DNA from: Gammaproteobacteria bacterium
GTDB lineage: Bacteria; Pseudomonadota; Gammaproteobacteria; UBA4575
Assembly (NCBI GenBank): GCA_965220875.1
Contig: OZ244849.1
Coordinates: forward strand, 1,562,979 to 1,626,978
Direction: 5' to 3'
DNA length: 64,000 bases
Notes under the pieces: model-generated
What the model saw: the letters and a program-made list of their open reading frames with translations, nothing else
Database searches by the model: none
Told to the model about the DNA's origin: nothing
Made by a program: the position numbers and the translations under genes
Shown here: in pieces, positions 1-64,000 of the stretch
Position numbering within the stretch: the first letter of the stretch is position 1
Layout of the letters: each line of letters starts with the position of its first letter

Positions 1-454
1 GAAAGTTGTAGAGAAAATAGAACAGATCCTGGCACAGAATCGGGAACTCGAGAAAGATCTTGACAAGCTTAAGAACAAAGTCACTTCTCAGGCCGGGAGT
101 GATTTGCTTGATCGGGCCGTGGAACTGGAAGGGGTCAAAGTCCTGGCCAGCGTCATCGAAGGTGCAGACATGAAGTCCTTGCGCGAGATGGTAGACTTGC
201 TGAAAGACAGGCTTGGCAGTTCTGTGGTTGTGCTTGGAACGTCCAAAGAATCCAAAGTAAGCCTGGTAGCGGGGGTAACGACTGACCTGACCGGTAACAT
301 AAAGGCAAACGCTCTGGTTAATTCCGTCGCGGTGCAGGTAGGTGGAAAAGGAGGGGGTCGGGATGATATGGCTCAGGCTGGAGGCAATAACCCGGATGCA
401 CTGCATGAAGCCATGCAATCAGTCCCGGACTGGGTACGAGCCAATCTCCGGTAG
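1..454 (+). CDS. alaS: Alanine--tRNA ligase, C-terminal part (5' truncated by window)
   Basis: Open frame from the window edge; C-Ala domain motif GGKGGGRDDMAQAGG; conserved alaS-lysC-csrA synteny. Confidence 0.95.
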   Translation, partial: KVVEKIEQILAQNRELEKDLDKLKNKVTSQAGSDLLDRAVELEGVKVLASVIEGADMKSLREMVDLLKDRLGSSVVVLGTSKESKVSLVAGVTTDLTGNIKANALVNSVAVQVGGKGGGRDDMAQAGGNNPDALHEAMQSVPDWVRANLR

Positions 455-578
455 TGAGCATGGAATTGCATCAATCAGTGGTGAGCGGGAAATTATTTCA
501 ATTTTATCTGCATATTCAGTGATGTGCCATCATGATCTCGATATTACATGAAATATTCACCTCGGGAACCATACTACC

Positions 579-1820
579 ATGTCATTGATCGTACAAAAGT
601 TTGGTGGCACTTCGGTCGGGTCAATAGAACTTATTGAACGTGTCGCCGGGAAAGTGATTGCTACAAAAGAGCAGGGCCATCAGGTAGTCGTAGTAGTCTC
701 TGCCATGAGCGGTGAAACAAATCGGCTGGTGGGCCTGGCAAATGAAATCCAGGGAGATGCAGCTCGGGGGCGTGAGCTGGACGTATTGCTTTCAACCGGC
801 GAGCAGGTCACGATCGCGTTGCTCGCAATGGCCCTGCAAAAGCGTGGCTGTGCCGCAGTTTCGTCTACGGGCAGACAACTCGGCATTCTAACGGACAACA
901 AATTCAACAAGGCACGCATCAAGAGCATCGACGGCGAACGTTTGAAAAAATCTCTTGATGAAGGACATGTGGTCGTGGTTGCGGGGTTTCAGGGAGTTGA
1001 TGAGGAAGGCAACATTACTACCCTGGGTAGAGGCGGCTCAGATACTACTGCTGTTGCACTGGCTGCGGCGGTCGAAGCTGATGAGTGCCAGATCTACACT
1101 GACGTAGACGGCGTTTATACTACTGACCCGCGTGTAGAGCCGAATGCAAGGCGCTTGGAACGCATAACATTTGAAGAGATGCTTGAAATGGCAAGCCTTG
1201 GCTCAAAAGTGTTGCAAATCCGGGCTGTTGAGTTTGCAGGCAAGTACGATGTTCCTATCAGGGTTCTCTCCACGTTTGAGGAAGGACCTGGCACTTTAAT
1301 TACTTTTGAGGAAGACGTTGTGGAAGAACCGCTTGTATCTGGAATTGCTTTTAATCGGGATGAAGCCCAGTTAACTGTGAAAGGTGTTCCTGATCGGCCT
1401 GGAGTGGCTGCTCACATACTGGGCCCGATCGCTGGAGAAAATATTGAAGTAGACATGATCGTTCAGAATGTAGGCTCTGATGGAACAACGGATTTCACAT
1501 TTACAGTTCATAGAAATGACTATAATAAAGGCTTGTTAATACTTGAAAATACATTAAAAAATATAGGAGGTGGCCAGGTAGGGGGCGACCCGCATATCGT
1601 GAAACTTTCACTGGTGGGCGTAGGGATGAGGTCACATGCGGGAATTGCTAGTAGAATGTTCACGGCGTTGGCCCAAGAAAAGATCAATATTAGGATGATT
1701 TCGACGTCTGAAATAAAAATTTCTGTAGTAATTGAGGAGAAATACCTGGAGCTGGGCGTACGCGTATTGCATGAGGCGTTTGAACTGGGCCAGGAAAATG
1801 AAGAAAAAAATAGCGGATAG
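579..1820 (+). CDS. lysC: Aspartate kinase
   Basis: VQKFGGTSV, TTLGRGGSDTTA, YTDVDGVYTTDPR, C-terminal ACT domains. Confidence 0.97.
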   Translation: MSLIVQKFGGTSVGSIELIERVAGKVIATKEQGHQVVVVVSAMSGETNRLVGLANEIQGDAARGRELDVLLSTGEQVTIALLAMALQKRGCAAVSSTGRQLGILTDNKFNKARIKSIDGERLKKSLDEGHVVVVAGFQGVDEEGNITTLGRGGSDTTAVALAAAVEADECQIYTDVDGVYTTDPRVEPNARRLERITFEEMLEMASLGSKVLQIRAVEFAGKYDVPIRVLSTFEEGPGTLITFEEDVVEEPLVSGIAFNRDEAQLTVKGVPDRPGVAAHILGPIAGENIEVDMIVQNVGSDGTTDFTFTVHRNDYNKGLLILENTLKNIGGGQVGGDPHIVKLSLVGVGMRSHAGIASRMFTALAQEKINIRMISTSEIKISVVIEEKYLELGVRVLHEAFELGQENEEKNSG

Positions 1821-1953
1821 TGCATAATAAACAACAGTTTCGGTAAGGAAGTAAACCGAAGTGATACACACCCGCAGGCATGTTTGGATGGCAACTTGAT
1901 AACAATGCTGCGGGTCAGAGAAGTATAAAACGGACTATTGAGGAGACACGGAG

Positions 1954-2148
1954 ATGCTGATTTTGACTAGGAGAGTTGGTGAAACACTCATGATTGGAGA
2001 TGATGTCACAGTTACTGTTCTAGGCGTAAAGGGGAACCAGGTTCGAATTGGGGTGAATGCGCCGAGGGATGTTGCGGTACATCGTGAAGAGATTTTTGAG
2101 CGAATCCGGCAGGAAAAGACACATGAGGAGGGGACTTCCGGTCAGTAG
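1954..2148 (+). CDS. csrA: Carbon storage regulator CsrA/RsmA
   Basis: [47 protein letters not shown]; GGAG RBS. Confidence 0.98.
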
Positions 2149-2395
2149 CCGGTCCTCTGTTGAATTAATTTTGTCCAGCCTGGCCAAACAGTTGGGCTGG
2201 CACCTGTGAGTAACGCTTTGTCCGGAAGAGGGCTTTGTTAAAATTTATTTGGGATCAGGCAGCAGATGTAGTTTTGTACTGGTTTCCGGTAGGGCTGCAA
2301 CGGAACTGATTCCACGTGTCTTCAATACTACATGTTCTCTGAGTACAGCTGTACACAGGACGTCCATAGAACTACATAATCGAGGAGTCCAAATC

Positions 2396-3868
2396 ATGCG
2401 GGTTCACATCAAGGCAGCCAGGCAAACCTACCGACAAATATTTGCGAACAGGGTGCGAGAGAAGAATTGCGGGCCAGAAGACCTGCCATGCATGGGGAAC
2501 CAGCCTGGCCGAGTAGGTTTCATACCCCGCAAAGCAGGTTACAGTGCGCTTGCAGCCATATTTCTCATAGTGCTTTTCTTGCCCGCAGCGCGTGCGGCAC
2601 TAGACAGCGAAACCCAGTTTGTCCTGAACACCTTTTCATTTCTCGTCTGGGGTGCGCTCGTAATGTGGATGTGTGCGGGATTTACCATGCTCGAATCAGG
2701 CTCAGTGCGCACGAAGAACGCATCAGTAATCTGCCTGAAGAACATAGGACTCTACTCCATTGCCGGACTGGCATTTTACTTTGTCGGCTACAACATCATG
2801 TACGTCGGCGTGGACGCTGGTGACTGGTTTGGCTCATTCCAGTTCCTGTATGGCGTTTCCAGTGATGAAATAGCGCTGCTCGATGGACAGGAGGCTGCAA
2901 CCTCAGCTGTTGTAGAAAATGGCTATTCAGTCATGTCAGACTGGTTTTTCCAGATGGTGTTCGTCGCGACAACTGCCTCAATTGTCTCTGGCGCACTGGC
3001 AGAGCGTGTAAAGCTTTGGTCGTTTTTCATTTTCATTCTCGTGCTGACGGCTTTTATCTACCCCGTAATCGGATCTTGGACATGGGGTGGCGGATGGCTT
3101 TCGGATATGGGCTTTCAGGATTTTGCCGGCTCAACAATTGTGCACTCTACAGGAGGGTGGGCGGCACTTGCAGGAGCCCTTATCGTCGGTGCAAGAAGCG
3201 GGAAATTTCGCAGTGACGGAAGTGTCAAGGTCACACCGCCTTCCAATGTACCCGCCGTGACATTGGGTGTATTTATACTTTGGCTGGGATGGTTTGGCTT
3301 TAATGGCGGCTCACAGCTCGCATTGGGGGGAGCCGTCGATGCAGTAGCAATTAGTGTCATTCTCTCCAATACAAATCTTGCGGCGGCGGCGGGTGTCATG
3401 GCGGCTATCACTTTGTCCAGACCTGTTTTAGGTCGCATCGACCTGCTTGCCGGTTTGAATGGAGCGATAGGAGGCTTGGTGGCAATTACTGCCGGACCAG
3501 ATATCGTAGAACACTATTGGGCAGTAATCATCGGCGCGATAGGTGGTGCAATCTGCGTGGTCGGGCTGAAGCTCCTGGAACAATTGAAAATTGACGATGT
3601 CGTAGGTGCGGTTCCAGCACACTTGTTTGCTGGTATCTGGGGTACGCTGGCAGTATGTATTGCAGCAGGAGGAAATCTCTTGGTGCAGATCATCGGGATT
3701 CTGTCGATTGGAGCTTTCGTATTTGGGCTCTCAGGGATAGCTTGGTTCATTATTGACAAGACTCTTGGTGCTCGAATTTCACCTGAGGGTGAAAAATTGG
3801 GACAGGATGTCGCAGAACTTGGCATCGAGGCATATCCTGAATTTGTGGTTATGCCAGAAGAGGACTAA
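2396..3868 (+). CDS. amt: Ammonium transporter (Amt family)
   Basis: DFAGSTIVH, FILWLGWFGFNGGS, DDVVGAVPAHL (both pore His present); GAGGAG RBS before ATG 2396; no adjacent glnK. Confidence 0.95.
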   Translation: MRVHIKAARQTYRQIFANRVREKNCGPEDLPCMGNQPGRVGFIPRKAGYSALAAIFLIVLFLPAARAALDSETQFVLNTFSFLVWGALVMWMCAGFTMLESGSVRTKNASVICLKNIGLYSIAGLAFYFVGYNIMYVGVDAGDWFGSFQFLYGVSSDEIALLDGQEAATSAVVENGYSVMSDWFFQMVFVATTASIVSGALAERVKLWSFFIFILVLTAFIYPVIGSWTWGGGWLSDMGFQDFAGSTIVHSTGGWAALAGALIVGARSGKFRSDGSVKVTPPSNVPAVTLGVFILWLGWFGFNGGSQLALGGAVDAVAISVILSNTNLAAAAGVMAAITLSRPVLGRIDLLAGLNGAIGGLVAITAGPDIVEHYWAVIIGAIGGAICVVGLKLLEQLKIDDVVGAVPAHLFAGIWGTLAVCIAAGGNLLVQIIGILSIGAFVFGLSGIAWFIIDKTLGARISPEGEKLGQDVAELGIEAYPEFVVMPEED

Positions 3869-3972
3869 GAAGTATCAAGTTTGTTTCCTCGTACAGTTGC
3901 TGTAAGCCTGCAAGTAAATCGGAAGTTCCAGCCCGGCACTTTTGAATGTGCATTTTTGCTTAGGACTTGAAT

Positions 3973-4911
3973 TTAGGAATAAGTGGTTTTCATCAAAATC
4001 TTGGTTGAGTTGTCAAGGAATTTCAGGCATTTGTGAGCCATAGGGTTCTTTTTCCCGCGCTCGGTGAGCACAGCACAGTAGTGATTGTCAAACTCAACAA
4101 AGCCGTCTGAAAGTTCAACCAGCACACCGATTTGCAGGTACCGTTCGATGAAATGCCTCCAACCCAAGACAAGGCCGCGCCCAGCAGCGGCTGCTTCCAG
4201 CATATACACGTAGCTATCAAACCCAACAAATTGAGGGGCATGCTGTGGATAGCCTGCAACCTTGAACCAGTCCTTCCAGGTTGCCCAGCCTTCATTGGGT
4301 CGTATATGGTCAAGGAACGTCAGGCTGCTCCAGTTATTGACAGGTCCGCTTAGGATATCCGCATGTCTCACAGCATAATCAGGCGAGCATAGCGGCCTGA
4401 CTGCTTCTTTGTGGACCAGTGAATGCTCTTGGTCCGGGGGGGCTGCCTCCCAGCAGAGCATTACGTCGACAGCCGGTTCAGACGGTAAGTCCTTAATATG
4501 ATAGTGATACGTAAGAATGCGTATCCTGACATGCTCGCCAAGTGCTTCCTGGAGTGCTTCGAATTGAGGCATCAAATAGCAATGTGATGCCTCGTGCGAA
4601 CAGGCAATTACTACTTGTTCGTAATCAGGTTGGCTAGCAATCTCTGAAGTAGCCGCATGGATGATACTGATCCCATTGACCACTGCGTCATGAAAGCGGC
4701 GACCGGCATCAGTCAAGTTCACCCCATTGCGTGACCGTTCAAAGAGGCGTGTTGAAAGCATTTTCTCAAGCTTTGCAATGTCGCGGCTGACAGCGGGTTG
4801 TGAGGTACGTAATTCCTTGGCTGCCAGAGATAGTCTGCCGAGTCTGGCAGCACTTTCAAAAGTAAACAAGGCGTTCATCGTGGGAAGTTGGAAAGGATTG
4901 CGCCGCTTCAT
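3973..4911 (-). CDS. LysR-family transcriptional regulator (GcvA-like)
   Basis: LPTMNALFTFESAARLGRLSLAAKELRTSQPAVSRDIAKLE HTH; AAAAGRGLVLGW; start taken at MKRRN. Confidence 0.9.
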   Translation of the reverse strand: MKRRNPFQLPTMNALFTFESAARLGRLSLAAKELRTSQPAVSRDIAKLEKMLSTRLFERSRNGVNLTDAGRRFHDAVVNGISIIHAATSEIASQPDYEQVVIACSHEASHCYLMPQFEALQEALGEHVRIRILTYHYHIKDLPSEPAVDVMLCWEAAPPDQEHSLVHKEAVRPLCSPDYAVRHADILSGPVNNWSSLTFLDHIRPNEGWATWKDWFKVAGYPQHAPQFVGFDSYVYMLEAAAAGRGLVLGWRHFIERYLQIGVLVELSDGFVEFDNHYCAVLTERGKKNPMAHKCLKFLDNSTKILMKTTYS

Positions 4912-5309
4912 GCAAAAAATGATATTTATACATATCCAATTTATCAAGTATCTTTTAAAAATATGGTTTTATATAGTCATATCCTAGAAGAATTTATAAC
5001 AATATTGATACATCTGTATCGTGCACATGATTGAGTGCATATGAAATATGAATGACAAGTCTGTTTGCCGGTAGTCAGCTGCACACGCAGTCTGGATTTG
5101 TGATCATCCGAGCGTTATCATCAAGCTGCCGAACATCGTGGGGAACAGGGCCGTATTGAGGAGCGACCGGGTCGCATCGGATGGAATGTGGGGTTGTCGT
5201 GTCCTGCCTGACGATGAATAGCCACGGGATGGTCAGGCACCGGCGGCGACACGCTTATGACCTGTGGGCGTTGCGGTCAGATCTGCAGCCGGACAATGGG
5301 GGGAATGCC

Positions 5310-6434
5310 ATGAAGACGAATCAAACGAAGCGAAGAAGTCCCCGGTACGGGGTGGTTGGCTGGGCGGCCGGTGCCGTGCTGGCGTGTCTGACCGGTCTGC
5401 CCGGGGTCACGACGGGCGCCGAATCGATCACGGTGGTTTCCTGGGGCGGTTCTTATGCCAGGGCCTGGGAGAAGGCGATCCTTGAGCCCTTCACGGCCGA
5501 GACGGGTGTCGAGGTGCGCCTGGAGAGTTACAACGGGGGCCTGGCCCAGGTGAGGGCGCAGGTCGAGACGGGCAACGTGCACTGGGACATCGTGGACCTC
5601 GAGTTCGCGGACCTCGCACGCGGATGTGACGAAAACCTGCTCGAGCTTGTCGATATAGACCAGTTGCCCCCAGCACCCGACGGCACCCCGGCGCGAGAAG
5701 ATTACTACGAGGGGACGTATTCGGATTGTGGAGGCAACGGAATCTTCTACTCGACGATCTATGCCTACAACACCAAGAGTTTCCCCGGTGAGAAGCCGTC
5801 CACCATCGAGGACTATTTCGATCTCGGGAAGTTTCCGGGACGGCGCGGCATGCGCCGCACTCCCGGGGTGAACCTGGAGTTTGCGCTCATGGCGGACGGG
5901 GTTCCTCCGGGCGAGGTGTACGAGGTGCTCGATACGCCTGAAGGCCTGGACCGTGCCTTCCGCAAGCTGGACACGATCAAGGAGCATATTGTGTGGTGGG
6001 AGGCCGGTGCCCAGCCGCCGCAGATGCTGGCCGACCAGGAGGTGGTGATGAGCACGGCCTACAACGGCAGGATCTTCAACGCCCAGGTGATCGAGAACCA
6101 GCCGCTGGTGATCGTCTGGGACGGTCAGGTGCTCGATTACAGTCAGATCGCGGTTGTCGCCGGTACACCTCGTTTGGAACTGGCGATGGAATTCCTGCAG
6201 TATGCTTCGCGGGTGGAGTCGATGGCGGCGATTGGTCGTTACATTGCGTACAGTCCGACGCGTCGTTCGGGGGTGAACCTGTTTACCACGCATGCGGAGA
6301 CGGGGGTGGAGATGCGTCCGCACATGCCGAGTGCGCCGGAGAATTTGAAGCGAGCGTTGCACAACGACTGGGAGTGGTGGAGCGACAACGCGGAGGAAGT
6401 GCACGAGCGGTTTAGCGCGTGGCTCAATCGCTGA
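5310..6434 (+). CDS. ABC transporter substrate-binding protein, polyamine/PotD-like family (orphan)
   Basis: Signal peptide; VVSWGGSY, DLGKFPGRRG, AYNGRI motifs; no permease or ATPase adjacent. Confidence 0.88.
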   Translation: MKTNQTKRRSPRYGVVGWAAGAVLACLTGLPGVTTGAESITVVSWGGSYARAWEKAILEPFTAETGVEVRLESYNGGLAQVRAQVETGNVHWDIVDLEFADLARGCDENLLELVDIDQLPPAPDGTPAREDYYEGTYSDCGGNGIFYSTIYAYNTKSFPGEKPSTIEDYFDLGKFPGRRGMRRTPGVNLEFALMADGVPPGEVYEVLDTPEGLDRAFRKLDTIKEHIVWWEAGAQPPQMLADQEVVMSTAYNGRIFNAQVIENQPLVIVWDGQVLDYSQIAVVAGTPRLELAMEFLQYASRVESMAAIGRYIAYSPTRRSGVNLFTTHAETGVEMRPHMPSAPENLKRALHNDWEWWSDNAEEVHERFSAWLNR

Positions 6435-6534
6435 GGGGTGCCAGGATTCGTGCGGCAGTTCGAACGCTGCTATGGTTAACAAGATCGAAGATGGGCCAAG
6501 TTGGGTGGCCTGCCCACATTTGAGGATAGCTGAG

Positions 6535-7920
6535 ATGAAACTACAAGCATGCAGACAGGTTTTCTGGGTCATTTTTTTGCTGCTCTTTTTTCTGCCCGTG
6601 GCGGCTGAGGAAACCGCCTCTGATGAGAATGAGGCCCTGCGCCAGCATATTGAGCACCTGGAGCAGGAGTTGGCGAAGGCCCGGGAAAAGCTTGCCGAGG
6701 TGGAATCCCAGAAAGAAGGCGGTGCACAACCGGTTGTGCTCGAGGAGCCGGCTGAACCAGAACAACGCCCGGTCAGGATCGGCGGTGCCCTGGGCATACA
6801 CTACGCATACGGCGACTATGAACATGACGGTTCCTTTGCACGCCGCAACGAAGACTTGGGAGACGTGGATCTTGATATCTTCCGCCTGAATGCCGATATC
6901 GAGTCCGGCAACCTCATCGGCAGAATCGAGTACCGGTGGTATGACAACTACAGCATGATGCACACTGCGTGGCTGGGCTATGAGATGGAGCGTTACGGTA
7001 CGCTCAAGGCAGGCATCGTTCGCGTTCCCTTCGGTCCGGGACCGTGGGGAGTGTCCACCAGCTGGTTCTTTGACCAGCATTATTACGTAGGGCTTTCCGA
7101 CGACATGGACCTGGGTATCCGATGGACCAAGTCCTTTGGAGACCTGACCGTCGATCTTGCCTACTATATTGAGGACGAAGGGGAGTGGGACGGGTCGAGT
7201 CGTGATAGCTCACGCTACAGCTATGACCCGGTGACGTGGGATGAACAGGTCGATTCAATGGGTAACGTCACATTCGGCGCCGGTGAGAGCGGTTTTGAGG
7301 AAGACGGCCAATTGAACCTGCGGATGATCTACGCGACCGAAAGCTTTGGAAAGCTGGGGGCATCCTTTCAATACGGCTGGCTGAAGGGGAAAAACGTGGA
7401 CGACAGTGGTGCCGACCATTTCGCGGCCTCCGCCCATGCCGAGAATTCGTTTGGAGATTTCACGCTTTTTTCACAGGTCTCCTACTACAAGTACGACATT
7501 ACCGACGATACCCCGTGGGGAACCGGCGATTTGATTCCCATGGGGGCCTTTAACTTTGCCTGGCCTGTAGCCTCCGAAGGGTGGGTGCCCGCCGTATCCC
7601 TCCGCTACCACGGCATCGACACATCAGGCATATCCTGGCTTGAAAGCGTGACTCCCTACCTTGAGTGGAGTGCCATCCTGAAAGACAGAAGCGATTTCAA
7701 TGACAGCACCCTGTGGACTTTAGGTGCCCTGTGGTACTGGGGCAACCTGTATATCTATACCGATCTTGGGATCTCTGACGGCAATTTTTACGTCGGTGAC
7801 AAGGGCGACAGCTATGGTAACCTCTATGACGGCGTCGGCGACTTCGGAGCCAACGGGAATGACAGGTGGAAGAAGAGATTCAACATCAATGCGAGGTATT
7901 ACTTCAGCCTGTTCAACTAG
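6535..7920 (+). CDS. Putative outer-membrane beta-barrel/porin with N-terminal coiled coil
   Basis: Signal peptide, coiled-coil EALRQHIEHLEQEL, Trp/Tyr/Asp-rich amphipathic strands, aromatic C-terminal strand RFNINARYYF. Confidence 0.7.
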   Translation: MKLQACRQVFWVIFLLLFFLPVAAEETASDENEALRQHIEHLEQELAKAREKLAEVESQKEGGAQPVVLEEPAEPEQRPVRIGGALGIHYAYGDYEHDGSFARRNEDLGDVDLDIFRLNADIESGNLIGRIEYRWYDNYSMMHTAWLGYEMERYGTLKAGIVRVPFGPGPWGVSTSWFFDQHYYVGLSDDMDLGIRWTKSFGDLTVDLAYYIEDEGEWDGSSRDSSRYSYDPVTWDEQVDSMGNVTFGAGESGFEEDGQLNLRMIYATESFGKLGASFQYGWLKGKNVDDSGADHFAASAHAENSFGDFTLFSQVSYYKYDITDDTPWGTGDLIPMGAFNFAWPVASEGWVPAVSLRYHGIDTSGISWLESVTPYLEWSAILKDRSDFNDSTLWTLGALWYWGNLYIYTDLGISDGNFYVGDKGDSYGNLYDGVGDFGANGNDRWKKRFNINARYYFSLFN

Positions 7921-8314
7921 CCCGTGAGCGAACCGGAAGCATCGAGGTTCGGCTCCCTGCGAGTGCCAGCGGGCAGGGCAATGTCGTACAAAACCTGCTG
8001 ATGGTTTCCATTCAAGCCTGGGTCAAGCTTAGGAGGCATGACCCTAAATAAGGGGCAAACGATACTCGAGTTTCTTGTCTGGGTTTCGTTCAGTGCCCAC
8101 ATCCATTCAGTGTCGCGCACTTCTCCATCGGCATATTCTTGCGCATGCTGGCCTGCGCTACGGGCTCACAAAAAACCAATTCCGACAGGGTTCGCCGCGC
8201 AATGTGCGGGCCGTCTGATGCGTCGAAATCCGATCACGACCACGGTCTTGCAGAATGCAAAGTCGCAGCTCAACAGCGCGATCATTAGCGCGTCCCAAAT
8301 TGCCCGGGCACAGG

Positions 8315-9058
8315 TCAATGGTCGGTTCGCCAATCGATCAGGGCGACATCGCTCCAAGTGCCTGGCGCACGCTCCACCGAATAGACGCGCAGGCGGTGGT
8401 GAATCTCCAGTTCCTGCAGGACATCGGTGAGAGTATGTGCACGCTCGCGCTCTAGGAGGCGCCCGTTGAGCTGGACGTGCAGTGGCGGCGCATAAGGGGC
8501 ACCGACGCTCTGGACCAGGACGACGCACCGGGCAGCGCAGCGGTGCATCTTCAACAACGCAGTCGCAATATCTTCCATGCGATAGAAAGCGTTGCATCCG
8601 AAAACGACGTCGGCCTCCAATTCTGGCGCTTCTTCCCAACTGCATGGCCAGAGCCGGGGCGGTGCTCCAGATCGTGCCTCCTCCCAGCGGCGCAGAAACT
8701 CCATCCGCATGGCCATCGAGGGCTCGACGGCAGAGATCTCGCCGACATGGGCAGCGATCTGCCGGGTGAACGAACCGGATCCGGACCCGATCTCAAGTAC
8801 GCGGTCGCAGGGCTGCAGCAGTGGTAAGAGGTCAGTGATCAGTGCATCGGCGCGCTGCGCCAGTGGGCACCGCTCGTCGTAGTTTGGCGCATAGTGGCGC
8901 CAGAAGGATTCCTCTGCCATGTCATCGCGCCAACGCATGTCGTGTTCGGCTTTCTGGGCGAAGGCCATTCTCCAGAATGTCGACGGTGTCATCTCGATGG
9001 CCGGCTCCCTCATCTCCCTTTTCCTCGTCTTCCTGACGGCAGGCAGGCGGTTTCTCAT
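8315..9058 (-). CDS. Class I SAM-dependent methyltransferase
   Basis: VLEIGSGSG motif I, AVEPS motif II; TGATG overlap with the upstream ATPase stop. Confidence 0.85.
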   Translation of the reverse strand: MRNRLPAVRKTRKREMREPAIEMTPSTFWRMAFAQKAEHDMRWRDDMAEESFWRHYAPNYDERCPLAQRADALITDLLPLLQPCDRVLEIGSGSGSFTRQIAAHVGEISAVEPSMAMRMEFLRRWEEARSGAPPRLWPCSWEEAPELEADVVFGCNAFYRMEDIATALLKMHRCAARCVVLVQSVGAPYAPPLHVQLNGRLLERERAHTLTDVLQELEIHHRLRVYSVERAPGTWSDVALIDWRTDH

Positions 9059-9882
9059 CAACCGAGTTCCTCCTGGGTAGGCAGCAACGCCCGCCCCCAA
9101 GACGTCGGGTACGTCTCGAAGCGAACGCCGAAGACCTCAGTGAGGATTCCGGAGGTCAATACGTCCTCGTTGGTTCCGCACATGACGATCCGGCCTTCAG
9201 CCATGACCGCAATGCGGTCGGCGAAGCGCAGCGCGAGGTTGAGATCGTGCAGCACGACCAGCGACGCGACTTCGGTCAGAGATTGGCGCAGGTACTGCAT
9301 GGTTCGGAACTGATGGGCTGGGTCCAGACTGGCGATCGGCTCGTCGGCGAGCAACAGGCTCGGCCTTGTAATGAGTGCCTGCGCCAGCAGTGTACGGGCG
9401 CGTTCCCCGCCCGACAGTGAGGCGAATTGACGATCCAGCAGCTCGATTAACTCGAGATCTTGAAGCAGACTGCTCGACTTGTCCGCCGCATCGACGGCCG
9501 CGGGTACGGGTGCTCGGATCGCGCGCCGTCCGAATGCCGTCAGGCCGCGTTGCCGACCGATGTCCAGGAGGTCGGTAACGCTCAGTTCCCAGTGCGGTGC
9601 GAAGAACTGCGGGAGATAGGCGATTCGGCGTGCCCTTTCATCCGCTGAAAAGCCTGTCAGGGGGCGCCCTTCGAATTCGATCCTTCCGCTCCACGCCGTT
9701 TCGATGCCACCGAGGCATTTAAGGGCACTGCTCTTGCCAGCCCCATTCGGGCCGACCAGGGCGAGCAGTTCCCCGGCGAATATCTCGAGTGCGACGCCGT
9801 CCAGCACCGGGCGACGGGCTTTGGTGAGACGCAGGTCTGACAGGTGCGCAAGCGGGCTGGGTTTGGCGGCCGCGTGAGTCAT
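9058..9882 (-). CDS. ABC ATP-binding protein, iron-chelate/cobalamin family (FepC/BtuD-like)
   Basis: GPNGAGKS, LSGGERAR, ADEPIASLD, VLHDLNLA. Confidence 0.93.
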   Translation of the reverse strand: MTHAAAKPSPLAHLSDLRLTKARRPVLDGVALEIFAGELLALVGPNGAGKSSALKCLGGIETAWSGRIEFEGRPLTGFSADERARRIAYLPQFFAPHWELSVTDLLDIGRQRGLTAFGRRAIRAPVPAAVDAADKSSSLLQDLELIELLDRQFASLSGGERARTLLAQALITRPSLLLADEPIASLDPAHQFRTMQYLRQSLTEVASLVVLHDLNLALRFADRIAVMAEGRIVMCGTNEDVLTSGILTEVFGVRFETYPTSWGRALLPTQEELG

Positions 9883-10910
9883 TGACGGCTGCGCCTTGCC
9901 AGAATGAACATGAAAAAGGGTGCGCCGATCAGGGCGGTCAACAAACCGAGCGGAATTTCCGCTGGTGGAAGGAGACTGCGCGCCAGACCATCGAGCAGGG
10001 TCAGGAGAATGCCTCCCACCAAGGCCGAGGCCAGAATCAGCGGTGCATGGCGCGGTCCGAGCGTCCAGCGCACCAAGTGCGGCACGATCAAACCGACGAA
10101 GCCGATCGTGCCGCCCCAGGTGACTGCAAGCGCGACGAGGGCGGAGGCGAGTAAGGTCGCTATCACGACGAAGCGCTCGACAGGCAGGCCCATGTTGCGC
10201 GCCACGTCATCACCGAGGCCAAGGACATCGAGGCCGTGGGTAAGTCGACGCGCGAACACCAGCAAGAGCAGGCTCGCTAGAGCGATGTAGCCCAACTCGT
10301 GCCAGAAGGGAGTCTGGATGCCACCTAGCGTCCACGACAGCACGACCTGGAGGCTGATCGTCTCGTCGGCGAGCGCCAGCATCAGATAGCTGCGCAAGGC
10401 ACCGAGGAATGCTGCCATTGCGACGCCAGCCAAGAGCAGCCCGGCAGTGTCTTTCACCTGAGCGAGGCGAGCAAGCAGGAGGACGACAAGCGTTGCGCCG
10501 AAGGCGCCCAGAAACGACAGGACCGGCAGCAGCAGGAGCGGGGAGACCGTCTGGAAGAGCGAAAGCCCCGGGACCAGCAGCGCGAGGGTGGCGCCGAGCG
10601 CCGCGCCCGGCGCGGTGCCGATCAGGAAGGGATCGGCGAGCGGGTTGCGGAAAATGCCCTGGAAGATCGCCCCGGCTGCGCCGAGCAACCCGCCAACCAC
10701 AAAGGCGGTCAGCACACGCGGCAGCCGCCAGTCGAACAGCAGGCGGTCCAGAGGATGATCGCTCGCCCTCGCCGCCGGCCGGAGCAGGTCCAGCAACCGG
10801 CCGGGGCCGAGCAATTCCGGCCCGAGCATCATGGCAAACCCAATGGACAGGAGCACCGCGGCAATGAGAACTGCCAGCCAGCCGGTCGGGATGTCCAGGG
10901 TGCGCGTCAA
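9879..10910 (-). CDS. FecCD/BtuC-family ABC permease
   Basis: RLPR, QGIFRNPLADPFLIG, IGFVGLIVPH, GAPFF. Confidence 0.94.
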   Translation of the reverse strand: MTRTLDIPTGWLAVLIAAVLLSIGFAMMLGPELLGPGRLLDLLRPAARASDHPLDRLLFDWRLPRVLTAFVVGGLLGAAGAIFQGIFRNPLADPFLIGTAPGAALGATLALLVPGLSLFQTVSPLLLLPVLSFLGAFGATLVVLLLARLAQVKDTAGLLLAGVAMAAFLGALRSYLMLALADETISLQVVLSWTLGGIQTPFWHELGYIALASLLLLVFARRLTHGLDVLGLGDDVARNMGLPVERFVVIATLLASALVALAVTWGGTIGFVGLIVPHLVRWTLGPRHAPLILASALVGGILLTLLDGLARSLLPPAEIPLGLLTALIGAPFFMFILARRSRQ

Positions 10911-11842
10911 GTTCGGAGGGTCGCAACGAGATCGGGGTGTAGCGCGCGGGCGACGCTGTGCACGCCCTCGACGACGCGGGGTCCCGGGATCAGGACCTGG
11001 CCGCGTGGGATTGCATCGACCCGCCCAGCGGCGACCGCCGGGATGCTGTTCCAGTGGGGGCGCTCAAGAAGGGCGGCGACATCCGCCTCACTACCGGCGA
11101 CGAGGATGTGGTCGGGATCTGCTCGGAACACGGTTTCACCGCTCACCTGCGAGAGACTCGTGCGGTTGCCGAAGACGTTGAGTCCGCCGGCGTGGCGAAG
11201 GATGTTGTCGGTGTAGGTGCCGGGCCGGACCGAGTGGAAGCCGGCACGGCCGGCAGCGCCGGTCTCGAAGTAGACCCGCTTGGGCGGCCGCGACGCGAAA
11301 CGCTCGGCCAGTGCCGAGAGTTCGTCTTCGATCGTTTGGGTCAGCGCCTGCGCCTCCAGCTCGCTGCCGATCGCTCGCCCAACCAGAGCGATATTGGCCA
11401 GGATTCTCGCCAGCGTCGGATGATCGAGGACGAGCACCGGAACACCGGCCAGGTGCATCGGTCGCAACAACTGCGCGGCCGCGTGCCGCGAAGGTGTCAG
11501 GATGACGAGGTCGGTGCCGAGCCGAGCAATGATGTCCGGGCTGAAGCCGATGCGGTTGCCGATGCGCGGCCGGTCGAGGATCTCCGGCGGATAGCTTGTC
11601 AGGCCATCGATCGCGACGATACGCTCTGCGCCGCCAAGTGCAGCGACGATCTCGGTGTTGCTGGAGAACACCGGCACGATGCGGACCGGCCGGCGGGGGA
11701 TCCAGACGTGTCGGCCCAGCGCATCGGTAACCTCGCGTGGCCAGCCGTCATGCGACTCCGTCGCCACCGCGCAAGGCGACGTGACGGTTGCTGCGAGGGT
11801 CCCAGCCGTGGTCAGCAGGAAGCGGCGTCGAGTGAGATTCAT
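10907..11842 (-). CDS. Periplasmic binding protein, BtuF/FecB (helical backbone) family, Tat signal
   Basis: TRRRFL twin-arginine; VTDALGR, SNTEIVAALG, IPGPRVVEG. Confidence 0.9.
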   Translation of the reverse strand: MNLTRRRFLLTTAGTLAATVTSPCAVATESHDGWPREVTDALGRHVWIPRRPVRIVPVFSSNTEIVAALGGAERIVAIDGLTSYPPEILDRPRIGNRIGFSPDIIARLGTDLVILTPSRHAAAQLLRPMHLAGVPVLVLDHPTLARILANIALVGRAIGSELEAQALTQTIEDELSALAERFASRPPKRVYFETGAAGRAGFHSVRPGTYTDNILRHAGGLNVFGNRTSLSQVSGETVFRADPDHILVAGSEADVAALLERPHWNSIPAVAAGRVDAIPRGQVLIPGPRVVEGVHSVARALHPDLVATLRT

Positions 11843-11849
11843 CAGGACA

Positions 11850-14057
11850 TCAGAAACTGACCCTCATGCCGACGGAGAAGTGGCGGCCGCGCATCGAATT
11901 GCCTCGGCCACCGTTGGACCTAGTAGGTTGGGAGATGTAGGGTTGCTCGTCGATTGCGATGAAGATCGGATGCTCGTTCTTGTCGAACAAATTGTCGACC
12001 CCCCCGAACACGGTGACCCAGTCCGCCACATCGTAGTGGCCACGCAGATTGAAGACCCAGTAGTCATCCTTGCGGTGCACGTAGTTGGTCGCCAGCACGC
12101 CCCCGTACCTGCTTTCCACTGACAGATGTTCTTCAGTGTCGTAGTACATCGGCCCGTACAGCAAGCCGATCAGACTGGCGCCCCAACGATCGCGCCACTC
12201 ATAGCCGAGCCGCAAGGCAGCTTGGTATTCGTTCAAGCGCTGCACCTTGTCAGCATGGGTGCCGCTGTCCCGGCGGTCAATGCCGTCGGCCCGCATCTTG
12301 AAGTTCCAAGTACTGTCAACGCCGAGAGTGAGACGTTGGTCCTCCAGGCCAAGCCAGGGAGCGGCGTCGAATTCGGCCTGAACCTCGATGCCCTTGACTC
12401 GCGCATCACCGTCAGCGTTGACGAACTCCAAAATGTCGTCATTACGGCCAGGGCCGCGGGCATCAATCACCATGGTGTTGATCCGATCCTTGATCTTCTG
12501 ATCGAAGATGGCGGCGTCGAAGAAGAGGTTGCCGGGCGCATAGGTGAGGCCGATTTCGAATTGCTCGCTCTCCTCAGCATTGAGGCTGCTGTTACCTCGG
12601 AAAATTCTATCTGGCGTCAGCACCGGTGAGTACTCGCCCGCCAACTCTCGGCCCGTTGGCGAACGGAAGCCCGTGGCATAGCTTGCCCGGAGCTTGACGC
12701 CGGGCCGCACCGTGTAGGCAAGGCCGACGCCGTAGGTCGTATCATCAAAGGTGCGGTCAGTATCACCCGCCAGGGTGACGTTCGGCGTGTTCTGTAGGCT
12801 GATCTCGTTGCGCGTATATCGCAAGCCTGCCCGTGCGGTGAGCTGGCCATCGAAGAGGGACTGGGTGAGCTCGGCATAGCCTGCAGTCAACTCGTTGTCC
12901 TCGTTGTTGTCGTACGGGCTCGTCTGTGGGGTCGGTCCGCGTCCGCTGTCTAAGTAGACTCGGTGGCGCGTGCTGCGCAACTTGGATGTCTCACCATCGA
13001 AACCCAGAAGCAGGTCCGTGGTTTCGCTCAGCTTGAATTTCGGAGTCAACCGCACCCCGTATGCCGTGAGTTTCCGGCGATTGTTATCCTCATCGAACCC
13101 TGAGGCTTCGGAGCCCCAGTGGAAGGAGTCGACGTCACGGAAGGCGTAAAAGTGGGCGTTCATGTCGATGCCTAAGTCGTCCAGTACACCGGCGTAGGTC
13201 AGGTCGACAGAGTTGTTCCAGCGGTCGCCTTCGTTGTCGTAGTCCCAGGAGGAGCCGCGAAACCCGACGTCATACACACCGTCAGTGCGTAAGGTGAGAT
13301 TCCACTGGTGGCCCGGCCCGGGGTTCCAGCTAAGGGAGGCAAGTGCGCCGCGCCGTTTCGACTCGGTATTGACCTGTTTCGAGCTACCCGAGCCGCCGTC
13401 GTAGTCGTCGGTGGTCATGCCGCTGGCCCCGATGTAGCCAGCGAGATGGTCGGAAATGTCGCCGCCATACTCTCCTGTCAACCGGCCAAAGCCGTAGGTG
13501 CCGCCTTCGATCAAGGCCGTGCCGCCTGCGACGCTCTGGCTGTCGCGTGTGATCAGGTTGATGACACCGCCCATCGCCTGGTTACCGAATGCAACCGAGG
13601 CGGGACCGCGAATAATCTCGATACGCTCAAGCTGGTCCGGCGAGAGCTTGGACAGGTTCGCCGTGCCGGCCCGGCGACCGTTCAGCAGCACCAGCACTTG
13701 GCCCCGGAAATCGCGGCCCTGGCCGTCGCTGCGTGCGCCCCGCATGGTGATCGAAGTTTGGCCCGGGGTCCACTCACTGAAAAAAGCGACGGCGCGTTCA
13801 CGCAGCAGATCAGTAACCGAGTGATCGCGTGATTCACGCACTTGCTCTGCGTCGATCACCTGAACTGTGCTGGCAATCTTGCTGAGCGGCTCAGGGAGGC
13901 CAACTCCGGTGACGACGATTTCGTCGAGGGTGATGAATGGACTGTCGGTTGCCGGTGATTCCGCCCAAGCGGACATCGGGTTCATCAGTGCTGCCATCAG
14001 TAAGGCGACCGGCACGACGGACAACTTGTCGCGACATGTACCGTAAATCGTTTTCAT
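11850..14057 (-). CDS. TonB-dependent receptor (metal-chelate/corrinoid type)
   Basis: TonB box LDEIVVTG, IEIIRGPAS plug motif, NLFDK, C-terminal GMRVSF. Confidence 0.93.
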   Translation of the reverse strand: MKTIYGTCRDKLSVVPVALLMAALMNPMSAWAESPATDSPFITLDEIVVTGVGLPEPLSKIASTVQVIDAEQVRESRDHSVTDLLRERAVAFFSEWTPGQTSITMRGARSDGQGRDFRGQVLVLLNGRRAGTANLSKLSPDQLERIEIIRGPASVAFGNQAMGGVINLITRDSQSVAGGTALIEGGTYGFGRLTGEYGGDISDHLAGYIGASGMTTDDYDGGSGSSKQVNTESKRRGALASLSWNPGPGHQWNLTLRTDGVYDVGFRGSSWDYDNEGDRWNNSVDLTYAGVLDDLGIDMNAHFYAFRDVDSFHWGSEASGFDEDNNRRKLTAYGVRLTPKFKLSETTDLLLGFDGETSKLRSTRHRVYLDSGRGPTPQTSPYDNNEDNELTAGYAELTQSLFDGQLTARAGLRYTRNEISLQNTPNVTLAGDTDRTFDDTTYGVGLAYTVRPGVKLRASYATGFRSPTGRELAGEYSPVLTPDRIFRGNSSLNAEESEQFEIGLTYAPGNLFFDAAIFDQKIKDRINTMVIDARGPGRNDDILEFVNADGDARVKGIEVQAEFDAAPWLGLEDQRLTLGVDSTWNFKMRADGIDRRDSGTHADKVQRLNEYQAALRLGYEWRDRWGASLIGLLYGPMYYDTEEHLSVESRYGGVLATNYVHRKDDYWVFNLRGHYDVADWVTVFGGVDNLFDKNEHPIFIAIDEQPYISQPTRSNGGRGNSMRGRHFSVGMRVSF

Positions 14058-14813
14058 GCTGTTTTCCTAATTGTTGAAATTCTGCTGTTACTGCTCAGGA
14101 AGCCGCTCCATGGCGCTGCCACTGAAGCCATCCCGGTCCGGCTGTGGTGAGCGACGGGTTCTCTCTTGTCCCGGCGACACGGCAAGACCGACGACGGGCC
14201 CGGATGACGTCACGGCAGGTGTTTCAAGGCGAACACACGCAACGTGGGAACCCCCTGCGAGCCAACACTGCACGCTACTCTACGCTATAGAGCCTTTGGG
14301 GGGCTATACGTAAAAATTACCAATCACTTAATTTCTATTGGTGTCCCCTATGTAGCATGGAATACCAGCATTACAGGAAAACACCGAGAAACAACAATGA
14401 AGGAGAAAGCTGTGTACGACAGACATAAGGAGCAAAGCGGGCATAGTTTAACGGTAAAACGTTTAGGCGCCCACCTTAAAGAGTGTCGGTTCGAATCCGA
14501 TTGTCCGCTCTTACTCCAGTTCTTGGTTTTCTTTTATATTTTTCCGATTCGTAACTTTTCCTGCTGCAAAAATTGCTGTCACTACTCGCCATACGCACAC
14601 TAAAAGACATGTCGGTATCGCAAGTATCCATAAATCATCGCTTTGTGTTTTGGCAGGAAAATGTGCACCTTACCAGAAGCTTTAGTAACTGCTAGTATCA
14701 TCTGCTTTGACAATGGAATGAGAAGGAGCTAAGGAGATGAAATTCAAATTAATACAATGTCAATTGATTCTGGCATTTCTCATGTTCCAGAAGTAATCAT
14801 TTCCAGCAGGTAG

Positions 14814-15116
14814 ATGAATGTTTTTTTTACATGGGTTGTAGAGCAGGCTGCGTGGCTTATTGCAGGAGCAGCAGTTTCTGCAGCTATGTGCTTTCTTTAC
14901 TTTAGGAAGCACAAAAAACAGATGCGAAAAGATATTGATCAATCAAGGTCCTTTCAAAATCGAAGTCACTCACAGTCCCGTTCTAGAAGCCCAGAGGAAA
15001 TTCAGCTTGCAATTAAAAAAATGGAAAAAAGAAATGAAATTTGGGATGAAATGTCCCTAATTATATTTTTATTAGGATTGGTTGCCATGGGGATTGTCGT
15101 ATTGATTGTAAATTAG
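14814..15116 (+). CDS. Small hypothetical membrane protein
   Basis: 100 aa ORF with N- and C-terminal hydrophobic helices in an AT-rich patch. Confidence 0.55.
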   Translation: MNVFFTWVVEQAAWLIAGAAVSAAMCFLYFRKHKKQMRKDIDQSRSFQNRSHSQSRSRSPEEIQLAIKKMEKRNEIWDEMSLIIFLLGLVAMGIVVLIVN

Positions 15117-15402
15117 CGGTCCTTAATCCCTAGGGGGAGGGCCAGATAAAACCTCTAGAGCTTGACGTCCAAATTCAGGTTTTTTTTAGGAATTAACATG
15201 ACTACCAGGGTCTGTTCAGTACAAAGGATACCTAGAGTCTAAAACTCCAGGATTAACTGCGGAAATCGGGATGTACATGGGTACCCATGTCAAAGGCAGG
15301 GATCAAAACAATTAGCAGGGGAACCATAACCAGTCAACTCGATGGTTGTATTTAAAGAATCTTCTTTCGGTTGCCGTGCTGTCACTTGGGCAGCAAGCAG
15401 AC

Positions 15403-15507
15403 TTCGGCCACCCAAAGATGACCATGGCGCTCCTCGACCCGCTTACCCACCATTGCGAGATCATCGAGACCGGCAACGAGATCTGGTGCTTCAAGAACCG
15501 ATCCTGA
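15403..15507 (+). pseudogene. istB: IS21-family helper ATPase (IstB) 3' remnant
   Basis: Translates FGHPKMTMALLDPLTHHCEIIETGNEIWCFKNRS*, a decayed version of the IstB C-terminus (K-MT-ALLDRLTHHC-I-ETGN-SWRF). Confidence 0.85.
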
Positions 15508-15590
15508 CCCGGCGCCGGCACCCGAGACTGCAAGTAGCGAGCCGGAAGAGGTGCCCACCCCCGCACGCAGGCAATTCAGGCGTTTGTTCA

Positions 15591-16631
15591 TCATCCTATC
15601 CTCCAAACTGTCACGCCGCCCCGGGCATCGAGCGCGGCAAGTGCGCGCCCGTCTGGCCGCCAGTACAATTCTGCCACTACGCCCGCCACAAACGCGGCCC
15701 CGATCGGACCGCCTTCTCCGTCTCCCTGAAGCGACCACACAACCACGGCACCGTCGCGGCCTCCCGAGGCCAAGCGCATCGCGCGGTGAGCGAAGGCGAG
15801 TTTCGTGACGGGTTGAACATGAAGCTCTAAAACGCCGGGTAGCGTTCCTTCAGGACCACCTCCCTGGAAGCTCCAGACCGTCACCACGTTGCCTCCGCCG
15901 GTGGCCAAGAGGGTGCCAGTGGCATCGAAGGCCAAGGCCGACGGTTTACCAGGATAACCGGACATCATGGAGTCCTGCTCCGTGGAGCGACGCCAGAAGT
16001 GCACCGAGTTGTCTTGGCTGCCACAGGCCACGATATCCCCGTCCGGGCTCAGTACCATCGACACCAAGGAGCCCTTCCACTCCAGCTTCTGGCGAAGCTC
16101 CCCAGTGGACGCGTCGAAGAACGTCACTCGACCGTAACAGGCGGTCGCAAGCTCCCCTGCACCGGACCAGGCGATCGCGCTGACGGTGCTGGGATGATCA
16201 TCAGACCGCCAGACTTCTTGGCCGTGTGCACCATACGTGCGAACCTGCCGGGAGCAGGAGGCCGCCAGCCGTTGGCCGTCCGGCGACCACGCCACGTTCT
16301 CTACCCAACCGCTGTCGACATCGATAGCCTGTCGTTGCTGACCTTCGGCGATATCCCAGATAAGGACTCGTCCGTCCTGGCCAGCGGTAGCAAACATGGT
16401 ACCGCTTGGATGGATCGCCATCGCGAGCACGCCGCCATCATGAGCCTCCTGTCGTGCCCAGGCGCTTGCCCCGGACTTGCCGTCGAACGCGTAGACAGCA
16501 CCCGCGGTATCGCCAACAATCAGCGCATCACCGCCTCGTGTCCAACCCCCGGCGATGGCGTAGTCGCCGACCGCCGCAGACCAGCCCCGGCGGAGCACCC
16601 CCTGCGGTTTGTCGGTACTCACATCAGACAT
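15591..16631 (-). CDS. WD40-repeat beta-propeller protein
   Basis: Repeated ATAGQDGRVLIWD, ACGSQDNSVHFW, ASGGRDGAVVVW; overlaps the cobW-type stop. Confidence 0.92.
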   Translation of the reverse strand: MSDVSTDKPQGVLRRGWSAAVGDYAIAGGWTRGGDALIVGDTAGAVYAFDGKSGASAWARQEAHDGGVLAMAIHPSGTMFATAGQDGRVLIWDIAEGQQRQAIDVDSGWVENVAWSPDGQRLAASCSRQVRTYGAHGQEVWRSDDHPSTVSAIAWSGAGELATACYGRVTFFDASTGELRQKLEWKGSLVSMVLSPDGDIVACGSQDNSVHFWRRSTEQDSMMSGYPGKPSALAFDATGTLLATGGGNVVTVWSFQGGGPEGTLPGVLELHVQPVTKLAFAHRAMRLASGGRDGAVVVWSLQGDGEGGPIGAAFVAGVVAELYWRPDGRALAALDARGGVTVWRIG

Positions 16632-17965
16632 GCCTCGAACCCGTGCCGCATGCTCTCCTCATCGAGGTTGCGACCGATGAAGATGAGCTGATTGCGCCGC
16701 GGCGAGTCTCCCCATGGACGATCCGGTTGGCCGTCAAAGAGCATGTGAACCCCCTGGAAGACGAAGCGGTGCGACTCACCCGCGAGGCTGATGAAGCCCT
16801 TCATTCGGAAGATGTCCACCCCGCGCTCACGGAGCAGCTCGCCAAGCCAGGCGTTGAGCCTTTCTTGATCGACGTCGCCGTCCCTCTCGATGGCGATCGA
16901 GCCCACCTCGTCGTCATGCTCGTGTTGTGCGACCCAGGTGCGCTCGACCTCCTGCCTGATTGCCGCTCCTTGCGCGTTTGTCAGTCGGAGATCGAACTCT
17001 TCCGCGGTGTGCTGGGCGTAGAGGCCAAGCCGCACCCGTGTATCGACCTCCAAGAAGAACGATTTGCGCCCGGGGGAATCGAGCAGGAGGTTCACATGCT
17101 TTCCGACAGGAATCACTTTCCCCGGATGAATGGGTTCCGCAGGTTCAGCGTACCGCCGCACACACCACTCCGCACCCTCGCGTAGAGTAGCGTCATCCGT
17201 GCCCTGGTCGGACACGACGACAAGCGACATCGCCGGGTCAGGCCCATCGGCAAGGCTGAGTTCGTAGTGGCCGATTTCAAGCGAATAGACTCCAGTCCAT
17301 TCGAACGGATATTCGGGCTCGAGGAAGGTGGGGCGACGCTTGAGCACCTGGTCCAGGTCGAAGGCACCGAGGTTGAGTACCGTGTCGACGGAGACGTTCG
17401 CCCGTTCGCAGCGCACGACTCGCGCCATTCGGTTCATGTCTCGAAGCCGAGCTTCGAGCGTGTCGAGCGCTTCGCCGTCGACGAGGTCCGTCTTGTTGAG
17501 CACGAGGACGTCTGCGAACGCAATTTGCTCGGTGCTTTCGTCACTTCGCCCGAGCTGCTGTTCTATGTGGGCTGCATCGACGAGCGTGACGATTCCGTCA
17601 AGCGAGAACTCCGCGCGGATCTCGTCGTCCATGAAGAAGGTCTGAGCGACCGGGCCGGGGTCGGCGAGCCCTGTGGTTTCCACCAGCACATAGTCGAACT
17701 TGTCGCGGCGCTTCATGAGATTGCCGAGCACCCGAATCAGGTCTCCGCGGACCGTGCAGCAGATGCAGCCGTTCGACATCTCGAAGATCTCTTCGTCAGC
17801 GTCGATGACGAGCGCCTGATCGATGCCGACCTCCCCGTACTCGTTCTCGATCACGGCGATGCGCTTACCATGCTCCTCACTCAAGATCCGGTTGAGCAGG
17901 GTCGTCTTGCCAGAGCCGAGGAAGCCCGTGAGAATGGAAACAGGTACTTTAGCCGGTGCGTTCAT
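16619..17965 (-). CDS. COG0523/CobW-family G3E GTPase metallochaperone
   Basis: TGFLGSGKTT, NEYGE, NGCICCTVRGDL (CxCC), ETTGLADP, NKTD, CobW_C RMKG...FQGVH...FIGR. Confidence 0.95.
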   Translation of the reverse strand: MNAPAKVPVSILTGFLGSGKTTLLNRILSEEHGKRIAVIENEYGEVGIDQALVIDADEEIFEMSNGCICCTVRGDLIRVLGNLMKRRDKFDYVLVETTGLADPGPVAQTFFMDDEIRAEFSLDGIVTLVDAAHIEQQLGRSDESTEQIAFADVLVLNKTDLVDGEALDTLEARLRDMNRMARVVRCERANVSVDTVLNLGAFDLDQVLKRRPTFLEPEYPFEWTGVYSLEIGHYELSLADGPDPAMSLVVVSDQGTDDATLREGAEWCVRRYAEPAEPIHPGKVIPVGKHVNLLLDSPGRKSFFLEVDTRVRLGLYAQHTAEEFDLRLTNAQGAAIRQEVERTWVAQHEHDDEVGSIAIERDGDVDQERLNAWLGELLRERGVDIFRMKGFISLAGESHRFVFQGVHMLFDGQPDRPWGDSPRRNQLIFIGRNLDEESMRHGFEACLM

Positions 17966-18273
17966 TCAGTCCTCCTTGAGCAAAGCTCGTAAATTGGAGT
18001 TTTGACGTCGAACCCCCACGCCATGCAAATCTGGACTAGGTCTTCGGCGTCAATCGCGTCCGTGGGTTTGTGAAGTTTGTATTGCAGCACTGGGGCATCA
18101 GGCTGAAGCAGCGCGACCACAGTCTCGATAGGCGCACAGCCCTCTTCGAGGCATGCCAGCTCGGTGACCTTGACGGTCGTGCCATCGGGAAGGCTCAGCG
18201 TTGCGCGCAATGCCTCTTTGATTTGTCGAACCCGTTCGAGATTCGGGCGACGTGGCGATGTATTGATCAACAT
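17962..18273 (-). CDS. Small conserved-looking protein with CxxxxC motif
   Basis: AGGGAG RBS before MLINTS; VTELACLEEGCAPIETVVALL; ATGA overlap with the COG0523 start. Confidence 0.7.
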   Translation of the reverse strand: MLINTSPRRPNLERVRQIKEALRATLSLPDGTTVKVTELACLEEGCAPIETVVALLQPDAPVLQYKLHKPTDAIDAEDLVQICMAWGFDVKTPIYELCSRRTE

Positions 18274-18565
18274 GTTTTCTTTTCTCCCTGGGACACGGCG
18301 AGACCAAAGCTGGGCCGGATGGCCTCTCGTTCCGCTCATCCTGCCTCCTGCGTGTTGAGTGAGTCCTTGACCGTCGGCGATGCCCCGGGATTCGACTGCC
18401 TGTCGGCGCTCCGTGTGAAACTTGCTCAAGACGGTGTTCGCCTTGGCAAGGGCTTTGACCGCCTCGGCGTAGGCCTCCAGCCGCTCGCCCGGAAAGCCCC
18501 GCTCAAAGCTGCGTTGAATTCCTGCGGCCATGCCGCTTTCCACGGGACCCAGCACTTGTGACCAA

Positions 18566-18588
18566 GTAATGCTATGTTATAACATCTT
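18566..18588. promoter_or_regulatory. Putative Zur box
   Basis: GTAATGCTATG-T-TATAACATCTT matches the proteobacterial Zur consensus GAAATGTTATA-N-TATAACATTTC at 17 of 22 positions; lies upstream of the COG0523/WD40 operon. Confidence 0.75.
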
Positions 18589-18896
18589 ATTCACGAAACA
18601 CAATAAGAGAACAGGCCGATGACGCGCCCGTCGACCCAGCCTCGGCCCTGCACCGACTCCAGCTGCCGCGGGAAGCATGGGCCAGCCGAACGGGTTGCCT
18701 TGCAATGTCCCGTGCGGCGCTGCTCGGCGTACAGCTGACGACGCTCAGGCTGCAAATTCTGGACCTGCTGTCGGAGAGTGGTCACAGCCTGTCCCGCTGC
18801 CAGCTACATGTCCGGGATTTGAGCGATAACGCGACTGAAATCGCCCGACAGCACCAAAGTTCAACGAATCCCTATTACGCTTATATATGCGTAAAA

Positions 18897-18935
18897 ACAC
18901 CTGTATAAAACGTATCTATACGTATATACAGGTGT
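18897..18935. repeat. Nested inverted repeat (possible operator)
   Basis: ACACCTGTATA...TATACAGGTGT perfect 11-bp arms enclosing ACGTAT-CT-ATACGT. Confidence 0.6.
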
Positions 18936-19193
18936 ATATCAATAGTGCAATAATATTCATAAAGTTAAGTCAATGGCTGCGCCTTACTTGAAATAAACAT
19001 TCATTGCTATATCCGCGCTCAAAGCGGGTTTTGGACCTTCAGCGAGAATGGGGACGATGGAAGTGTTGGCACTTTTTTCCAAGGAGTGAGCACAGCAGTC
19101 GAATGAACGCATCCCGAACAGGTGCATTTGTCGAGTCAGGAACGTCCAATATGGTGTAGCTGGAGAATTAGACCTGAATAGGAGTATCTAGCT

Positions 19194-20216
19194 ATGATAA
19201 ATAAAGAAAATACTGGTATGTCGCGTCGCAACGTGCTGAAAGGTCTGGCTGCGGGCACAGTCGTCGCCGCTGGCGGACTTGCATTCGGTTCCCGGGCCGC
19301 CTACGCCGGCAGCGGGCTCACCAAGGTCCGTCTGGCCTGGGCAGAACCCGCGTCCTGCCATGCGCCTTTCGCGTTCGCGATTGATAAAGGCATGTTCAAG
19401 AAACAGGGTATTGATCTCGAGCTAACCTATCACGGCCTTGCCGGTGCTGACCAGATCAAGGCGATAGATGCCGGGGAAACCGACATGGGTTCCCATCTTT
19501 TGATCGACTGGCTGAAGCCGATATACGACCAGAATTCGTCCGTGAAGATCATCGCCGGCACACATGACGGTTGCCAGCGCATTCTCGTCTCGAACTCGTC
19601 GAAGATCGCGTCGGTGCAAGACCTGAAGGGCAAGTCGATCGCGGTCGGCGGGCTCGGCGACGTGGCGCATGTGGCATTCCTCGTGACGGTGGCCAAGGCC
19701 GGGCTCGATCCGCACAAGGACGTTAACTGGGTCGAGATCCCGTACGGCGAACTCGGCGAAGCCGTTAATACCGGCAAGGTCGACGCACTCGCCACCTTGG
19801 ATGCGTTGGCCTATATCAACAAGAGTTCGTTCAACATGCGGGAAATCGCCAATACGCATAGCGGCCATTATCACGGCCGTACCTGCTGTGTGCTTGGCGT
19901 CAACGGCGAGTTCCTCCGCAAGAATCGCGGTGTGGTACAGAGGGCAACCACAGGCGTCCTCGACGCTTACGATTATGCTGCCGCGATGCCGAGGGAAGTC
20001 TCAGAGCACTACATCAGCAAGTACAAGCCCGGGTATACGGTAGATGATCTCACCGCCGTGCTCGCCGCCCTGCCTCTACGACGCCATCCGCTTGGAGAGG
20101 AACTGGTCAGGCAGACTGCGGACTCGATCGACGAAATGAAGGAAGTGAAAGTTTTGTCTTCCGACGTGAATACGGCGGAGTTCGCAAGTCATATCACCGA
20201 CAACATTATTGTCTGA
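19194..20216 (+). CDS. ABC substrate-binding protein, SsuA/TauA (NitT/TauT) family, Tat signal (orphan)
   Basis: SRRNVLKG Tat motif; AIDKGMFKKQGID, SVQDLKGKSIAV, GKVDA, RTCC; AGGAG RBS. Confidence 0.88.
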   Translation: MINKENTGMSRRNVLKGLAAGTVVAAGGLAFGSRAAYAGSGLTKVRLAWAEPASCHAPFAFAIDKGMFKKQGIDLELTYHGLAGADQIKAIDAGETDMGSHLLIDWLKPIYDQNSSVKIIAGTHDGCQRILVSNSSKIASVQDLKGKSIAVGGLGDVAHVAFLVTVAKAGLDPHKDVNWVEIPYGELGEAVNTGKVDALATLDALAYINKSSFNMREIANTHSGHYHGRTCCVLGVNGEFLRKNRGVVQRATTGVLDAYDYAAAMPREVSEHYISKYKPGYTVDDLTAVLAALPLRRHPLGEELVRQTADSIDEMKEVKVLSSDVNTAEFASHITDNIIV

Positions 20217-20230
20217 CCCGCAACGCACAA

Positions 20231-20263
20231 GCCGCCAGGGGGGAGGGAGACTCCCCTGGAGGC
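20231..20263 (+). terminator. GC-rich hairpin after the SBP gene (possible terminator)
   Basis: GCC-G-CCAGGGG...CCCCTGG-A-GGC stem; no U tract. Confidence 0.35.
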
Positions 20264-20638
20264 CAGTGCCGTAATCGATCAGTAATCTGCCCCACGGGAA
20301 GGTCCAGTTTCAAGGCAGTAAACCGTCGAGAACAATCAGGAACCGTTACAACGGATGCTCAGGTCAGGAGCAGTCGCGGTGAAATTCAGCTTGTCCAGGG
20401 CGCGGATGGAGGTTCCGTTCCGCGATTTCATAACCCGGGACGGGAGCGAGCCGCTCAATCCCATCCCTGACGAATCAGGCTGATGCGCTTTAACGATACT
20501 GACATGCTAGCCTTATAAATTTGCGAATTCTGGAACAAGAAGCAAATTTGTATGCTGCTAATTCGCCAATGCCCGCAGATGACTTTAGAGAGCAACAGAA
20601 AGGCAAACCACCAGCAATGGCTACAGTTATCAAAAAAC

Positions 20639-20731
20639 TGGCGGAGAGAGTGGGATTCGAACCCACGGTCCAAGGATTACTCAGACAACTCCTTAGCAGG
20701 GAGCCCCATTCGACCACTCTGGCACCTCTCC
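20639..20731 (-). tRNA. tRNA-Ser(GCT)
   Basis: Reverse complement GGAGAGGTGCCAGAGTGGTCGAATGGGGCTCCCT-GCT-AAGGAG...long variable arm...GGTTCGAATCCCACTCTCTCCGCCA, 93 nt. Confidence 0.97.
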
Positions 20732-20747
20732 ACGATTTGCAATTAAA

Positions 20748-20802
20748 AGTATATCGAATACCTGTGGATGTATGTAGTTCGGAGTAAAAATTTAGCTATA
20801 AT
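20748..20802. promoter_or_regulatory. Back-to-back sigma70-type -10 elements for the divergent tRNAs
   Basis: TATACT on the minus strand (20748-20753) before tRNA-Ser; TATAAT (20797-20802) before tRNA-Arg; -35 elements not clear. Confidence 0.5.
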
Positions 20803-20812
20803 CCCTGTTTCT

Positions 20813-20889
20813 GCGCCCGTAGCTCAGTTGGATAGAGTACCTGGCTACGAACCAGGCGGTCGGGAGTTCGAATCTCTCCGGGCGCGCCA
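20813..20889 (+). tRNA. tRNA-Arg(ACG)
   Basis: GCGCCCGTAGCTCAGTTGGATAGAGTACCTGGCT-ACG-AACCAGG...GTTCGAATC...GCGCGCCA, 77 nt. Confidence 0.98.
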
Positions 20890-20914
20890 TTTAAATGACC
20901 TGTCATGACCGCGA

Positions 20915-23014
20915 GTGGACGACTGTCCTATAAGAAGGCGGATTGCCCAATTGATTCTGGGGTTTCATTTTTTAGCGACAAGCCATTGCCTTGGAAGTGA
21001 ACTGCGATGGTTGGCGGGATTATTGCTGCTGGCGGTCATCCCGGCGACTCTGTTTGCCGCAAAACCCATTGGGGAGATCGTTGTCACAGGAACCATCAGC
21101 GAGCGCCTCGGTAGCGCAGGCAGTGCCAGCCGTATCGATGGTGATGTGTTGGCGGAGATTCGGTACAACCATATTCACGAAGCCCTGAGCCGGGTGCCCA
21201 GCGTCTGGGTGACCCGGGGGTCCGGCCAGGAGCATCTGACTGCCATCCGCTCGGCGGTCTTTACCGGACCTGGGGCCTGTGGAAAATTTCTCTATCTTGA
21301 GGACGGCCTGCCCATTCGCCCAGCGGGGTTTTGCAACATCAACAACCTCTTCGAGGTCAATGGTGAGCAGGCAGGCAGCATCGAGGTCTGGCGTGGACCA
21401 TCAAGTGCCGTGCTGGGAGGGAATGCAATGCACGGAGCGATCAATGTGCTCACGGCCAATCCTGAAGGTGCCAGCCTGAGCCCGGAGAGCGGCTCCTACG
21501 GTTACCACCAGGTTCGGGCCACATCAGGCGGATACACCAGCGGGCACTACGTTGGCCTGAGTGCCCACGGGAGCCAGACCGACGGCTATCGAGACGCCAC
21601 GGGGTATGATCAGCAGAAGTTCTCCCTGGTCCATGCAACAGACCTTGGCACTTGGCAGGTGCGCAACACCCTGAGCGCCTCCAACCTCAATCAGGAAACC
21701 GGAAGCTACGTGCAGGGTTTTGAAGCCTACAAGGACCGTGAACTGCGACGTTCCAACTCCAACCCGGAGGCCTATCGAGACGCCTGGTCCCTGCGCGTGG
21801 CAAGCCACTGGCAGCGCGAGCAAACCCGAATTTCCGCTTACCTGCGCCGCTCGCACATGGAGTTTCTGCAGCACTTCCTGCCTGGACAGCCGACCGAGAC
21901 CAATGAGCAGATCAGCGGAGGCATGCTAGCCCGCCAGGGGTTTGAAGCCGGGGCCTGGGCCGGGCAATTCGGCGCGCAAATCGAGGCCATGCAGGGCAGC
22001 CTGCTCGAGATTCAGGAGCGACCGACGACCGGGTCGGCCTTCCTGGTGGCCACTCGCCCCGCCGGGCGTCACTACGACTACGACGTTGATTCGTTCATGG
22101 CTGCCGGCTTCTACGATCTGAGCAGAGCCTTGAGCGGGAAGCTGCGCCTGTTGCACAGCCTGCGCCTTGAGCACCTGCGCTACGATTATGAAAACCGCCA
22201 CCTGACGGGTAACAGCCGCGACGATGGCTCGGCCTGCGACTTCGGCGGCTGCCTGTATACCCGTCCCGCCTCCCGGGAAGATCGGTTCACCGAAGTGGCC
22301 GGCCGCTTAGGCATCGAGCGCGATTTCGGTGCCCGCCGCTCTGGTTACGTGATGCTAAGCAGCGGATTTCGACCGCCGCAAGCCACCGAGCTCTACCGCC
22401 TGCAGCAGGGACAAACCGTGGCGGACCTGGACAGCGAACGCCTGCTGTCGGTGGAGGCTGGCTTTCGCAGCGGTGCCTGGTCCCTGTCGGCATTCGGCCA
22501 GTGGACCCGCGACTTCATTTTCCGTGATGCCAGTGGCTTCAACATCAGCGACGGCAAGACCAGGTCCACCGGACTTGAGTTTTCAGGCGATTGGCATCTG
22601 GGAGACCATGCCTTGAATCTTGCCATCGGATATGCAGTCCATAAGTACGATTTTACCCGTGATGCCGGGCGCGGCGAGCGGATCGAAGAAGGCAACATGA
22701 TGGATTCGGCACCCCGCTGGCTCACCCATGCCCGCTGGCGCTATCAACCTGGTGAGCGCTGGTATTCCGAGTTCGAACTGAGCCAGGTGGGCAAGCACTA
22801 CATCAACGCCGCCAACACTGCCAAGTACGAAGGCCACGTCGTGTTGAACTGGCGTGGCGGCTACAGACTGACCGGGCATATCGACCTGTTTGCCCGGGTC
22901 ATCAATCTGTTCGACGAGCGCTACGCCGACCGCGCCGACTATGCCTTCGACACCTACCGCTACTTCCCGGCCATGCCGGTCCAGGGCTATGTGGGGATCA
23001 ATCTGGCGCTGTAA
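20915..23014 (+). CDS. TonB-dependent receptor
   Basis: EIVVTG, IEVWRGPSS, NLFDERY, C-terminal GINLAL; true start probably downstream of 20915. Confidence 0.9.
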   Translation: MDDCPIRRRIAQLILGFHFLATSHCLGSELRWLAGLLLLAVIPATLFAAKPIGEIVVTGTISERLGSAGSASRIDGDVLAEIRYNHIHEALSRVPSVWVTRGSGQEHLTAIRSAVFTGPGACGKFLYLEDGLPIRPAGFCNINNLFEVNGEQAGSIEVWRGPSSAVLGGNAMHGAINVLTANPEGASLSPESGSYGYHQVRATSGGYTSGHYVGLSAHGSQTDGYRDATGYDQQKFSLVHATDLGTWQVRNTLSASNLNQETGSYVQGFEAYKDRELRRSNSNPEAYRDAWSLRVASHWQREQTRISAYLRRSHMEFLQHFLPGQPTETNEQISGGMLARQGFEAGAWAGQFGAQIEAMQGSLLEIQERPTTGSAFLVATRPAGRHYDYDVDSFMAAGFYDLSRALSGKLRLLHSLRLEHLRYDYENRHLTGNSRDDGSACDFGGCLYTRPASREDRFTEVAGRLGIERDFGARRSGYVMLSSGFRPPQATELYRLQQGQTVADLDSERLLSVEAGFRSGAWSLSAFGQWTRDFIFRDASGFNISDGKTRSTGLEFSGDWHLGDHALNLAIGYAVHKYDFTRDAGRGERIEEGNMMDSAPRWLTHARWRYQPGERWYSEFELSQVGKHYINAANTAKYEGHVVLNWRGGYRLTGHIDLFARVINLFDERYADRADYAFDTYRYFPAMPVQGYVGINLAL

Positions 23015-23075
23015 TTTGTAATGGGTTATCGTTTCCATTCGATTTCAGCTCTATCTGGACGGCTCACCTTCTGGT

Positions 23076-23104
23076 GTAACGTCCCCGCTGCCGTTTGGGT
23101 CTGA
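23076..23104 (+). promoter_or_regulatory. Possible ECF-sigma promoter upstream of the truncated msrP
   Basis: TAACGT-N17-TCTGA; the TGGGTCTGAAA core is shared with the region upstream of intact msrP. Confidence 0.35.
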
Positions 23105-23320
23105 AAATTGGCGGCTATCAAGTCCTCACGCTGTCCTCTGGCGGGAACAAAAACAGCGTGGGTGTCTGATCATTGAGGCTGGATAACAGGAGATCGGTGG
23201 TTTTTGCACTGCGAAACCGGCCTCCTTGCAATCGACTTGCATCCCCTGTAGAAGCAAGGGGTGCGTGAATGGCATCTCTCGTACACCGTTGAACGGAAAC
23301 CCTGAAAGGATCTGCCGAGT

Positions 23321-23629
23321 ATGTTGCTGAAAACCACCCGGGCTTGCGATGTCCGCGAATCCCAGGTCACTGATGAATCGCTTTACATTGCGCGGCGAAA
23401 GTTCATGCAGGGCACCGCCGCCCTGGCAGGCACTTCCATGCTCCCGGCATCGTCGCTGTGGCCACAACCTGCACGTGCCGCCATTAGCATCAGGGATGTC
23501 GAAAAAAGCGCATTCTCAACTGCTGAAGAACTCACCTCGTTTGAGGACATTACCAGCTACAACAACTTCTACGAGCTCGGCCTGAAAAAAGGCGACAATC
23601 GAAGGCACTATGGATTACCAATGGCATGA
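23321..23629 (+). pseudogene. msrP: Truncated msrP paralogue (Tat leader and N-terminus only)
   Basis: VTDESLY..RRKFMQ...[24 protein letters not shown] aligns to intact MsrP up to nt 23596, then diverges and stops. Confidence 0.88.
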
Positions 23630-23867
23630 TTTCCTAGGCAATCTCGGTGTATTTTTCATCATCGGGACCTATCTTCTCCTTCAGCTGGGTCGGATGAAAA
23701 GCACGAGCTTCACCTATTCGATCCTGAACGCGCTGGGTGCATTCCTTATCATCATCTCGCTGATGTATGACTTCAATCTGTCGGTCTTTGTTATCGAAGT
23801 CTTTTGGGTGGCTGCAAGCCTGATCGGTATTGCCAGACAATTGCAGGCGAAGGGCAGGCAAGCATGA
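23610..23867 (+). CDS. Small three-helix membrane protein (CBU_0592-like), copy 1
   Basis: WHDFLGNLGV..YLLLQ..YSILNALGA..EVFW pattern, 85 aa. Confidence 0.8.
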   Translation: MDYQWHDFLGNLGVFFIIGTYLLLQLGRMKSTSFTYSILNALGAFLIIISLMYDFNLSVFVIEVFWVAASLIGIARQLQAKGRQA

Positions 23868-24121
23868 GCTACGAGTGGCATGACATTTTGGGCAATCTCG
23901 GTGTGTCCTTCATCATCGGGACCTATATCCTGCTTCAGCTCGAGCGCATGGACAGTGCGAGCTACACTTATTCAATCCTGAATGCACTTGGAGCGTTCTT
24001 TGTCGTCATCTCGCTGATGTACAACTACAATCTCTCAGGAATCATTGTAGAGGGCTTCTGGGCGGGGATCAGTGTAATAGGGCTCATTCGGCAGTGGCGA
24101 TTGAGGCATCAGGCACCCTGA
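23864..24121 (+). CDS. Small three-helix membrane protein (CBU_0592-like), copy 2
   Basis: MSYEWHDILGNLGV..YILLQ..YSILNALGA..EGFW; ATGA coupling with copy 1, 85 aa. Confidence 0.8.
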   Translation: MSYEWHDILGNLGVSFIIGTYILLQLERMDSASYTYSILNALGAFFVVISLMYNYNLSGIIVEGFWAGISVIGLIRQWRLRHQAP

Positions 24122-24228
24122 CAGGCCTATTCAGGTAAAGAATGATGGGACTGATAGTGGTTATTTTGCGGGGATCAATAAAGGGGAATGAGTGAAATAA
24201 ACGGAAATGTTACAGGACCCTTGAAAAT

Positions 24229-24486
24229 CTAGGGGAGTGGTTGATTGAACTTTCTGTCGGGTCCTTTTTGTAGAGGCACAGTTTTTTTGTTAAATGAAGC
24301 TACAATAAAGGGAGCGGAAGCAGCGCAAAGTAACCATACTGCCAGCGGGACAGCAATCGTCCACAGTGTAACTACAGACAGAATGATTAAGGCTAAACCG
24401 CCAATCAAATTGGTGTACATGAATCCAACCGGACCTAGGAAAGCTGCAAGCAGAAATGCAGAAAGAGGTGATCTTACTCGCTTCAT
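24229..24486 (-). CDS. Small hypothetical membrane protein
   Basis: AFLLAAFLGPVGFMY plus further hydrophobic helices. Confidence 0.6.
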   Translation of the reverse strand: MKRVRSPLSAFLLAAFLGPVGFMYTNLIGGLALIILSVVTLWTIAVPLAVWLLCAASAPFIVASFNKKTVPLQKGPDRKFNQPLP

Positions 24487-24677
24487 CGCAATCTAGGCTA
24501 GCATGTTTGGAACCAGTTTGAAATTAAGGTTTCTCTGGTTATGTGAACGAATTTGCATGTATTGTAACCGATGCCTCGAATCAGCAATTCCAGCACATTT
24601 TGAATGCAGTTACTTTCAGGCATTAATCAAGAATCAAGGTGGTGAGAGATTAAATCAATATCTTGCCTGAACGGGCA

Positions 24678-24704
24678 AAACTTTTTTTAAATCCATGGGT
24701 CTGA
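24678..24704 (+). promoter_or_regulatory. Possible RpoE/AlgU-type promoter for msrPQ
   Basis: AAACTT-N16-TCTGA, one mismatch from GAACTT-N16/17-TCTGA. Confidence 0.45.
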
Positions 24705-24878
24705 AAGTTGCGGAGTCACCATTTGGGTTGTTTGTTGCAGTCATGGTTATTCTGGCCTAGCTAATTGCCGGATTGGCTAATCAAAGCGCTTGATTGTCAA
24801 TGAAAATAAGGAAAATTAATGTTAGATTTAATTTCGAGGCCCCAAGTCCAGGTTACCTGAACAATTCGTTTCCATTAG

Positions 24879-25835
24879 ATGTTAATTAAAGTTGTCAAGA
24901 AGAGCGATGTCAATGAACATCATGTCACTGATGAATCGCTATACCTGAACCGAAGGCGATTTATGCAAGCATCTGTTTCAGGTGCTGCCATCGCAGCCGT
25001 ACCCTTCATGTCCTTATATCCGGCAGCAGGTGATGCGAAGCTGGAATTTAATAGCCCCAAGAAAAGCAAGTATTCTACTGATGAGGAGTTAACCTCGTTC
25101 GACGATATAACCCGATACAATAATTTCTACGAATTGGGTCTGAAAAAAGGTGACCCGAAACGTAATGCGCATCTCTTAAAAGTTACGCCCTGGGCTGTCA
25201 AAGTAGAAGGGGAGTGTGAAAAGCCAGGGGAGTACGGACTGGAAGATTTGATCTTGCCTTCGGAACATGAAGAGCGCATTTATCGCCTCCGTTGTGTTGA
25301 GGCCTGGTCCATGGTCATTCCGTGGGTTGGTGTTGAGCTGGGAGGGGTGTTGAAACGCTTTCATCCAACCTCAAAAGCGAAGTATGTGCAGTTTTTTACA
25401 ATATATGACCCGGATAATTTACCTGGTCAAAGGCGCCCTGTCCTGGAGTGGCCTTACCGAGAGGGATTGAGGATAGATGAAGCCATGCATCCACTGTGCA
25501 TTCTTGCCGTTGGCCTGTACGGGAAGGAACTGCCCAACCAAAATGGTGCACCGTTAAGGCTGGTAGTTCCGTGGAAATATGGCTTTAAAAGCATAAAGTC
25601 CATTGTACGAATACGGTTTACGGAGAAACAGCCTGCCACCAGCTGGAATCTTGCTGGACCAAGAGAATACGGTTTTTATTCCAACGTGAATCCTGAAGTG
25701 GATCATCCTAGATGGAGCCAGAAAAAAGAACGCAGGATAGGGGAGGTTTTTAAAAGAAATACACTGATGTTCAATGGTTATGCGGATCAGGTGGCAAGTT
25801 TATACGAAAGTATGGATCTCGCTAAGTATTACTGA
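24879..25835 (+). CDS. msrP: Protein-methionine-sulfoxide reductase catalytic subunit
   Basis: Tat motif [60 protein letters not shown]. Confidence 0.97.
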
Positions 25836-25896
25836 TCTGGCAAATCCCAGCGACGCCGTCCTGAACGAAGATTCAACCGATTCTTGTCTGAAATAA

Positions 25897-26484
25897 ATGG
25901 AATTAGGCAAGCCTACCGTATTTACAGTCTGTCTGATCCCTTTAGCATGTTATCTCTTTTGGTTTTTCACAGATTCACTGGGTGCAAACCCTATTGAGGC
26001 CCTTACAAGGAGGACAGGAGACTGGGCTTTGAGAATTTTGCTGGTTACCCTTGCAGTCTCTCCGATTAGACGGTTAACTGGCTGGTATTGGCTTGGCCGA
26101 TACAGAAGGATGCTAGGCTTGTTCGCATTTTTTTATGTGTCGGTACATCTGTCCTTGTATCTTTCGCTGGATAAGTTTTTTGACCTGTCAGAGATTTTTA
26201 GCGATGTAACGAAGAGGCCTTTTATTACAGCAGGATTTGCAGCATTTGTTTTATTACTGCCGCTGGCAGCCACATCGACGAATAAATTGGTGGAGATCCT
26301 ACAGCATCGCTGGGTCGTACTTCATCGCCTGGTCTATCTGGCCGCCATGCTTGCTGTGCTACATTTTTGGTGGATGGTCAAGATTGATACCCGCGAACCT
26401 GCAATCTATGCGTGTATTCTTGCAGGGTTGCTTGGATTCAGGCTGATTTACTATCTGAAAGCAAAGGTCAGGGAGTTCCGGTAA
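25897..26484 (+). CDS. msrQ: Protein-methionine-sulfoxide reductase heme-binding subunit
   Basis: LGANPIE, TGDWAL, RRMLGLFAFFY..H, KRPFITAG, LHRLVY. Confidence 0.95.
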   Translation: MELGKPTVFTVCLIPLACYLFWFFTDSLGANPIEALTRRTGDWALRILLVTLAVSPIRRLTGWYWLGRYRRMLGLFAFFYVSVHLSLYLSLDKFFDLSEIFSDVTKRPFITAGFAAFVLLLPLAATSTNKLVEILQHRWVVLHRLVYLAAMLAVLHFWWMVKIDTREPAIYACILAGLLGFRLIYYLKAKVREFR

Positions 26485-26615
26485 ATCTTGCTGTACTCAA
26501 TGACTGCTGCCAGTTGTGACACTCACACTCCAGCCCTTGTGGCACCCGCTTGACCATTGCAGTTTTGGTTACTTCACAGAACTCAAAAAATGAACTCTCG
26601 ACCGAGACTGTGACC

Positions 26616-27125
26616 TCAAAGTTTTACGGAAATTAGGTATCTTGAGTAGCTTTCACGAATGGACGTGTCTTCCTCGATAGACAATTCAAGAATTTTTTCA
26701 AGCACGTCTTCAAATTCACGCTGGATAATTTTAAAAAAGATTTTGCTGAGAGGATATTTTTCTGTTGGCAATGCAATCACTTTCTGCTGGAATCTGATCG
26801 GGAATATCATCTTCTCTTGGAAATAAATTTTCACAGCGAATACCCAGCGCCAGTCCCAGGAGTATACTGACAACGCGGCATTCCCTGCATAGATCTCAAA
26901 TGATTCACCCTCTTTCATCATTCCTTCACTGAATACAATGGCACGATAGGAATGGATGTTGTTAGAACTGATGAGATTGGCACCGACTATGTCAGGCTTT
27001 TCCGAATAAAAACTGAGTTTTTCGTACAGGGTAGGGTAAAATAGCTGCAGGAAGGCCAACAGTTTAGGATAGTGTGCGCTCTCAACATTCATTGTTGGAT
27101 AGAGTGTTGGTTCAAGATAGTTCAA
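26616..27125 (-). CDS. Hypothetical protein
   Basis: 169 aa ORF in AT-rich DNA; no family recognised; start uncertain. Confidence 0.55.
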   Translation of the reverse strand: MNYLEPTLYPTMNVESAHYPKLLAFLQLFYPTLYEKLSFYSEKPDIVGANLISSNNIHSYRAIVFSEGMMKEGESFEIYAGNAALSVYSWDWRWVFAVKIYFQEKMIFPIRFQQKVIALPTEKYPLSKIFFKIIQREFEDVLEKILELSIEEDTSIRESYSRYLISVKL

Positions 27126-27141
27126 TTACAAAGCTCGCCGT

Positions 27142-27218
27142 GCGCCCGTAGCTCAGCTGGATAGAGTACCTGGCTTCGAACCAGGTGGTCGGGAGTTCGA
27201 GTCTCTCCGGGCGCGCCA
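27142..27218 (+). tRNA. tRNA-Arg(TCG)
   Basis: GCGCCCGTAGCTCAGCTGGATAGAGTACCTGGCT-TCG-AACCAGGTGGTCGGGAGTTCGAGTCTCTCCGGGCGCGCCA, 77 nt, intact cloverleaf. Confidence 0.95.
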
Positions 27219-27362
27219 TCCCTGAACAGAAGATTTTACTTCATCTTTAAGTGTTAAGAGATAAGCATTTCGAATCAAATCTCTTGCCAGTGTATTGAGG
27301 GATTCAAGAGGCAAGCGCATGAATCGTCACCTCTTGTACCTGCACGGCCTGTCTTGCCCGGA

Positions 27363-28172
27363 TTACTTTCTCCGGATATTTGGCTTGACTCCGACAAGAT
27401 ACTGCCTGATTGCAATCCATGAATCCTGAATGGTTTTTTTCAGCACATCACCATCTTTTACCAGGAATTTCACCAGTAATCCGCAATGATTAGGCAGATA
27501 GGATACGCCACCGTAAACATCTTTATTCACCTGCATGCCGGATTGCAGCGACTCCAGCAAGTGCTGATGTTTGTCAGCACGGTTGATCACATAAATGGTA
27601 CCCATTCCAATATAGGAACGGTTATTGCCCAAAAAGTTTTTTGAATTTACCCGGTAAACATCTTTTGTAAGCAGCTCGGCATCTTCAGTATTAATCTGCA
27701 AGGAGCTGTTTAGCAGTTCGAACACGCGTCCATCGCCACTCAGAAAATGCAGCAGGAAAGAATCGGCGACTACTGCGGTACTGGTATCGTCTATGAATAC
27801 ATTGATTCTTGAACACAGTTTAGATTCCGGAAACAGAATCAATGGGTCAGATATGTACTCTGTATAGGAATGGCTCGTGACATTGATGTCGACTGAATGG
27901 TGCGCCATGCCATGAGGCATTCCGTGTACTATGGTTGAAGCCTGGGTAGTGACCTGGCTGTATGAACTCGAATGGGCGATAACATTTGTAGAGAGGGCTT
28001 CATCTTCATATATGCCTCCTGAAGCGGACTGGATATATATGTTTGCCATTCCGGGCGGGTCATTTTCAAAATACTGAGCCTTGCAAATATGGAAAGGATA
28101 GGCTGCATACTGATTCTTCAAGTATGTCTTTCCACCCGGACTGGTGGAAAACTCAAGTTGCAAGTTACCCAT
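27363..28172 (-). CDS. ureD: Urease accessory protein UreD/UreH
   Basis: SASGGIYEDE, QVTTQAST, DPLILFPES; last gene of the urease cluster. Confidence 0.88.
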   Translation of the reverse strand: MGNLQLEFSTSPGGKTYLKNQYAAYPFHICKAQYFENDPPGMANIYIQSASGGIYEDEALSTNVIAHSSSYSQVTTQASTIVHGMPHGMAHHSVDINVTSHSYTEYISDPLILFPESKLCSRINVFIDDTSTAVVADSFLLHFLSGDGRVFELLNSSLQINTEDAELLTKDVYRVNSKNFLGNNRSYIGMGTIYVINRADKHQHLLESLQSGMQVNKDVYGGVSYLPNHCGLLVKFLVKDGDVLKKTIQDSWIAIRQYLVGVKPNIRRK

Positions 28173-28185
28173 TCAGGCTGGTGTT

Positions 28186-28812
28186 CTAGTCGAATAGAAC
28201 GTTGTTGATGATATGGTTTGCAACCTCTTCTATGCCTTCACCCGTTTTACAATTTGTCAGCACAAGGTGTTTTCCATCCCTCACTTCAAGTCCCTCTTTC
28301 ACCATCAGGTCCACGTCTGCTCCTACAAACGGCGCCAAGTCGACTTTATTGATGACAAGCAAATCTGATTGGACGATACCGGGTCCTCTTTTGCGAGGAA
28401 TGTCGTCCCCTTCTGAAGTGTCTATCACAAACATCCAGTAATCTACGAGGTCCAGGGAAAAAGTGGATGCCAGGTTGTCTCCGCCGCTTTCTATCAGGAT
28501 AACATCCAGGTGTTCGAACTCCCTGTCCAGGTTTTCTGCAGCCTGCGAGTTCAAGGTAGGATCTTCACGGATAACTGTATGCGGACATGCGCCTGCTTCC
28601 ACTGCGACGATTCGTTCTGGGGCAAGCAATCCGGATCTTTGCAGGCGCTTTGCATCTTCTCGGGTGACCAGGTCATTCGTAATCACTGCAATTTCATTTC
28701 CCCGCTTGATAAACCGCGGGATCAGTTGCTCAATCAGGGCTGTCTTGCCCGACCCAACCGGGCCACCGATACCCACTCGTGCAGGGCCATTACGGGAATT
28801 CTGCTGGATCAT
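28186..28812 (-). CDS. ureG: Urease accessory GTPase UreG
   Basis: [26 protein letters not shown]; ATGA overlap with the ureC stop. Confidence 0.96.
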
Positions 28813-30521
28813 CGCAGCATGTAGCGTTGTGTCAGGGGAAGGTTCTTGGCCGGATCGCAAGTGGCAAGCTTGCCATTCACGAAGACTTCGAATGTTTCAG
28901 GGTTGACCGTAATTTTTGGACATGCACTGTTGTGCAGCATGTGGTTTTTATTGAGTTTGCGGGTGCCCTGTGCCGCCAGGTTCATTTTTTGAAGCTGCAG
29001 CTTTTCTCCGACTTTATCTTCAATTGCAGATTGATTGACGAAGTTTGCACTCAAGTGCTGCTTGGCATTACCGAATGCCCCCCATTGCGGTCTCAGGATC
29101 ATGGGTTCACAGGTCATCAACGATGCAGCACTATCACCCATTGCTGACCAGATGATAAAGCCGCCCTTGACTATCAGTTCGGGTTTGATTCCAAAAAATG
29201 CGGGCTTCCACAGCACGACATCGGCCAGTTTTCCTTTTTCTAGTGAGCCGATGTATGGGTCAATGCCGAATGTGCGCGCAGCATTGATTGTATATTTTGC
29301 GATATAGCGCTTGATCCTTTCATTGTCGCCGCGTTTTGTGGATTCTTCGGAAAGCCTTCCAAATTGATCCTTCATCTTGCTGGCAAGCTGCCAGGTTCGG
29401 CAGATGACTTCGTTGATTCTGCCCATGCCCTGGCTGTCTGAACCCAGCATGGAGATCGCCCCGAGGTCATGCAGTACGTCTTCTGCAGCGATGGTTTGAG
29501 CGCGGATTCGGCTTTCAGCAAAAGCAACGTCTTCCGGTATTGCAGGGTTCAAATGATGGCATACCATGGTCATGTCAAGATGCTCATCGAATGTATTCAC
29601 GGTATATGGATTTGTCGGGTTGGTGGAGGAGGGCAGGCAATTGTATTCGCCGGCAACCCGTATTATGTCGGGCGCGTGTCCACCTCCCGCCCCCTCGGTG
29701 TGATACATGTGGATGGTACGACCGTTGATCGCAGCCAGTGTATTTTCCAGAAAGCCACTCTCGTTCAAGGTGTCTGTGTGCAATTGGACCTGGAAGTCAA
29801 GCTCATCTGCAACAGACAGGCAGGTATCGATTACTGCAGGCATTGCGCCCCAGTCTTCATGAATCTTCAGTCCCAAACATCCCCCCCGGAGCTGGTCTAT
29901 CAGAGATCTTGGCTTGGACGAGTTGCCGCGCCCCAGGAAACCAAAATTGATGGGCCAATGCTCTGAGGCCTGCAGCATCTTGCCTACGTTCCAGGCACCC
30001 CCACAATCTATTCCTACAGTGATAGGGCCCAGAGAGCCTCCAATCATGGTAGTGATGCCGGAGCTGACAGCATGTTCACACAGCTGCGCACTGTCGAAAT
30101 GCACGTGAACATCTATTCCACCGGGTGTTGCAATCAATCCCTCTGCATCCCGCACAGTTGTCGCTGCACCACAGATAAGGTTTGAGTCAACCTTATCCAT
30201 GGTGGCCGGGTTGCCTGCTTTTCCTATTCCTGCAACCCGGCCTGCCTTGATTCCAATATCTGCTTTGACAATTCCCAGGACCGGGTCTATGACCAGCGCA
30301 TTACAGATCAGCATGTCCAGAGAACCTGCAGCACTGTCGTAGCCGGGTGTCAGACCCAGTCCATCACGCAGTGTCTTGCCTCCGCCATGCAAGCACTCGT
30401 CGCCAGGCACGGCATAATCGTGTTCAACCTCTGCCAAAAGTGAAGTGTCTCCAAGCCGGACAGCATCTCCCTTGGTCGGGCCATACATCAACGAATACTC
30501 TTTTCTTGAAATTTCAATCAT
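28809..30521 (-). CDS. ureC: Urease alpha subunit, divergent variant
   Basis: [58 protein letters not shown]. Confidence 0.95.
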
Positions 30522-30523
30522 TG

Positions 30524-31219
30524 TTACGCCCCTTTGAATCCGCGAACTTTCGCTTTTTGCAGTGCTTCCTTCTTATTGATATCACTGGATGTTGAACCAT
30601 CGGTTAAATGATTCAAGCCGTATACCTCACCGGTTCCTCCAAATTTGACCAGTCGTACTTCCTTGCTTTCGCCAGGTTCAAACCGCACTGCGGTTCCGGC
30701 TGGGACATCAAGGTGTCTTCCGAATGTTTCTTTCCGGTTGAATTCTAATTCGGAATTCACTTCAAAAAAGTGGAAGTGACTGCCGACCTGCACAGGCCGG
30801 TCTCCGGTGTTCAGCACCTTCAGCTTAACTGCCCGTTTTTTGGCATTTATCTTCACATTACCATCACCAGGGATGATTTCTCCAGGATAAGCGCTCTCTT
30901 TGATCTTCGTTTTCCCTGGACGAATGGGTTCATGTACTGTGACGAGCTTGGTGCCATCGGGAAACGTTGCTTCCACCTGCAGCATGCTCATCATCTCGCT
31001 GACGCCAGGCATGACATCATCCGTGCTGAGCAGTGTCGATCCGAAGCTGATCAGCTCTGCTACACTTCGGCCCTCCCGTGCTCCTTCCAAGATTTCGTCG
31101 GCAATTATGGCGGTGGCTTCAGGGTAATTTAACAAGAGCCCTTTCTTCCTCCTCTTCCTGGCCAATTCAGCAGCGGTATAGATGGTTAAACGTTCCAGTT
31201 CAGTGGGTGTCAGCAGCAT
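30524..31219 (-). CDS. ureA: Fused urease gamma/beta subunit
   Basis: Gamma part ([25 protein letters not shown]) in frame with beta part ([28 protein letters not shown]). Confidence 0.95.
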
Positions 31220-31248
31220 GGGAGTTCTCCAGAGATTTGAATCATGAG

Positions 31249-31929
31249 CTAGTTTATAAATAGTCTTGTTTCTGATTTCTCGTGTCTCATTGAAGCGATG
31301 TCTGAAACAGGCGTGAATCCATGGATCTCTTCAATCTCAGGCATAGGCCAAGTCAGGATTCTGGAAATTGATTTGCCCAATCTGGTCAGGGTCATCTGGA
31401 AATCAATATGGCTTATAAGCCCTAGACGCAAGGCTGCGCTGAGCGCAGAAGTACAAAAATTGTAAGCAGACAGCGTCAGCACTGGATTTTTGGGTAATCC
31501 TATGGAGTGCCAAAGCAGTCCCTGGCTGACAACCAGGTGTCCGTGTGCCTTGTTATCATGAATGAATGCCTGGTATTGCTTGGCGACAGGGTTGTCCAGC
31601 TTGACATAGGTAGACAGCAAAGCCGAGCCTAATCTTTTGGACCCTTCTCTCAGTTCGCTTGGCAAAGTCATGCATTCTACAAGGTTGTCTGCAGGGATGA
31701 CTGCTTGCAGGTCTTTCGCATGCTCGTAGCAATGGGCCAGCACCACACGTTCAAACGATCCCCATTTGTCGTGAAGCTGACTCTCGATAAAGTCTTCCAC
31801 TCCGCCTGATGAAGTAACCAGGTTGTCATTCTTGAGCATTTCCAGTCCCCAGGAAAAGGAAACAGAACCGGAAGGAAAAATGCTGTCCCCGTGCTGTAAC
31901 AGGGTGAAAACCTGGTCATCATTCATCAT
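31249..31929 (-). CDS. ureF: Urease accessory protein UreF
   Basis: [16 protein letters not shown]; C-terminal [11 protein letters not shown]. Confidence 0.93.
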
Positions 31930-32371
31930 GATCGATACGCTTGATCTTTCCTGTTGTGAAAAAATCTTTCAGCCTCTCAAGGTATATTTCCTCCGGGCTT
32001 TCAACCGCTATGCTGAGACACTCCTTTTCAAACTTGACTCGCCAGTGCATGTTTCCTGCAAAATAACCTATTTCGATCGCGCATGAAATGTCTCTGGGCT
32101 TGAGCCGCAGCCATTGCTCCTCGGACATTTTCACTACAACCGCACGATTACTTTCCAGCAGTAATACTGCACCGTTAGTCAACTTGGCCAGCCGTGAAAT
32201 AGAAACCGCACAGTCCGTACCCTGGTCTGTTTTGGCTCTGAAACGCCGCCGCAGCAGGTTTGAGCGGTCAAGTATTATGTATTCAACTTCATTTCGATGA
32301 GACAGGTCATGAAGCCTGCCCGACAAATTCGAGTCATGCACATGGCCAAGGATCTCTGTGATATGAATCAT
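31919..32371 (-). CDS. ureE: Urease accessory protein UreE
   Basis: RRRFRAKTDQG, GYFAGNMHW; no His-rich tail. Confidence 0.88.
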   Translation of the reverse strand: MIHITEILGHVHDSNLSGRLHDLSHRNEVEYIILDRSNLLRRRFRAKTDQGTDCAVSISRLAKLTNGAVLLLESNRAVVVKMSEEQWLRLKPRDISCAIEIGYFAGNMHWRVKFEKECLSIAVESPEEIYLERLKDFFTTGKIKRIDHDE

Positions 32372-32491
32372 GTGAGAATCGTATCTACTCTTTGATCAGT
32401 CGCAATGTGTGTCCGTGTGCATTCATCTGTTCGGGCAACGGACACGCTGTGTACTGCCATCCGGATGTATTGAGACAGGGCAGGAGGCAGG

Positions 32492-33799
32492 TCAGCAATC
32501 CATCGTGGTCTGCATTTCCCACTGGCTGAGATGGCTTGTGTAATCACGCCACTCCATCATTTTCAATTTAATATACGAATCCACGACTTCTGCACCGAGT
32601 TCGCTTCTTAATGCTCTATTCTTCTCAAGTAATCGCAGTGCGTCCAGCAGGGTAGACGGAAGCTTTTTCACATTTTTCAACTTGTCGCCCTCTTCATACA
32701 TGTTGATAAAGCTGGGTTTTCCGGGGTCCAGCTTGTTCTGGATTCCATCCAGCCCGGCCGCGATCACTGCAGCTTGTGCAAGGTAAGGGTTAGTCGCACC
32801 ATCCATCAGTCTCAGTTCGAACCGTCCATCCTCGGGAACCCGGATCATATGGGTGCGGTTGTTGCCTGAATAGGTCACTGCATTGGGCGACCAGGTGGCG
32901 CCTGAAGCAGTTCGCACTGCATCGATTCTTTTGTAACTGTTCACTGTCGGGTTGAGTATGGCACACATTGAAACGGCATGTTCCATGATGCCTCCAAGAA
33001 AATGGTAAGCCAGTTTTGACAGGCCAAGGTGATCGGACTTGTTTAGAAACAGGTTTTTTTCTCCGCTTTTGTTCCAAACAGATAGGTGTGTATGGCACCC
33101 ATTTCCCGTCAGGTTTGGAAATGGCTTGGGCATGAAGGTTGCCCGCATGCCATGATCCCCGGCAATGGTTTTTGTCATAAATTTAAAAAACACATGACGG
33201 TCAGCAGTGATCAATACGTCATTGTAATCCCAGTTCATTTCAAACTGGCCGTTGGCATCTTCGTGATCATTCTGGTACGGACCCCAGCCAAGTTTCAGCA
33301 TGCAGTCACAAATTTCCTTTACTACCGGGTAACGGCGCATCAGTGCCTGCTGGTCGTAGCAAGGCTTGGTTTGGGTGTCCAGCGGGTCCGATATGGAATT
33401 TCCATCCTGGTTGATTAAAAAGTATTCGCATTCGACACCCGTTTTGACCCGATAACCTTTCTTGTGGGCTTTGGCGATTTGTCTTTTGAGGGCAACTCTT
33501 GGAGAGGCTTCAACTTCTTTACCGTCCATCCACAGATCCGATGCCAGCCAGCCAACTTCAGGATTCCAGGGCAATTGAATCAGGCTGCCCGGATCCGGGA
33601 CTCCAAACATGTCTGAATCTGCAGGGGTCATGTCGAGCCATGCCGCGAATCCTGCAAACCCGGCGCCATCTTTTTGCATGCCTTTTATTGCATCGGCAGG
33701 AACCAGCTTTGCACGAAGCACTCCGAATAAATCTACAAAACTTATGAGAAAGTACTTGATCCCCTTGGTTTTTGCGATTTGAGCCAAATCTTTTGCCAT
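32492..33799 (-). CDS. glnT: GlnT-type glutamate-amine ligase, probably gamma-glutamylmethylamide synthetase (GmaS)
   Basis: 435 aa; KYFLISFVDLFG..RAKLVP, GAGFAGFAAWLDMTP, TKPCYDQQALMR, YQNDHEDANGQFEMNW, SGATWSPN, NNRTHMIR are signatures of the GlnT/GmaS clade rather than GlnA. Confidence 0.9.
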   Translation of the reverse strand: MAKDLAQIAKTKGIKYFLISFVDLFGVLRAKLVPADAIKGMQKDGAGFAGFAAWLDMTPADSDMFGVPDPGSLIQLPWNPEVGWLASDLWMDGKEVEASPRVALKRQIAKAHKKGYRVKTGVECEYFLINQDGNSISDPLDTQTKPCYDQQALMRRYPVVKEICDCMLKLGWGPYQNDHEDANGQFEMNWDYNDVLITADRHVFFKFMTKTIAGDHGMRATFMPKPFPNLTGNGCHTHLSVWNKSGEKNLFLNKSDHLGLSKLAYHFLGGIMEHAVSMCAILNPTVNSYKRIDAVRTASGATWSPNAVTYSGNNRTHMIRVPEDGRFELRLMDGATNPYLAQAAVIAAGLDGIQNKLDPGKPSFINMYEEGDKLKNVKKLPSTLLDALRLLEKNRALRSELGAEVVDSYIKLKMMEWRDYTSHLSQWEMQTTMDC

Positions 33800-34389
33800 G
33801 CTTACTCTCCAGTTGTTGATCCCGGTTACCCTGCCGTAGTAGAGCAGGTATTTTAATGCAAATCTTTTCGTTGCGAAGGGTCAGCTGAATGATTGCAAGC
33901 GGCCGGATTCAAAGGTCCCGGACAAAACATGACAAGGTCCTTCGGCCGCGGAGGATGTCACGATATGCAGGTAAAAATGCTTTCAAGTTACGGGCGTTAA
34001 GAACGGTGGACATCGGCAGATTATCATGCACAAAGGGATTAGGGAATTGGAATCAAAATCACCGGACAGGCTCCGTATCAGGGATGGAGTTCGCATTCTT
34101 GCACACACTGTACAAACGGAATTGGCGATCGAGGTCAATACCCGTCACACCGGGTTCACCCTCTGTATTGGTCTGGCATGGACATGTGGCAGAGGGAGCC
34201 TGCTATACTGCCTGAGTACACAATTCTGAATCGCAAAATATTGCCAGCGCTGCCATTCTTCCATTGCCTTTCATTGTGCGTTTGCAGAAGCGGGCGTTCG
34301 ACCATGCGGATGCGGGATGCGAATTCTCCAATTCAATTCCGGGTGAAGTACTCCGTGTGGTTTAAATTCTGCTGAATCCTGGTAGTTCC

Positions 34390-34833
34390 ATGCATATAGA
34401 CACCGCCACGATGGAAGACATTCCTCAATTATGTATCCTTCTTGAAGAGCTGTTTTCCCAGGAAGCGGAATTCAAACCCGATCCTGAAGTCCAAAGCGAG
34501 GGTTTGAAAAAGATTATTTCCAGCCCGGAGACAGGCCGTGTCATTGTAGCCCGTGAGGGAAATGACATCGTAGGCATGGCAAATCTTTTGTTTACCGTCT
34601 CGACTGCGCTGGGCAGTCCGGCTGCAATACTTGAAGACATGGTTGTTCTGCCGCAAGCCCGCCGCTCGGGTATCGGATCCAGGCTCATAGATTACTGTCT
34701 CAAGACGGCCGTGCAGAAAGGCTGCAGGCGTATTACCCTGCTTACGGACCATGACAATGCCGAAGCACACAGGTTCTACGAGCGGCATGGTTTTACACGT
34801 TCATCAATGGTTATTTTTCGGAAAAGTGTTTAG
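34390..34833 (+). CDS. GNAT-family N-acetyltransferase
   Basis: LEDMVVLPQARRSGIGSRLI acetyl-CoA motif; NAEAHRFYERHGF. Confidence 0.92.
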   Translation: MHIDTATMEDIPQLCILLEELFSQEAEFKPDPEVQSEGLKKIISSPETGRVIVAREGNDIVGMANLLFTVSTALGSPAAILEDMVVLPQARRSGIGSRLIDYCLKTAVQKGCRRITLLTDHDNAEAHRFYERHGFTRSSMVIFRKSV

Positions 34834-35204
34834 GGATTTATCTCATGCCGGCTTGGCAGCTGGACGGTGAACCTGCCTTCTGCACGACCGCTGAATTGCA
34901 CGGCAAAATCCGGATACCGCCCAGGCAAGCGAATGGAACCGCCCACCAGTAAGGCTTCAAGCCTTTTGAATACCACATCAGAATTGGTTTGTGGTTCATG
35001 ATGAAGTATGATCTATTTGCCGTTGGCCAAGTTGCGAGCATGCATGTGAGTTGCATGCACGACCCAAGTGATACTGTCCCTGTCATGGCTGCAAGGGATG
35101 CTTGACTGTGATGCTGAACTCGGGCCAGTACAGGCCAGAACGGACCCTGTGCGAAGTTGCCGGATGATATAGAACCTTCCTTCTAGTTAAACCAAATCTG
35201 ATTG

Positions 35205-36452
35205 ATGTTAAAACCATTTGAACTGTTCATTGGTTCCCGCTATTTGCGTGCAAAACGACGCAACCACTTTATTTCATTCATATCCTTGATTTCTTTGGTG
35301 GGAATAGCGCTCAGCATTGTTGTACTAATCACCGTCCTGTCCGTCATGAACGGCTTTCAGCATGAGGTCAAGCATAGGATTCTGGGCATGACATCCCATG
35401 CTTCGGCCTATGAACGGGATGGAATTCTCCGGGACTGGCAAGGCTTGCAAAAAAGGCTGAAGGATTTCTCGGAGGTCAAGGGTTCTGCACCCTTTGTCCA
35501 GGGCCAGAGCATGGCCGTGAAAGGAAAGAAGGTGAACGGTGTCCTGTTAAGCGGAATTGATCCGGAAATAGAAGGAAGGGTCTCGCGCCTAGGGGAGTAC
35601 ATGCTGGATGCCAATCTGAACGTGCTTCGGCCGGGGGAATTCGGAATTTTGCTTGGTGATGACCTGGCAGACCGCCTGGGTGTTCGCACAGGTGAAAAGA
35701 TTTCCGTTATCACTCCAGAGGCGACCGTGACACCAGCGGGCATTCTTCCCAGGCTCAGGCGTTTCACGGTAGTAGGCATCTATTCTGTAGGGATTCCTCA
35801 ATATGACCAAAACACTGCGGCGATCCACATCGAAGACGCTAAAAGGCTGTTCCAGCTGGGAGACTCGGTATCCGGACTGCGCCTGAAATTTGAAGACCTG
35901 TTTGATGCGCCTTCCCTGACCCGTGAACTTCGTACTTACCTGGGAAAGGAATACTGGGTTACCGACTGGTCACAATATAATCAGAATTTCTTCCGCGCCC
36001 TGAAAATAGAAAAAATCATGATGGCAATAATTCTGTCGTTACTGGTCCTGATTGCTGCCTTTAATATTGTGTCTGCTCTGGTCATGGTGGTGACTGAAAA
36101 GCAAAGCGACATCGCAATATTGCGCACACTCGGCGCATCGCCAAAAAGCATCATGGGCATTTTCGTGATCCAAGGTACCGTGATTGGCCTGGTTGGAACT
36201 GCATTGGGGGCTGTATTTGGAATTCTGCTTGCCTCTAACCTGGAGGACATCGTTGGCTGGATCGAGTCCATCTTCAATATGAAGTTCCTGACGGACGGGT
36301 TTTATCCCATTGACGATCTTCCATCCCACATCAATGCTTCAGATGTGGTGCTGGTATGTGCCATCGCGTTTGTCATGAGCGTTCTTGCCACGGTCTATCC
36401 TGCATGGAAGGCGTCCCGCACGCAGCCCGCTGAAGCATTGCGTTACGAGTAG
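35205..36452 (+). CDS. Lipoprotein-releasing ABC permease (LolC/E family)
   Basis: FISFIS, VLSVMNGF, AAFNIVS, IAILRTLGA, PAEALRYE; single copy. Confidence 0.95.
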   Translation: MLKPFELFIGSRYLRAKRRNHFISFISLISLVGIALSIVVLITVLSVMNGFQHEVKHRILGMTSHASAYERDGILRDWQGLQKRLKDFSEVKGSAPFVQGQSMAVKGKKVNGVLLSGIDPEIEGRVSRLGEYMLDANLNVLRPGEFGILLGDDLADRLGVRTGEKISVITPEATVTPAGILPRLRRFTVVGIYSVGIPQYDQNTAAIHIEDAKRLFQLGDSVSGLRLKFEDLFDAPSLTRELRTYLGKEYWVTDWSQYNQNFFRALKIEKIMMAIILSLLVLIAAFNIVSALVMVVTEKQSDIAILRTLGASPKSIMGIFVIQGTVIGLVGTALGAVFGILLASNLEDIVGWIESIFNMKFLTDGFYPIDDLPSHINASDVVLVCAIAFVMSVLATVYPAWKASRTQPAEALRYE

Positions 36453-36458
36453 GCCTTG

Positions 36459-37136
36459 ATGAACCGGGTATTACAGTGTAAATCGCTCGTCAGGACTTTC
36501 GCCAGCGGGCCTTTGAGAGTGGAGGTTCTCAGGGGTGTGGACCTGAGTGTCGAGGCGGGAAGCAGGCAGGCTATTGTCGGCGTATCAGGCAGCGGCAAGA
36601 GTACCCTGATGCATCTGTTGGGAGGGCTGGACATGCCGGATTCGGGCACAGTGGAGGTTTGCGGCCAGGAAATGTCAAGGCTGTCCGATGCGCAGCGCGG
36701 GCGGTTGCGCAATGAAGCCCTTGGTTTCATTTACCAGTTTCACCACTTGCTGCCGGAATTTTCTGCACTGGAAAATGTTGCAATGCCCCTGTTGCTGCGG
36801 CGTGAGTCCAGTGCGCGTGCATCTGAGCAGGCTAAGGAGTTTTTGTCCAAGGTCGGGCTTTCCAAGCGCATGCGGCACAAGCCCGCGGAATTGTCCGGAG
36901 GTGAAAGGCAGCGCGTAGCGATTGCCCGGGCGCTGGTTACCAAGCCACAGATAATTCTTGCAGACGAACCCACCGGCAATCTTGATCGCAGCAATGTAGA
37001 GCAGGTACAAGAGCTGTTGTTACAAATGAGCACCGAGCTCAATACTGCATTCGTCGTCGTGACACATGATCCGGCAGTAGCTGAATCGATGGAAATATCC
37101 TATCAGCTGGAAGACGGAAAACTGTCCTTATCCTGA
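36459..37136 (+). CDS. lolD: Lipoprotein-releasing ABC ATPase
   Basis: GVSGSGKST, GFIYQFHHLL LolD motif, DEPTGNLD. Confidence 0.96.
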   Translation: MNRVLQCKSLVRTFASGPLRVEVLRGVDLSVEAGSRQAIVGVSGSGKSTLMHLLGGLDMPDSGTVEVCGQEMSRLSDAQRGRLRNEALGFIYQFHHLLPEFSALENVAMPLLLRRESSARASEQAKEFLSKVGLSKRMRHKPAELSGGERQRVAIARALVTKPQIILADEPTGNLDRSNVEQVQELLLQMSTELNTAFVVVTHDPAVAESMEISYQLEDGKLSLS

Positions 37137-37165
37137 CGCGGTTGCTTACTTCCTGATACTCTCAC

Positions 37166-38947
37166 TTGAGCATGGCCAACAAAGCTCCTGGACAAAGTAG
37201 CTGGCATACATACCGCAGGTTGCTGAGCTACACGTTTGCGAAGTGGCAGTATCTGCTGCTGGCCTCGATAGCACTGCTGACATTTTCGGGACTGGACGCG
37301 CTGGCAGTTTACCTGCTCGGACCCTTTGTGGATGGTGCATTCGTAGATAAAAGTTTCGATGACATCAAGTGGATTCCAGCGGCCTTGTTACTGGTGATCA
37401 TATTCCGGGGTATTGCAAACTTCATAGGCACTTACTACATCGGCTACGTCGGTGCATACGTCATCAAGGCATTACGCCAGAGCATGTTCGGTCGCCTTCA
37501 ATACCTGCCCGCGAAATACTTTGACCATCAGGTCACCGGCAATCTGCTGTCGAAGTTTTCCTATGATGTCGAGCTGGTGATCGGAGCAGCTTCCAAAAGC
37601 CTGCGCAGCCTGGTGGAGGACAGTTCAAAAATCGTATTTCTGCTGGTAGTGATGATCATCAACAACTGGAAACTTACCCTTCTGTTCCTGGTTGTAGCGC
37701 CTCTGATTGCGCTGGTTGTAGGGTATACGAGCAAGTTGTTCAGGAAGTTCAGTACTCGCATGCAGCAGTCTGTCGGGAAAATCACCCACATTGTGGAGGA
37801 AAGTGTAGTCGGACACCGGATCGTGAAGATTTTCGGTGGTCAGGAGTATGAAATCCACAAGTTCGAACATGCCAATGCCCGGTATATCCGGAATTACCTG
37901 AGAAAGGTCATGACAAAAGCTGCCAGCACACCCGTGATCCAGATGCTGGTGGGGTTTGTTCTGGTAGCGGTCTTGGCCATCGCTGCGAGGCCCGCCATCG
38001 CATCCGAGGAGTCGGCAGGCGAGTTCATGGCCTTCATCATTGCAATGATGTGGATTCTGACACCAGCCCGAAAGCTGACGCTGGTCAACGAGATACTGCA
38101 GACAGGAATTGCTGCAGGGGAAAGTGTTTTCGAACTCATCGACGCGGAAAAGGAGCATGCACTGCCCGGTAAAAAAATAGGAAGATGCCGGGGCAAGATT
38201 GAATATAAGGAGGTGTGTTTCAGATATGCCTCAAGAAAGGACAGGGCACTGGAATGTGTCAGCCTGGACATACAGCCGGGCGAGATGGTGGCATTTGTAG
38301 GCAGGTCTGGCAGTGGCAAGAGTACAATCGTAAACGTGCTCCCAAGATTTTATGAACTGGACAAGGGAGAGATATTGCTGGACGGGATGGATATCTCGGA
38401 GCTTGACCTAGATTCCTTGCGTGAACAAATCGCACTGGTCAGCCAGGAAGTGGTTCTGTTCAATGATACGATCGCAAACAATATTGCGTATGCGAAAGGG
38501 TATGCATCAAATGATCCCAGGGTTATCGAGGCAGCAAAACTGGCGCGTGTCCTGGAATTCACAGACAAGCTGCCTGACGGGCTGGATTCCCTGGCAGGTG
38601 AAAACGGAGTGCTGTTGTCGGGCGGGCAACGGCAGCGCATAGCCATAGCCAGGGCATTCCTGAAGGATGCACCTGTCCTGGTGCTGGACGAGGCCACATC
38701 CTCCCTTGATACCGAGTCTGAGAAATTCATACAGCTTGCACTGGACGTGTTGCAAGAAAACAGGACAACACTGATTATTGCCCACCGTCTGTCAACCATT
38801 GAAAACGCGGACAGGGTGATCGTGATGGATAAAGGGAAAATTGTAGAGACAGGACGGCATCACGAACTGCTTGAGCGCAATCAGATTTATGCAGACCTCT
38901 ACAAGATGCAAACCCGTTCGGCAAGCATGACGGAAGGCGTGCCGTAG
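37166..38947 (+). CDS. msbA: Lipid A export ABC transporter
   Basis: TMD plus NBD (GRSGSGKST, LSGGQRQR, LDEATS); upstream of lpxK. Confidence 0.95.
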   Translation: MSMANKAPGQSSWHTYRRLLSYTFAKWQYLLLASIALLTFSGLDALAVYLLGPFVDGAFVDKSFDDIKWIPAALLLVIIFRGIANFIGTYYIGYVGAYVIKALRQSMFGRLQYLPAKYFDHQVTGNLLSKFSYDVELVIGAASKSLRSLVEDSSKIVFLLVVMIINNWKLTLLFLVVAPLIALVVGYTSKLFRKFSTRMQQSVGKITHIVEESVVGHRIVKIFGGQEYEIHKFEHANARYIRNYLRKVMTKAASTPVIQMLVGFVLVAVLAIAARPAIASEESAGEFMAFIIAMMWILTPARKLTLVNEILQTGIAAGESVFELIDAEKEHALPGKKIGRCRGKIEYKEVCFRYASRKDRALECVSLDIQPGEMVAFVGRSGSGKSTIVNVLPRFYELDKGEILLDGMDISELDLDSLREQIALVSQEVVLFNDTIANNIAYAKGYASNDPRVIEAAKLARVLEFTDKLPDGLDSLAGENGVLLSGGQRQRIAIARAFLKDAPVLVLDEATSSLDTESEKFIQLALDVLQENRTTLIIAHRLSTIENADRVIVMDKGKIVETGRHHELLERNQIYADLYKMQTRSASMTEGVP

Positions 38948-38969
38948 CAAAGAGCTCGGTTTATCCGGT

Positions 38970-39968
38970 GTGAGATTCGACCCTGAAAAAATCTGGTATT
39001 CGAGAAATATCATTTCCGTGCTGCTGCTGCCTTTGTCCTGGCTGTTCCGTGCTGCTGCAGGGGCCAGGAGGCTCTACTACCGTGTCTATCATCACAGACG
39101 AATTCCACCTTCGGTATTCATACTGGTCGTGGGCAATCTCACGGTCGGGGGTACAGGCAAGACACCCTTTGTGATCTGGCTGGCAAAACGATGCAGGGAC
39201 CACGGGTTGAGTGTGGGCGTGGTGAGCCGCGGTTACCGGAAGCGCAAGGCCGGAAAAATCGTTGATGTCCAGCCCGACAGTCTGCCGGAAGAGGTCGGGG
39301 ACGAAGCCCTGTTGCTGGTACAGAAGGTTTCATGCCCGGTAGTCGCCGCCGCAGACCGCATGCAGGCAGTGGGTCTGATTTCGAGAAAGTACAAGCCTGA
39401 CGTGATACTGTCCGATGATGGCTTGCAGCATTACAAATTGCCACGTAATGTGGAAATTCTGGTTGTGGACGGGGACAGGCGGTTTGGCAATGGCAGGTGT
39501 TTGCCGGCAGGGCCGTTGAGAGAGCCGGTTTCACGTGCCCGCAGTTGTGACCTGGTGGTCAGCAACGGTTGCTGCGATGGTTACGAGTACAGTTTCGAAG
39601 TTGTGGCGGAAGATGCAGTTTCGCTTTGCTCGGACACGATACGCAGGCCATTGCAGCATTTCAAAGGCCGTTGCGTACATGCCGTGGCAGGGCTTGGAAA
39701 TCCAGCGCGGTTTTTCAGGATGCTGGAGAGTGCCGGCATCAGGTTTTTAAGGCATGTTTTTCCCGACCATCACTCTTATACGGAGGCCGACCTGGAATTT
39801 GGGGACGATGAGCCGATTCTCATGACCGAGAAAGATGCACTGAAGTGCAAACTGTTTGTTGACAGGGATATCTGGTATCTACCCATAATAGTGTTGCCGA
39901 ATCCGAGACTGGAACAGCGAATCTCAAATTTGATCGAAGGAATCCCGCGTGGACAGACAATTGCTTGA
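38970..39968 (+). CDS. lpxK: Tetraacyldisaccharide 4'-kinase
   Basis: [36 protein letters not shown]. Confidence 0.97.
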
Positions 39969-40143
39969 AATTCTAGTATGCCCGGTAACCAAGGGGCCAC
40001 TGAAGTACGACAGGGAGCGACAGGAGCTCATATCCACGTCCGCACACCTCGCCTATCCGATACGCGATGGCATTCCAGTGATGTTGGAGCATGAAGCAAG
40101 AACCATCACTGACGAGGAGTACGACAAATACAAATCCAAGTGA
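39949..40143 (+). CDS. ycaR: Trm112-family protein
   Basis: [12 protein letters not shown]...[11 protein letters not shown]. Confidence 0.95.
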
Positions 40144-40181
40144 CCGCTGTCAGCTGAATCCCGCATGCGACGCACAGGTTC

Positions 40182-40904
40182 ATGGAATTCAAAGTAGTTA
40201 TTCCTGCCCATTACGCATCCGCACGGCTGCCTGGAAAGGTGTTGCTGGAAGTCCGGGGCAGGCCGATTATTGAATATGTTTACAACCAGGCGTGTGGCAG
40301 TGGTGCCGGGCAGGTGATCATTGCAACGGATGACATGCGGATCGCCGATGCGGCCGAAGCTTTTCACGCAGAAGTCTGCCTTACCTCAGACCGGCATGTG
40401 TCGGGCACGGACCGGATTGCGGAAGTTGTACAAAGATATGCCTGGGAGGGTGACACGATCATCGTCAACCTGCAGGGGGATGAGCCCATGATGCCGGGAG
40501 CGAACGTCCGTCAGGTTGCATCGAACCTGTACAACCGTACCGATGTAAGCATGTCTACCTTGTGTACGGCATTGAAAGATGAGGACGAGATTCAGGACAG
40601 GAACGTGGTGAAAGTGATACATGATGAGAACCATGTCGCACTTGGTTTCAGCCGGGATGTGAGAACTTTTGGCCAGCTGGCCAGTCATACTGTGTACCGG
40701 CATCTCGGCATCTATGCCTATCGCGCAGGATTCCTGTGCAGGTTCACGCAGTGGCCTCGGTCCATGCTTGAGCAGCAGGAGTCCCTGGAACAGATGCGCG
40801 CACTGGAACGCGGTGTCTTGATACATGTCGAGTTATGCCAGGCCTTGCCTGGGATAGGGGTGGACACACGGGAAGATTATGAAGCCTTGCTGGAAATAAT
40901 GTAA
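40182..40904 (+). CDS. kdsB: 3-deoxy-manno-octulosonate cytidylyltransferase
   Basis: RLPGK, SGTDR, NLQGDEP, HLGIYAYR, ESLEQMR. Confidence 0.96.
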   Translation: MEFKVVIPAHYASARLPGKVLLEVRGRPIIEYVYNQACGSGAGQVIIATDDMRIADAAEAFHAEVCLTSDRHVSGTDRIAEVVQRYAWEGDTIIVNLQGDEPMMPGANVRQVASNLYNRTDVSMSTLCTALKDEDEIQDRNVVKVIHDENHVALGFSRDVRTFGQLASHTVYRHLGIYAYRAGFLCRFTQWPRSMLEQQESLEQMRALERGVLIHVELCQALPGIGVDTREDYEALLEIM

Positions 40905-41015
40905 TGGACCATGGGCACCCGATGCAGGGGTGTTTGAATCTTCACTGATCTCTAGTAACATTCTGCGCCGATTGCGAACGCACAATAATGCAATTTGCCA
41001 TAGTGCATCATCGAC

Positions 41016-41738
41016 ATGATAAATATAGAACGCCTAAGCAAAAAATTTGGTCACTCAGTCGTCGTCGACGATATTTCTTTCTCGGTCGGTTCTGGCGAAG
41101 TACTCGGCTTTCTAGGTCCGAATGGCGCCGGAAAGTCCACCACCATGAAGATGATTGCCGGATTTCTGGCTCCGACATCAGGTGTGATCCAGGTTTGTGG
41201 TTTTGATGTTGCAAAGCAGCCCATTGAGGTAAAAAAGAAGATTGGCTACCTGCCTGAAGGGGGGTCCAGCTATGGTGAAATGACGCCGTTGCAGTATCTG
41301 GACTTCATTGCCAGGGCGCGCGGACTGGGAGGGTCCCAGAAAACGATGCGCAAGGATGAGGTGATAGACCGGTTGCACCTGGAAAAGGTGCTCGGCCAAT
41401 CCATCGAGACCTTGTCCAAGGGATTCAAGAAACGGGTCGGGCTGGCGCAGGCAATCCTGCATGATCCTGATGTGCTGGTCCTGGACGAACCCACGGACGG
41501 GCTGGACCCCAACCAGAAGCACGAAGTCCGGAAGTTCATCGAAAGTATCGCATCTGAAAAAGTCATTGTGATTTCTACTCACATCCTCGGCGAAGTGGAT
41601 GCCATCTGCAGCCGGGCCATCATCATTGATGAAGGAAGGATTGTGGCAGATGACACGCCTGAAGGACTGCGCAGCAGATCTTCCTCGAACAGGCTAGATG
41701 ACGTATTCCGCGAAATTACGCAAGCAAAGCTGTCATGA
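41016..41738 (+). CDS. ABC ATP-binding protein (GldA-like)
   Basis: GFLGPNGAGKSTTMK, LSKG..RVGLAQA, DEPTDGLDPNQ. Confidence 0.92.
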   Translation: MINIERLSKKFGHSVVVDDISFSVGSGEVLGFLGPNGAGKSTTMKMIAGFLAPTSGVIQVCGFDVAKQPIEVKKKIGYLPEGGSSYGEMTPLQYLDFIARARGLGGSQKTMRKDEVIDRLHLEKVLGQSIETLSKGFKKRVGLAQAILHDPDVLVLDEPTDGLDPNQKHEVRKFIESIASEKVIVISTHILGEVDAICSRAIIIDEGRIVADDTPEGLRSRSSSNRLDDVFREITQAKLS

Positions 41739-42469
41739 ATGGCGTAATTACGATTTTCAGGCGTGAACTGGGCAGTTACTTTGCGACGCCGGTTGCCTAT
41801 GTGTTCATAGTGATTTTCCTGATCATGAGCGGTGCCCTGACGTTTTACCTGGGCCACCTGTATGAACGCGGTCAGGCAGACCTGAATCCATTTTTCCAGT
41901 TTCATCCGTGGCTGTACCTGTTCCTGGTGCCAGCCATCGCCATGCGTCTCTGGGCAGAAGAACGAAAAACAGGAAGCATTGAACTGCTGATCACCCTGCC
42001 CATTTCAGTCGGTCAGGCCGTCGTTGGGAAATATCTTGCTGCGTGGATGTTTATCGGGATCGCGCTGGCCTTGACTTTTCCCCTGTGGCTTACGGTGAAT
42101 TATCTGGGAGAGCCTGACAATGGCGTGATTTTTACAGCCTACCTGGGAAGCTTCTTGATGGCTGGAGGATTCCTGTCCATCGGGGCCTGCATTTCGGCCA
42201 CGACGCGTAACCAGGTTATTGCATTCATTATCACTGTGGTCATCTGCTTCTTGTTTTTGCTGGCTGGCTCCCCCCTGGTGCTTAATTTCTTCAAGATATG
42301 GATTCCGCAGAACATAGTGGATTCGCTGGCCTTGCTGAGTTTTCTTACTCACTACAGCTCGATCGCCAGAGGTGTCATCGATGTACGGGACTTGGTGTAT
42401 TTTGTCTCGCTGATCGCTTGCTGGCTTTATGCCAACGCACTGGTAGTAGACATGAAGAAAGCGGATTGA
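41735..42469 (+). CDS. ABC permease (GldF-like)
   Basis: RELGSYFATPVAY, MRLWAEERKTGSIELL. Confidence 0.9.
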   Translation: MNGVITIFRRELGSYFATPVAYVFIVIFLIMSGALTFYLGHLYERGQADLNPFFQFHPWLYLFLVPAIAMRLWAEERKTGSIELLITLPISVGQAVVGKYLAAWMFIGIALALTFPLWLTVNYLGEPDNGVIFTAYLGSFLMAGGFLSIGACISATTRNQVIAFIITVVICFLFLLAGSPLVLNFFKIWIPQNIVDSLALLSFLTHYSSIARGVIDVRDLVYFVSLIACWLYANALVVDMKKAD

Positions 42470-42474
42470 TACTC

Positions 42475-44367
42475 GTGGCGGAAAGCAGCAAGAAGACAAT
42501 CACATCAGCTGGTCTGCTCGGGGTGGCAGCCTTGTTTCTCGTGGTGAACATGCTGAGCAATCTCCTGCTGACATCCATGCGGGCGGACCTGACGGAAAAC
42601 AAGCTGTACACCTTGACGGAGGGCACGCGCAATATCCTGGGCAGCATTGCTGAACCGATCACCCTGTACCTGTTTTATTCCGACAAGGCCAGTGAAGATG
42701 TTCCGCAGCTGCGGACCTATGCGATGCGGGTAAGGGAACTGCTCCAGGAATACACAACCCTTTCAGAAGGCAAGGTAGTACTCAATGTCGTCGATCCCTT
42801 GCCATATTCTGAAGAAGAGGACAGGGCTTCAGCATTGGGCCTGCAAGGGGTGCCGATCGGCAGTTCAGGCGAGAAAATATATTTTGGACTGGCAGCCAGT
42901 AATGCAGTGGGGGAAACCGAGACCATCGGTTTTTTCCAGCCGCAACGTGAGCAGTTTCTGGAATATGACGTCTCGCGGATGATTTTTAACCTGTCGAACC
43001 CTGATAAACCGGTGGTAGGGGTGCATACCCTGTTACCGGTGTTCGGTGGGTTTGATATGGAATCCGCTCAAATGACAACAGAGTGGGCGATTATCACCCA
43101 GTTGCGACAGTCGTTCATGCTCAAGCAGCTTGATGTGGCCGCGGACAAGATCAGTGATGAAATTGACCTGTTGATGGTGATCCATCCCAAGAATCTCAGT
43201 GATTCGGCACTGTATTCGATTGACCAGTTCGTGATGCGGGGCGGCAAGGCAATATTTTTCGTAGACCCTCATTCCGAAGTCGATACCCCGGTACGCCAGG
43301 AAGGCTCTCCATTGGAAGCGCAGGGGGGTCGAAGCTCGAGCGTGCCCAAACTGTTTGATGCCTGGGGCATTGAGTTTGATCCGGCTGATGTCGTACTGGA
43401 TCGAAAGTATGCCCTCACAGTGAGTACCGGTGACCAGGGGCAGGCACGCCATTACGGGCTGCTGGCCGTGAGTAAAGAGGGCCTGAACAGCAAGGACGTT
43501 GTCACTTCCGAACTGGAACTGGTGAGCCTGGGCGTGGCGGGTCATATCGGAGTCAGGGAAGATGCCGCGATCAGGCTGTTGCCGATCGTAAGTTCCAGCA
43601 CGGATTCGGATTTGGTCAAGGCGACACGATTCCGTTTCCTGCCTGAACTGGACCAGTTGTCATCCGGATTTGAGCCAACGGGCTCATCCTATACCCTGAT
43701 GGGCCGCATCCAGGGAGTTTTGAGTTCAGCCTTTCCGGATGGGCAACCTGATGCAGAACCTGGCAATCCGGCGGGTACCGGAGAGCATGTTGCCAGGACC
43801 AATGGGGATACCAACCTCCTGGTCGTCGCCGACACGGACACCCTCAGTGACCGCATGTGGGTACAGGTTCAAGAGTTTTTTGGTCAGAAAATCCTGAATG
43901 CCTGGTCGGACAACGGTGCGCTGTTTGCCAATATGCTGGACAACTTTACCGGGAGTTCGGACCTGATCAGTATCCGTGGTCGCGAGACCTCTTCACGCCC
44001 CTTTGAGAAAGTCAATGAGCTGCGGCTTGAAGCGGACCAGAAGTTTCGCGCCACGGAGGAATCCCTGCAGGCGAGACTCAGGGAAACCGAGGAAAAGCTG
44101 GTTGCCCTGCAGAATCAGCGCGACGACATCAACGCCCTGGTGCTTTCGCCTGAACAGGAAGCGGAAATCCAGAAGTTCCAGCAGGAAAAACTCAGCATTC
44201 GCAAAGAGCTGCGCAAAGTTCGCCATAACCTGAACCTGGATATCGAACGGCTCGGGACAACCTTGAAGTTTATCAATATCGGGCTGGTGCCCCTTGTCAT
44301 TTCCATCCTGGCCCTGGCGTTATCCATCGTACGCAGCAGAAGAAGGAGACGTGCATTAGGCTTATGA
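42475..44367 (+). CDS. GldG-family ABC auxiliary protein
   Basis: DLTENKLYTL, FLEYDVSR, IDQFVMRGG, C-terminal coiled coil and TM helix; GTG start chosen after the permease stop. Confidence 0.88.
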   Translation: MAESSKKTITSAGLLGVAALFLVVNMLSNLLLTSMRADLTENKLYTLTEGTRNILGSIAEPITLYLFYSDKASEDVPQLRTYAMRVRELLQEYTTLSEGKVVLNVVDPLPYSEEEDRASALGLQGVPIGSSGEKIYFGLAASNAVGETETIGFFQPQREQFLEYDVSRMIFNLSNPDKPVVGVHTLLPVFGGFDMESAQMTTEWAIITQLRQSFMLKQLDVAADKISDEIDLLMVIHPKNLSDSALYSIDQFVMRGGKAIFFVDPHSEVDTPVRQEGSPLEAQGGRSSSVPKLFDAWGIEFDPADVVLDRKYALTVSTGDQGQARHYGLLAVSKEGLNSKDVVTSELELVSLGVAGHIGVREDAAIRLLPIVSSSTDSDLVKATRFRFLPELDQLSSGFEPTGSSYTLMGRIQGVLSSAFPDGQPDAEPGNPAGTGEHVARTNGDTNLLVVADTDTLSDRMWVQVQEFFGQKILNAWSDNGALFANMLDNFTGSSDLISIRGRETSSRPFEKVNELRLEADQKFRATEESLQARLRETEEKLVALQNQRDDINALVLSPEQEAEIQKFQQEKLSIRKELRKVRHNLNLDIERLGTTLKFINIGLVPLVISILALALSIVRSRRRRRALGL

Positions 44368-45407
44368 GTCTGAAGTCACTGATCATTCTGGCTCTCATCG
44401 TTATTGCGGGTGGCATTGCGTACTACTTCACCGCTCTTGAATCTGAAAAAGGGGTCACAGTAGAAGATACGCAGCTGATCCCAGACCTGGCACAGAACCT
44501 TGGCCTGGTTACGAAGCTCACTCTGCACAGGGCAGGTAACCAGCTTCTGGCTGAGGTGCGAAAGTCCGAGAACGGCTGGGTGGTCTCGAACCGGCATGAC
44601 TATGAAGCGGACATCTCAGCGGTACGGGAAATATTCAGCGAAATGGCCCAGGCCAGGCTGATCGAGAAGAAGACAGCCAACCAGGAAAATTATTCCAGGA
44701 TCGGAGTTGAGGATATCTCCAGTGCCGATGCACAGGGTGTGCAGTTTACGATTGCGGGACTTCCTGAAACGGTACGGGTTATTGCCGGGAAGAAGGGCAA
44801 CCTGCAGGACACCCAGTTCATCAGAAAGGCGGGTGATGCACAGAGCTGGTTGATTGACAGGAGGCTGCATCTGGACAGGGATGCTGCCTGGTGGTTACGA
44901 AAGGACATCCTGGACATTCCGCCCGAGGACATTGAAAGCATCAGGATAAGGCACGTGGATGGCGATGAACTTGTCATAGTAAACGTAAGCAGGGAAAACT
45001 ACGAGTTTGCCTTGGACCACCCGGTCTCTGATGACATGCAGGTATCCGAATCCGAACTGTACCAGGTGGCCAATGCGCTTTCGTCATTGCAGCTCAGGAA
45101 TGTCGTCTCGCTTCAATCCGTACAGGAGGAAATTCTGCCTTCCACGGTCGCGACATTCAGAACCTATGACGGGTTGCGTGTGGAGGCCGGAACTTTCTCG
45201 ATAGGCAAAAACCGCTACGTCCGGCTGAATCTCGAAATCGAACCGGAAGGTGCCGAAGGAAACCGGCAGGTGCCTGCTGCACAGGCCGGGAAACTCGTGG
45301 AAGCCCTGGAGCCGAAAGTATCGAGATGGGCTTTTGAATTACCTACCATTACGCAGGACGCGATGGTCAAGCGCCTGGAGGACATCCTGCTGCAGAAAGA
45401 CGGGTAG
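44364..45407 (+). CDS. DUF4340-like membrane-anchored periplasmic protein
   Basis: N-terminal TM anchor; usual fourth gene of Gld-like ABC clusters; ATGA overlap. Confidence 0.75.
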   Translation: MSLKSLIILALIVIAGGIAYYFTALESEKGVTVEDTQLIPDLAQNLGLVTKLTLHRAGNQLLAEVRKSENGWVVSNRHDYEADISAVREIFSEMAQARLIEKKTANQENYSRIGVEDISSADAQGVQFTIAGLPETVRVIAGKKGNLQDTQFIRKAGDAQSWLIDRRLHLDRDAAWWLRKDILDIPPEDIESIRIRHVDGDELVIVNVSRENYEFALDHPVSDDMQVSESELYQVANALSSLQLRNVVSLQSVQEEILPSTVATFRTYDGLRVEAGTFSIGKNRYVRLNLEIEPEGAEGNRQVPAAQAGKLVEALEPKVSRWAFELPTITQDAMVKRLEDILLQKDG

Positions 45408-45413
45408 GGCAGG

Positions 45414-46784
45414 TCAGGCGTTTCTTGCAAGCGTTGCAGCCAGACCGGTATAGCTGGACGGCGTCAGCACCAGCAGCTTGTCCTTTTCGTGATCTGGCAG
45501 GTCCAGTGAGCGGATAAAGCTGTCAAGCTTGTCACGGTCCAGTATCTCGCCGCGCGAAAATTCCTTCAGCTTCTCGTATGCGCCTTCGATCTTGTATTTC
45601 CTCATCACGGTCTGAATGGGCTCGGCAAGTATCTGCAGGTTGCGGTCCAGGTCCTGAAGCATTTGATCACTGTCCACTTCGAGCCTCGTCATGCCCCTTA
45701 TCAGCGAACGATAGCCTATCTCGCAGTGTGCTGCCGCGACACCCAGGTTGCGCAAGACCGTCGAATCGCTTAAGTCCCTCTGCCAGCGGGAGATGGGCAG
45801 CTTTGATGAAAAGTGGTCCAGCAATGCGTTGGCCATGCCAAAGTTGCCCTCGGCATTTTCAAAATCTATCGGGTTGACCTTATGCGGCATGGCCGACGAG
45901 CCAACTTCCGACTTGACAAGTTTCTGCTTGAAATAGCCGATTGAAATGTAGGCCCATATATCCCTGCAGAAATCAATCAGAATGATGTTGATCCTGCGCA
46001 GCGCATCGCAAAACTCTGCTATGCAGTCATGGGGTTCTGCCTGCGCCGTGTGGCGATTCCAGCCCAGCCCGGATTCTTCAGCCAGCCTCCTCGCAAGCGC
46101 TTCCCAGTCGACATCCGGATAGGCGATGCGGTGTGCATTGTAGTTACCGGATGCACCATTCATCTTTCCATACAGCCGGGTGGCCTGAAAGCCTTCAAGC
46201 TGGCTCCGGACTCGAACCGTTACATTGGCAAATTCCTTGCCCAGGGTGGTCGGTGATGCCGGTTGTCCATGCGTGCGCGACAGCATGGCCATGTCTGCCC
46301 ATTCATGAGCATGGCCCTGCAGGCATGAAATGAGCTGCTCGATACTCGGCACCAGCACTTTGGTACGCAGGTCCGTGAGCATCAGTGAGTAGGCCATGCT
46401 GTTAATATCCTCGGAGGTACACGCGAAGTGCACAAATTCGGCCATGCCTCTCAACTCCCCGTGCAAGGCAAGCTTCTCTTTCAGATAGTATTCGACCGCC
46501 TTCACGTCGTGGTTGATCCTGGTCTCGATATCCTTGATCTTCTGTGCTTCATCGACCGTGAAGCCTGAAACGATTTCCTCCAGGTATTCGCGTGCAGAAT
46601 CGGATAGCGGCCCGGCTTCAGGAATTGAAGGGTTTTCCATCAGGGATTTGAGCCATCCTATTTCAACCAGAAGCCGGTAGTAGACGAGGCCGAATTCACT
46701 GGCGATATGCTGCAGCGCCTGAGTCTTGCTGGAGTATCGACCGTCGATGGGAGAAATTGCGGTGAGCGGACTGGCTGAACTCAT
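45414..46784 (-). CDS. purB: Adenylosuccinate lyase
   Basis: ISPIDGRY, NHDVKAVEY, SRTHGQPA, GSSAMPHKVNPIDFEN. Confidence 0.97.
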   Translation of the reverse strand: MSSASPLTAISPIDGRYSSKTQALQHIASEFGLVYYRLLVEIGWLKSLMENPSIPEAGPLSDSAREYLEEIVSGFTVDEAQKIKDIETRINHDVKAVEYYLKEKLALHGELRGMAEFVHFACTSEDINSMAYSLMLTDLRTKVLVPSIEQLISCLQGHAHEWADMAMLSRTHGQPASPTTLGKEFANVTVRVRSQLEGFQATRLYGKMNGASGNYNAHRIAYPDVDWEALARRLAEESGLGWNRHTAQAEPHDCIAEFCDALRRINIILIDFCRDIWAYISIGYFKQKLVKSEVGSSAMPHKVNPIDFENAEGNFGMANALLDHFSSKLPISRWQRDLSDSTVLRNLGVAAAHCEIGYRSLIRGMTRLEVDSDQMLQDLDRNLQILAEPIQTVMRKYKIEGAYEKLKEFSRGEILDRDKLDSFIRSLDLPDHEKDKLLVLTPSSYTGLAATLARNA

Positions 46785-46888
46785 TATTTATCGCAAATCA
46801 ACTTATAATCCGTACGATCGTTCATTATACTACAGTGCCCAAGCAGCAGGGCTGAAAACAAACGACCATTCTTGACCCGGGTCTGGAT

Positions 46889-48283
46889 ATGCCAGTGAAA
46901 GATTCAAAATTCCGTACCGAAAAAGACAGTATGGGCGAACTGAATGTGCCGGCAGACGCCTTGTATGGTGCGCAGACACAAAGGGCCATTGACAATTTTC
47001 CCATTAGCGGCCTGACTCTTCCCAGGCCTTTCATCCAGGCACTTGGCCTGATCAAGGCTGCCTGTGCCCAGGTAAATGCAGAGCTTGGCCTGCTGGCAAG
47101 GGATACCGAGTCCGCCATCGTACAGGCATGCATGTCCGTCGCGGCCGGTGAATATGATTCGCATTTTCCTGTTGATGTTTTTCAGACAGGATCCGGTACC
47201 AGCACGAACATGAATGCAAATGAAGTCATTGCCCATCTTGCCAGTTCGCTGATGGAGTCCGAGGTACACCCGAACGATCACGTCAACATGAGCCAGAGCT
47301 CAAATGACGTGATTCCTACTGCCATTCATGTAAGCGCATGCCTGCAGGCAGACAGGGTCCTCAAGCCTGCCCTTGCACACCTGGTCGAGGTGCTGCAAGA
47401 CAAGGCCGTGCTGCATGGGAAGCATGTGAAGACCGGTCGCACGCATTTGATGGATGCCATGCCCGTGACCCTGGGGCAGGAGCTTGGGGCCTGGGCACAA
47501 CAGATTGCCTATTGCGAGGAACGCCTGGATCATGCGCTGGGCCGCATGTCCCAGCTGGCGCAGGGAGGGACGGCCGTGGGCAGCGGAATCAATGCGGATT
47601 CGGAGTTTGGAGTCATGGTTGCCCGGCGGCTTGAAGGACTGACGGAATTTCCATTTCAATCCAAACTGAACAAGTTTGAGGGATTGAGCAGCCAGGACAG
47701 CGCGGTCGAAATGAGCGGCCAGCTGAAAACCCTGGCGGTCAGCCTGATGAAAATTTCCAATGACCTGAGGTGGATGAACTCGGGACCCCTGGCAGGACTG
47801 GGAGAAATTTCGCTGCCTTCCCTGCAGCCCGGCAGCAGTATCATGCCAGGCAAGGTAAACCCGGTAATACCGGAGTCAGTCACCATGGTGTGTGCCCAGG
47901 TCATGGGCAATGATACAACCATAACGATTGCAGGACAGGCAGGAAATTTTCAGCTGAATGTCATGCTGCCCGTGATTGCCTACAACCTGTTGCAGAGCAT
48001 CGAACTGCTTGCAAATGCCTCCCGGGCGCTGGCAGACAAGGCAATTGCAGGTTTCACTGTAAATGAAGACGTGCTGCAGGATGCCTTGTCCAAAAACCCG
48101 ATGCTTGTCACGGCCATGAACCGTATCGTGGGTTACGAAAAGGGTGCGGAAATTGCCAAGGCTGCCTATGCATCAGGCAGGCCGATCCTGGAGGTGGCCA
48201 GGGAAATGACGGACCTTGACGACGAGCAGCTGAGGAGACTCCTGGATCCTTCCAGGCTGGTTCATGGCGGGCTGCAGGACTGA
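46889..48283 (+). CDS. fumC: Class II fumarate hydratase
   Basis: QTGSGTSTNMN, GRTHLMDA, GSSIMPGKVNP. Confidence 0.96.
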   Translation: MPVKDSKFRTEKDSMGELNVPADALYGAQTQRAIDNFPISGLTLPRPFIQALGLIKAACAQVNAELGLLARDTESAIVQACMSVAAGEYDSHFPVDVFQTGSGTSTNMNANEVIAHLASSLMESEVHPNDHVNMSQSSNDVIPTAIHVSACLQADRVLKPALAHLVEVLQDKAVLHGKHVKTGRTHLMDAMPVTLGQELGAWAQQIAYCEERLDHALGRMSQLAQGGTAVGSGINADSEFGVMVARRLEGLTEFPFQSKLNKFEGLSSQDSAVEMSGQLKTLAVSLMKISNDLRWMNSGPLAGLGEISLPSLQPGSSIMPGKVNPVIPESVTMVCAQVMGNDTTITIAGQAGNFQLNVMLPVIAYNLLQSIELLANASRALADKAIAGFTVNEDVLQDALSKNPMLVTAMNRIVGYEKGAEIAKAAYASGRPILEVAREMTDLDDEQLRRLLDPSRLVHGGLQD

Positions 48284-48308
48284 GTTCTGTCGGGCACCGG
48301 TCGTGAAT

Positions 48309-50969
48309 TCAAGCCGCCAACTGGCGCAGCACGTAGTGCAGTATGCCTCCATTGCGGTAGTACTCGACCTCTTGCGGGGTATCGATACGCACGATCGTCT
48401 GGAAAGTCCTGTCCGCACCGTCGTCACAGGACACGGTGACAGTGACCTGCCTGGCTGAACCGTTCTGCAGGCCGCTTATGCTGTATCGCTCCATGCCGGT
48501 CAGCCCGAGGCTCTCTGCATTTTCACCAGGTTCATACTGTAAGGGCAGCACACCCATGCCCACCAGGTTTGACCTGTGGATTCTTTCGTAGCTTTCGGCA
48601 ATCACCGCCCTTACGCCCAGCAGGTTTGGTCCCTTGGCAGCCCAGTCCCTGGACGACCCGCACCCGTATTCCTTGCCAGCCAGGATAATGACCGGGGTAC
48701 CTTCTTGCCTGTAGCGCATGGCGGCCTCATAGATCGAGGCCTGTTCTCCGGAAGGTATATGCAAGGTGACACCTCCCTCTGAGCCGGGGACAAGCTTGTT
48801 TCGCAAACGTATGTTTGCAAATGTGCCCCGCATCATGACGTGGTGATTACCCCGCCGGGATCCGTAGGAATTGAAATCAGCAGGGGTCACTCCCTGGCTC
48901 TGCAGGTACAGTCCCGCCGGACTGTCCGGGGCAATTGCGCCTGCGGGCGATATATGGTCCGTGGTGACGGAGTCCCCCAGGTGCGCCAGTATACGTGCGT
49001 TCTGGATGTCTGCGATCTCTTCAACCATCTTGCCCATGCCTTCAAAATATGGGGGACTGGCAATGTAGGATGAATCCTGCCAGGAAAAGAACTGGCTGTG
49101 ATCGGCCGCCAGCGAATTCCAGTCATTTTCGCCGCTGTAGATGTCGTCGTAGACACGAAGGTATTGTTCTGCCGAGAGGAAATCCCTGACTGCATGAGCA
49201 ATTTCCTGCTGGCTGGGCCAGATCTCTTTGAGAAAGACCGGATTGCCCTCCGGATCTGTCGTAAGGGGCTCATTGTATAAATCGACATCCATGCGCCCTG
49301 CAATGGCGTAGACGACGACCAGTGGCGGAGAAGCCAGATAGTTCATACGAACCAGGGCATGCACGCGGCCTTCAAAATTTCGATTTCCGGACAGCACCGA
49401 TGCGGTGAACAGGTTGCAGTCCTGGATTGCGCTGGCTACCGGATCGGGAAGAGGCCCGGAGTTGCCGATACAGGTTGTGCAGCCATAACCGACATTATGG
49501 AACCCGAGTTTTTCGAGATCCTTCATTACTCCTGCATTCTCCAGGTATTCGGTGACAACTCGTGAACCTGGCGCAAGTGATGTCTTGACCCAGGGCTTTA
49601 CTTCCAGGCCCCGCTGCACGGCTTTCCTGGCTACCAGCCCTGCACCGAGCATCACGCCGGGGTTGGAGGTGTTGGTGCAGGAAGTGATGGCAGCAATCAC
49701 TACCGAACCATCTGCCAGCGTGCATTTCCTTCCATCAATTTCAATTTCTGTACTGCCTTGGCTCGCTGTATTGCGTTCTTCTTCCATGGCCTGGCGGTCT
49801 CGCAGGAATGCGGATTTGGCGTCTTTGAGCGCAATGCGGTCCTGCGGGCGCCTGGGCCCGGCAAGGCTGGGCAGCACCTCGTTCAGGTCCAGATGGATAT
49901 GTTCGCTATACTCGGCCGCTTCAGATGAAGATCCACGCCACATTCCGGTGGACTGTGCGTAGGTTTCGACCAGCGCAACCTGTTCGCTGTCACGCCCGGT
50001 CATCGTCAAATAGCGGATCGTCTCCCTGTCGATAGGGAATATCCCGCATGTGGCGCCGTATTCAGGTGCCATATTGGCAATGGTCGCCCGATCTGCCAAA
50101 GGCAATTCGTCCAGTCCGTCTCCATAAAACTCTACGAACTTTCCGACCACTCCATGTTTGCGCAGCATCTCCACCACTACCAGAACGAGGTCCGTCGCGG
50201 TAGAGCCCTCGGGGAGACGTCCATCCAGCCTGAAGCCGACCACCTTGGGAAGCAGCATGGAGATTGGCTGGTCAAGCATGGAGGCTTCTGCCTCTATGCC
50301 TCCCACCCCCCATCCAAGCACGCCGACGCCATTGATCATGGTGGTGTGCGAGTCTGTGCCTACCACTGTGTCCGGGTATGCCTGCAACTTGCCTTCCACC
50401 CGCTTGGAGAAAATGACACGTGCAAGGTATTCAAGGTTCACCTGGTGCACAATGCCCCTGTCAGGCGGAATGACCTTGAAGTTTGAAAATGCGTTTTGAC
50501 CCCATTTCAGGAAGTTGTAACGTTCCCTGTTGCGTGCGAATTCCAGCGCGGCATTCAGGCTGAACGCCTGGTCTGAACCGAAGTGATCGACCTGGACAGA
50601 GTGGTCAATCACCAGTTCTGCAGGCTGCAAGGGGTTGATTTTGCCAGGCTCTCCACCGAGCCGTTGCATGGCATCGCGCATTGCGGCGAGGTCCACCACT
50701 GCGGGCACCCCGGTAAAATCCTGCATCAGTACGCGGGCAGGCCGGAATGCAATTTCATTAGCAGGCTCGGAGCCGGCCTTCCAGTGCAAAACGGCCTCGA
50801 TGTCTTTCGCCGTTACCGTGATGCCGTCTTCGTGGCGAAGAAGGTTTTCCAGCAGAATCTTGAATGAATAGGGCAGGCGCTCGGACCCCGCCAGCCTGCT
50901 GACATCGAAAACTTCATAGCTTTTCCCATGCACGTTCAAGCTGGACCGGGTATCAAAACTATTGTTCAT
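48309..50969 (-). CDS. acnA: Aconitate hydratase A
   Basis: QDFTGVPAVVDLA, DSHTT, ITSCTNTSNP, GCTTCIGNSG, GSSRDWAAKG. Confidence 0.98.
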   Translation of the reverse strand: MNNSFDTRSSLNVHGKSYEVFDVSRLAGSERLPYSFKILLENLLRHEDGITVTAKDIEAVLHWKAGSEPANEIAFRPARVLMQDFTGVPAVVDLAAMRDAMQRLGGEPGKINPLQPAELVIDHSVQVDHFGSDQAFSLNAALEFARNRERYNFLKWGQNAFSNFKVIPPDRGIVHQVNLEYLARVIFSKRVEGKLQAYPDTVVGTDSHTTMINGVGVLGWGVGGIEAEASMLDQPISMLLPKVVGFRLDGRLPEGSTATDLVLVVVEMLRKHGVVGKFVEFYGDGLDELPLADRATIANMAPEYGATCGIFPIDRETIRYLTMTGRDSEQVALVETYAQSTGMWRGSSSEAAEYSEHIHLDLNEVLPSLAGPRRPQDRIALKDAKSAFLRDRQAMEEERNTASQGSTEIEIDGRKCTLADGSVVIAAITSCTNTSNPGVMLGAGLVARKAVQRGLEVKPWVKTSLAPGSRVVTEYLENAGVMKDLEKLGFHNVGYGCTTCIGNSGPLPDPVASAIQDCNLFTASVLSGNRNFEGRVHALVRMNYLASPPLVVVYAIAGRMDVDLYNEPLTTDPEGNPVFLKEIWPSQQEIAHAVRDFLSAEQYLRVYDDIYSGENDWNSLAADHSQFFSWQDSSYIASPPYFEGMGKMVEEIADIQNARILAHLGDSVTTDHISPAGAIAPDSPAGLYLQSQGVTPADFNSYGSRRGNHHVMMRGTFANIRLRNKLVPGSEGGVTLHIPSGEQASIYEAAMRYRQEGTPVIILAGKEYGCGSSRDWAAKGPNLLGVRAVIAESYERIHRSNLVGMGVLPLQYEPGENAESLGLTGMERYSISGLQNGSARQVTVTVSCDDGADRTFQTIVRIDTPQEVEYYRNGGILHYVLRQLAA

Positions 50970-51073
50970 GCGGGCTCCTTATGCAATCGGAATGGATGGG
51001 CGAAGGTTTCAGGGGCGACAATTATCTGGCAATCGAGTGCTGCAGGGAACTACCTTCAAGTGATAACCGGACA

Positions 51074-51697
51074 CTAGCCACCCTGTTTCAGGATAGCAAT
51101 GTTGCTGAGGATCGAGGAACGTCCAAACAGCAAAGCCAGGCGTTTCCCCCTGGCTTGTCTCCAGAGGACAACAGCACGAATGCCTGCCAGCAGCAAGGCC
51201 CGGATCATGTCCGCACAATTTTCCAGCTTCAGGTACCCGGGGTCACCTTCAATGATGATTTTAGGTCCCAGGGGGCTGATGTGGGTTTGATACAATCTGG
51301 CAAGGTCATGTGCCAGGGCGGTCAAGGATTCATCCCTGCTGGCATGCAGGGCTGCAACATGCTCGATATCATTGCGCAGGGCAGTAACAGTCTGCGCATC
51401 GGCTTGCAGCCTGCTTTCCAGGTATATGAGGCTGATCGCATGGCGGTTACGCTCGATCGAGCGAGGGTCTTTGCGGTTTTCCATGGTTTCCCTGAGCGTT
51501 TGCAGGCCAAGCTGGATATTGTGAGGCAATTCGTAGGTGTCCATGAATTTTTCCGTATCAATTTTCAGGACGCTTGCAAGAGAGGGTGCCAGGCAGGGGT
51601 CATTGGAACTGCCCTGCCAGGCGAGCTGTTGCACGAGAGCCAGTGCCTGATACAGGCCGGCAAGGGCAATCGTCTGATCTGTCGTCACGTTAAACAT
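51074..51697 (-). CDS. hflD: High frequency lysogenization protein HflD
   Basis: IALAGLYQA, IRALLLAGIRAVVLWRQ; downstream of mnmA. Confidence 0.93.
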   Translation of the reverse strand: MFNVTTDQTIALAGLYQALALVQQLAWQGSSNDPCLAPSLASVLKIDTEKFMDTYELPHNIQLGLQTLRETMENRKDPRSIERNRHAISLIYLESRLQADAQTVTALRNDIEHVAALHASRDESLTALAHDLARLYQTHISPLGPKIIIEGDPGYLKLENCADMIRALLLAGIRAVVLWRQARGKRLALLFGRSSILSNIAILKQGG

Positions 51698-51721
51698 AGG
51701 GAATGGCCGGTATCCCGGGAT

Positions 51722-52810
51722 TCAGTGTTTGCGCGCCTCGATTATGCCTCCTCCAAGGCACGCATCCTGCCTGTAGAATACCACGCTCTGTCCAGGCGCT
51801 ACGGCCCACTGGGGGTTTGCGAAGGCAATTTCATGGTAAGTCCCGTCGTAAGGGCCAACTGTGCAGTCCTGGTCAGGCTGCCTGTAGCGGATTTTGGCTT
51901 TCAGGTTTTCCATGTTGCCGGGAGGCGAGCCCGCAATCCAATGGATGCTTCTTGTCAGGATAGTCGAATGAAACAACGCTTCATGCTGCTTGCCCTGTGC
52001 CACGATCAGGCTATTGGCACGCAGGTCCTTGTCAGCCACATACCAGGGCCCTTCAGGCTGGTCCGCCAGCCCCCCGATCCCAAGTCCCTGCCGCTGGCCA
52101 ATGGTGTAAAACACCACGCCTTCATGCTTCCCCACGAGGTCTCCATCACTGGTCAGTATCGGACCTGGCCTGGGCGGGATGTATGTTTTCAGAAAATCCC
52201 TGAATTTCCTTTCACCGATAAAACATATCCCGGTACTGTCTTTCTTGTCGTGTACCCTGAGACCCTGTTGTCTGGCAATGTTTCGAACTTCCGGCTTTTT
52301 CATCTCTCCAAGGGGGAACAGTGATTTTTCAAGCTGCTCCTGGTGCAGCGTGTGCAGGAAGTAACTCTGGTCCTTGTCAAGGTCACTCGCTTTTTTCAGG
52401 CTGAAAGGTCTTGAGCCGGTTTCACACCGGACATAATGCCCGGTTGCAATATAGTCCGTGTCGAGGTTCAGCGCATAGTCCAGAAAGGCCCTGAATTTTA
52501 TTTCGCGGTTGCAGATCACGTCCGGGTTTGGCGTGCGTCCCGCCCGGTATTCCCTCAGCAGGTAACGGAAGACTCGATCCCAGTATTCGCTTGAGAAATT
52601 GACAGTGTGCAAGGGGATGTCGAGCACGTTGCACACCTGCTGCGCATCCGCGAGGTCTGCCGCGGCCGCACAGTATTCATCCTCATCGTCCTCTTCCCAG
52701 TTTTTCATGAACAGGCCCTCGACTTGAAAGCCCTGCCTGTTCAGCAGCCACGCCGCAACGGATGAGTCCACTCCCCCCGACATGCCGACGATCACCTTGG
52801 TCAAGTTCAT
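51722..52810 (-). CDS. mnmA: tRNA 2-thiouridylase
   Basis: GMSGGVDSSV, TPNPDVICN, KDQSYFL, DSTGICFIGER, PGQ. Confidence 0.98.
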   Translation of the reverse strand: MNLTKVIVGMSGGVDSSVAAWLLNRQGFQVEGLFMKNWEEDDEDEYCAAAADLADAQQVCNVLDIPLHTVNFSSEYWDRVFRYLLREYRAGRTPNPDVICNREIKFRAFLDYALNLDTDYIATGHYVRCETGSRPFSLKKASDLDKDQSYFLHTLHQEQLEKSLFPLGEMKKPEVRNIARQQGLRVHDKKDSTGICFIGERKFRDFLKTYIPPRPGPILTSDGDLVGKHEGVVFYTIGQRQGLGIGGLADQPEGPWYVADKDLRANSLIVAQGKQHEALFHSTILTRSIHWIAGSPPGNMENLKAKIRYRQPDQDCTVGPYDGTYHEIAFANPQWAVAPGQSVVFYRQDACLGGGIIEARKH

Positions 52811-52831
52811 TGCCCTCCCGTGAACCCGGGA

Positions 52832-53290
52832 TTACCAGTGCTGGTGAATCGTTCGAATCAGGTCCAGTCCATAACGTTTGCCATCGAGGTAGTCTTGCAG
52901 GCTGTGAGTGACCATGGTGCTCCTGAGCTTGTGTTCCGGCAGTGACAAGATCGAGTCAGCACTGCACCAGCACGCCTGCAGGATTCCGGCATCAAGCTCA
53001 TCACTGATACGTTCCTCACTGCACTGTCCGCACAGTGTAAATCTCAAGTAGGTTTCATCCTTGTGCGGGTGTTTCCAGCAATAAACCCCTACCAGGGCAT
53101 CCGGATAAAATTCCCAGCCGGTCTCTTCCAGGGTTTCCCGCCGGACCGCCTCGATCAGTGTCTCGCCCTGTTCCCAATGTCCGGCAGGCTGGTTGAACAC
53201 CGTATGTTCATCCACCCGCTCCTGAACCAGGAGAAATTTGTGTTCGCGCTCGATGACGGCAGCAACGGTAACATGGGGCTGCCAGTTCAT
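52832..53290 (-). CDS. nudJ: NUDIX hydrolase (NudJ-like)
   Basis: PHVTVAA, NQPAGH..GETLIEAVRRETLEETG Nudix box; upstream of mnmA. Confidence 0.88.
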   Translation of the reverse strand: MNWQPHVTVAAVIEREHKFLLVQERVDEHTVFNQPAGHWEQGETLIEAVRRETLEETGWEFYPDALVGVYCWKHPHKDETYLRFTLCGQCSEERISDELDAGILQACWCSADSILSLPEHKLRSTMVTHSLQDYLDGKRYGLDLIRTIHQHW

Positions 53291-53573
53291 GGATACAATG
53301 TACTCGATAGGCTCATCATGTGCTTGCGTAACTATATAATAAAAAGTGTTTTTGTGTAGCCTGTAAGGATCCTTGCCGTGACCGGATTCGGCGTCAAGCG
53401 ATATTTCCATGGACACCCGTACGCACTCGTGCATTCAGGCTCGATGACTCCCCGCAGTGCAGGCAAAGTGCAATTGCCCCGGTTTGGGCAGGCAGGTTCA
53501 TCATCCAGGCTACTATCCGCTTTGCGGAGACACCGGTTATACTATTTACGGTAGAAAATCTTGATTCTTAAGT

Positions 53574-53888
53574 ATGGCTGAGCAAGATCAAATTCTTCAC
53601 GATGAGAAGGTGGCTGTAAAGGATGCGAAGACTCGCACGCCGCCGATGTACAAAGTGGTATTATTGAACGATGATTACACCCCTATGGAGTTTGTCGTCC
53701 ATATTCTGGAGAATTTCTTCAAGATGAGCCGGGAAAAAGCAACACGCATCATGCTTCACGTTCATACTCGGGGCAAGGGAGTATGCGGTGTATATACACG
53801 TGAGGTCGCGGAGACCAAGGTTGCACAAGTAAACGAATATTCACGCATGAACCATCATCCCTTGCTGTGTTCCATGGAAGAGACGTAA
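53574..53888 (+). CDS. clpS: Clp protease adaptor
   Basis: [22 protein letters not shown]. Confidence 0.97.
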
Positions 53889-53894
53889 CGCGCG

Positions 53895-56156
53895 ATGCTG
53901 AACAAAGAACTTGAATTCACACTGAACCTTGCTTTCAAGGAAGCACGCGAAAGGCGTCATGAATTCATGACGGTGGAGCACCTGCTGCTTGCCCTGACGC
54001 AGAATCCGACCGCGGCAGATGTGCTGCGCGCATGCGGGACGGACCTGCCAAGGCTTGCTCGTGAACTCACCGAGTTCATTCATAGCAACACGCCATTGCT
54101 GCCTGAAGGGGATGACCGTGATACACAGCCCACCCTGGGGTTTCAGCGCGTGCTGCAGCGTGCAGTATTCCACGTGCAGTCATCCGGGAGAAAGGAAGCC
54201 GAGGTCACCGGCGCGAATGTGCTCGTTGCCATATTCAGTGAACAGGAATCGCATGCCGTATACCTTCTTGGCCAGCATGACGTGGCGCGTCTGGATGTGG
54301 TGAATTATATCGCCCATGGTATCTCCAAGGTTGTATCCGAATCCGATGGTGATGCCCAGATAGAGGGCGAGTCCGGGCAGCGGAGGGATGGGCAAGGCCC
54401 GAGACCGCTTGACTGCTATGCCGTCAATCTGAACAAGCTTGCGGAAGAAGGGAAAATTGATCCGTTGATTGGCCGGAAAAACGAAATCGAGCGCACTATC
54501 CAGATTTTGTGCCGGCGCAGGAAAAACAATCCCCTCATGGTCGGTGAAGCGGGTGTGGGAAAGACCGCGATTGTCGAAGGTCTGGCAAAAAAAATCGTGG
54601 ATCAGGAGGTTCCCGATATCCTCAAGGGCTATACGATATATGTGCTGGACCTGGGAGGCCTGGTTGCAGGCACGAAATACCGTGGTGATTTTGAAAAGCG
54701 CCTGAAAGGTGTTTTGCAGCAACTGAAGGAAGAACAGCACGCTATCCTTTTCATTGATGAGATCCATACCGTGATCGGTGCCGGCTCCGCATCCGGGGGG
54801 GTCATGGATGCTTCAAACCTCATAAAACCCATGCTGGGTTCCGGCGAACTGAAATGTATCGGTTCGACGACATACCAGGAATTCCGGGGTGTGTTTGAAA
54901 AGGACCGTGCGCTGGCGAGGCGGTTCCAGACCATTGATATCGAGGAACCCAGCGTCGAGGAAACCTACCGGATCCTGAAGGGCCTGCGAAGCCACTTTGA
55001 GAAACACCACGGGGTCCGCTATGCGGAGAAGGCATTGCGTGCGGCTGCGGAACTGGCGTCCAAATACATCAATGATCGACATTTGCCTGATAAGGCCATC
55101 GATGTGATTGACGAGGCCGGTGCCAACATGAATCTAAAGTCAAAGTCTGATCGTAAAAAAACAATAACTATCAGGCAGATAGAGGATATTGTTTCCAAAA
55201 TAGCTCGTATACCTTCCAAGCATGTAACATCGAGTGATACAGAAGTGCTCAAGAATTTGGGACGCAACCTGAAGCTCGTTATATTCGGGCAGGATGCCGC
55301 AATAGATTCACTGTCCACTGCAATCAAAATGTCACGCTCTGGAATCGGCAATGAGAACAAGCCCATCGGCTGCTTTCTTTTCACGGGGCCGACGGGTGTA
55401 GGGAAAACTGAGGTTGCAAGGCAGCTGTCAATGATCCTGGGGGTTGAACTGTTGCGGTTTGACATGTCCGAGTACATGGAACGCCATACTGTTTCACGCC
55501 TGATTGGAGCCCCGCCTGGCTATGTGGGTTTTGACCAGGGTGGCCTCTTGACTGATGCCGTGCTGAAGTCTCCCCACTGCGTATTGCTCCTGGACGAGAT
55601 AGAAAAGGCGCACATGGACGTATTCAATCTGCTGCTGCAGGTGATGGACCATGGTTTACTGACGGATACAAACGGCAGGAAGGTGGATTTCCGCAACGTC
55701 GCTCTGATCATGACGACCAATGCCGGTGCCGTAGAGATGAGCCGGGCGAGCATGGGTTTCACGATCCAGAACCATCAGGCTGATGGCATGGAAATTATCA
55801 AGCGCACCTTTACACCGGAATTCAGGAACCGTCTGGATGCAATCATCCAGTTCAAGGCACTGGACAGGGAAACGGTGATGCACATTGTGGACAAGTTCAT
55901 TGCCCAGCTGGAAGCCCAGCTGGAAGCCAAGAAGATTGAGATTCGTGTTGAACCGGCTGCAAAGGAGTGGATTGCGAGCATGGGACACGACGTCAAGATG
56001 GGAGCGCGTCCCATGGAGCGCATCATACAGGAGCATGTCAAGAAGCCTCTTGCCGAGGAAATACTGTTTGGATGTCTGGAAAACGGTGGGAAAGTGGTCG
56101 TGCGCGCTTGCGAAGAGGGGCTGGAAATCGAATACCTGGACAGGGTGATGAATTGA
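53895..56156 (+). CDS. clpA: ATP-dependent Clp protease ATPase subunit
   Basis: Two AAA modules (GEAGVGKT, GPTGVGKT); follows clpS. Confidence 0.97.
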   Translation: MLNKELEFTLNLAFKEARERRHEFMTVEHLLLALTQNPTAADVLRACGTDLPRLARELTEFIHSNTPLLPEGDDRDTQPTLGFQRVLQRAVFHVQSSGRKEAEVTGANVLVAIFSEQESHAVYLLGQHDVARLDVVNYIAHGISKVVSESDGDAQIEGESGQRRDGQGPRPLDCYAVNLNKLAEEGKIDPLIGRKNEIERTIQILCRRRKNNPLMVGEAGVGKTAIVEGLAKKIVDQEVPDILKGYTIYVLDLGGLVAGTKYRGDFEKRLKGVLQQLKEEQHAILFIDEIHTVIGAGSASGGVMDASNLIKPMLGSGELKCIGSTTYQEFRGVFEKDRALARRFQTIDIEEPSVEETYRILKGLRSHFEKHHGVRYAEKALRAAAELASKYINDRHLPDKAIDVIDEAGANMNLKSKSDRKKTITIRQIEDIVSKIARIPSKHVTSSDTEVLKNLGRNLKLVIFGQDAAIDSLSTAIKMSRSGIGNENKPIGCFLFTGPTGVGKTEVARQLSMILGVELLRFDMSEYMERHTVSRLIGAPPGYVGFDQGGLLTDAVLKSPHCVLLLDEIEKAHMDVFNLLLQVMDHGLLTDTNGRKVDFRNVALIMTTNAGAVEMSRASMGFTIQNHQADGMEIIKRTFTPEFRNRLDAIIQFKALDRETVMHIVDKFIAQLEAQLEAKKIEIRVEPAAKEWIASMGHDVKMGARPMERIIQEHVKKPLAEEILFGCLENGGKVVVRACEEGLEIEYLDRVMN

Positions 56157-56175
56157 TCTTGTAGTATTGGCCGGA

Positions 56176-56394
56176 TTATTTTCCCCTGTATGTGATTCTT
56201 CCCTTGCTAAGATCATATGGAGTCATTTCTACAGTAACCCTGTCGCCCGTCAGGATCTTGATATAGTGTTTTCGCATTCGGCCTGAAATGTGCGCTGTCA
56301 CTATATGGCCATTTTCCAGTTCGACCCGAAACATTGTATTTGGCAGGGTTTCAATCACAGTGCCTTCCATTTCAATATGATCTTCTTTTGCCAT
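56176..56394 (-). CDS. infA: Translation initiation factor IF-1
   Basis: [11 protein letters not shown]...[16 protein letters not shown]...YDLSKGRI. Confidence 0.98.
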
Positions 56395-56507
56395 GCTGCT
56401 CCTTGGGAAGTTCGTAGGTGGTGCTCATTATCGTGCAACGAAAAAATAAAACAAGGGCTGCACGTATTTTAGTACAATGCGGAACAGGCTCCTTCCTAAA
56501 CAGTGCT

Positions 56508-57467
56508 ATGGAATTCGCATACATATTTCCTGGTCAGGGCTCGCAGTCGGTCGGCATGATGGGGGATCTGGACAGGCAATATCCTGAGGTAAGACAGCTC
56601 TTCGAGCTGGGCTCGGACATCCTTCAGCAGGACCTGTGGAAACTGGTTACTTCGGGCCCTGAAGCAGACCTCAACCGCACGGAAAACACACAGCCCGTCA
56701 TGCTTTGCGCCTGTGTGGCCGTACACAGAATCTTCCAGGCTCAGTTTCCAGGCTCCCCGCTGCTCGCAGCAGGGCACAGCTTCGGCGAGTATACCGCGCT
56801 GTCCTGTGCAGAGGCCCTGGAGTTTGAAGCCGCCGTTGCACTGGCCAGGTACCGCGGACGTGTGATGCAGGAGGCTGTACCCGAAGGCGAGGGGGCGATG
56901 GCTGCGGTTCTCGGCCTGGAAGTGGACTTGCTGGCCCGGATTTGCATGCAGTGTACGCAGGAGCACGAACGGGTAGAACCTGTAAATTTCAATGCCCCCG
57001 GTCAGACCGTGATAGCAGGTGACCGAGTCGCGGTATCCAGGGCGGTCGAGGCGGCCAAGGATGCGGGTGCCAAGCGATGTGTCCCGTTGCCCCTGAGTGT
57101 GCCGTCACACAGTACCTTGATGAAACCGGCTGCCGTGCGGCTGCGGGAATACCTGCAGGACGTCGCAATGCGCGCCCCACGGTTTGCCGTCATCCAGAAT
57201 GCTGATGTCAGGGCGTACCGCAGTGAAGCCGATATCAAGGATGCCCTGTACAGGCAGCTGTTCAGCCCGGTACGGTGGGTCGATACAGTCCAGCACATGA
57301 TCTCGCAAGGTATCGGTGCACTGGTCGAGCTGGGTCCGGGCAGGGTGCTGACCGGCTTCAGCCGGCGTATAGACCGTTCGGTGCCGGCTTATTGCGTCTC
57401 TGATCTCAAAAGCCTTGACCAGACTTTGCAGCAGTTGAATGCAATGAATGCCCTGGAACCCGCATGA
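56508..57467 (+). CDS. fabD: Malonyl CoA-ACP transacylase
   Basis: FPGQGSQ, GHSFGEY, SVPSH, SPVRW. Confidence 0.97.
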   Translation: MEFAYIFPGQGSQSVGMMGDLDRQYPEVRQLFELGSDILQQDLWKLVTSGPEADLNRTENTQPVMLCACVAVHRIFQAQFPGSPLLAAGHSFGEYTALSCAEALEFEAAVALARYRGRVMQEAVPEGEGAMAAVLGLEVDLLARICMQCTQEHERVEPVNFNAPGQTVIAGDRVAVSRAVEAAKDAGAKRCVPLPLSVPSHSTLMKPAAVRLREYLQDVAMRAPRFAVIQNADVRAYRSEADIKDALYRQLFSPVRWVDTVQHMISQGIGALVELGPGRVLTGFSRRIDRSVPAYCVSDLKSLDQTLQQLNAMNALEPA

Positions 57468-58201
57468 ACCGCCGGGTTGCACTCGTCACTGGTGCCAGCA
57501 GGGGAATCGGCAAGGCGATCTTGCACAAACTCGGATCCATGGGGTTTGTGGCGGTTGGAACCGCCACGACGAATGAAGGAGCGGGAAGGATTGATTCCGG
57601 GCTTGCCCAGGCTGACCTCAGCGGCAAGGGACTGGTGCTTGATGTCACACAAGCCGACTCGGTTGCCAACCTGCTCGATGAAATCCGGGACAGGTATTCA
57701 GCCCCTTATGTCCTGGTTAACAATGCGGCGATTACCCAGGACAATCTGCTGCTGCGGATGAAGGATCATGAATGGGATGCCGTGATCGACACTAACCTGT
57801 CATCCGCCTACAGGCTGACACGTGCATGCCTGAGAGACATGATCAAAATGCGGGGTGGGCGTGTCGTGAACATTACTTCGGTCACGGCTTTCTCCGGAAA
57901 TGCGGGTCAGGCCAATTATGTTGCCGCGAAGGCGGGCGTTGTGGGCTTTACGAAATCTCTTGCACTGGAGGTTGCTTCAAGAGGGATCACGGTGAATGCC
58001 GTTGCACCGGGGTTTATCGAAACGGACATGACTGCAAAACTCGGCGAAAGCCAGCAGGCGAAGCTCGTTGAGAAGATTCCCCTGGGCCGTATCGGCAGCA
58101 CAGATGAAGTTGCGCATGTCGTCAGCTTCCTGGTTTCTGCCGAGGCAGGATACATTACGGGAGAAACGGTCCATGTCAATGGCGGCCTGTATATGGCATG
58201 A
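57464..58201 (+). CDS. fabG: 3-oxoacyl-ACP reductase
   Basis: TGASRGIG, GNAGQANYVAAK, VAPGFIETDM, VNGG. Confidence 0.97.
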   Translation: MNRRVALVTGASRGIGKAILHKLGSMGFVAVGTATTNEGAGRIDSGLAQADLSGKGLVLDVTQADSVANLLDEIRDRYSAPYVLVNNAAITQDNLLLRMKDHEWDAVIDTNLSSAYRLTRACLRDMIKMRGGRVVNITSVTAFSGNAGQANYVAAKAGVVGFTKSLALEVASRGITVNAVAPGFIETDMTAKLGESQQAKLVEKIPLGRIGSTDEVAHVVSFLVSAEAGYITGETVHVNGGLYMA

Positions 58202-58401
58202 TGAAAATATATAATAACCTGATTCAGAAATAACACATAACCATATAATATATATATAAATATATTTTCCCATAGCGCATGTGAGAGCGAAATCGCCATT
58301 TCAGTTCGTGTTAATAATGGCACGGGCATATTCTTTTCAATACAATATGCGACTTAGCCTGATTCAGCCTGTACAAATTTATCTAAAGAGGTAGCAACCG
58401 T

Positions 58402-58635
58402 ATGAGTAACATTGAAGAAAGGGTTCGGAAGATTATCGTTGAGCAGCTGGGCGTGAGCGAGGACGAAGTCTCGGATGACGCATCATTCGTGGATGATTTG
58501 GGTGCAGACTCTTTGGATACTGTTGAGCTGGTAATGGCTTTGGAAGAGGAATTTGAATGCGAGATTCCCGATGAGGAGGCTGAGAAAATCACTACAGTCA
58601 AGCAGGCGATAGACTACGTAAACTCACATCAATAG
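58402..58635 (+). CDS. acpP: Acyl carrier protein
   Basis: [20 protein letters not shown]. Confidence 0.98.
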
Positions 58636-58705
58636 AGCGTGTGCAGGGCGCAAGAAAGCATGCTAGGCCGTCTCGTTCCGGTTTCTGCTTGTAGATAGCG
58701 AAGAT

Positions 58706-59950
58706 ATGGTATCCCGGCGACGCGTTGTAGTAACAGGTTTGGGAATTGTATCTCCGGTCGGGTCCGCGACCGATCGGGCATGGGCGAACATCACTGCAGG
58801 CAAGAGCGGAATTTCCAGGATTGACTGTTTTGATGCGAGTGCGTTTTCTGTTCAGATCGCAGGTCAAACCAGGGATTTCAATGCTGATGACTATCTGTCG
58901 AAGAAAGATCAGCGCAAGATGGACCCCTTCATACATTACGGAATCGGAGCTGCTGTACAGGCCATCGAGGATTCCGGCTTTGATGTCACTGAAGAGAAGG
59001 CCGAACGCATAGGGGTAGCGATTGGCAGTGGCATAGGCGGTTTGCCCGGTATCGAGAAAAGCAACGAAGCTTACCTGAAATCCGGGCCCAAGAGGGTCTC
59101 GCCATTCTTCGTGCCCAGCAATATCATCAATATGGTTTCGGGCAACCTGTCCATCATGCGCGGTTTTCGTGGACCGAACGTGTCCATTGTCTCGGCATGT
59201 TCGACGGGCACCCACAATATCGGCGATGCGGCAAGGATGATTGCATTTGGTGATGCCGACATCATGGTCGCCGGCGGGGCCGAAATGGCCACGTGTCCAC
59301 TGGGAATTGGTGGATTCGCCGCAGCAAGGGCGTTGTGCTCGTCTCACAATGACGATCCGGAAGCGGCCAGCCGCCCGTTCGATCTTGACAGGGACGGATT
59401 TGTACTGGGAGACGGGGCGGGAGTCCTGGTGCTTGAGGAATATGAACTTGCCAGGGCGCGGTCTGCGAGAATTTACTGTGAGCTGGTCGGGTATGGCATG
59501 AATAGCGATGCTTACCACATGACATCCCCTGCCAAGGGTGGAATTGGCGCATCGAGGTGCATGCTGAATGCCTTGAACGATGCCAGACTGGAGGTTACCT
59601 CCGTAGATTACGTCAATGCCCATGGCACTTCCACGCCGGCAGGTGACCTGGCCGAAACCGATGCGATCAAGTGCACCTTTGGCGATCACTCGAAGCAACT
59701 GGCAGTCAGCTCGACCAAATCAATGACCGGCCACCTGCTGGGTGCAGCAGGCGGTGTTGAGGCCCTCTTTACCGTTCTCGCCGTGTACCATGGAATCCTG
59801 CCGCCTACCATCAATTATGACACCCCTGACCCCGGATGCGATCTTGACTATGTACCCAACGAGGCGCGCGTGCAGCCGATCAACGTAGCCATTTCTAATT
59901 CATTTGGCTTCGGAGGAACGAATGCAACCGTTGTGTTTCAAAAAGTCTGA
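58706..59950 (+). CDS. fabF: Beta-ketoacyl-ACP synthase II
   Basis: [33 protein letters not shown]. Confidence 0.97.
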
Positions 59951-60009
59951 TGGTGGCAATATTCCCAGCAGCAAGCCGTACACCGCCGCCTATTGAATGA
60001 CCCGGTACA

Positions 60010-60834
60010 ATGTGTCCTGACATGCAGACACCTGCTATCCTGGTCAACGGGCAGGCCAATGAGCTTGTTTCAAGTCTGGACCGGGGCCTGCTGTTTGGTG
60101 ACGGGTTATTTGAAACGATCGCGGTCAGGAACGGCACCCCTGCATTCTGGGATGATCATATCCATCGCCTGCAACAAGGGTGCAAGGTACTTCGTTTGGC
60201 ATGCCCTGACTGCAGTCTCCTGCGCACAGAAGTCAACGGGCTTGTGGATGCTGAAGAACAGTGTGTGATCAAGATCATCGTTACGCGCGGTGTGGGTGGA
60301 AGAGGGTATGGCTTTGGCGAGCAGTCACCGACCCGAATCATCCAGAAGTTTCCCTGGCCGGACCATCCGCGTGAATACACTGATGCGGGCATCAACCTCA
60401 CGCTGTGTCGCTTTCGCCTGTCGCAGCAGTCCAGACTGGCCCAGATCAAGCACCTGAATCGTCTCGAGCAGGTGCTTGCCCGAGACGAATGGAAGCATGA
60501 GTACCAGGAGGGATTGGTCTGTGACACCCAGGGAAATGTCATCGAAGCCACTTCCAGCAATGTATTCTTTGAAGTGGATGGACAATTGATCACTCCTGAC
60601 CTTGCCAATTGTGGCGTTGCAGGTATATTGCGCCGGCAGGTGATAGACTACTGCAGTCACCACGGCATTCCCCTTGTAATCAGGAATTTCGGCCTGAATG
60701 ACATGGTCCGAGTCGAGGCGATGTTTGTTTGTAACAGCATCGCGGGCATCTGGCCTGTGAAACGGTTCAATGCAATGCAAGTTACCCGGTCCGTCATTAC
60801 CGAAAGACTGATGTCTGTCTTCAACTACTCGTGA
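60010..60834 (+). CDS. pabC: Aminodeoxychorismate lyase
   Basis: DRGLLFGDGLFET, IKHLNRLEQV, GVAGI. Confidence 0.94.
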   Translation: MCPDMQTPAILVNGQANELVSSLDRGLLFGDGLFETIAVRNGTPAFWDDHIHRLQQGCKVLRLACPDCSLLRTEVNGLVDAEEQCVIKIIVTRGVGGRGYGFGEQSPTRIIQKFPWPDHPREYTDAGINLTLCRFRLSQQSRLAQIKHLNRLEQVLARDEWKHEYQEGLVCDTQGNVIEATSSNVFFEVDGQLITPDLANCGVAGILRRQVIDYCSHHGIPLVIRNFGLNDMVRVEAMFVCNSIAGIWPVKRFNAMQVTRSVITERLMSVFNYS

Positions 60835-61889
60835 CAAGTTCCATGCGTCGTATCAGTTTATCCGTGGGCATCGTGTTAATGGTCCTCATCGTCTTAACGG
60901 TGTACCTGAAAGATTATGCAGACCGGCCACTCTCCGGGGAGTTGAGGGACGTGCACCTGGAGATTGCTCCCGGAATGAGCTTTAAGGGTGTGACAGGCGA
61001 GCTGATTGAACAGGGCATGATCGATGAAGCGTGGACCTGGAGGATATTTGCCAGCCTGAAAGGAGTCACCCACGACATCAAGGCAGGTGAATATTTGCTT
61101 CCTGCCACCCTGACTCCCCGGCAGCTTCTCGGAAAACTGGTTCAGGGAGATACCATACGGTATTCCATCACGATCATCGAAGGCTCAACCTTCAGGCAAC
61201 TGTGGGATGCAGTCAAGAACCATGACAGGATAACCCAGACGCTGGACTCACCCGTCGAGCTGCAAGAAAAACTTGGATTGAGTGAACCCAACCCTGAAGG
61301 ATGGTTTTATCCGGACACCTATCACTTTTCAAGCGGGACCACTGACCTGCAGTTTTTCCAGCGCATGCACAGGTACATGCACAAGGTGCTTGATGAAGAA
61401 TGGACGAACAGGAAAGAGGGACTTCCGGTTGTCACGGCCAAGGAAGCTCTCGTACTGGCCTCCGTCATTGAAAAGGAAACCAGTGTAGACCGGGAACGCA
61501 ACCTGATTGCTGCGGTATTTTCCAACCGCTTGAAACGCGGCATGCGTTTGCAGGCTGACCCTACGGTAATTTACGGCCTGGGCGAGTCATTTGATGGAAA
61601 CATAAGCCGCAGGGACCTTAAAGCAGATACGCCCTATAATACATACATCCGCAAGGGACTCCCTCCCACCCCGATTGCCTTGCCCGGTCGTGCTTCCATT
61701 GCTGCTGCATTGAACCCGGCAAACAGTGCGATGATCTATTTTGTGTCCAAGCGAGACGGCACCCATCATTTTTCCTCCACCTACAAGGAACACCGTGCTG
61801 CGGTGATCAAGTACCAGCTCCGGGGCTGCAAGCAGTGCTATGGAGGGGGCAGCGGGGGCGATAAAGGCGGTCTGAACCGTGACTCCTGA
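60831..61889 (+). CDS. mltG: Endolytic transglycosylase
   Basis: EGWFYPDTY, LASVIEKE, MRLQADPTVIY, GLPPTPI. Confidence 0.96.
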   Translation: MTSSMRRISLSVGIVLMVLIVLTVYLKDYADRPLSGELRDVHLEIAPGMSFKGVTGELIEQGMIDEAWTWRIFASLKGVTHDIKAGEYLLPATLTPRQLLGKLVQGDTIRYSITIIEGSTFRQLWDAVKNHDRITQTLDSPVELQEKLGLSEPNPEGWFYPDTYHFSSGTTDLQFFQRMHRYMHKVLDEEWTNRKEGLPVVTAKEALVLASVIEKETSVDRERNLIAAVFSNRLKRGMRLQADPTVIYGLGESFDGNISRRDLKADTPYNTYIRKGLPPTPIALPGRASIAAALNPANSAMIYFVSKRDGTHHFSSTYKEHRAAVIKYQLRGCKQCYGGGSGGDKGGLNRDS

Positions 61890-62547
61890 TTCCGGAAAGG
61901 AATTGCGGGGGAAATTCATCACCTTTGAGGGCGTAGAAGGTACAGGCAAGACTACCCAGATCGAGTTGTTGCAGAAGCACCTGCATTCGCTGGGCATCCA
62001 ATCGGTGGTTACCCGTGAACCGGGCGGTACCAGGCTGGGAGAACGGCTTCGTGACTTGCTGCTTGAGGCCGCCGTGGTGCCTGTCAGTTACCGCACAGAA
62101 CTCCTGTTGATGTTTTCTGCCCGTGCCCAGCACCTTGAGGAAGTCATCTATCCGGCACTCAAGCTGGGTACCTGGGTATTGAGCGACCGGTTTACCGATG
62201 CAAGCTATGCCTACCAGGGAGGCGGGCGCGGGATTCCTGAGACTTTCATTTACCAGCTGGAATCCCTGGTTCACGGCGGATTCGAGCCGGACCTGACGAT
62301 GTTGCTCACGTCTGACCTGGAGACTGCCATGCAGCGTGTAAGCCAGCGTGGTGACAAGGACCGCTTTGAAAGCGAGTCTGTGGAATTCTTCGAGCGGGTG
62401 CAGCGTGTCTACTCAAGGCGGGCGGAAAATTTTCCGCAGCGCTTTTGCGTGATCGATGCAGAACGGCGCGTGGAAGAGGTTGCAGCGGAAATCCGGCAGT
62501 GCATCAAGTCCAGGTTTCAGCCAAGCGGATCACAAGGGGCATCATGA
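61879..62547 (+). CDS. tmk: Thymidylate kinase
   Basis: FEGVEGTGKTT, TREPGGT, SDRF..AYQG. Confidence 0.97.
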   Translation: MTPDSGKELRGKFITFEGVEGTGKTTQIELLQKHLHSLGIQSVVTREPGGTRLGERLRDLLLEAAVVPVSYRTELLLMFSARAQHLEEVIYPALKLGTWVLSDRFTDASYAYQGGGRGIPETFIYQLESLVHGGFEPDLTMLLTSDLETAMQRVSQRGDKDRFESESVEFFERVQRVYSRRAENFPQRFCVIDAERRVEEVAAEIRQCIKSRFQPSGSQGAS

Positions 62548-63536
62548 TCTATCCCTGGCAGGAAGAAACCTGGCAACGGCTTGTTCAGTATCTTGAGAAC
62601 GGGCGACTGGCACATGCCATACTCGTAACGGGTCCGTCAGCGATCGGCAAGATGGAATTCTGTCTGAGCTATATCCAGCGCATGTACTGTTCGGCACCCA
62701 GGGAAAATCAGCAGCCATGCGGGGTTTGTGAGAACTGCCGCTTGATCAAGGCGGGCACGCATCCTGACGTGCGCCTGGTTGAAACCGCAGAGATTTCCGG
62801 GAAGGTTGAGCCAATCAAGGTAGATGAAATTCGAAAAATCAGCCAGTTTATTTCACTGAGCTGCCGTCAGGGAGCATACAAGTCTGTCTGCATCAACAAG
62901 GCTGACAGAATGAACATCAATGCAGCCAACGCCCTGCTCAAGACACTGGAAGAACCCCCCCCGGGTTCCGTGCTGTTCCTTGTCAGCGACCGTGCTGACA
63001 GGCTGCCGGCGACAGTCAGGAGCCGCTGCCAGACTTGGAAGTGTCCTGTACCTGACGCCAGGCAGGCACTTGCGTGGCTGCAGAGTATGGCGGATAGCCC
63101 CGCGTGGAAGAGCCTGCTGGGCGCCGCTGGAGGAAAACCGCTGCTGGCCTGGGAAATGCATGACAGTGGCCTGGACAAGGTACGTGCAGAAGTTTTCCGG
63201 CACTGGGTCGGGCTGTTACACGACAAGAAATCTGTAACTGAAACTTCAGCGAAAATTCAAAATGAAAGTATCGAAAGAGTAAATTCCTGGCTGCAGGCCT
63301 GGTGTGCTGATCTGATTCGTTGCCATTTCGACAAGAATTCCGACACCATTGAAAATGAAGATTTTCTTGAAGAGCTGAGCCGGCTATCGGAAAGGACGGA
63401 CTTGCACTCGTTGCTGAATTGCATGGACAGGCTTGCAGCGCATCGGCGCATTGCTGAAACCACGCTCAACCGGCGCCTGCAAATTGAGGATCTGCTGCTT
63501 TACTTCAAGCAGTCACTTAAATGCGAGATTCGCTGA
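62544..63536 (+). CDS. holB: DNA polymerase III delta-prime subunit
   Basis: MIYPWQ, CGVCENC..HPD, NALLKTLEEPP, TVRSRC; ATGA overlap with tmk. Confidence 0.95.
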   Translation: MIYPWQEETWQRLVQYLENGRLAHAILVTGPSAIGKMEFCLSYIQRMYCSAPRENQQPCGVCENCRLIKAGTHPDVRLVETAEISGKVEPIKVDEIRKISQFISLSCRQGAYKSVCINKADRMNINAANALLKTLEEPPPGSVLFLVSDRADRLPATVRSRCQTWKCPVPDARQALAWLQSMADSPAWKSLLGAAGGKPLLAWEMHDSGLDKVRAEVFRHWVGLLHDKKSVTETSAKIQNESIERVNSWLQAWCADLIRCHFDKNSDTIENEDFLEELSRLSERTDLHSLLNCMDRLAAHRRIAETTLNRRLQIEDLLLYFKQSLKCEIR

Positions 63537-63695
63537 GGTGGAAACCCGTATGCCAGGCATGAGAACACGTATCCGCTTTCCAGGGACACACTGAGCGGAA
63601 CGGGAAACAGGCACTCAGGCAACCTAGAATTTTATGATGTTCAATACGGTTCTTTTATATAATGTACGAAAGGCATACAGACTGAACCCGGGCAA

Positions 63696-64000
63696 ATGAA
63701 AAAAGGCAAGACATCGTCAGCGGATGGAGCACTGATCAACAGCGAAAGCGTATCGTACGTCGAGTCCCTTCAAGCTGAGAATCAGGCCGGACCCGGGGCA
63801 GATTCCTCCCTCAGGCAACAGGTTCACAAGCCCGCCCGCGCACAATCCGATGCGTCTGGCAAGCCTGGGACTGCACACGACACCGGGTTCCCGCCCTTTA
63901 GCGAATCACCCGCACTGGACGATCAGGAACAGGTGGATGCATTGCGCCTGGTCGATGCCGTGGAGCGCATGACCGAACAAAGGGACAGGCTGAACAGGAA
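63696..64000 (+). CDS. Hypothetical protein, 3' truncated by window
   Basis: Open frame MKKGKTSSADG... running off the edge; no family recognised. Confidence 0.45.
   Translation, partial: MKKGKTSSADGALINSESVSYVESLQAENQAGPGADSSLRQQVHKPARAQSDASGKPGTAHDTGFPPFSESPALDDQEQVDALRLVDAVERMTEQRDRLNR

Follow-up and report, generated by a model that had tools for sequence, protein, structure and literature searches.

A urease lineage with a shortened active-site loop, encoded beside gmaS in a sponge-associated gammaproteobacterium

Does a urease whose substrate wall is built differently from that of the classical enzymes still act on urea? Urease is a textbook enzyme of famously narrow specificity, and the question is raised by a ureC gene (28809..30521, minus strand; 570 aa) in a 64,000-nucleotide stretch of gammaproteobacterial DNA (contig OZ244849.1; the whole stretch is referred to here as the window). 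The DNA datasets that contain this stretch are sponge and marine metagenomes, and no RNA dataset was listed for it. The initial annotation held that the encoded protein keeps its nickel site and has been rewritten at the residues that hold the substrate, in favor of a substrate other than urea.

In the window, ureC belongs to a series of seven minus-strand genes in the order gmaS-ureE-ureF-ureAB(fused)-ureC-ureG-ureD. The first gene of this putative operon, gmaS (32492..33799), encodes gamma-glutamylmethylamide synthetase, a glutamate–methylamine ligase, and is separated by 120 nt, with no terminator-like site in between, from ureE (31919..32371; NF009752, 174.7 bits vs. a cut-off of 162; Pfam UreE_N match), whose product has no His-rich tail. 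The ureF gene (31249..31929; PF01730, 105 bits) overlaps ureE by 11 nt and is followed by ureAB (30524..31219), which encodes a fused gamma-beta subunit with Urease_gamma and Urease_beta matches and a score of 353.8 bits (cut-off 243) against NF009671, a model named "bifunctional urease subunit gamma/beta." Downstream of ureC, ureG (28186..28812; TIGR00101, 242.4 bits vs. a cut-off of 204.2) likely starts at the ATG at 28812, in an ATGA overlap with the ureC stop codon (sequence ...CGATGATCC), and ureD lies at 27363..28172 (PF01774, 85.8 bits). All seven genes are open frames with coupled starts, and profile matches place the UreD, UreE, UreF, and UreG maturation proteins and the partner subunits beside ureC. 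A gene for a GNAT acetyltransferase (34390..34833, plus strand; Pfam Acetyltransf_1) diverges from gmaS. Upstream of gmaS, a sigma-70-like promoter match (33850..33877, minus strand) agrees at 9 of 12 consensus positions, which as a consensus match only is weak evidence (four promoter-like sites in the region vs. 9.8 expected in shuffled sequences). By this arrangement, gmaS and the ure operon appear to be co-transcribed in this sponge-associated gammaproteobacterium. The frame P0008 (26616-27125; 169 aa, TTG start) was considered as a further member of the system and rejected: it falls in no Pfam or NCBIfam family and is missing from 80 related loci.

UreC passes the equivalog cut-off of the urease alpha (catalytic) subunit model TIGR01792 (EC 3.5.1.5; 819.3 vs. 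680 bits) and is 56% identical to Klebsiella aerogenes UreC and 52–56% identical to canonical nickel ureases. In HMMER alignments with K. aerogenes UreC (1ejw_C) and jack bean urease, the Ni ligands H139, H141, K219, H248, H274, and D362 correspond to K. aerogenes H134, H136, K217, H246, H272, and D360; the HxH ligands H139/H141 are encoded at 30099..30107 (minus strand), and Lys219 of the GLKIHEDWG motif at 29865..29867 (minus strand) occupies, by alignment only, the position that is carbamylated in canonical ureases. The catalytic and substrate residues of K. aerogenes (His219, Asp221, flap Cys319-His320, and Arg336, a numbering with which the alignment agrees) are intact as H221, D223, C321-H322, and R338, as is G279. 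Translation and alignment thus bear out the initial claim that the Ni ligands and the CHH flap are preserved. The flap motif DMTMVCHH (residues 316–323; 29553..29576, minus strand), in which C321 and H322 correspond to K. aerogenes C319 and H320, is present as described, but its Thr, which had been listed among the changes, is not fixed in the lineage and alternates with Ile (T 64 and I 57 among the closest full-length homologs; T 66 and I 19 in a second set). The AlphaFold2 model of UreC (pLDDT 87.7, pTM 0.92) superimposes on 39 solved urease chains with TM scores of 0.95–0.96 and rmsd of 2.0–2.2 Å, and so has the urease fold of an N-terminal domain and a TIM-barrel amidohydrolase domain. The model is of lowest confidence in the loops at the active site (mean pLDDT 66 for residues 161–170, 71 for 271–280, and below 50 for 278–280).

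The canonical wall at the Ni2-bound nitrogen, consisting of the GTxATTCTPG loop with Ala167 and the DSQAMGR motif with Ala363, is absent from the window UreC. In its place is a short active-site loop of 17 residues (161–177; 29991..30041, minus strand), of which the start had been placed correctly and the end six nucleotides too far, at 30047, thereby adding M159 and I160. The shortening by three residues holds against all 31 solved urease sequences matched: when a 63-aa stretch of UreC was used as the query, its residues 2–63 spanned 65 chain residues, or residues 2–62 spanned 64, in every case. In the HMMER alignment, loop G170 is matched to K. aerogenes Ala167 and D172 to Thr169; MAFFT sets the gaps differently. 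The second element, DSQGMGR (residues 362–368; 29418..29438, minus strand), had been located exactly; it includes the Ni ligand D362, and its G365 replaces K. aerogenes Ala363, so that alignment to canonical UreC recovers both the loop shortening and this Gly. A third segment, DSAQL (residues 143–147; 30081..30095, minus strand), stands beside the Ni2 ligands in place of the canonical ICPQQ, and at its positions 143, 144, 145, and 147 all of 197 Ure2 sequences (the lineage is defined below) agree with one another and differ from 23 canonical sequences.

The available text of the structural source assigns these positions somewhat different roles from those first proposed. In Sporosarcina pasteurii numbering, the carbonyls of Ala170 and Ala366 hold the Ni2-bound urea nitrogen, with Gly280 O and Ala366 O binding the distal one (PMC7433671). 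The proposal that both altered sites bind the distal nitrogen is therefore right, on that text, for the Ala366 site only, and both carbonyls serve the Ni2-bound nitrogen. The Cβ of Ala366 also contacts Ni2-bound water, and the two Ala carbonyls bind the inhibitor diamidophosphate as well (PMC7433671). An Ala-to-Gly change, as judged from these contacts, retains the backbone carbonyl and removes the Cβ bulk, and the backbone carbonyls of the changed wall may still be in position.

The altered wall is shared by a whole lineage, which is named Ure2 here and has the gene order ureE-F-AB(fused)-C-G-D, conserved across related loci; the window carries its markers (NF009671 fused UreAB, NF009752 UreE, the loop, and DSQGMGR). 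An identical 17-residue loop is present in 119 of the 121 closest full-length homologs, and DSQGMGR in 120 of them. Across 81 loci, DSQGMGR is invariant and the loop core (12 residues plus [C/S]GG) is found in 80, the window included, as 80 different DNA versions whose codons use all synonymous options; variation in the loop is seen at its final residues (C/S, A/P/V/E, W/F). The altered residues, including the new Asp, are absolutely conserved although overall identity falls to 74%, and they form part of a group of 32 differences, fixed in the lineage, between 197 non-identical Ure2 and 23 canonical sequences. Synonymous diversity of the codons around an invariant protein loop points to purifying selection rather than drift, which agrees with the initial view that the changes are concerted. 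The short-loop wall is, on this comparison, best regarded as fixed throughout the lineage and maintained by strong purifying selection, not as a change made in this genome.

In a tree obtained by a quick LG+G4 search of 51 rows, Ure2 forms a clade (SH-aLRT 99) outside the canonical clade (SH-aLRT 100), and the window UreC lies inside Ure2, nearest to the rows L006 and L003. The notion that a canonical UreC was rewritten here consequently does not hold, and since Ure2 groups with further short-loop urease-like lineages apart from the canonical clade, the loop may have changed in either direction. Rows from alpha-, beta-, and gammaproteobacteria and one row labeled Bacillota are interleaved in the Ure2 clade, and Ure2 is accordingly indicated, by the topology, to have spread by horizontal transfer. 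At least 572 stretches in a species-level genome collection encode a Ure2 relative, a figure that is an upper bound for the lineage itself because some of the search words also occur in canonical ureases. In representatives clustered at 50% identity, Ure2 is merged with canonical ureases (best match 58%), so this set shows diversity and is no census; in an even, random sample of Alphaproteobacteria, the frequency is 7 of 200. A further UreC homolog is encoded in 26 of 35 Ure2 carrier genomes and in none of the other nine, and the genome of the closest relative (G002) also has a canonical urease; Ure2 thus usually coexists with a canonical urease. Ure2 is an old, widely shared side branch of the urease family. 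In the literature covered, which lies largely outside subscription journals, no paper was found that characterizes the Ure2 lineage or a methylurea-specific urease.

Comparison with known systems separates what Ure2 has in common with the family from what is its own. Canonical ureases (K. aerogenes UreABC, S. pasteurii, jack bean; EC 3.5.1.5) have the same fold, Ni ligands, Lys position, His219/Asp221, flap Cys-His, Arg336, and UreD/E/F/G set. Ure2 differs from them in a three-residue-shorter loop of other composition, Gly at the Ala363 and (by HMMER) Ala167 positions, the new Asp172, DSA for ICP after HxH, 32 fixed differences, a separate clade, a gamma-beta fusion, and the order E-F-AB-C-G-D. 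Helicobacter pylori UreA is likewise a gamma-beta fusion (scores against NF010592 and NF010591 are high but sub-threshold), whereas the H. pylori alpha subunit has the long loop (65 vs. 62 residues) and the gene order and context are different. The urease-like paralogs L102, L103, L104, and L112 (representatives P0133-P0151) also combine a short loop with Gly in DSxGMGR, and L102-L104 are sister to Ure2 in the tree (SH-aLRT 98). In these paralogs, the flap His and/or Cys is gone (AHR, SHL, CHS, CHM), as is the Trp of HEDWG, whereas Ure2 keeps both.

What is retained argues for urease chemistry, as inferred from conservation: the residues for nickel binding, carbonyl polarization, flap closure, and protonation of the leaving nitrogen are all kept. 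The window UreC is most likely the active catalytic subunit of a complete dinickel urease. A bridging hydroxide would attack a carbonyl bound through O to Ni1 and through N to Ni2, and this attack would release ammonia and a carbamate. What sets it apart is the wall cradling the Ni2-bound nitrogen, with its shorter loop bearing an invariant Asp, two Ala-to-Gly changes, and a rewritten segment after HxH. On balance, Ure2 is plausibly a functional urease whose specificity may be broadened; its substrate is most likely urea, possibly with a wider tolerance for N-substituted ureas.

The gene context supports urea in several loci. Context was counted by tblastn on the 56 loci whose upstream sequence extends for 8 kb or more. 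In 7 of these 56, a pair of DmgH/MefH-like genes lies directly upstream of ureE, together with HypA and a UreG/HypB-like gene; in a representative locus, one gene of the pair (L054:7047-8102) matches metformin hydrolase subunit B (8ryi_C) with 558 bits. Characterized DmgH yields dimethylamine and urea; according to the available part of the same report, a urease, not assayed there, is encoded downstream of it in Aminobacter niigataensis (PMC11399263). A urea-producing DmgH-like pair next to Ure2 speaks for urea as the substrate, and the proposal of a different substrate is not supported. The urease mentioned for Aminobacter may be of the Ure2 type; the window has neither the DmgH pair nor an importer. 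The A. niigataensis plasmid p2 carries a Ure2 cluster after genes for allantoinase and allantoate amidohydrolase, and Aminobacter plasmids encode Ure2-type UreC at 77% identity. Urt-type permeases are found in 31 of the 56 loci (representative UrtB, UrtC, and UrtD are above NCBIfam cut-offs), and the substrate-binding protein (SBP) beside Ure2 is below the UrtA cut-off (319 vs. 493). Among the nine genomes in which Ure2 is the only UreC homolog, no UrtA is above its cut-off (best 465 vs. 493 bits), and eight have no urea carboxylase above cut-off. The importers joined to Ure2 come from no fewer than four families (Urt-like, NitT/TauT, Bmp/PnrA, and divergent Liv-type). In weighing urea as the substrate, Urt-type permeases, DmgH-like pairs, allantoin genes, and the 9 of 35 carriers with no other UreC homolog were counted in its favor. 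Counted against it were the remodeling of the wall exactly where the Ni2-bound nitrogen is held, the second UreC homolog in 26 of 35 genomes, the gmaS gene at the operon head, GmaS co-occurrence, the sub-cut-off SBP, the multiple importer families, and the acetamide-operon genes.

It is possible, though rather unlikely, that Ure2 is instead an alkylurea amidohydrolase acting on N-methylurea and perhaps dimethylurea, in which the space freed at the Ni2-bound nitrogen by both Ala-to-Gly changes and the short loop would admit an N-methyl group. Methylamine would then be released directly or via N-methylcarbamate, along with ammonia and CO2, and GmaS would ligate it to glutamate for entry into the N-methylglutamate pathway. 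The identity of the gmaS product is well grounded: it matches the solved structure of Rhodovulum GmaS (7cql) with 622 bits and TIGR03105 with 671 bits (cut-off 469.6), conserves the methylamine-site residues named in PMC7948447 (K31, F48-A49, D178, E187, and the Trp of SGATWSPN), and has Ala in place of the Asp50′ ammonium ligand of glutamine synthetase. The solved ortholog has a Km of 27 μM for methylamine vs. 8.7 mM for NH4Cl (PMC7948447 Table 1), and this approximately 320-fold preference makes GmaS a poor catcher of urease ammonia. That the gene encodes a glutamine synthetase capturing ammonia from urease was considered and not adopted as the principal interpretation, since its product is an ortholog of GmaS, whose Km for ammonium is in the millimolar range. 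The placement of gmaS is shared with L006 (UreC 92%, GmaS 89% identical), which has the same GNAT-gmaS-ure2 block within different outer flanks, GNAT being the sole further neighbor in common with this closest relative; in a third locus, the alphaproteobacterial L066, gmaS lies 3 kb beyond ureD. Nevertheless, gmaS adjoins ure2 in only 3 of 56 loci. In genome G001, an 84% identical GmaS ortholog sits in the usual mgsABC-gmaS-mgd cluster 40 kb from ure2, whereas no N-methylglutamate pathway cluster surrounds gmaS in the window or in G002, and the adjacency here may thus reflect rearrangement or shared nitrogen control.

At the genome level, a close GmaS is encoded in 26 of 36 Ure2 carriers, and 8 of the other 10 have one that is 44–47% identical. 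In the random sample of 200 Alphaproteobacteria, GmaS occurs in all seven Ure2 carriers vs. 7 of 44 carriers of canonical urease only (Fisher p = 3e-5, a statistic that ignores phylogeny and lifestyle), and many named carriers are methylotrophic, including Methyloversatilis, Methylophaga, Methylobacterium, Aminobacter, Paracoccus, and Ancylobacter. Against N-methylurea as the substrate, the DmgH-linked loci would make plain urea, and the literature examined documents neither a natural methylurea pool nor a methylurea-specific enzyme of this family.

A narrower form of the favored explanation is that Ure2 is a urease isozyme of unchanged specificity, differing only in regulation, affinity, pH range, or inhibitor sensitivity; it is kept apart because it predicts that the pocket superimposes in function. 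The affected contacts, as far as the available text of PMC7433671 describes them, are backbone carbonyls, which are still offered by Gly, and differently regulated second urease clusters exist, such as Brucella ure1/ure2 (PMC2868824). Brucella ure2 resembles Ure2 in lying beside a first ure cluster; compared by description only, it carries transporter genes and encodes no active urease, according to the available part of that source (PMC2868824). The absolute conservation of the altered residues at identities down to 74% suggests that the exact wall matters. An isozyme of unchanged specificity is unlikely.

Still less probable is that Ure2 hydrolyzes formamide or acetamide, as short-chain amides, or some other small carbonyl-amide that an amide importer brings in, with the group that replaces the second nitrogen of urea sitting in the remodeled sub-pocket. 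The commonest Ure2 context is an operon controlled by AmiC/AmiR (AmiR in 23 of 56 loci) with the Urt-like ABC importer described above, and the low UrtA score of its SBP would fit this substrate class. Aliphatic amidase and AmiR are parts of the acetamide operon, and acetamidase operons of the same AmiC/AmiR and Urt-like importer design are described, in the available part of the source, without any urease (PMC13209695). However, the aliphatic amidase AmiE is already encoded immediately upstream of ureE in 25 of 56 loci, so that an amidase is supplied; the window has no importer and no AmiC/AmiR; and neither a methyl group nor a hydrogen can serve as a ligand of Ni2, which would leave the conserved bidentate machinery idle. 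That Ure2 is an inactive or decaying relic is scarcely credible, with no specific support for it and with seven open frames, coupled starts, and codon-level purifying selection against it.

The Ure2 lineage is a natural experiment on what sets urease specificity: it is widespread and has a differently built substrate wall. The ureC gene is used as a marker of ureolysis, and annotation pipelines call genes of this kind plain urease. Diamidophosphate derives from the fertilizer additive NBPT. The inhibitor sensitivity of Ure2 may differ from that of canonical ureases because, on the available text of PMC7433671, the carbonyls of Ala170 and Ala366 also bind diamidophosphate. If the N-methylurea reading is true, part of the metagenomic "ureC" counts would not be a urea-specific marker, and a new route would lead the nitrogen and carbon of methylated ureas and guanidines into methylotrophy. 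Ure2 is tied to the turnover of methylated nitrogen compounds by its near-exclusive occurrence alongside GmaS and by the putative gmaS-ure2 operon of the window.

The ure genes of the window form a tight co-directional row on its minus strand, in which a GS-like gene (gmaS, 32492–33799) lies upstream of ureE (31919–32371), ureF (31249–31929), a fused ureAB (30524–31219), ureC (28809–30521), ureG (28186–28812), and ureD (27363–28172); the ATG of ureG overlaps the ureC stop codon as ATGA. The 570-residue UreC scores 819.3 bits against TIGR01792 (cut-off 680) in a profile search, matches Pfam Urease_alpha and Amidohydro_1, and is identified by family as a urease alpha subunit. A 169-residue ORF with a TTG start 3′ of ureD (26616–27125, minus strand) lacks a family match and a counterpart among 80 related loci, and may be no gene. 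Elsewhere in the window, 2249–3868 encodes a 'marine subtype' ammonium transporter (TIGR03644, 519.7 bits versus cut-off 514) with an N-terminal extension of ~120 residues, and a distinct high-GC stretch (0.61–0.66; 8001–14000) carries genes for an ABC importer of the heme/B12 type and for a TonB-dependent receptor.

When aligned with the K. aerogenes and jack bean ureases, the window UreC retains all nickel ligands, as the initial annotation had claimed, and likewise the carbamylatable Lys, the His and Asp of HEDWG, the flap Cys-His, and Arg. The active-site loop (residues 161–177) is indeed three residues shorter than in these enzymes, and it has the same deficit relative to each of the 31 solved urease sequences that a 63-residue stretch retrieved. 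The motifs had been placed correctly, except that the loop range ran two residues too long at one end; the flap Thr is present in the window, but across the lineage this position is Thr or Ile. The short loop is a lineage trait and not a local rewrite, being identical in 119 of 121 full-length sequences (the window protein counted), with DSQGMGR in 120 of 121; the nearest 120 database clusters are 83–91% identical to the window UreC. We call this lineage Ure2. A one-genome-per-species scan returned at least 572 relatives, of which 80 loci were kept; they come from alpha-, beta-, and gammaproteobacteria and one record labelled Oceanobacillus, and all follow the order ureE-F-AB-C-G-D as far as contigs reach. 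Across them UreC is 74–92% identical, and UreD, UreE, and UreF fall to about 30–50%. Of the 81 loci that include the window, 80 carry a 12-residue stretch of the loop plus [C/S]GG, encoded by 80 distinct DNA versions that between them use every synonymous codon, and all 81 carry DSQGMGR, which marks purifying selection. Between 197 non-identical Ure2 and 23 canonical UreC sequences, 32 positions are fixed and different, lying in the loop (163, 164, 167, 170–172, 174), right behind the HxH ligands (143–145 and 147, DSA.L versus canonical ICP.Q), at 365 (Gly versus canonical Ala), and in the patches 44–51, 124–125, 414/418, 465–469, and 479–480.

In a tree of 51 sequences (quick IQ-TREE, LG+G4, SH-aLRT supports, root not established), the long-loop ureases all group in a single clade (SH-aLRT 100) that takes in eukaryote-type representatives, and Ure2 forms another (99), with further paralogues (L102–L104) as its sister (98); remoter short-loop urease-like lineages fall outside. 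Without an established root, the tree fits insertion in canonical ureases as well as shortening elsewhere, so that the earlier description of the canonical loop as 'replaced' was unwarranted. The short loop is always paired with Gly in DSxGMGR in the alignments, and among short-loop lineages only Ure2 adds intact HEDWG and a Cys-His-His flap. Its short branches and interleaved classes indicate that Ure2 spread by horizontal transfer. The G+C content of msrPQ, the ure cluster, gmaS, and a GNAT gene (24001–36000) is 0.44–0.51, with flanks of 0.52–0.57, which fits acquisition by transfer. The full-length short-loop paralogues L102 (G026:C84), L103 (G026:C25), L104 (G034:C7), and L112 (G010:C1) keep the nickel ligands, show loss of the flap His or Cys (AHR, SHL, CHS, CHM) and of the HEDWG Trp (HEDYG, HEDFG, HEDIG), and are probably non-urea nickel amidohydrolases; L102 lies just 8 kb from a Ure2 gene on one contig.

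The changed sites had been assigned to the pocket of the distal urea nitrogen, which was taken to suggest a different substrate. In the urea–fluoride complex as a review describes it (S. pasteurii numbering; PMC7433671), the Ni2-bound nitrogen is stabilised by the Ala170 and Ala366 carbonyl oxygens (residues 167 and 363 in K. aerogenes) and the distal nitrogen by those of Gly280 and Ala366, and the Ala366 Cβ makes a van der Waals contact to the water on Ni2. Although Ala366 O does touch the distal nitrogen, it is thus mainly the Ni2-bound nitrogen that the remodelled wall cradles. Backbone-carbonyl contacts can still be made with Gly; the sure changes are in side-chain bulk and loop length, together with a new invariant Asp, D172. 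HMMER sets window G170 under Ala167, and the 197-versus-23 alignment concurs, but MAFFT on smaller sets puts the gaps elsewhere, so this equivalence is not secure. An AlphaFold2 model of the window UreC, built from a 36-sequence alignment (mean pLDDT 87.7, pTM 0.92), matches solved ureases with TM 0.95–0.96 and rmsd 2.0–2.2 Å, and is weakest in the active-site loops (mean pLDDT 66 for block 161–170; <50 for residues 278–280).

Gene context was surveyed by tblastn in the 56 loci that have 8 kb or more of upstream sequence. Urt-type permeases occur in 31 of the 56, aliphatic amidase AmiE in 25, AmiR (AmiR_N plus ANTAR) in 23, a CbbQ-like ATPase in 23, a VWA protein in 20, an arginase-fold pair resembling dimethylguanidine hydrolase (DmgH) or metformin hydrolase (MefH) in 7, and gamma-glutamylmethylamide synthetase (GmaS) in 3; 11 have none of these. 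The archetype (Methylophaga L057, alphaproteobacterial L066) runs, in order, amiC-amiR, SBP-urtBCDE, optional amiE, and ureEF(AB)CGD. Representative UrtB, UrtC, and UrtD score above NCBIfam cut-offs, and Urt-type permeases favour ordinary urea splitting; the SBP beside Ure2 falls below the UrtA cut-off (319 versus 493 bits), which, like the amide-sensor wiring, favours a shifted or widened substrate. Operons of the form amiC-amiR-ABC-amiE(-cbbQ-norD) without urease exist and are read as acetamide operons (PMC13209695). A NitT/TauT importer is joined directly to Ure2 in two loci (L022, L025), a Bmp/PnrA-type importer in L039, and a divergent Liv-type importer in L003, and this diversity of four importer families also points toward a changed substrate range. 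On the side of plain urea, plasmid p2 of Aminobacter niigataensis carries ureide genes (allantoinase and allantoate amidohydrolase), followed by the Ure2 cluster and HupE/UreJ. The DmgH-like pairs closely resemble the solved metformin hydrolase (representative pair member L054:7047–8102, 558 bits to subunit B). The characterised DmgH converts dimethylguanidine to dimethylamine and urea, and its authors propose a downstream urease as the next step (PMC11399263); DmgH upstream is the strongest contextual argument that Ure2 takes plain urea.

In the DmgH-like loci (L054 2420–8102, also L041 and L043), ureE is preceded in a single row by genes for a NitT/TauT importer, a 475-residue GS-like protein with 33% identity to GmaS, an ABC ATPase, a UreG/HypB-like protein, HypA, and both arginase-fold subunits. 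The GS-like protein may capture the amine released by DmgH. The CbbQ/NorQ-type AAA ATPase and its VWA (NorD-like) partner accompany amiE-ure2 islands (L014 13368–14267; L055 3978–6269; 20–23 of 56 loci). This pair is suggested in a 2026 paper to activate the amidase (PMC13209695), and could serve Ure2 equally well.

By the ure cluster of the window, no importer, amidase, or AmiC/AmiR was found. Its gmaS product reaches 622 bits against the solved GmaS of Rhodovulum, conserves the published methylamine-binding and catalytic residues (PMC7948447), has Ala at the ammonium-binding Asp position of glutamine synthetases, and is by score and residues a gamma-glutamylmethylamide synthetase. The Rhodovulum enzyme has a Km of 27 μM for methylamine and 8.7 mM for NH4Cl (PMC7948447, Table 1), which makes it unlikely that the window GmaS catches urease ammonia. 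No terminator-like site was detected in the 120-nt gmaS–ureE spacer, and a single promoter-like match was found upstream of gmaS; a plausible prediction is that gmaS and ure2 are co-transcribed. The spacer contains an 8-bp inverted repeat, GTGTCCGT ... ACGGACAC (21-nt loop; 32409–32445, minus strand), without a T-run after it, possibly a regulatory hairpin.

Two relatives' genomes, G001 and G002, place gmaS differently. G002 and the window have it immediately upstream of ureE, and share as sole other neighbour a divergently transcribed GNAT gene; in G001 the ortholog, 84% identical, is part of a regular mgsABC-gmaS-mgd cluster and lies 40 kb away from ure2. All that G002 retains is a diverged mgs/mgd-like cluster that includes a GS-like gene of its own; this cluster (L100, G002:C1:1703000–1718000; GS-like of 491 residues, GATase, GXGXG, Glu_synthase, DAO) is just 51–53% identical to the G001 genes and adjoins an Amt-family transporter. 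The G001 cluster (G001:C1:1685789–1709569; L099, G001:C1:1688000–1707000) is flanked by a hybrid histidine kinase and three UrtA-like genes, two with an in-frame stop, whose proteins may there serve something other than urea. GmaS is present at E ≤ 1e-120 (49–89% identity) in 26 of 36 carrier genomes, and at 44–47% identity in 8 of the other 10. Among 200 evenly sampled Alphaproteobacteria, Ure2 occurs in 7 (one partial), all 7 with GmaS; of the 44 genomes whose ureases are all of other types, 7 have GmaS (Fisher p = 3e-5 against 7 of 7, ignoring relatedness and genome size), as do 17 of the 149 without urease. We treat the association of Ure2 with GmaS as real but confounded.

At least one further UreC homologue (50–67% identity) is present in 26 of 35 genomes reached via the loci, including G002, the closest relative with a genome, which has Ure2 and a canonical urease. 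Among 22 extra copies read, 17 combine the canonical loop with DSQAMGR, 1 combines a long loop with DGQAMGR, and 4 are other short-loop paralogues. This frequent coexistence argues for a changed substrate range; the 9 genomes with Ure2 alone argue for ordinary urea splitting. In these nine, mostly metagenome-assembled and of completeness not established, urea carboxylase above cut-off is absent from 8 and UrtA above cut-off from all.

We judge it an evenly balanced proposition that the Ure2 enzyme is a urease with urea as main substrate, perhaps with widened tolerance, to which the complete catalytic and maturation machinery also points. That N-methylurea or another alkylurea is the proper substrate, feeding GmaS, is rather unlikely, although the GmaS links favour some shift or widening, as does the wall beside the Ni2-bound nitrogen, which is invariant and of different build. 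An isozyme without any specificity change, a narrow form of the urea reading listed apart, is more doubtful still, and a small amide as substrate is improbable even beside it. That the cluster is a relic is scarcely credible.

Ure2 is annotated everywhere as plain urease, NCBIfam models exist for its UreAB and UreE, and a search of mostly non-subscription literature found no biochemical study of the lineage. The present analysis adds its placement in the tree, the set of fixed differences, a corrected view of which nitrogen is concerned, the context census, the recognition that the upstream gene encodes a true GmaS, and the genome-wide association of Ure2 with GmaS.
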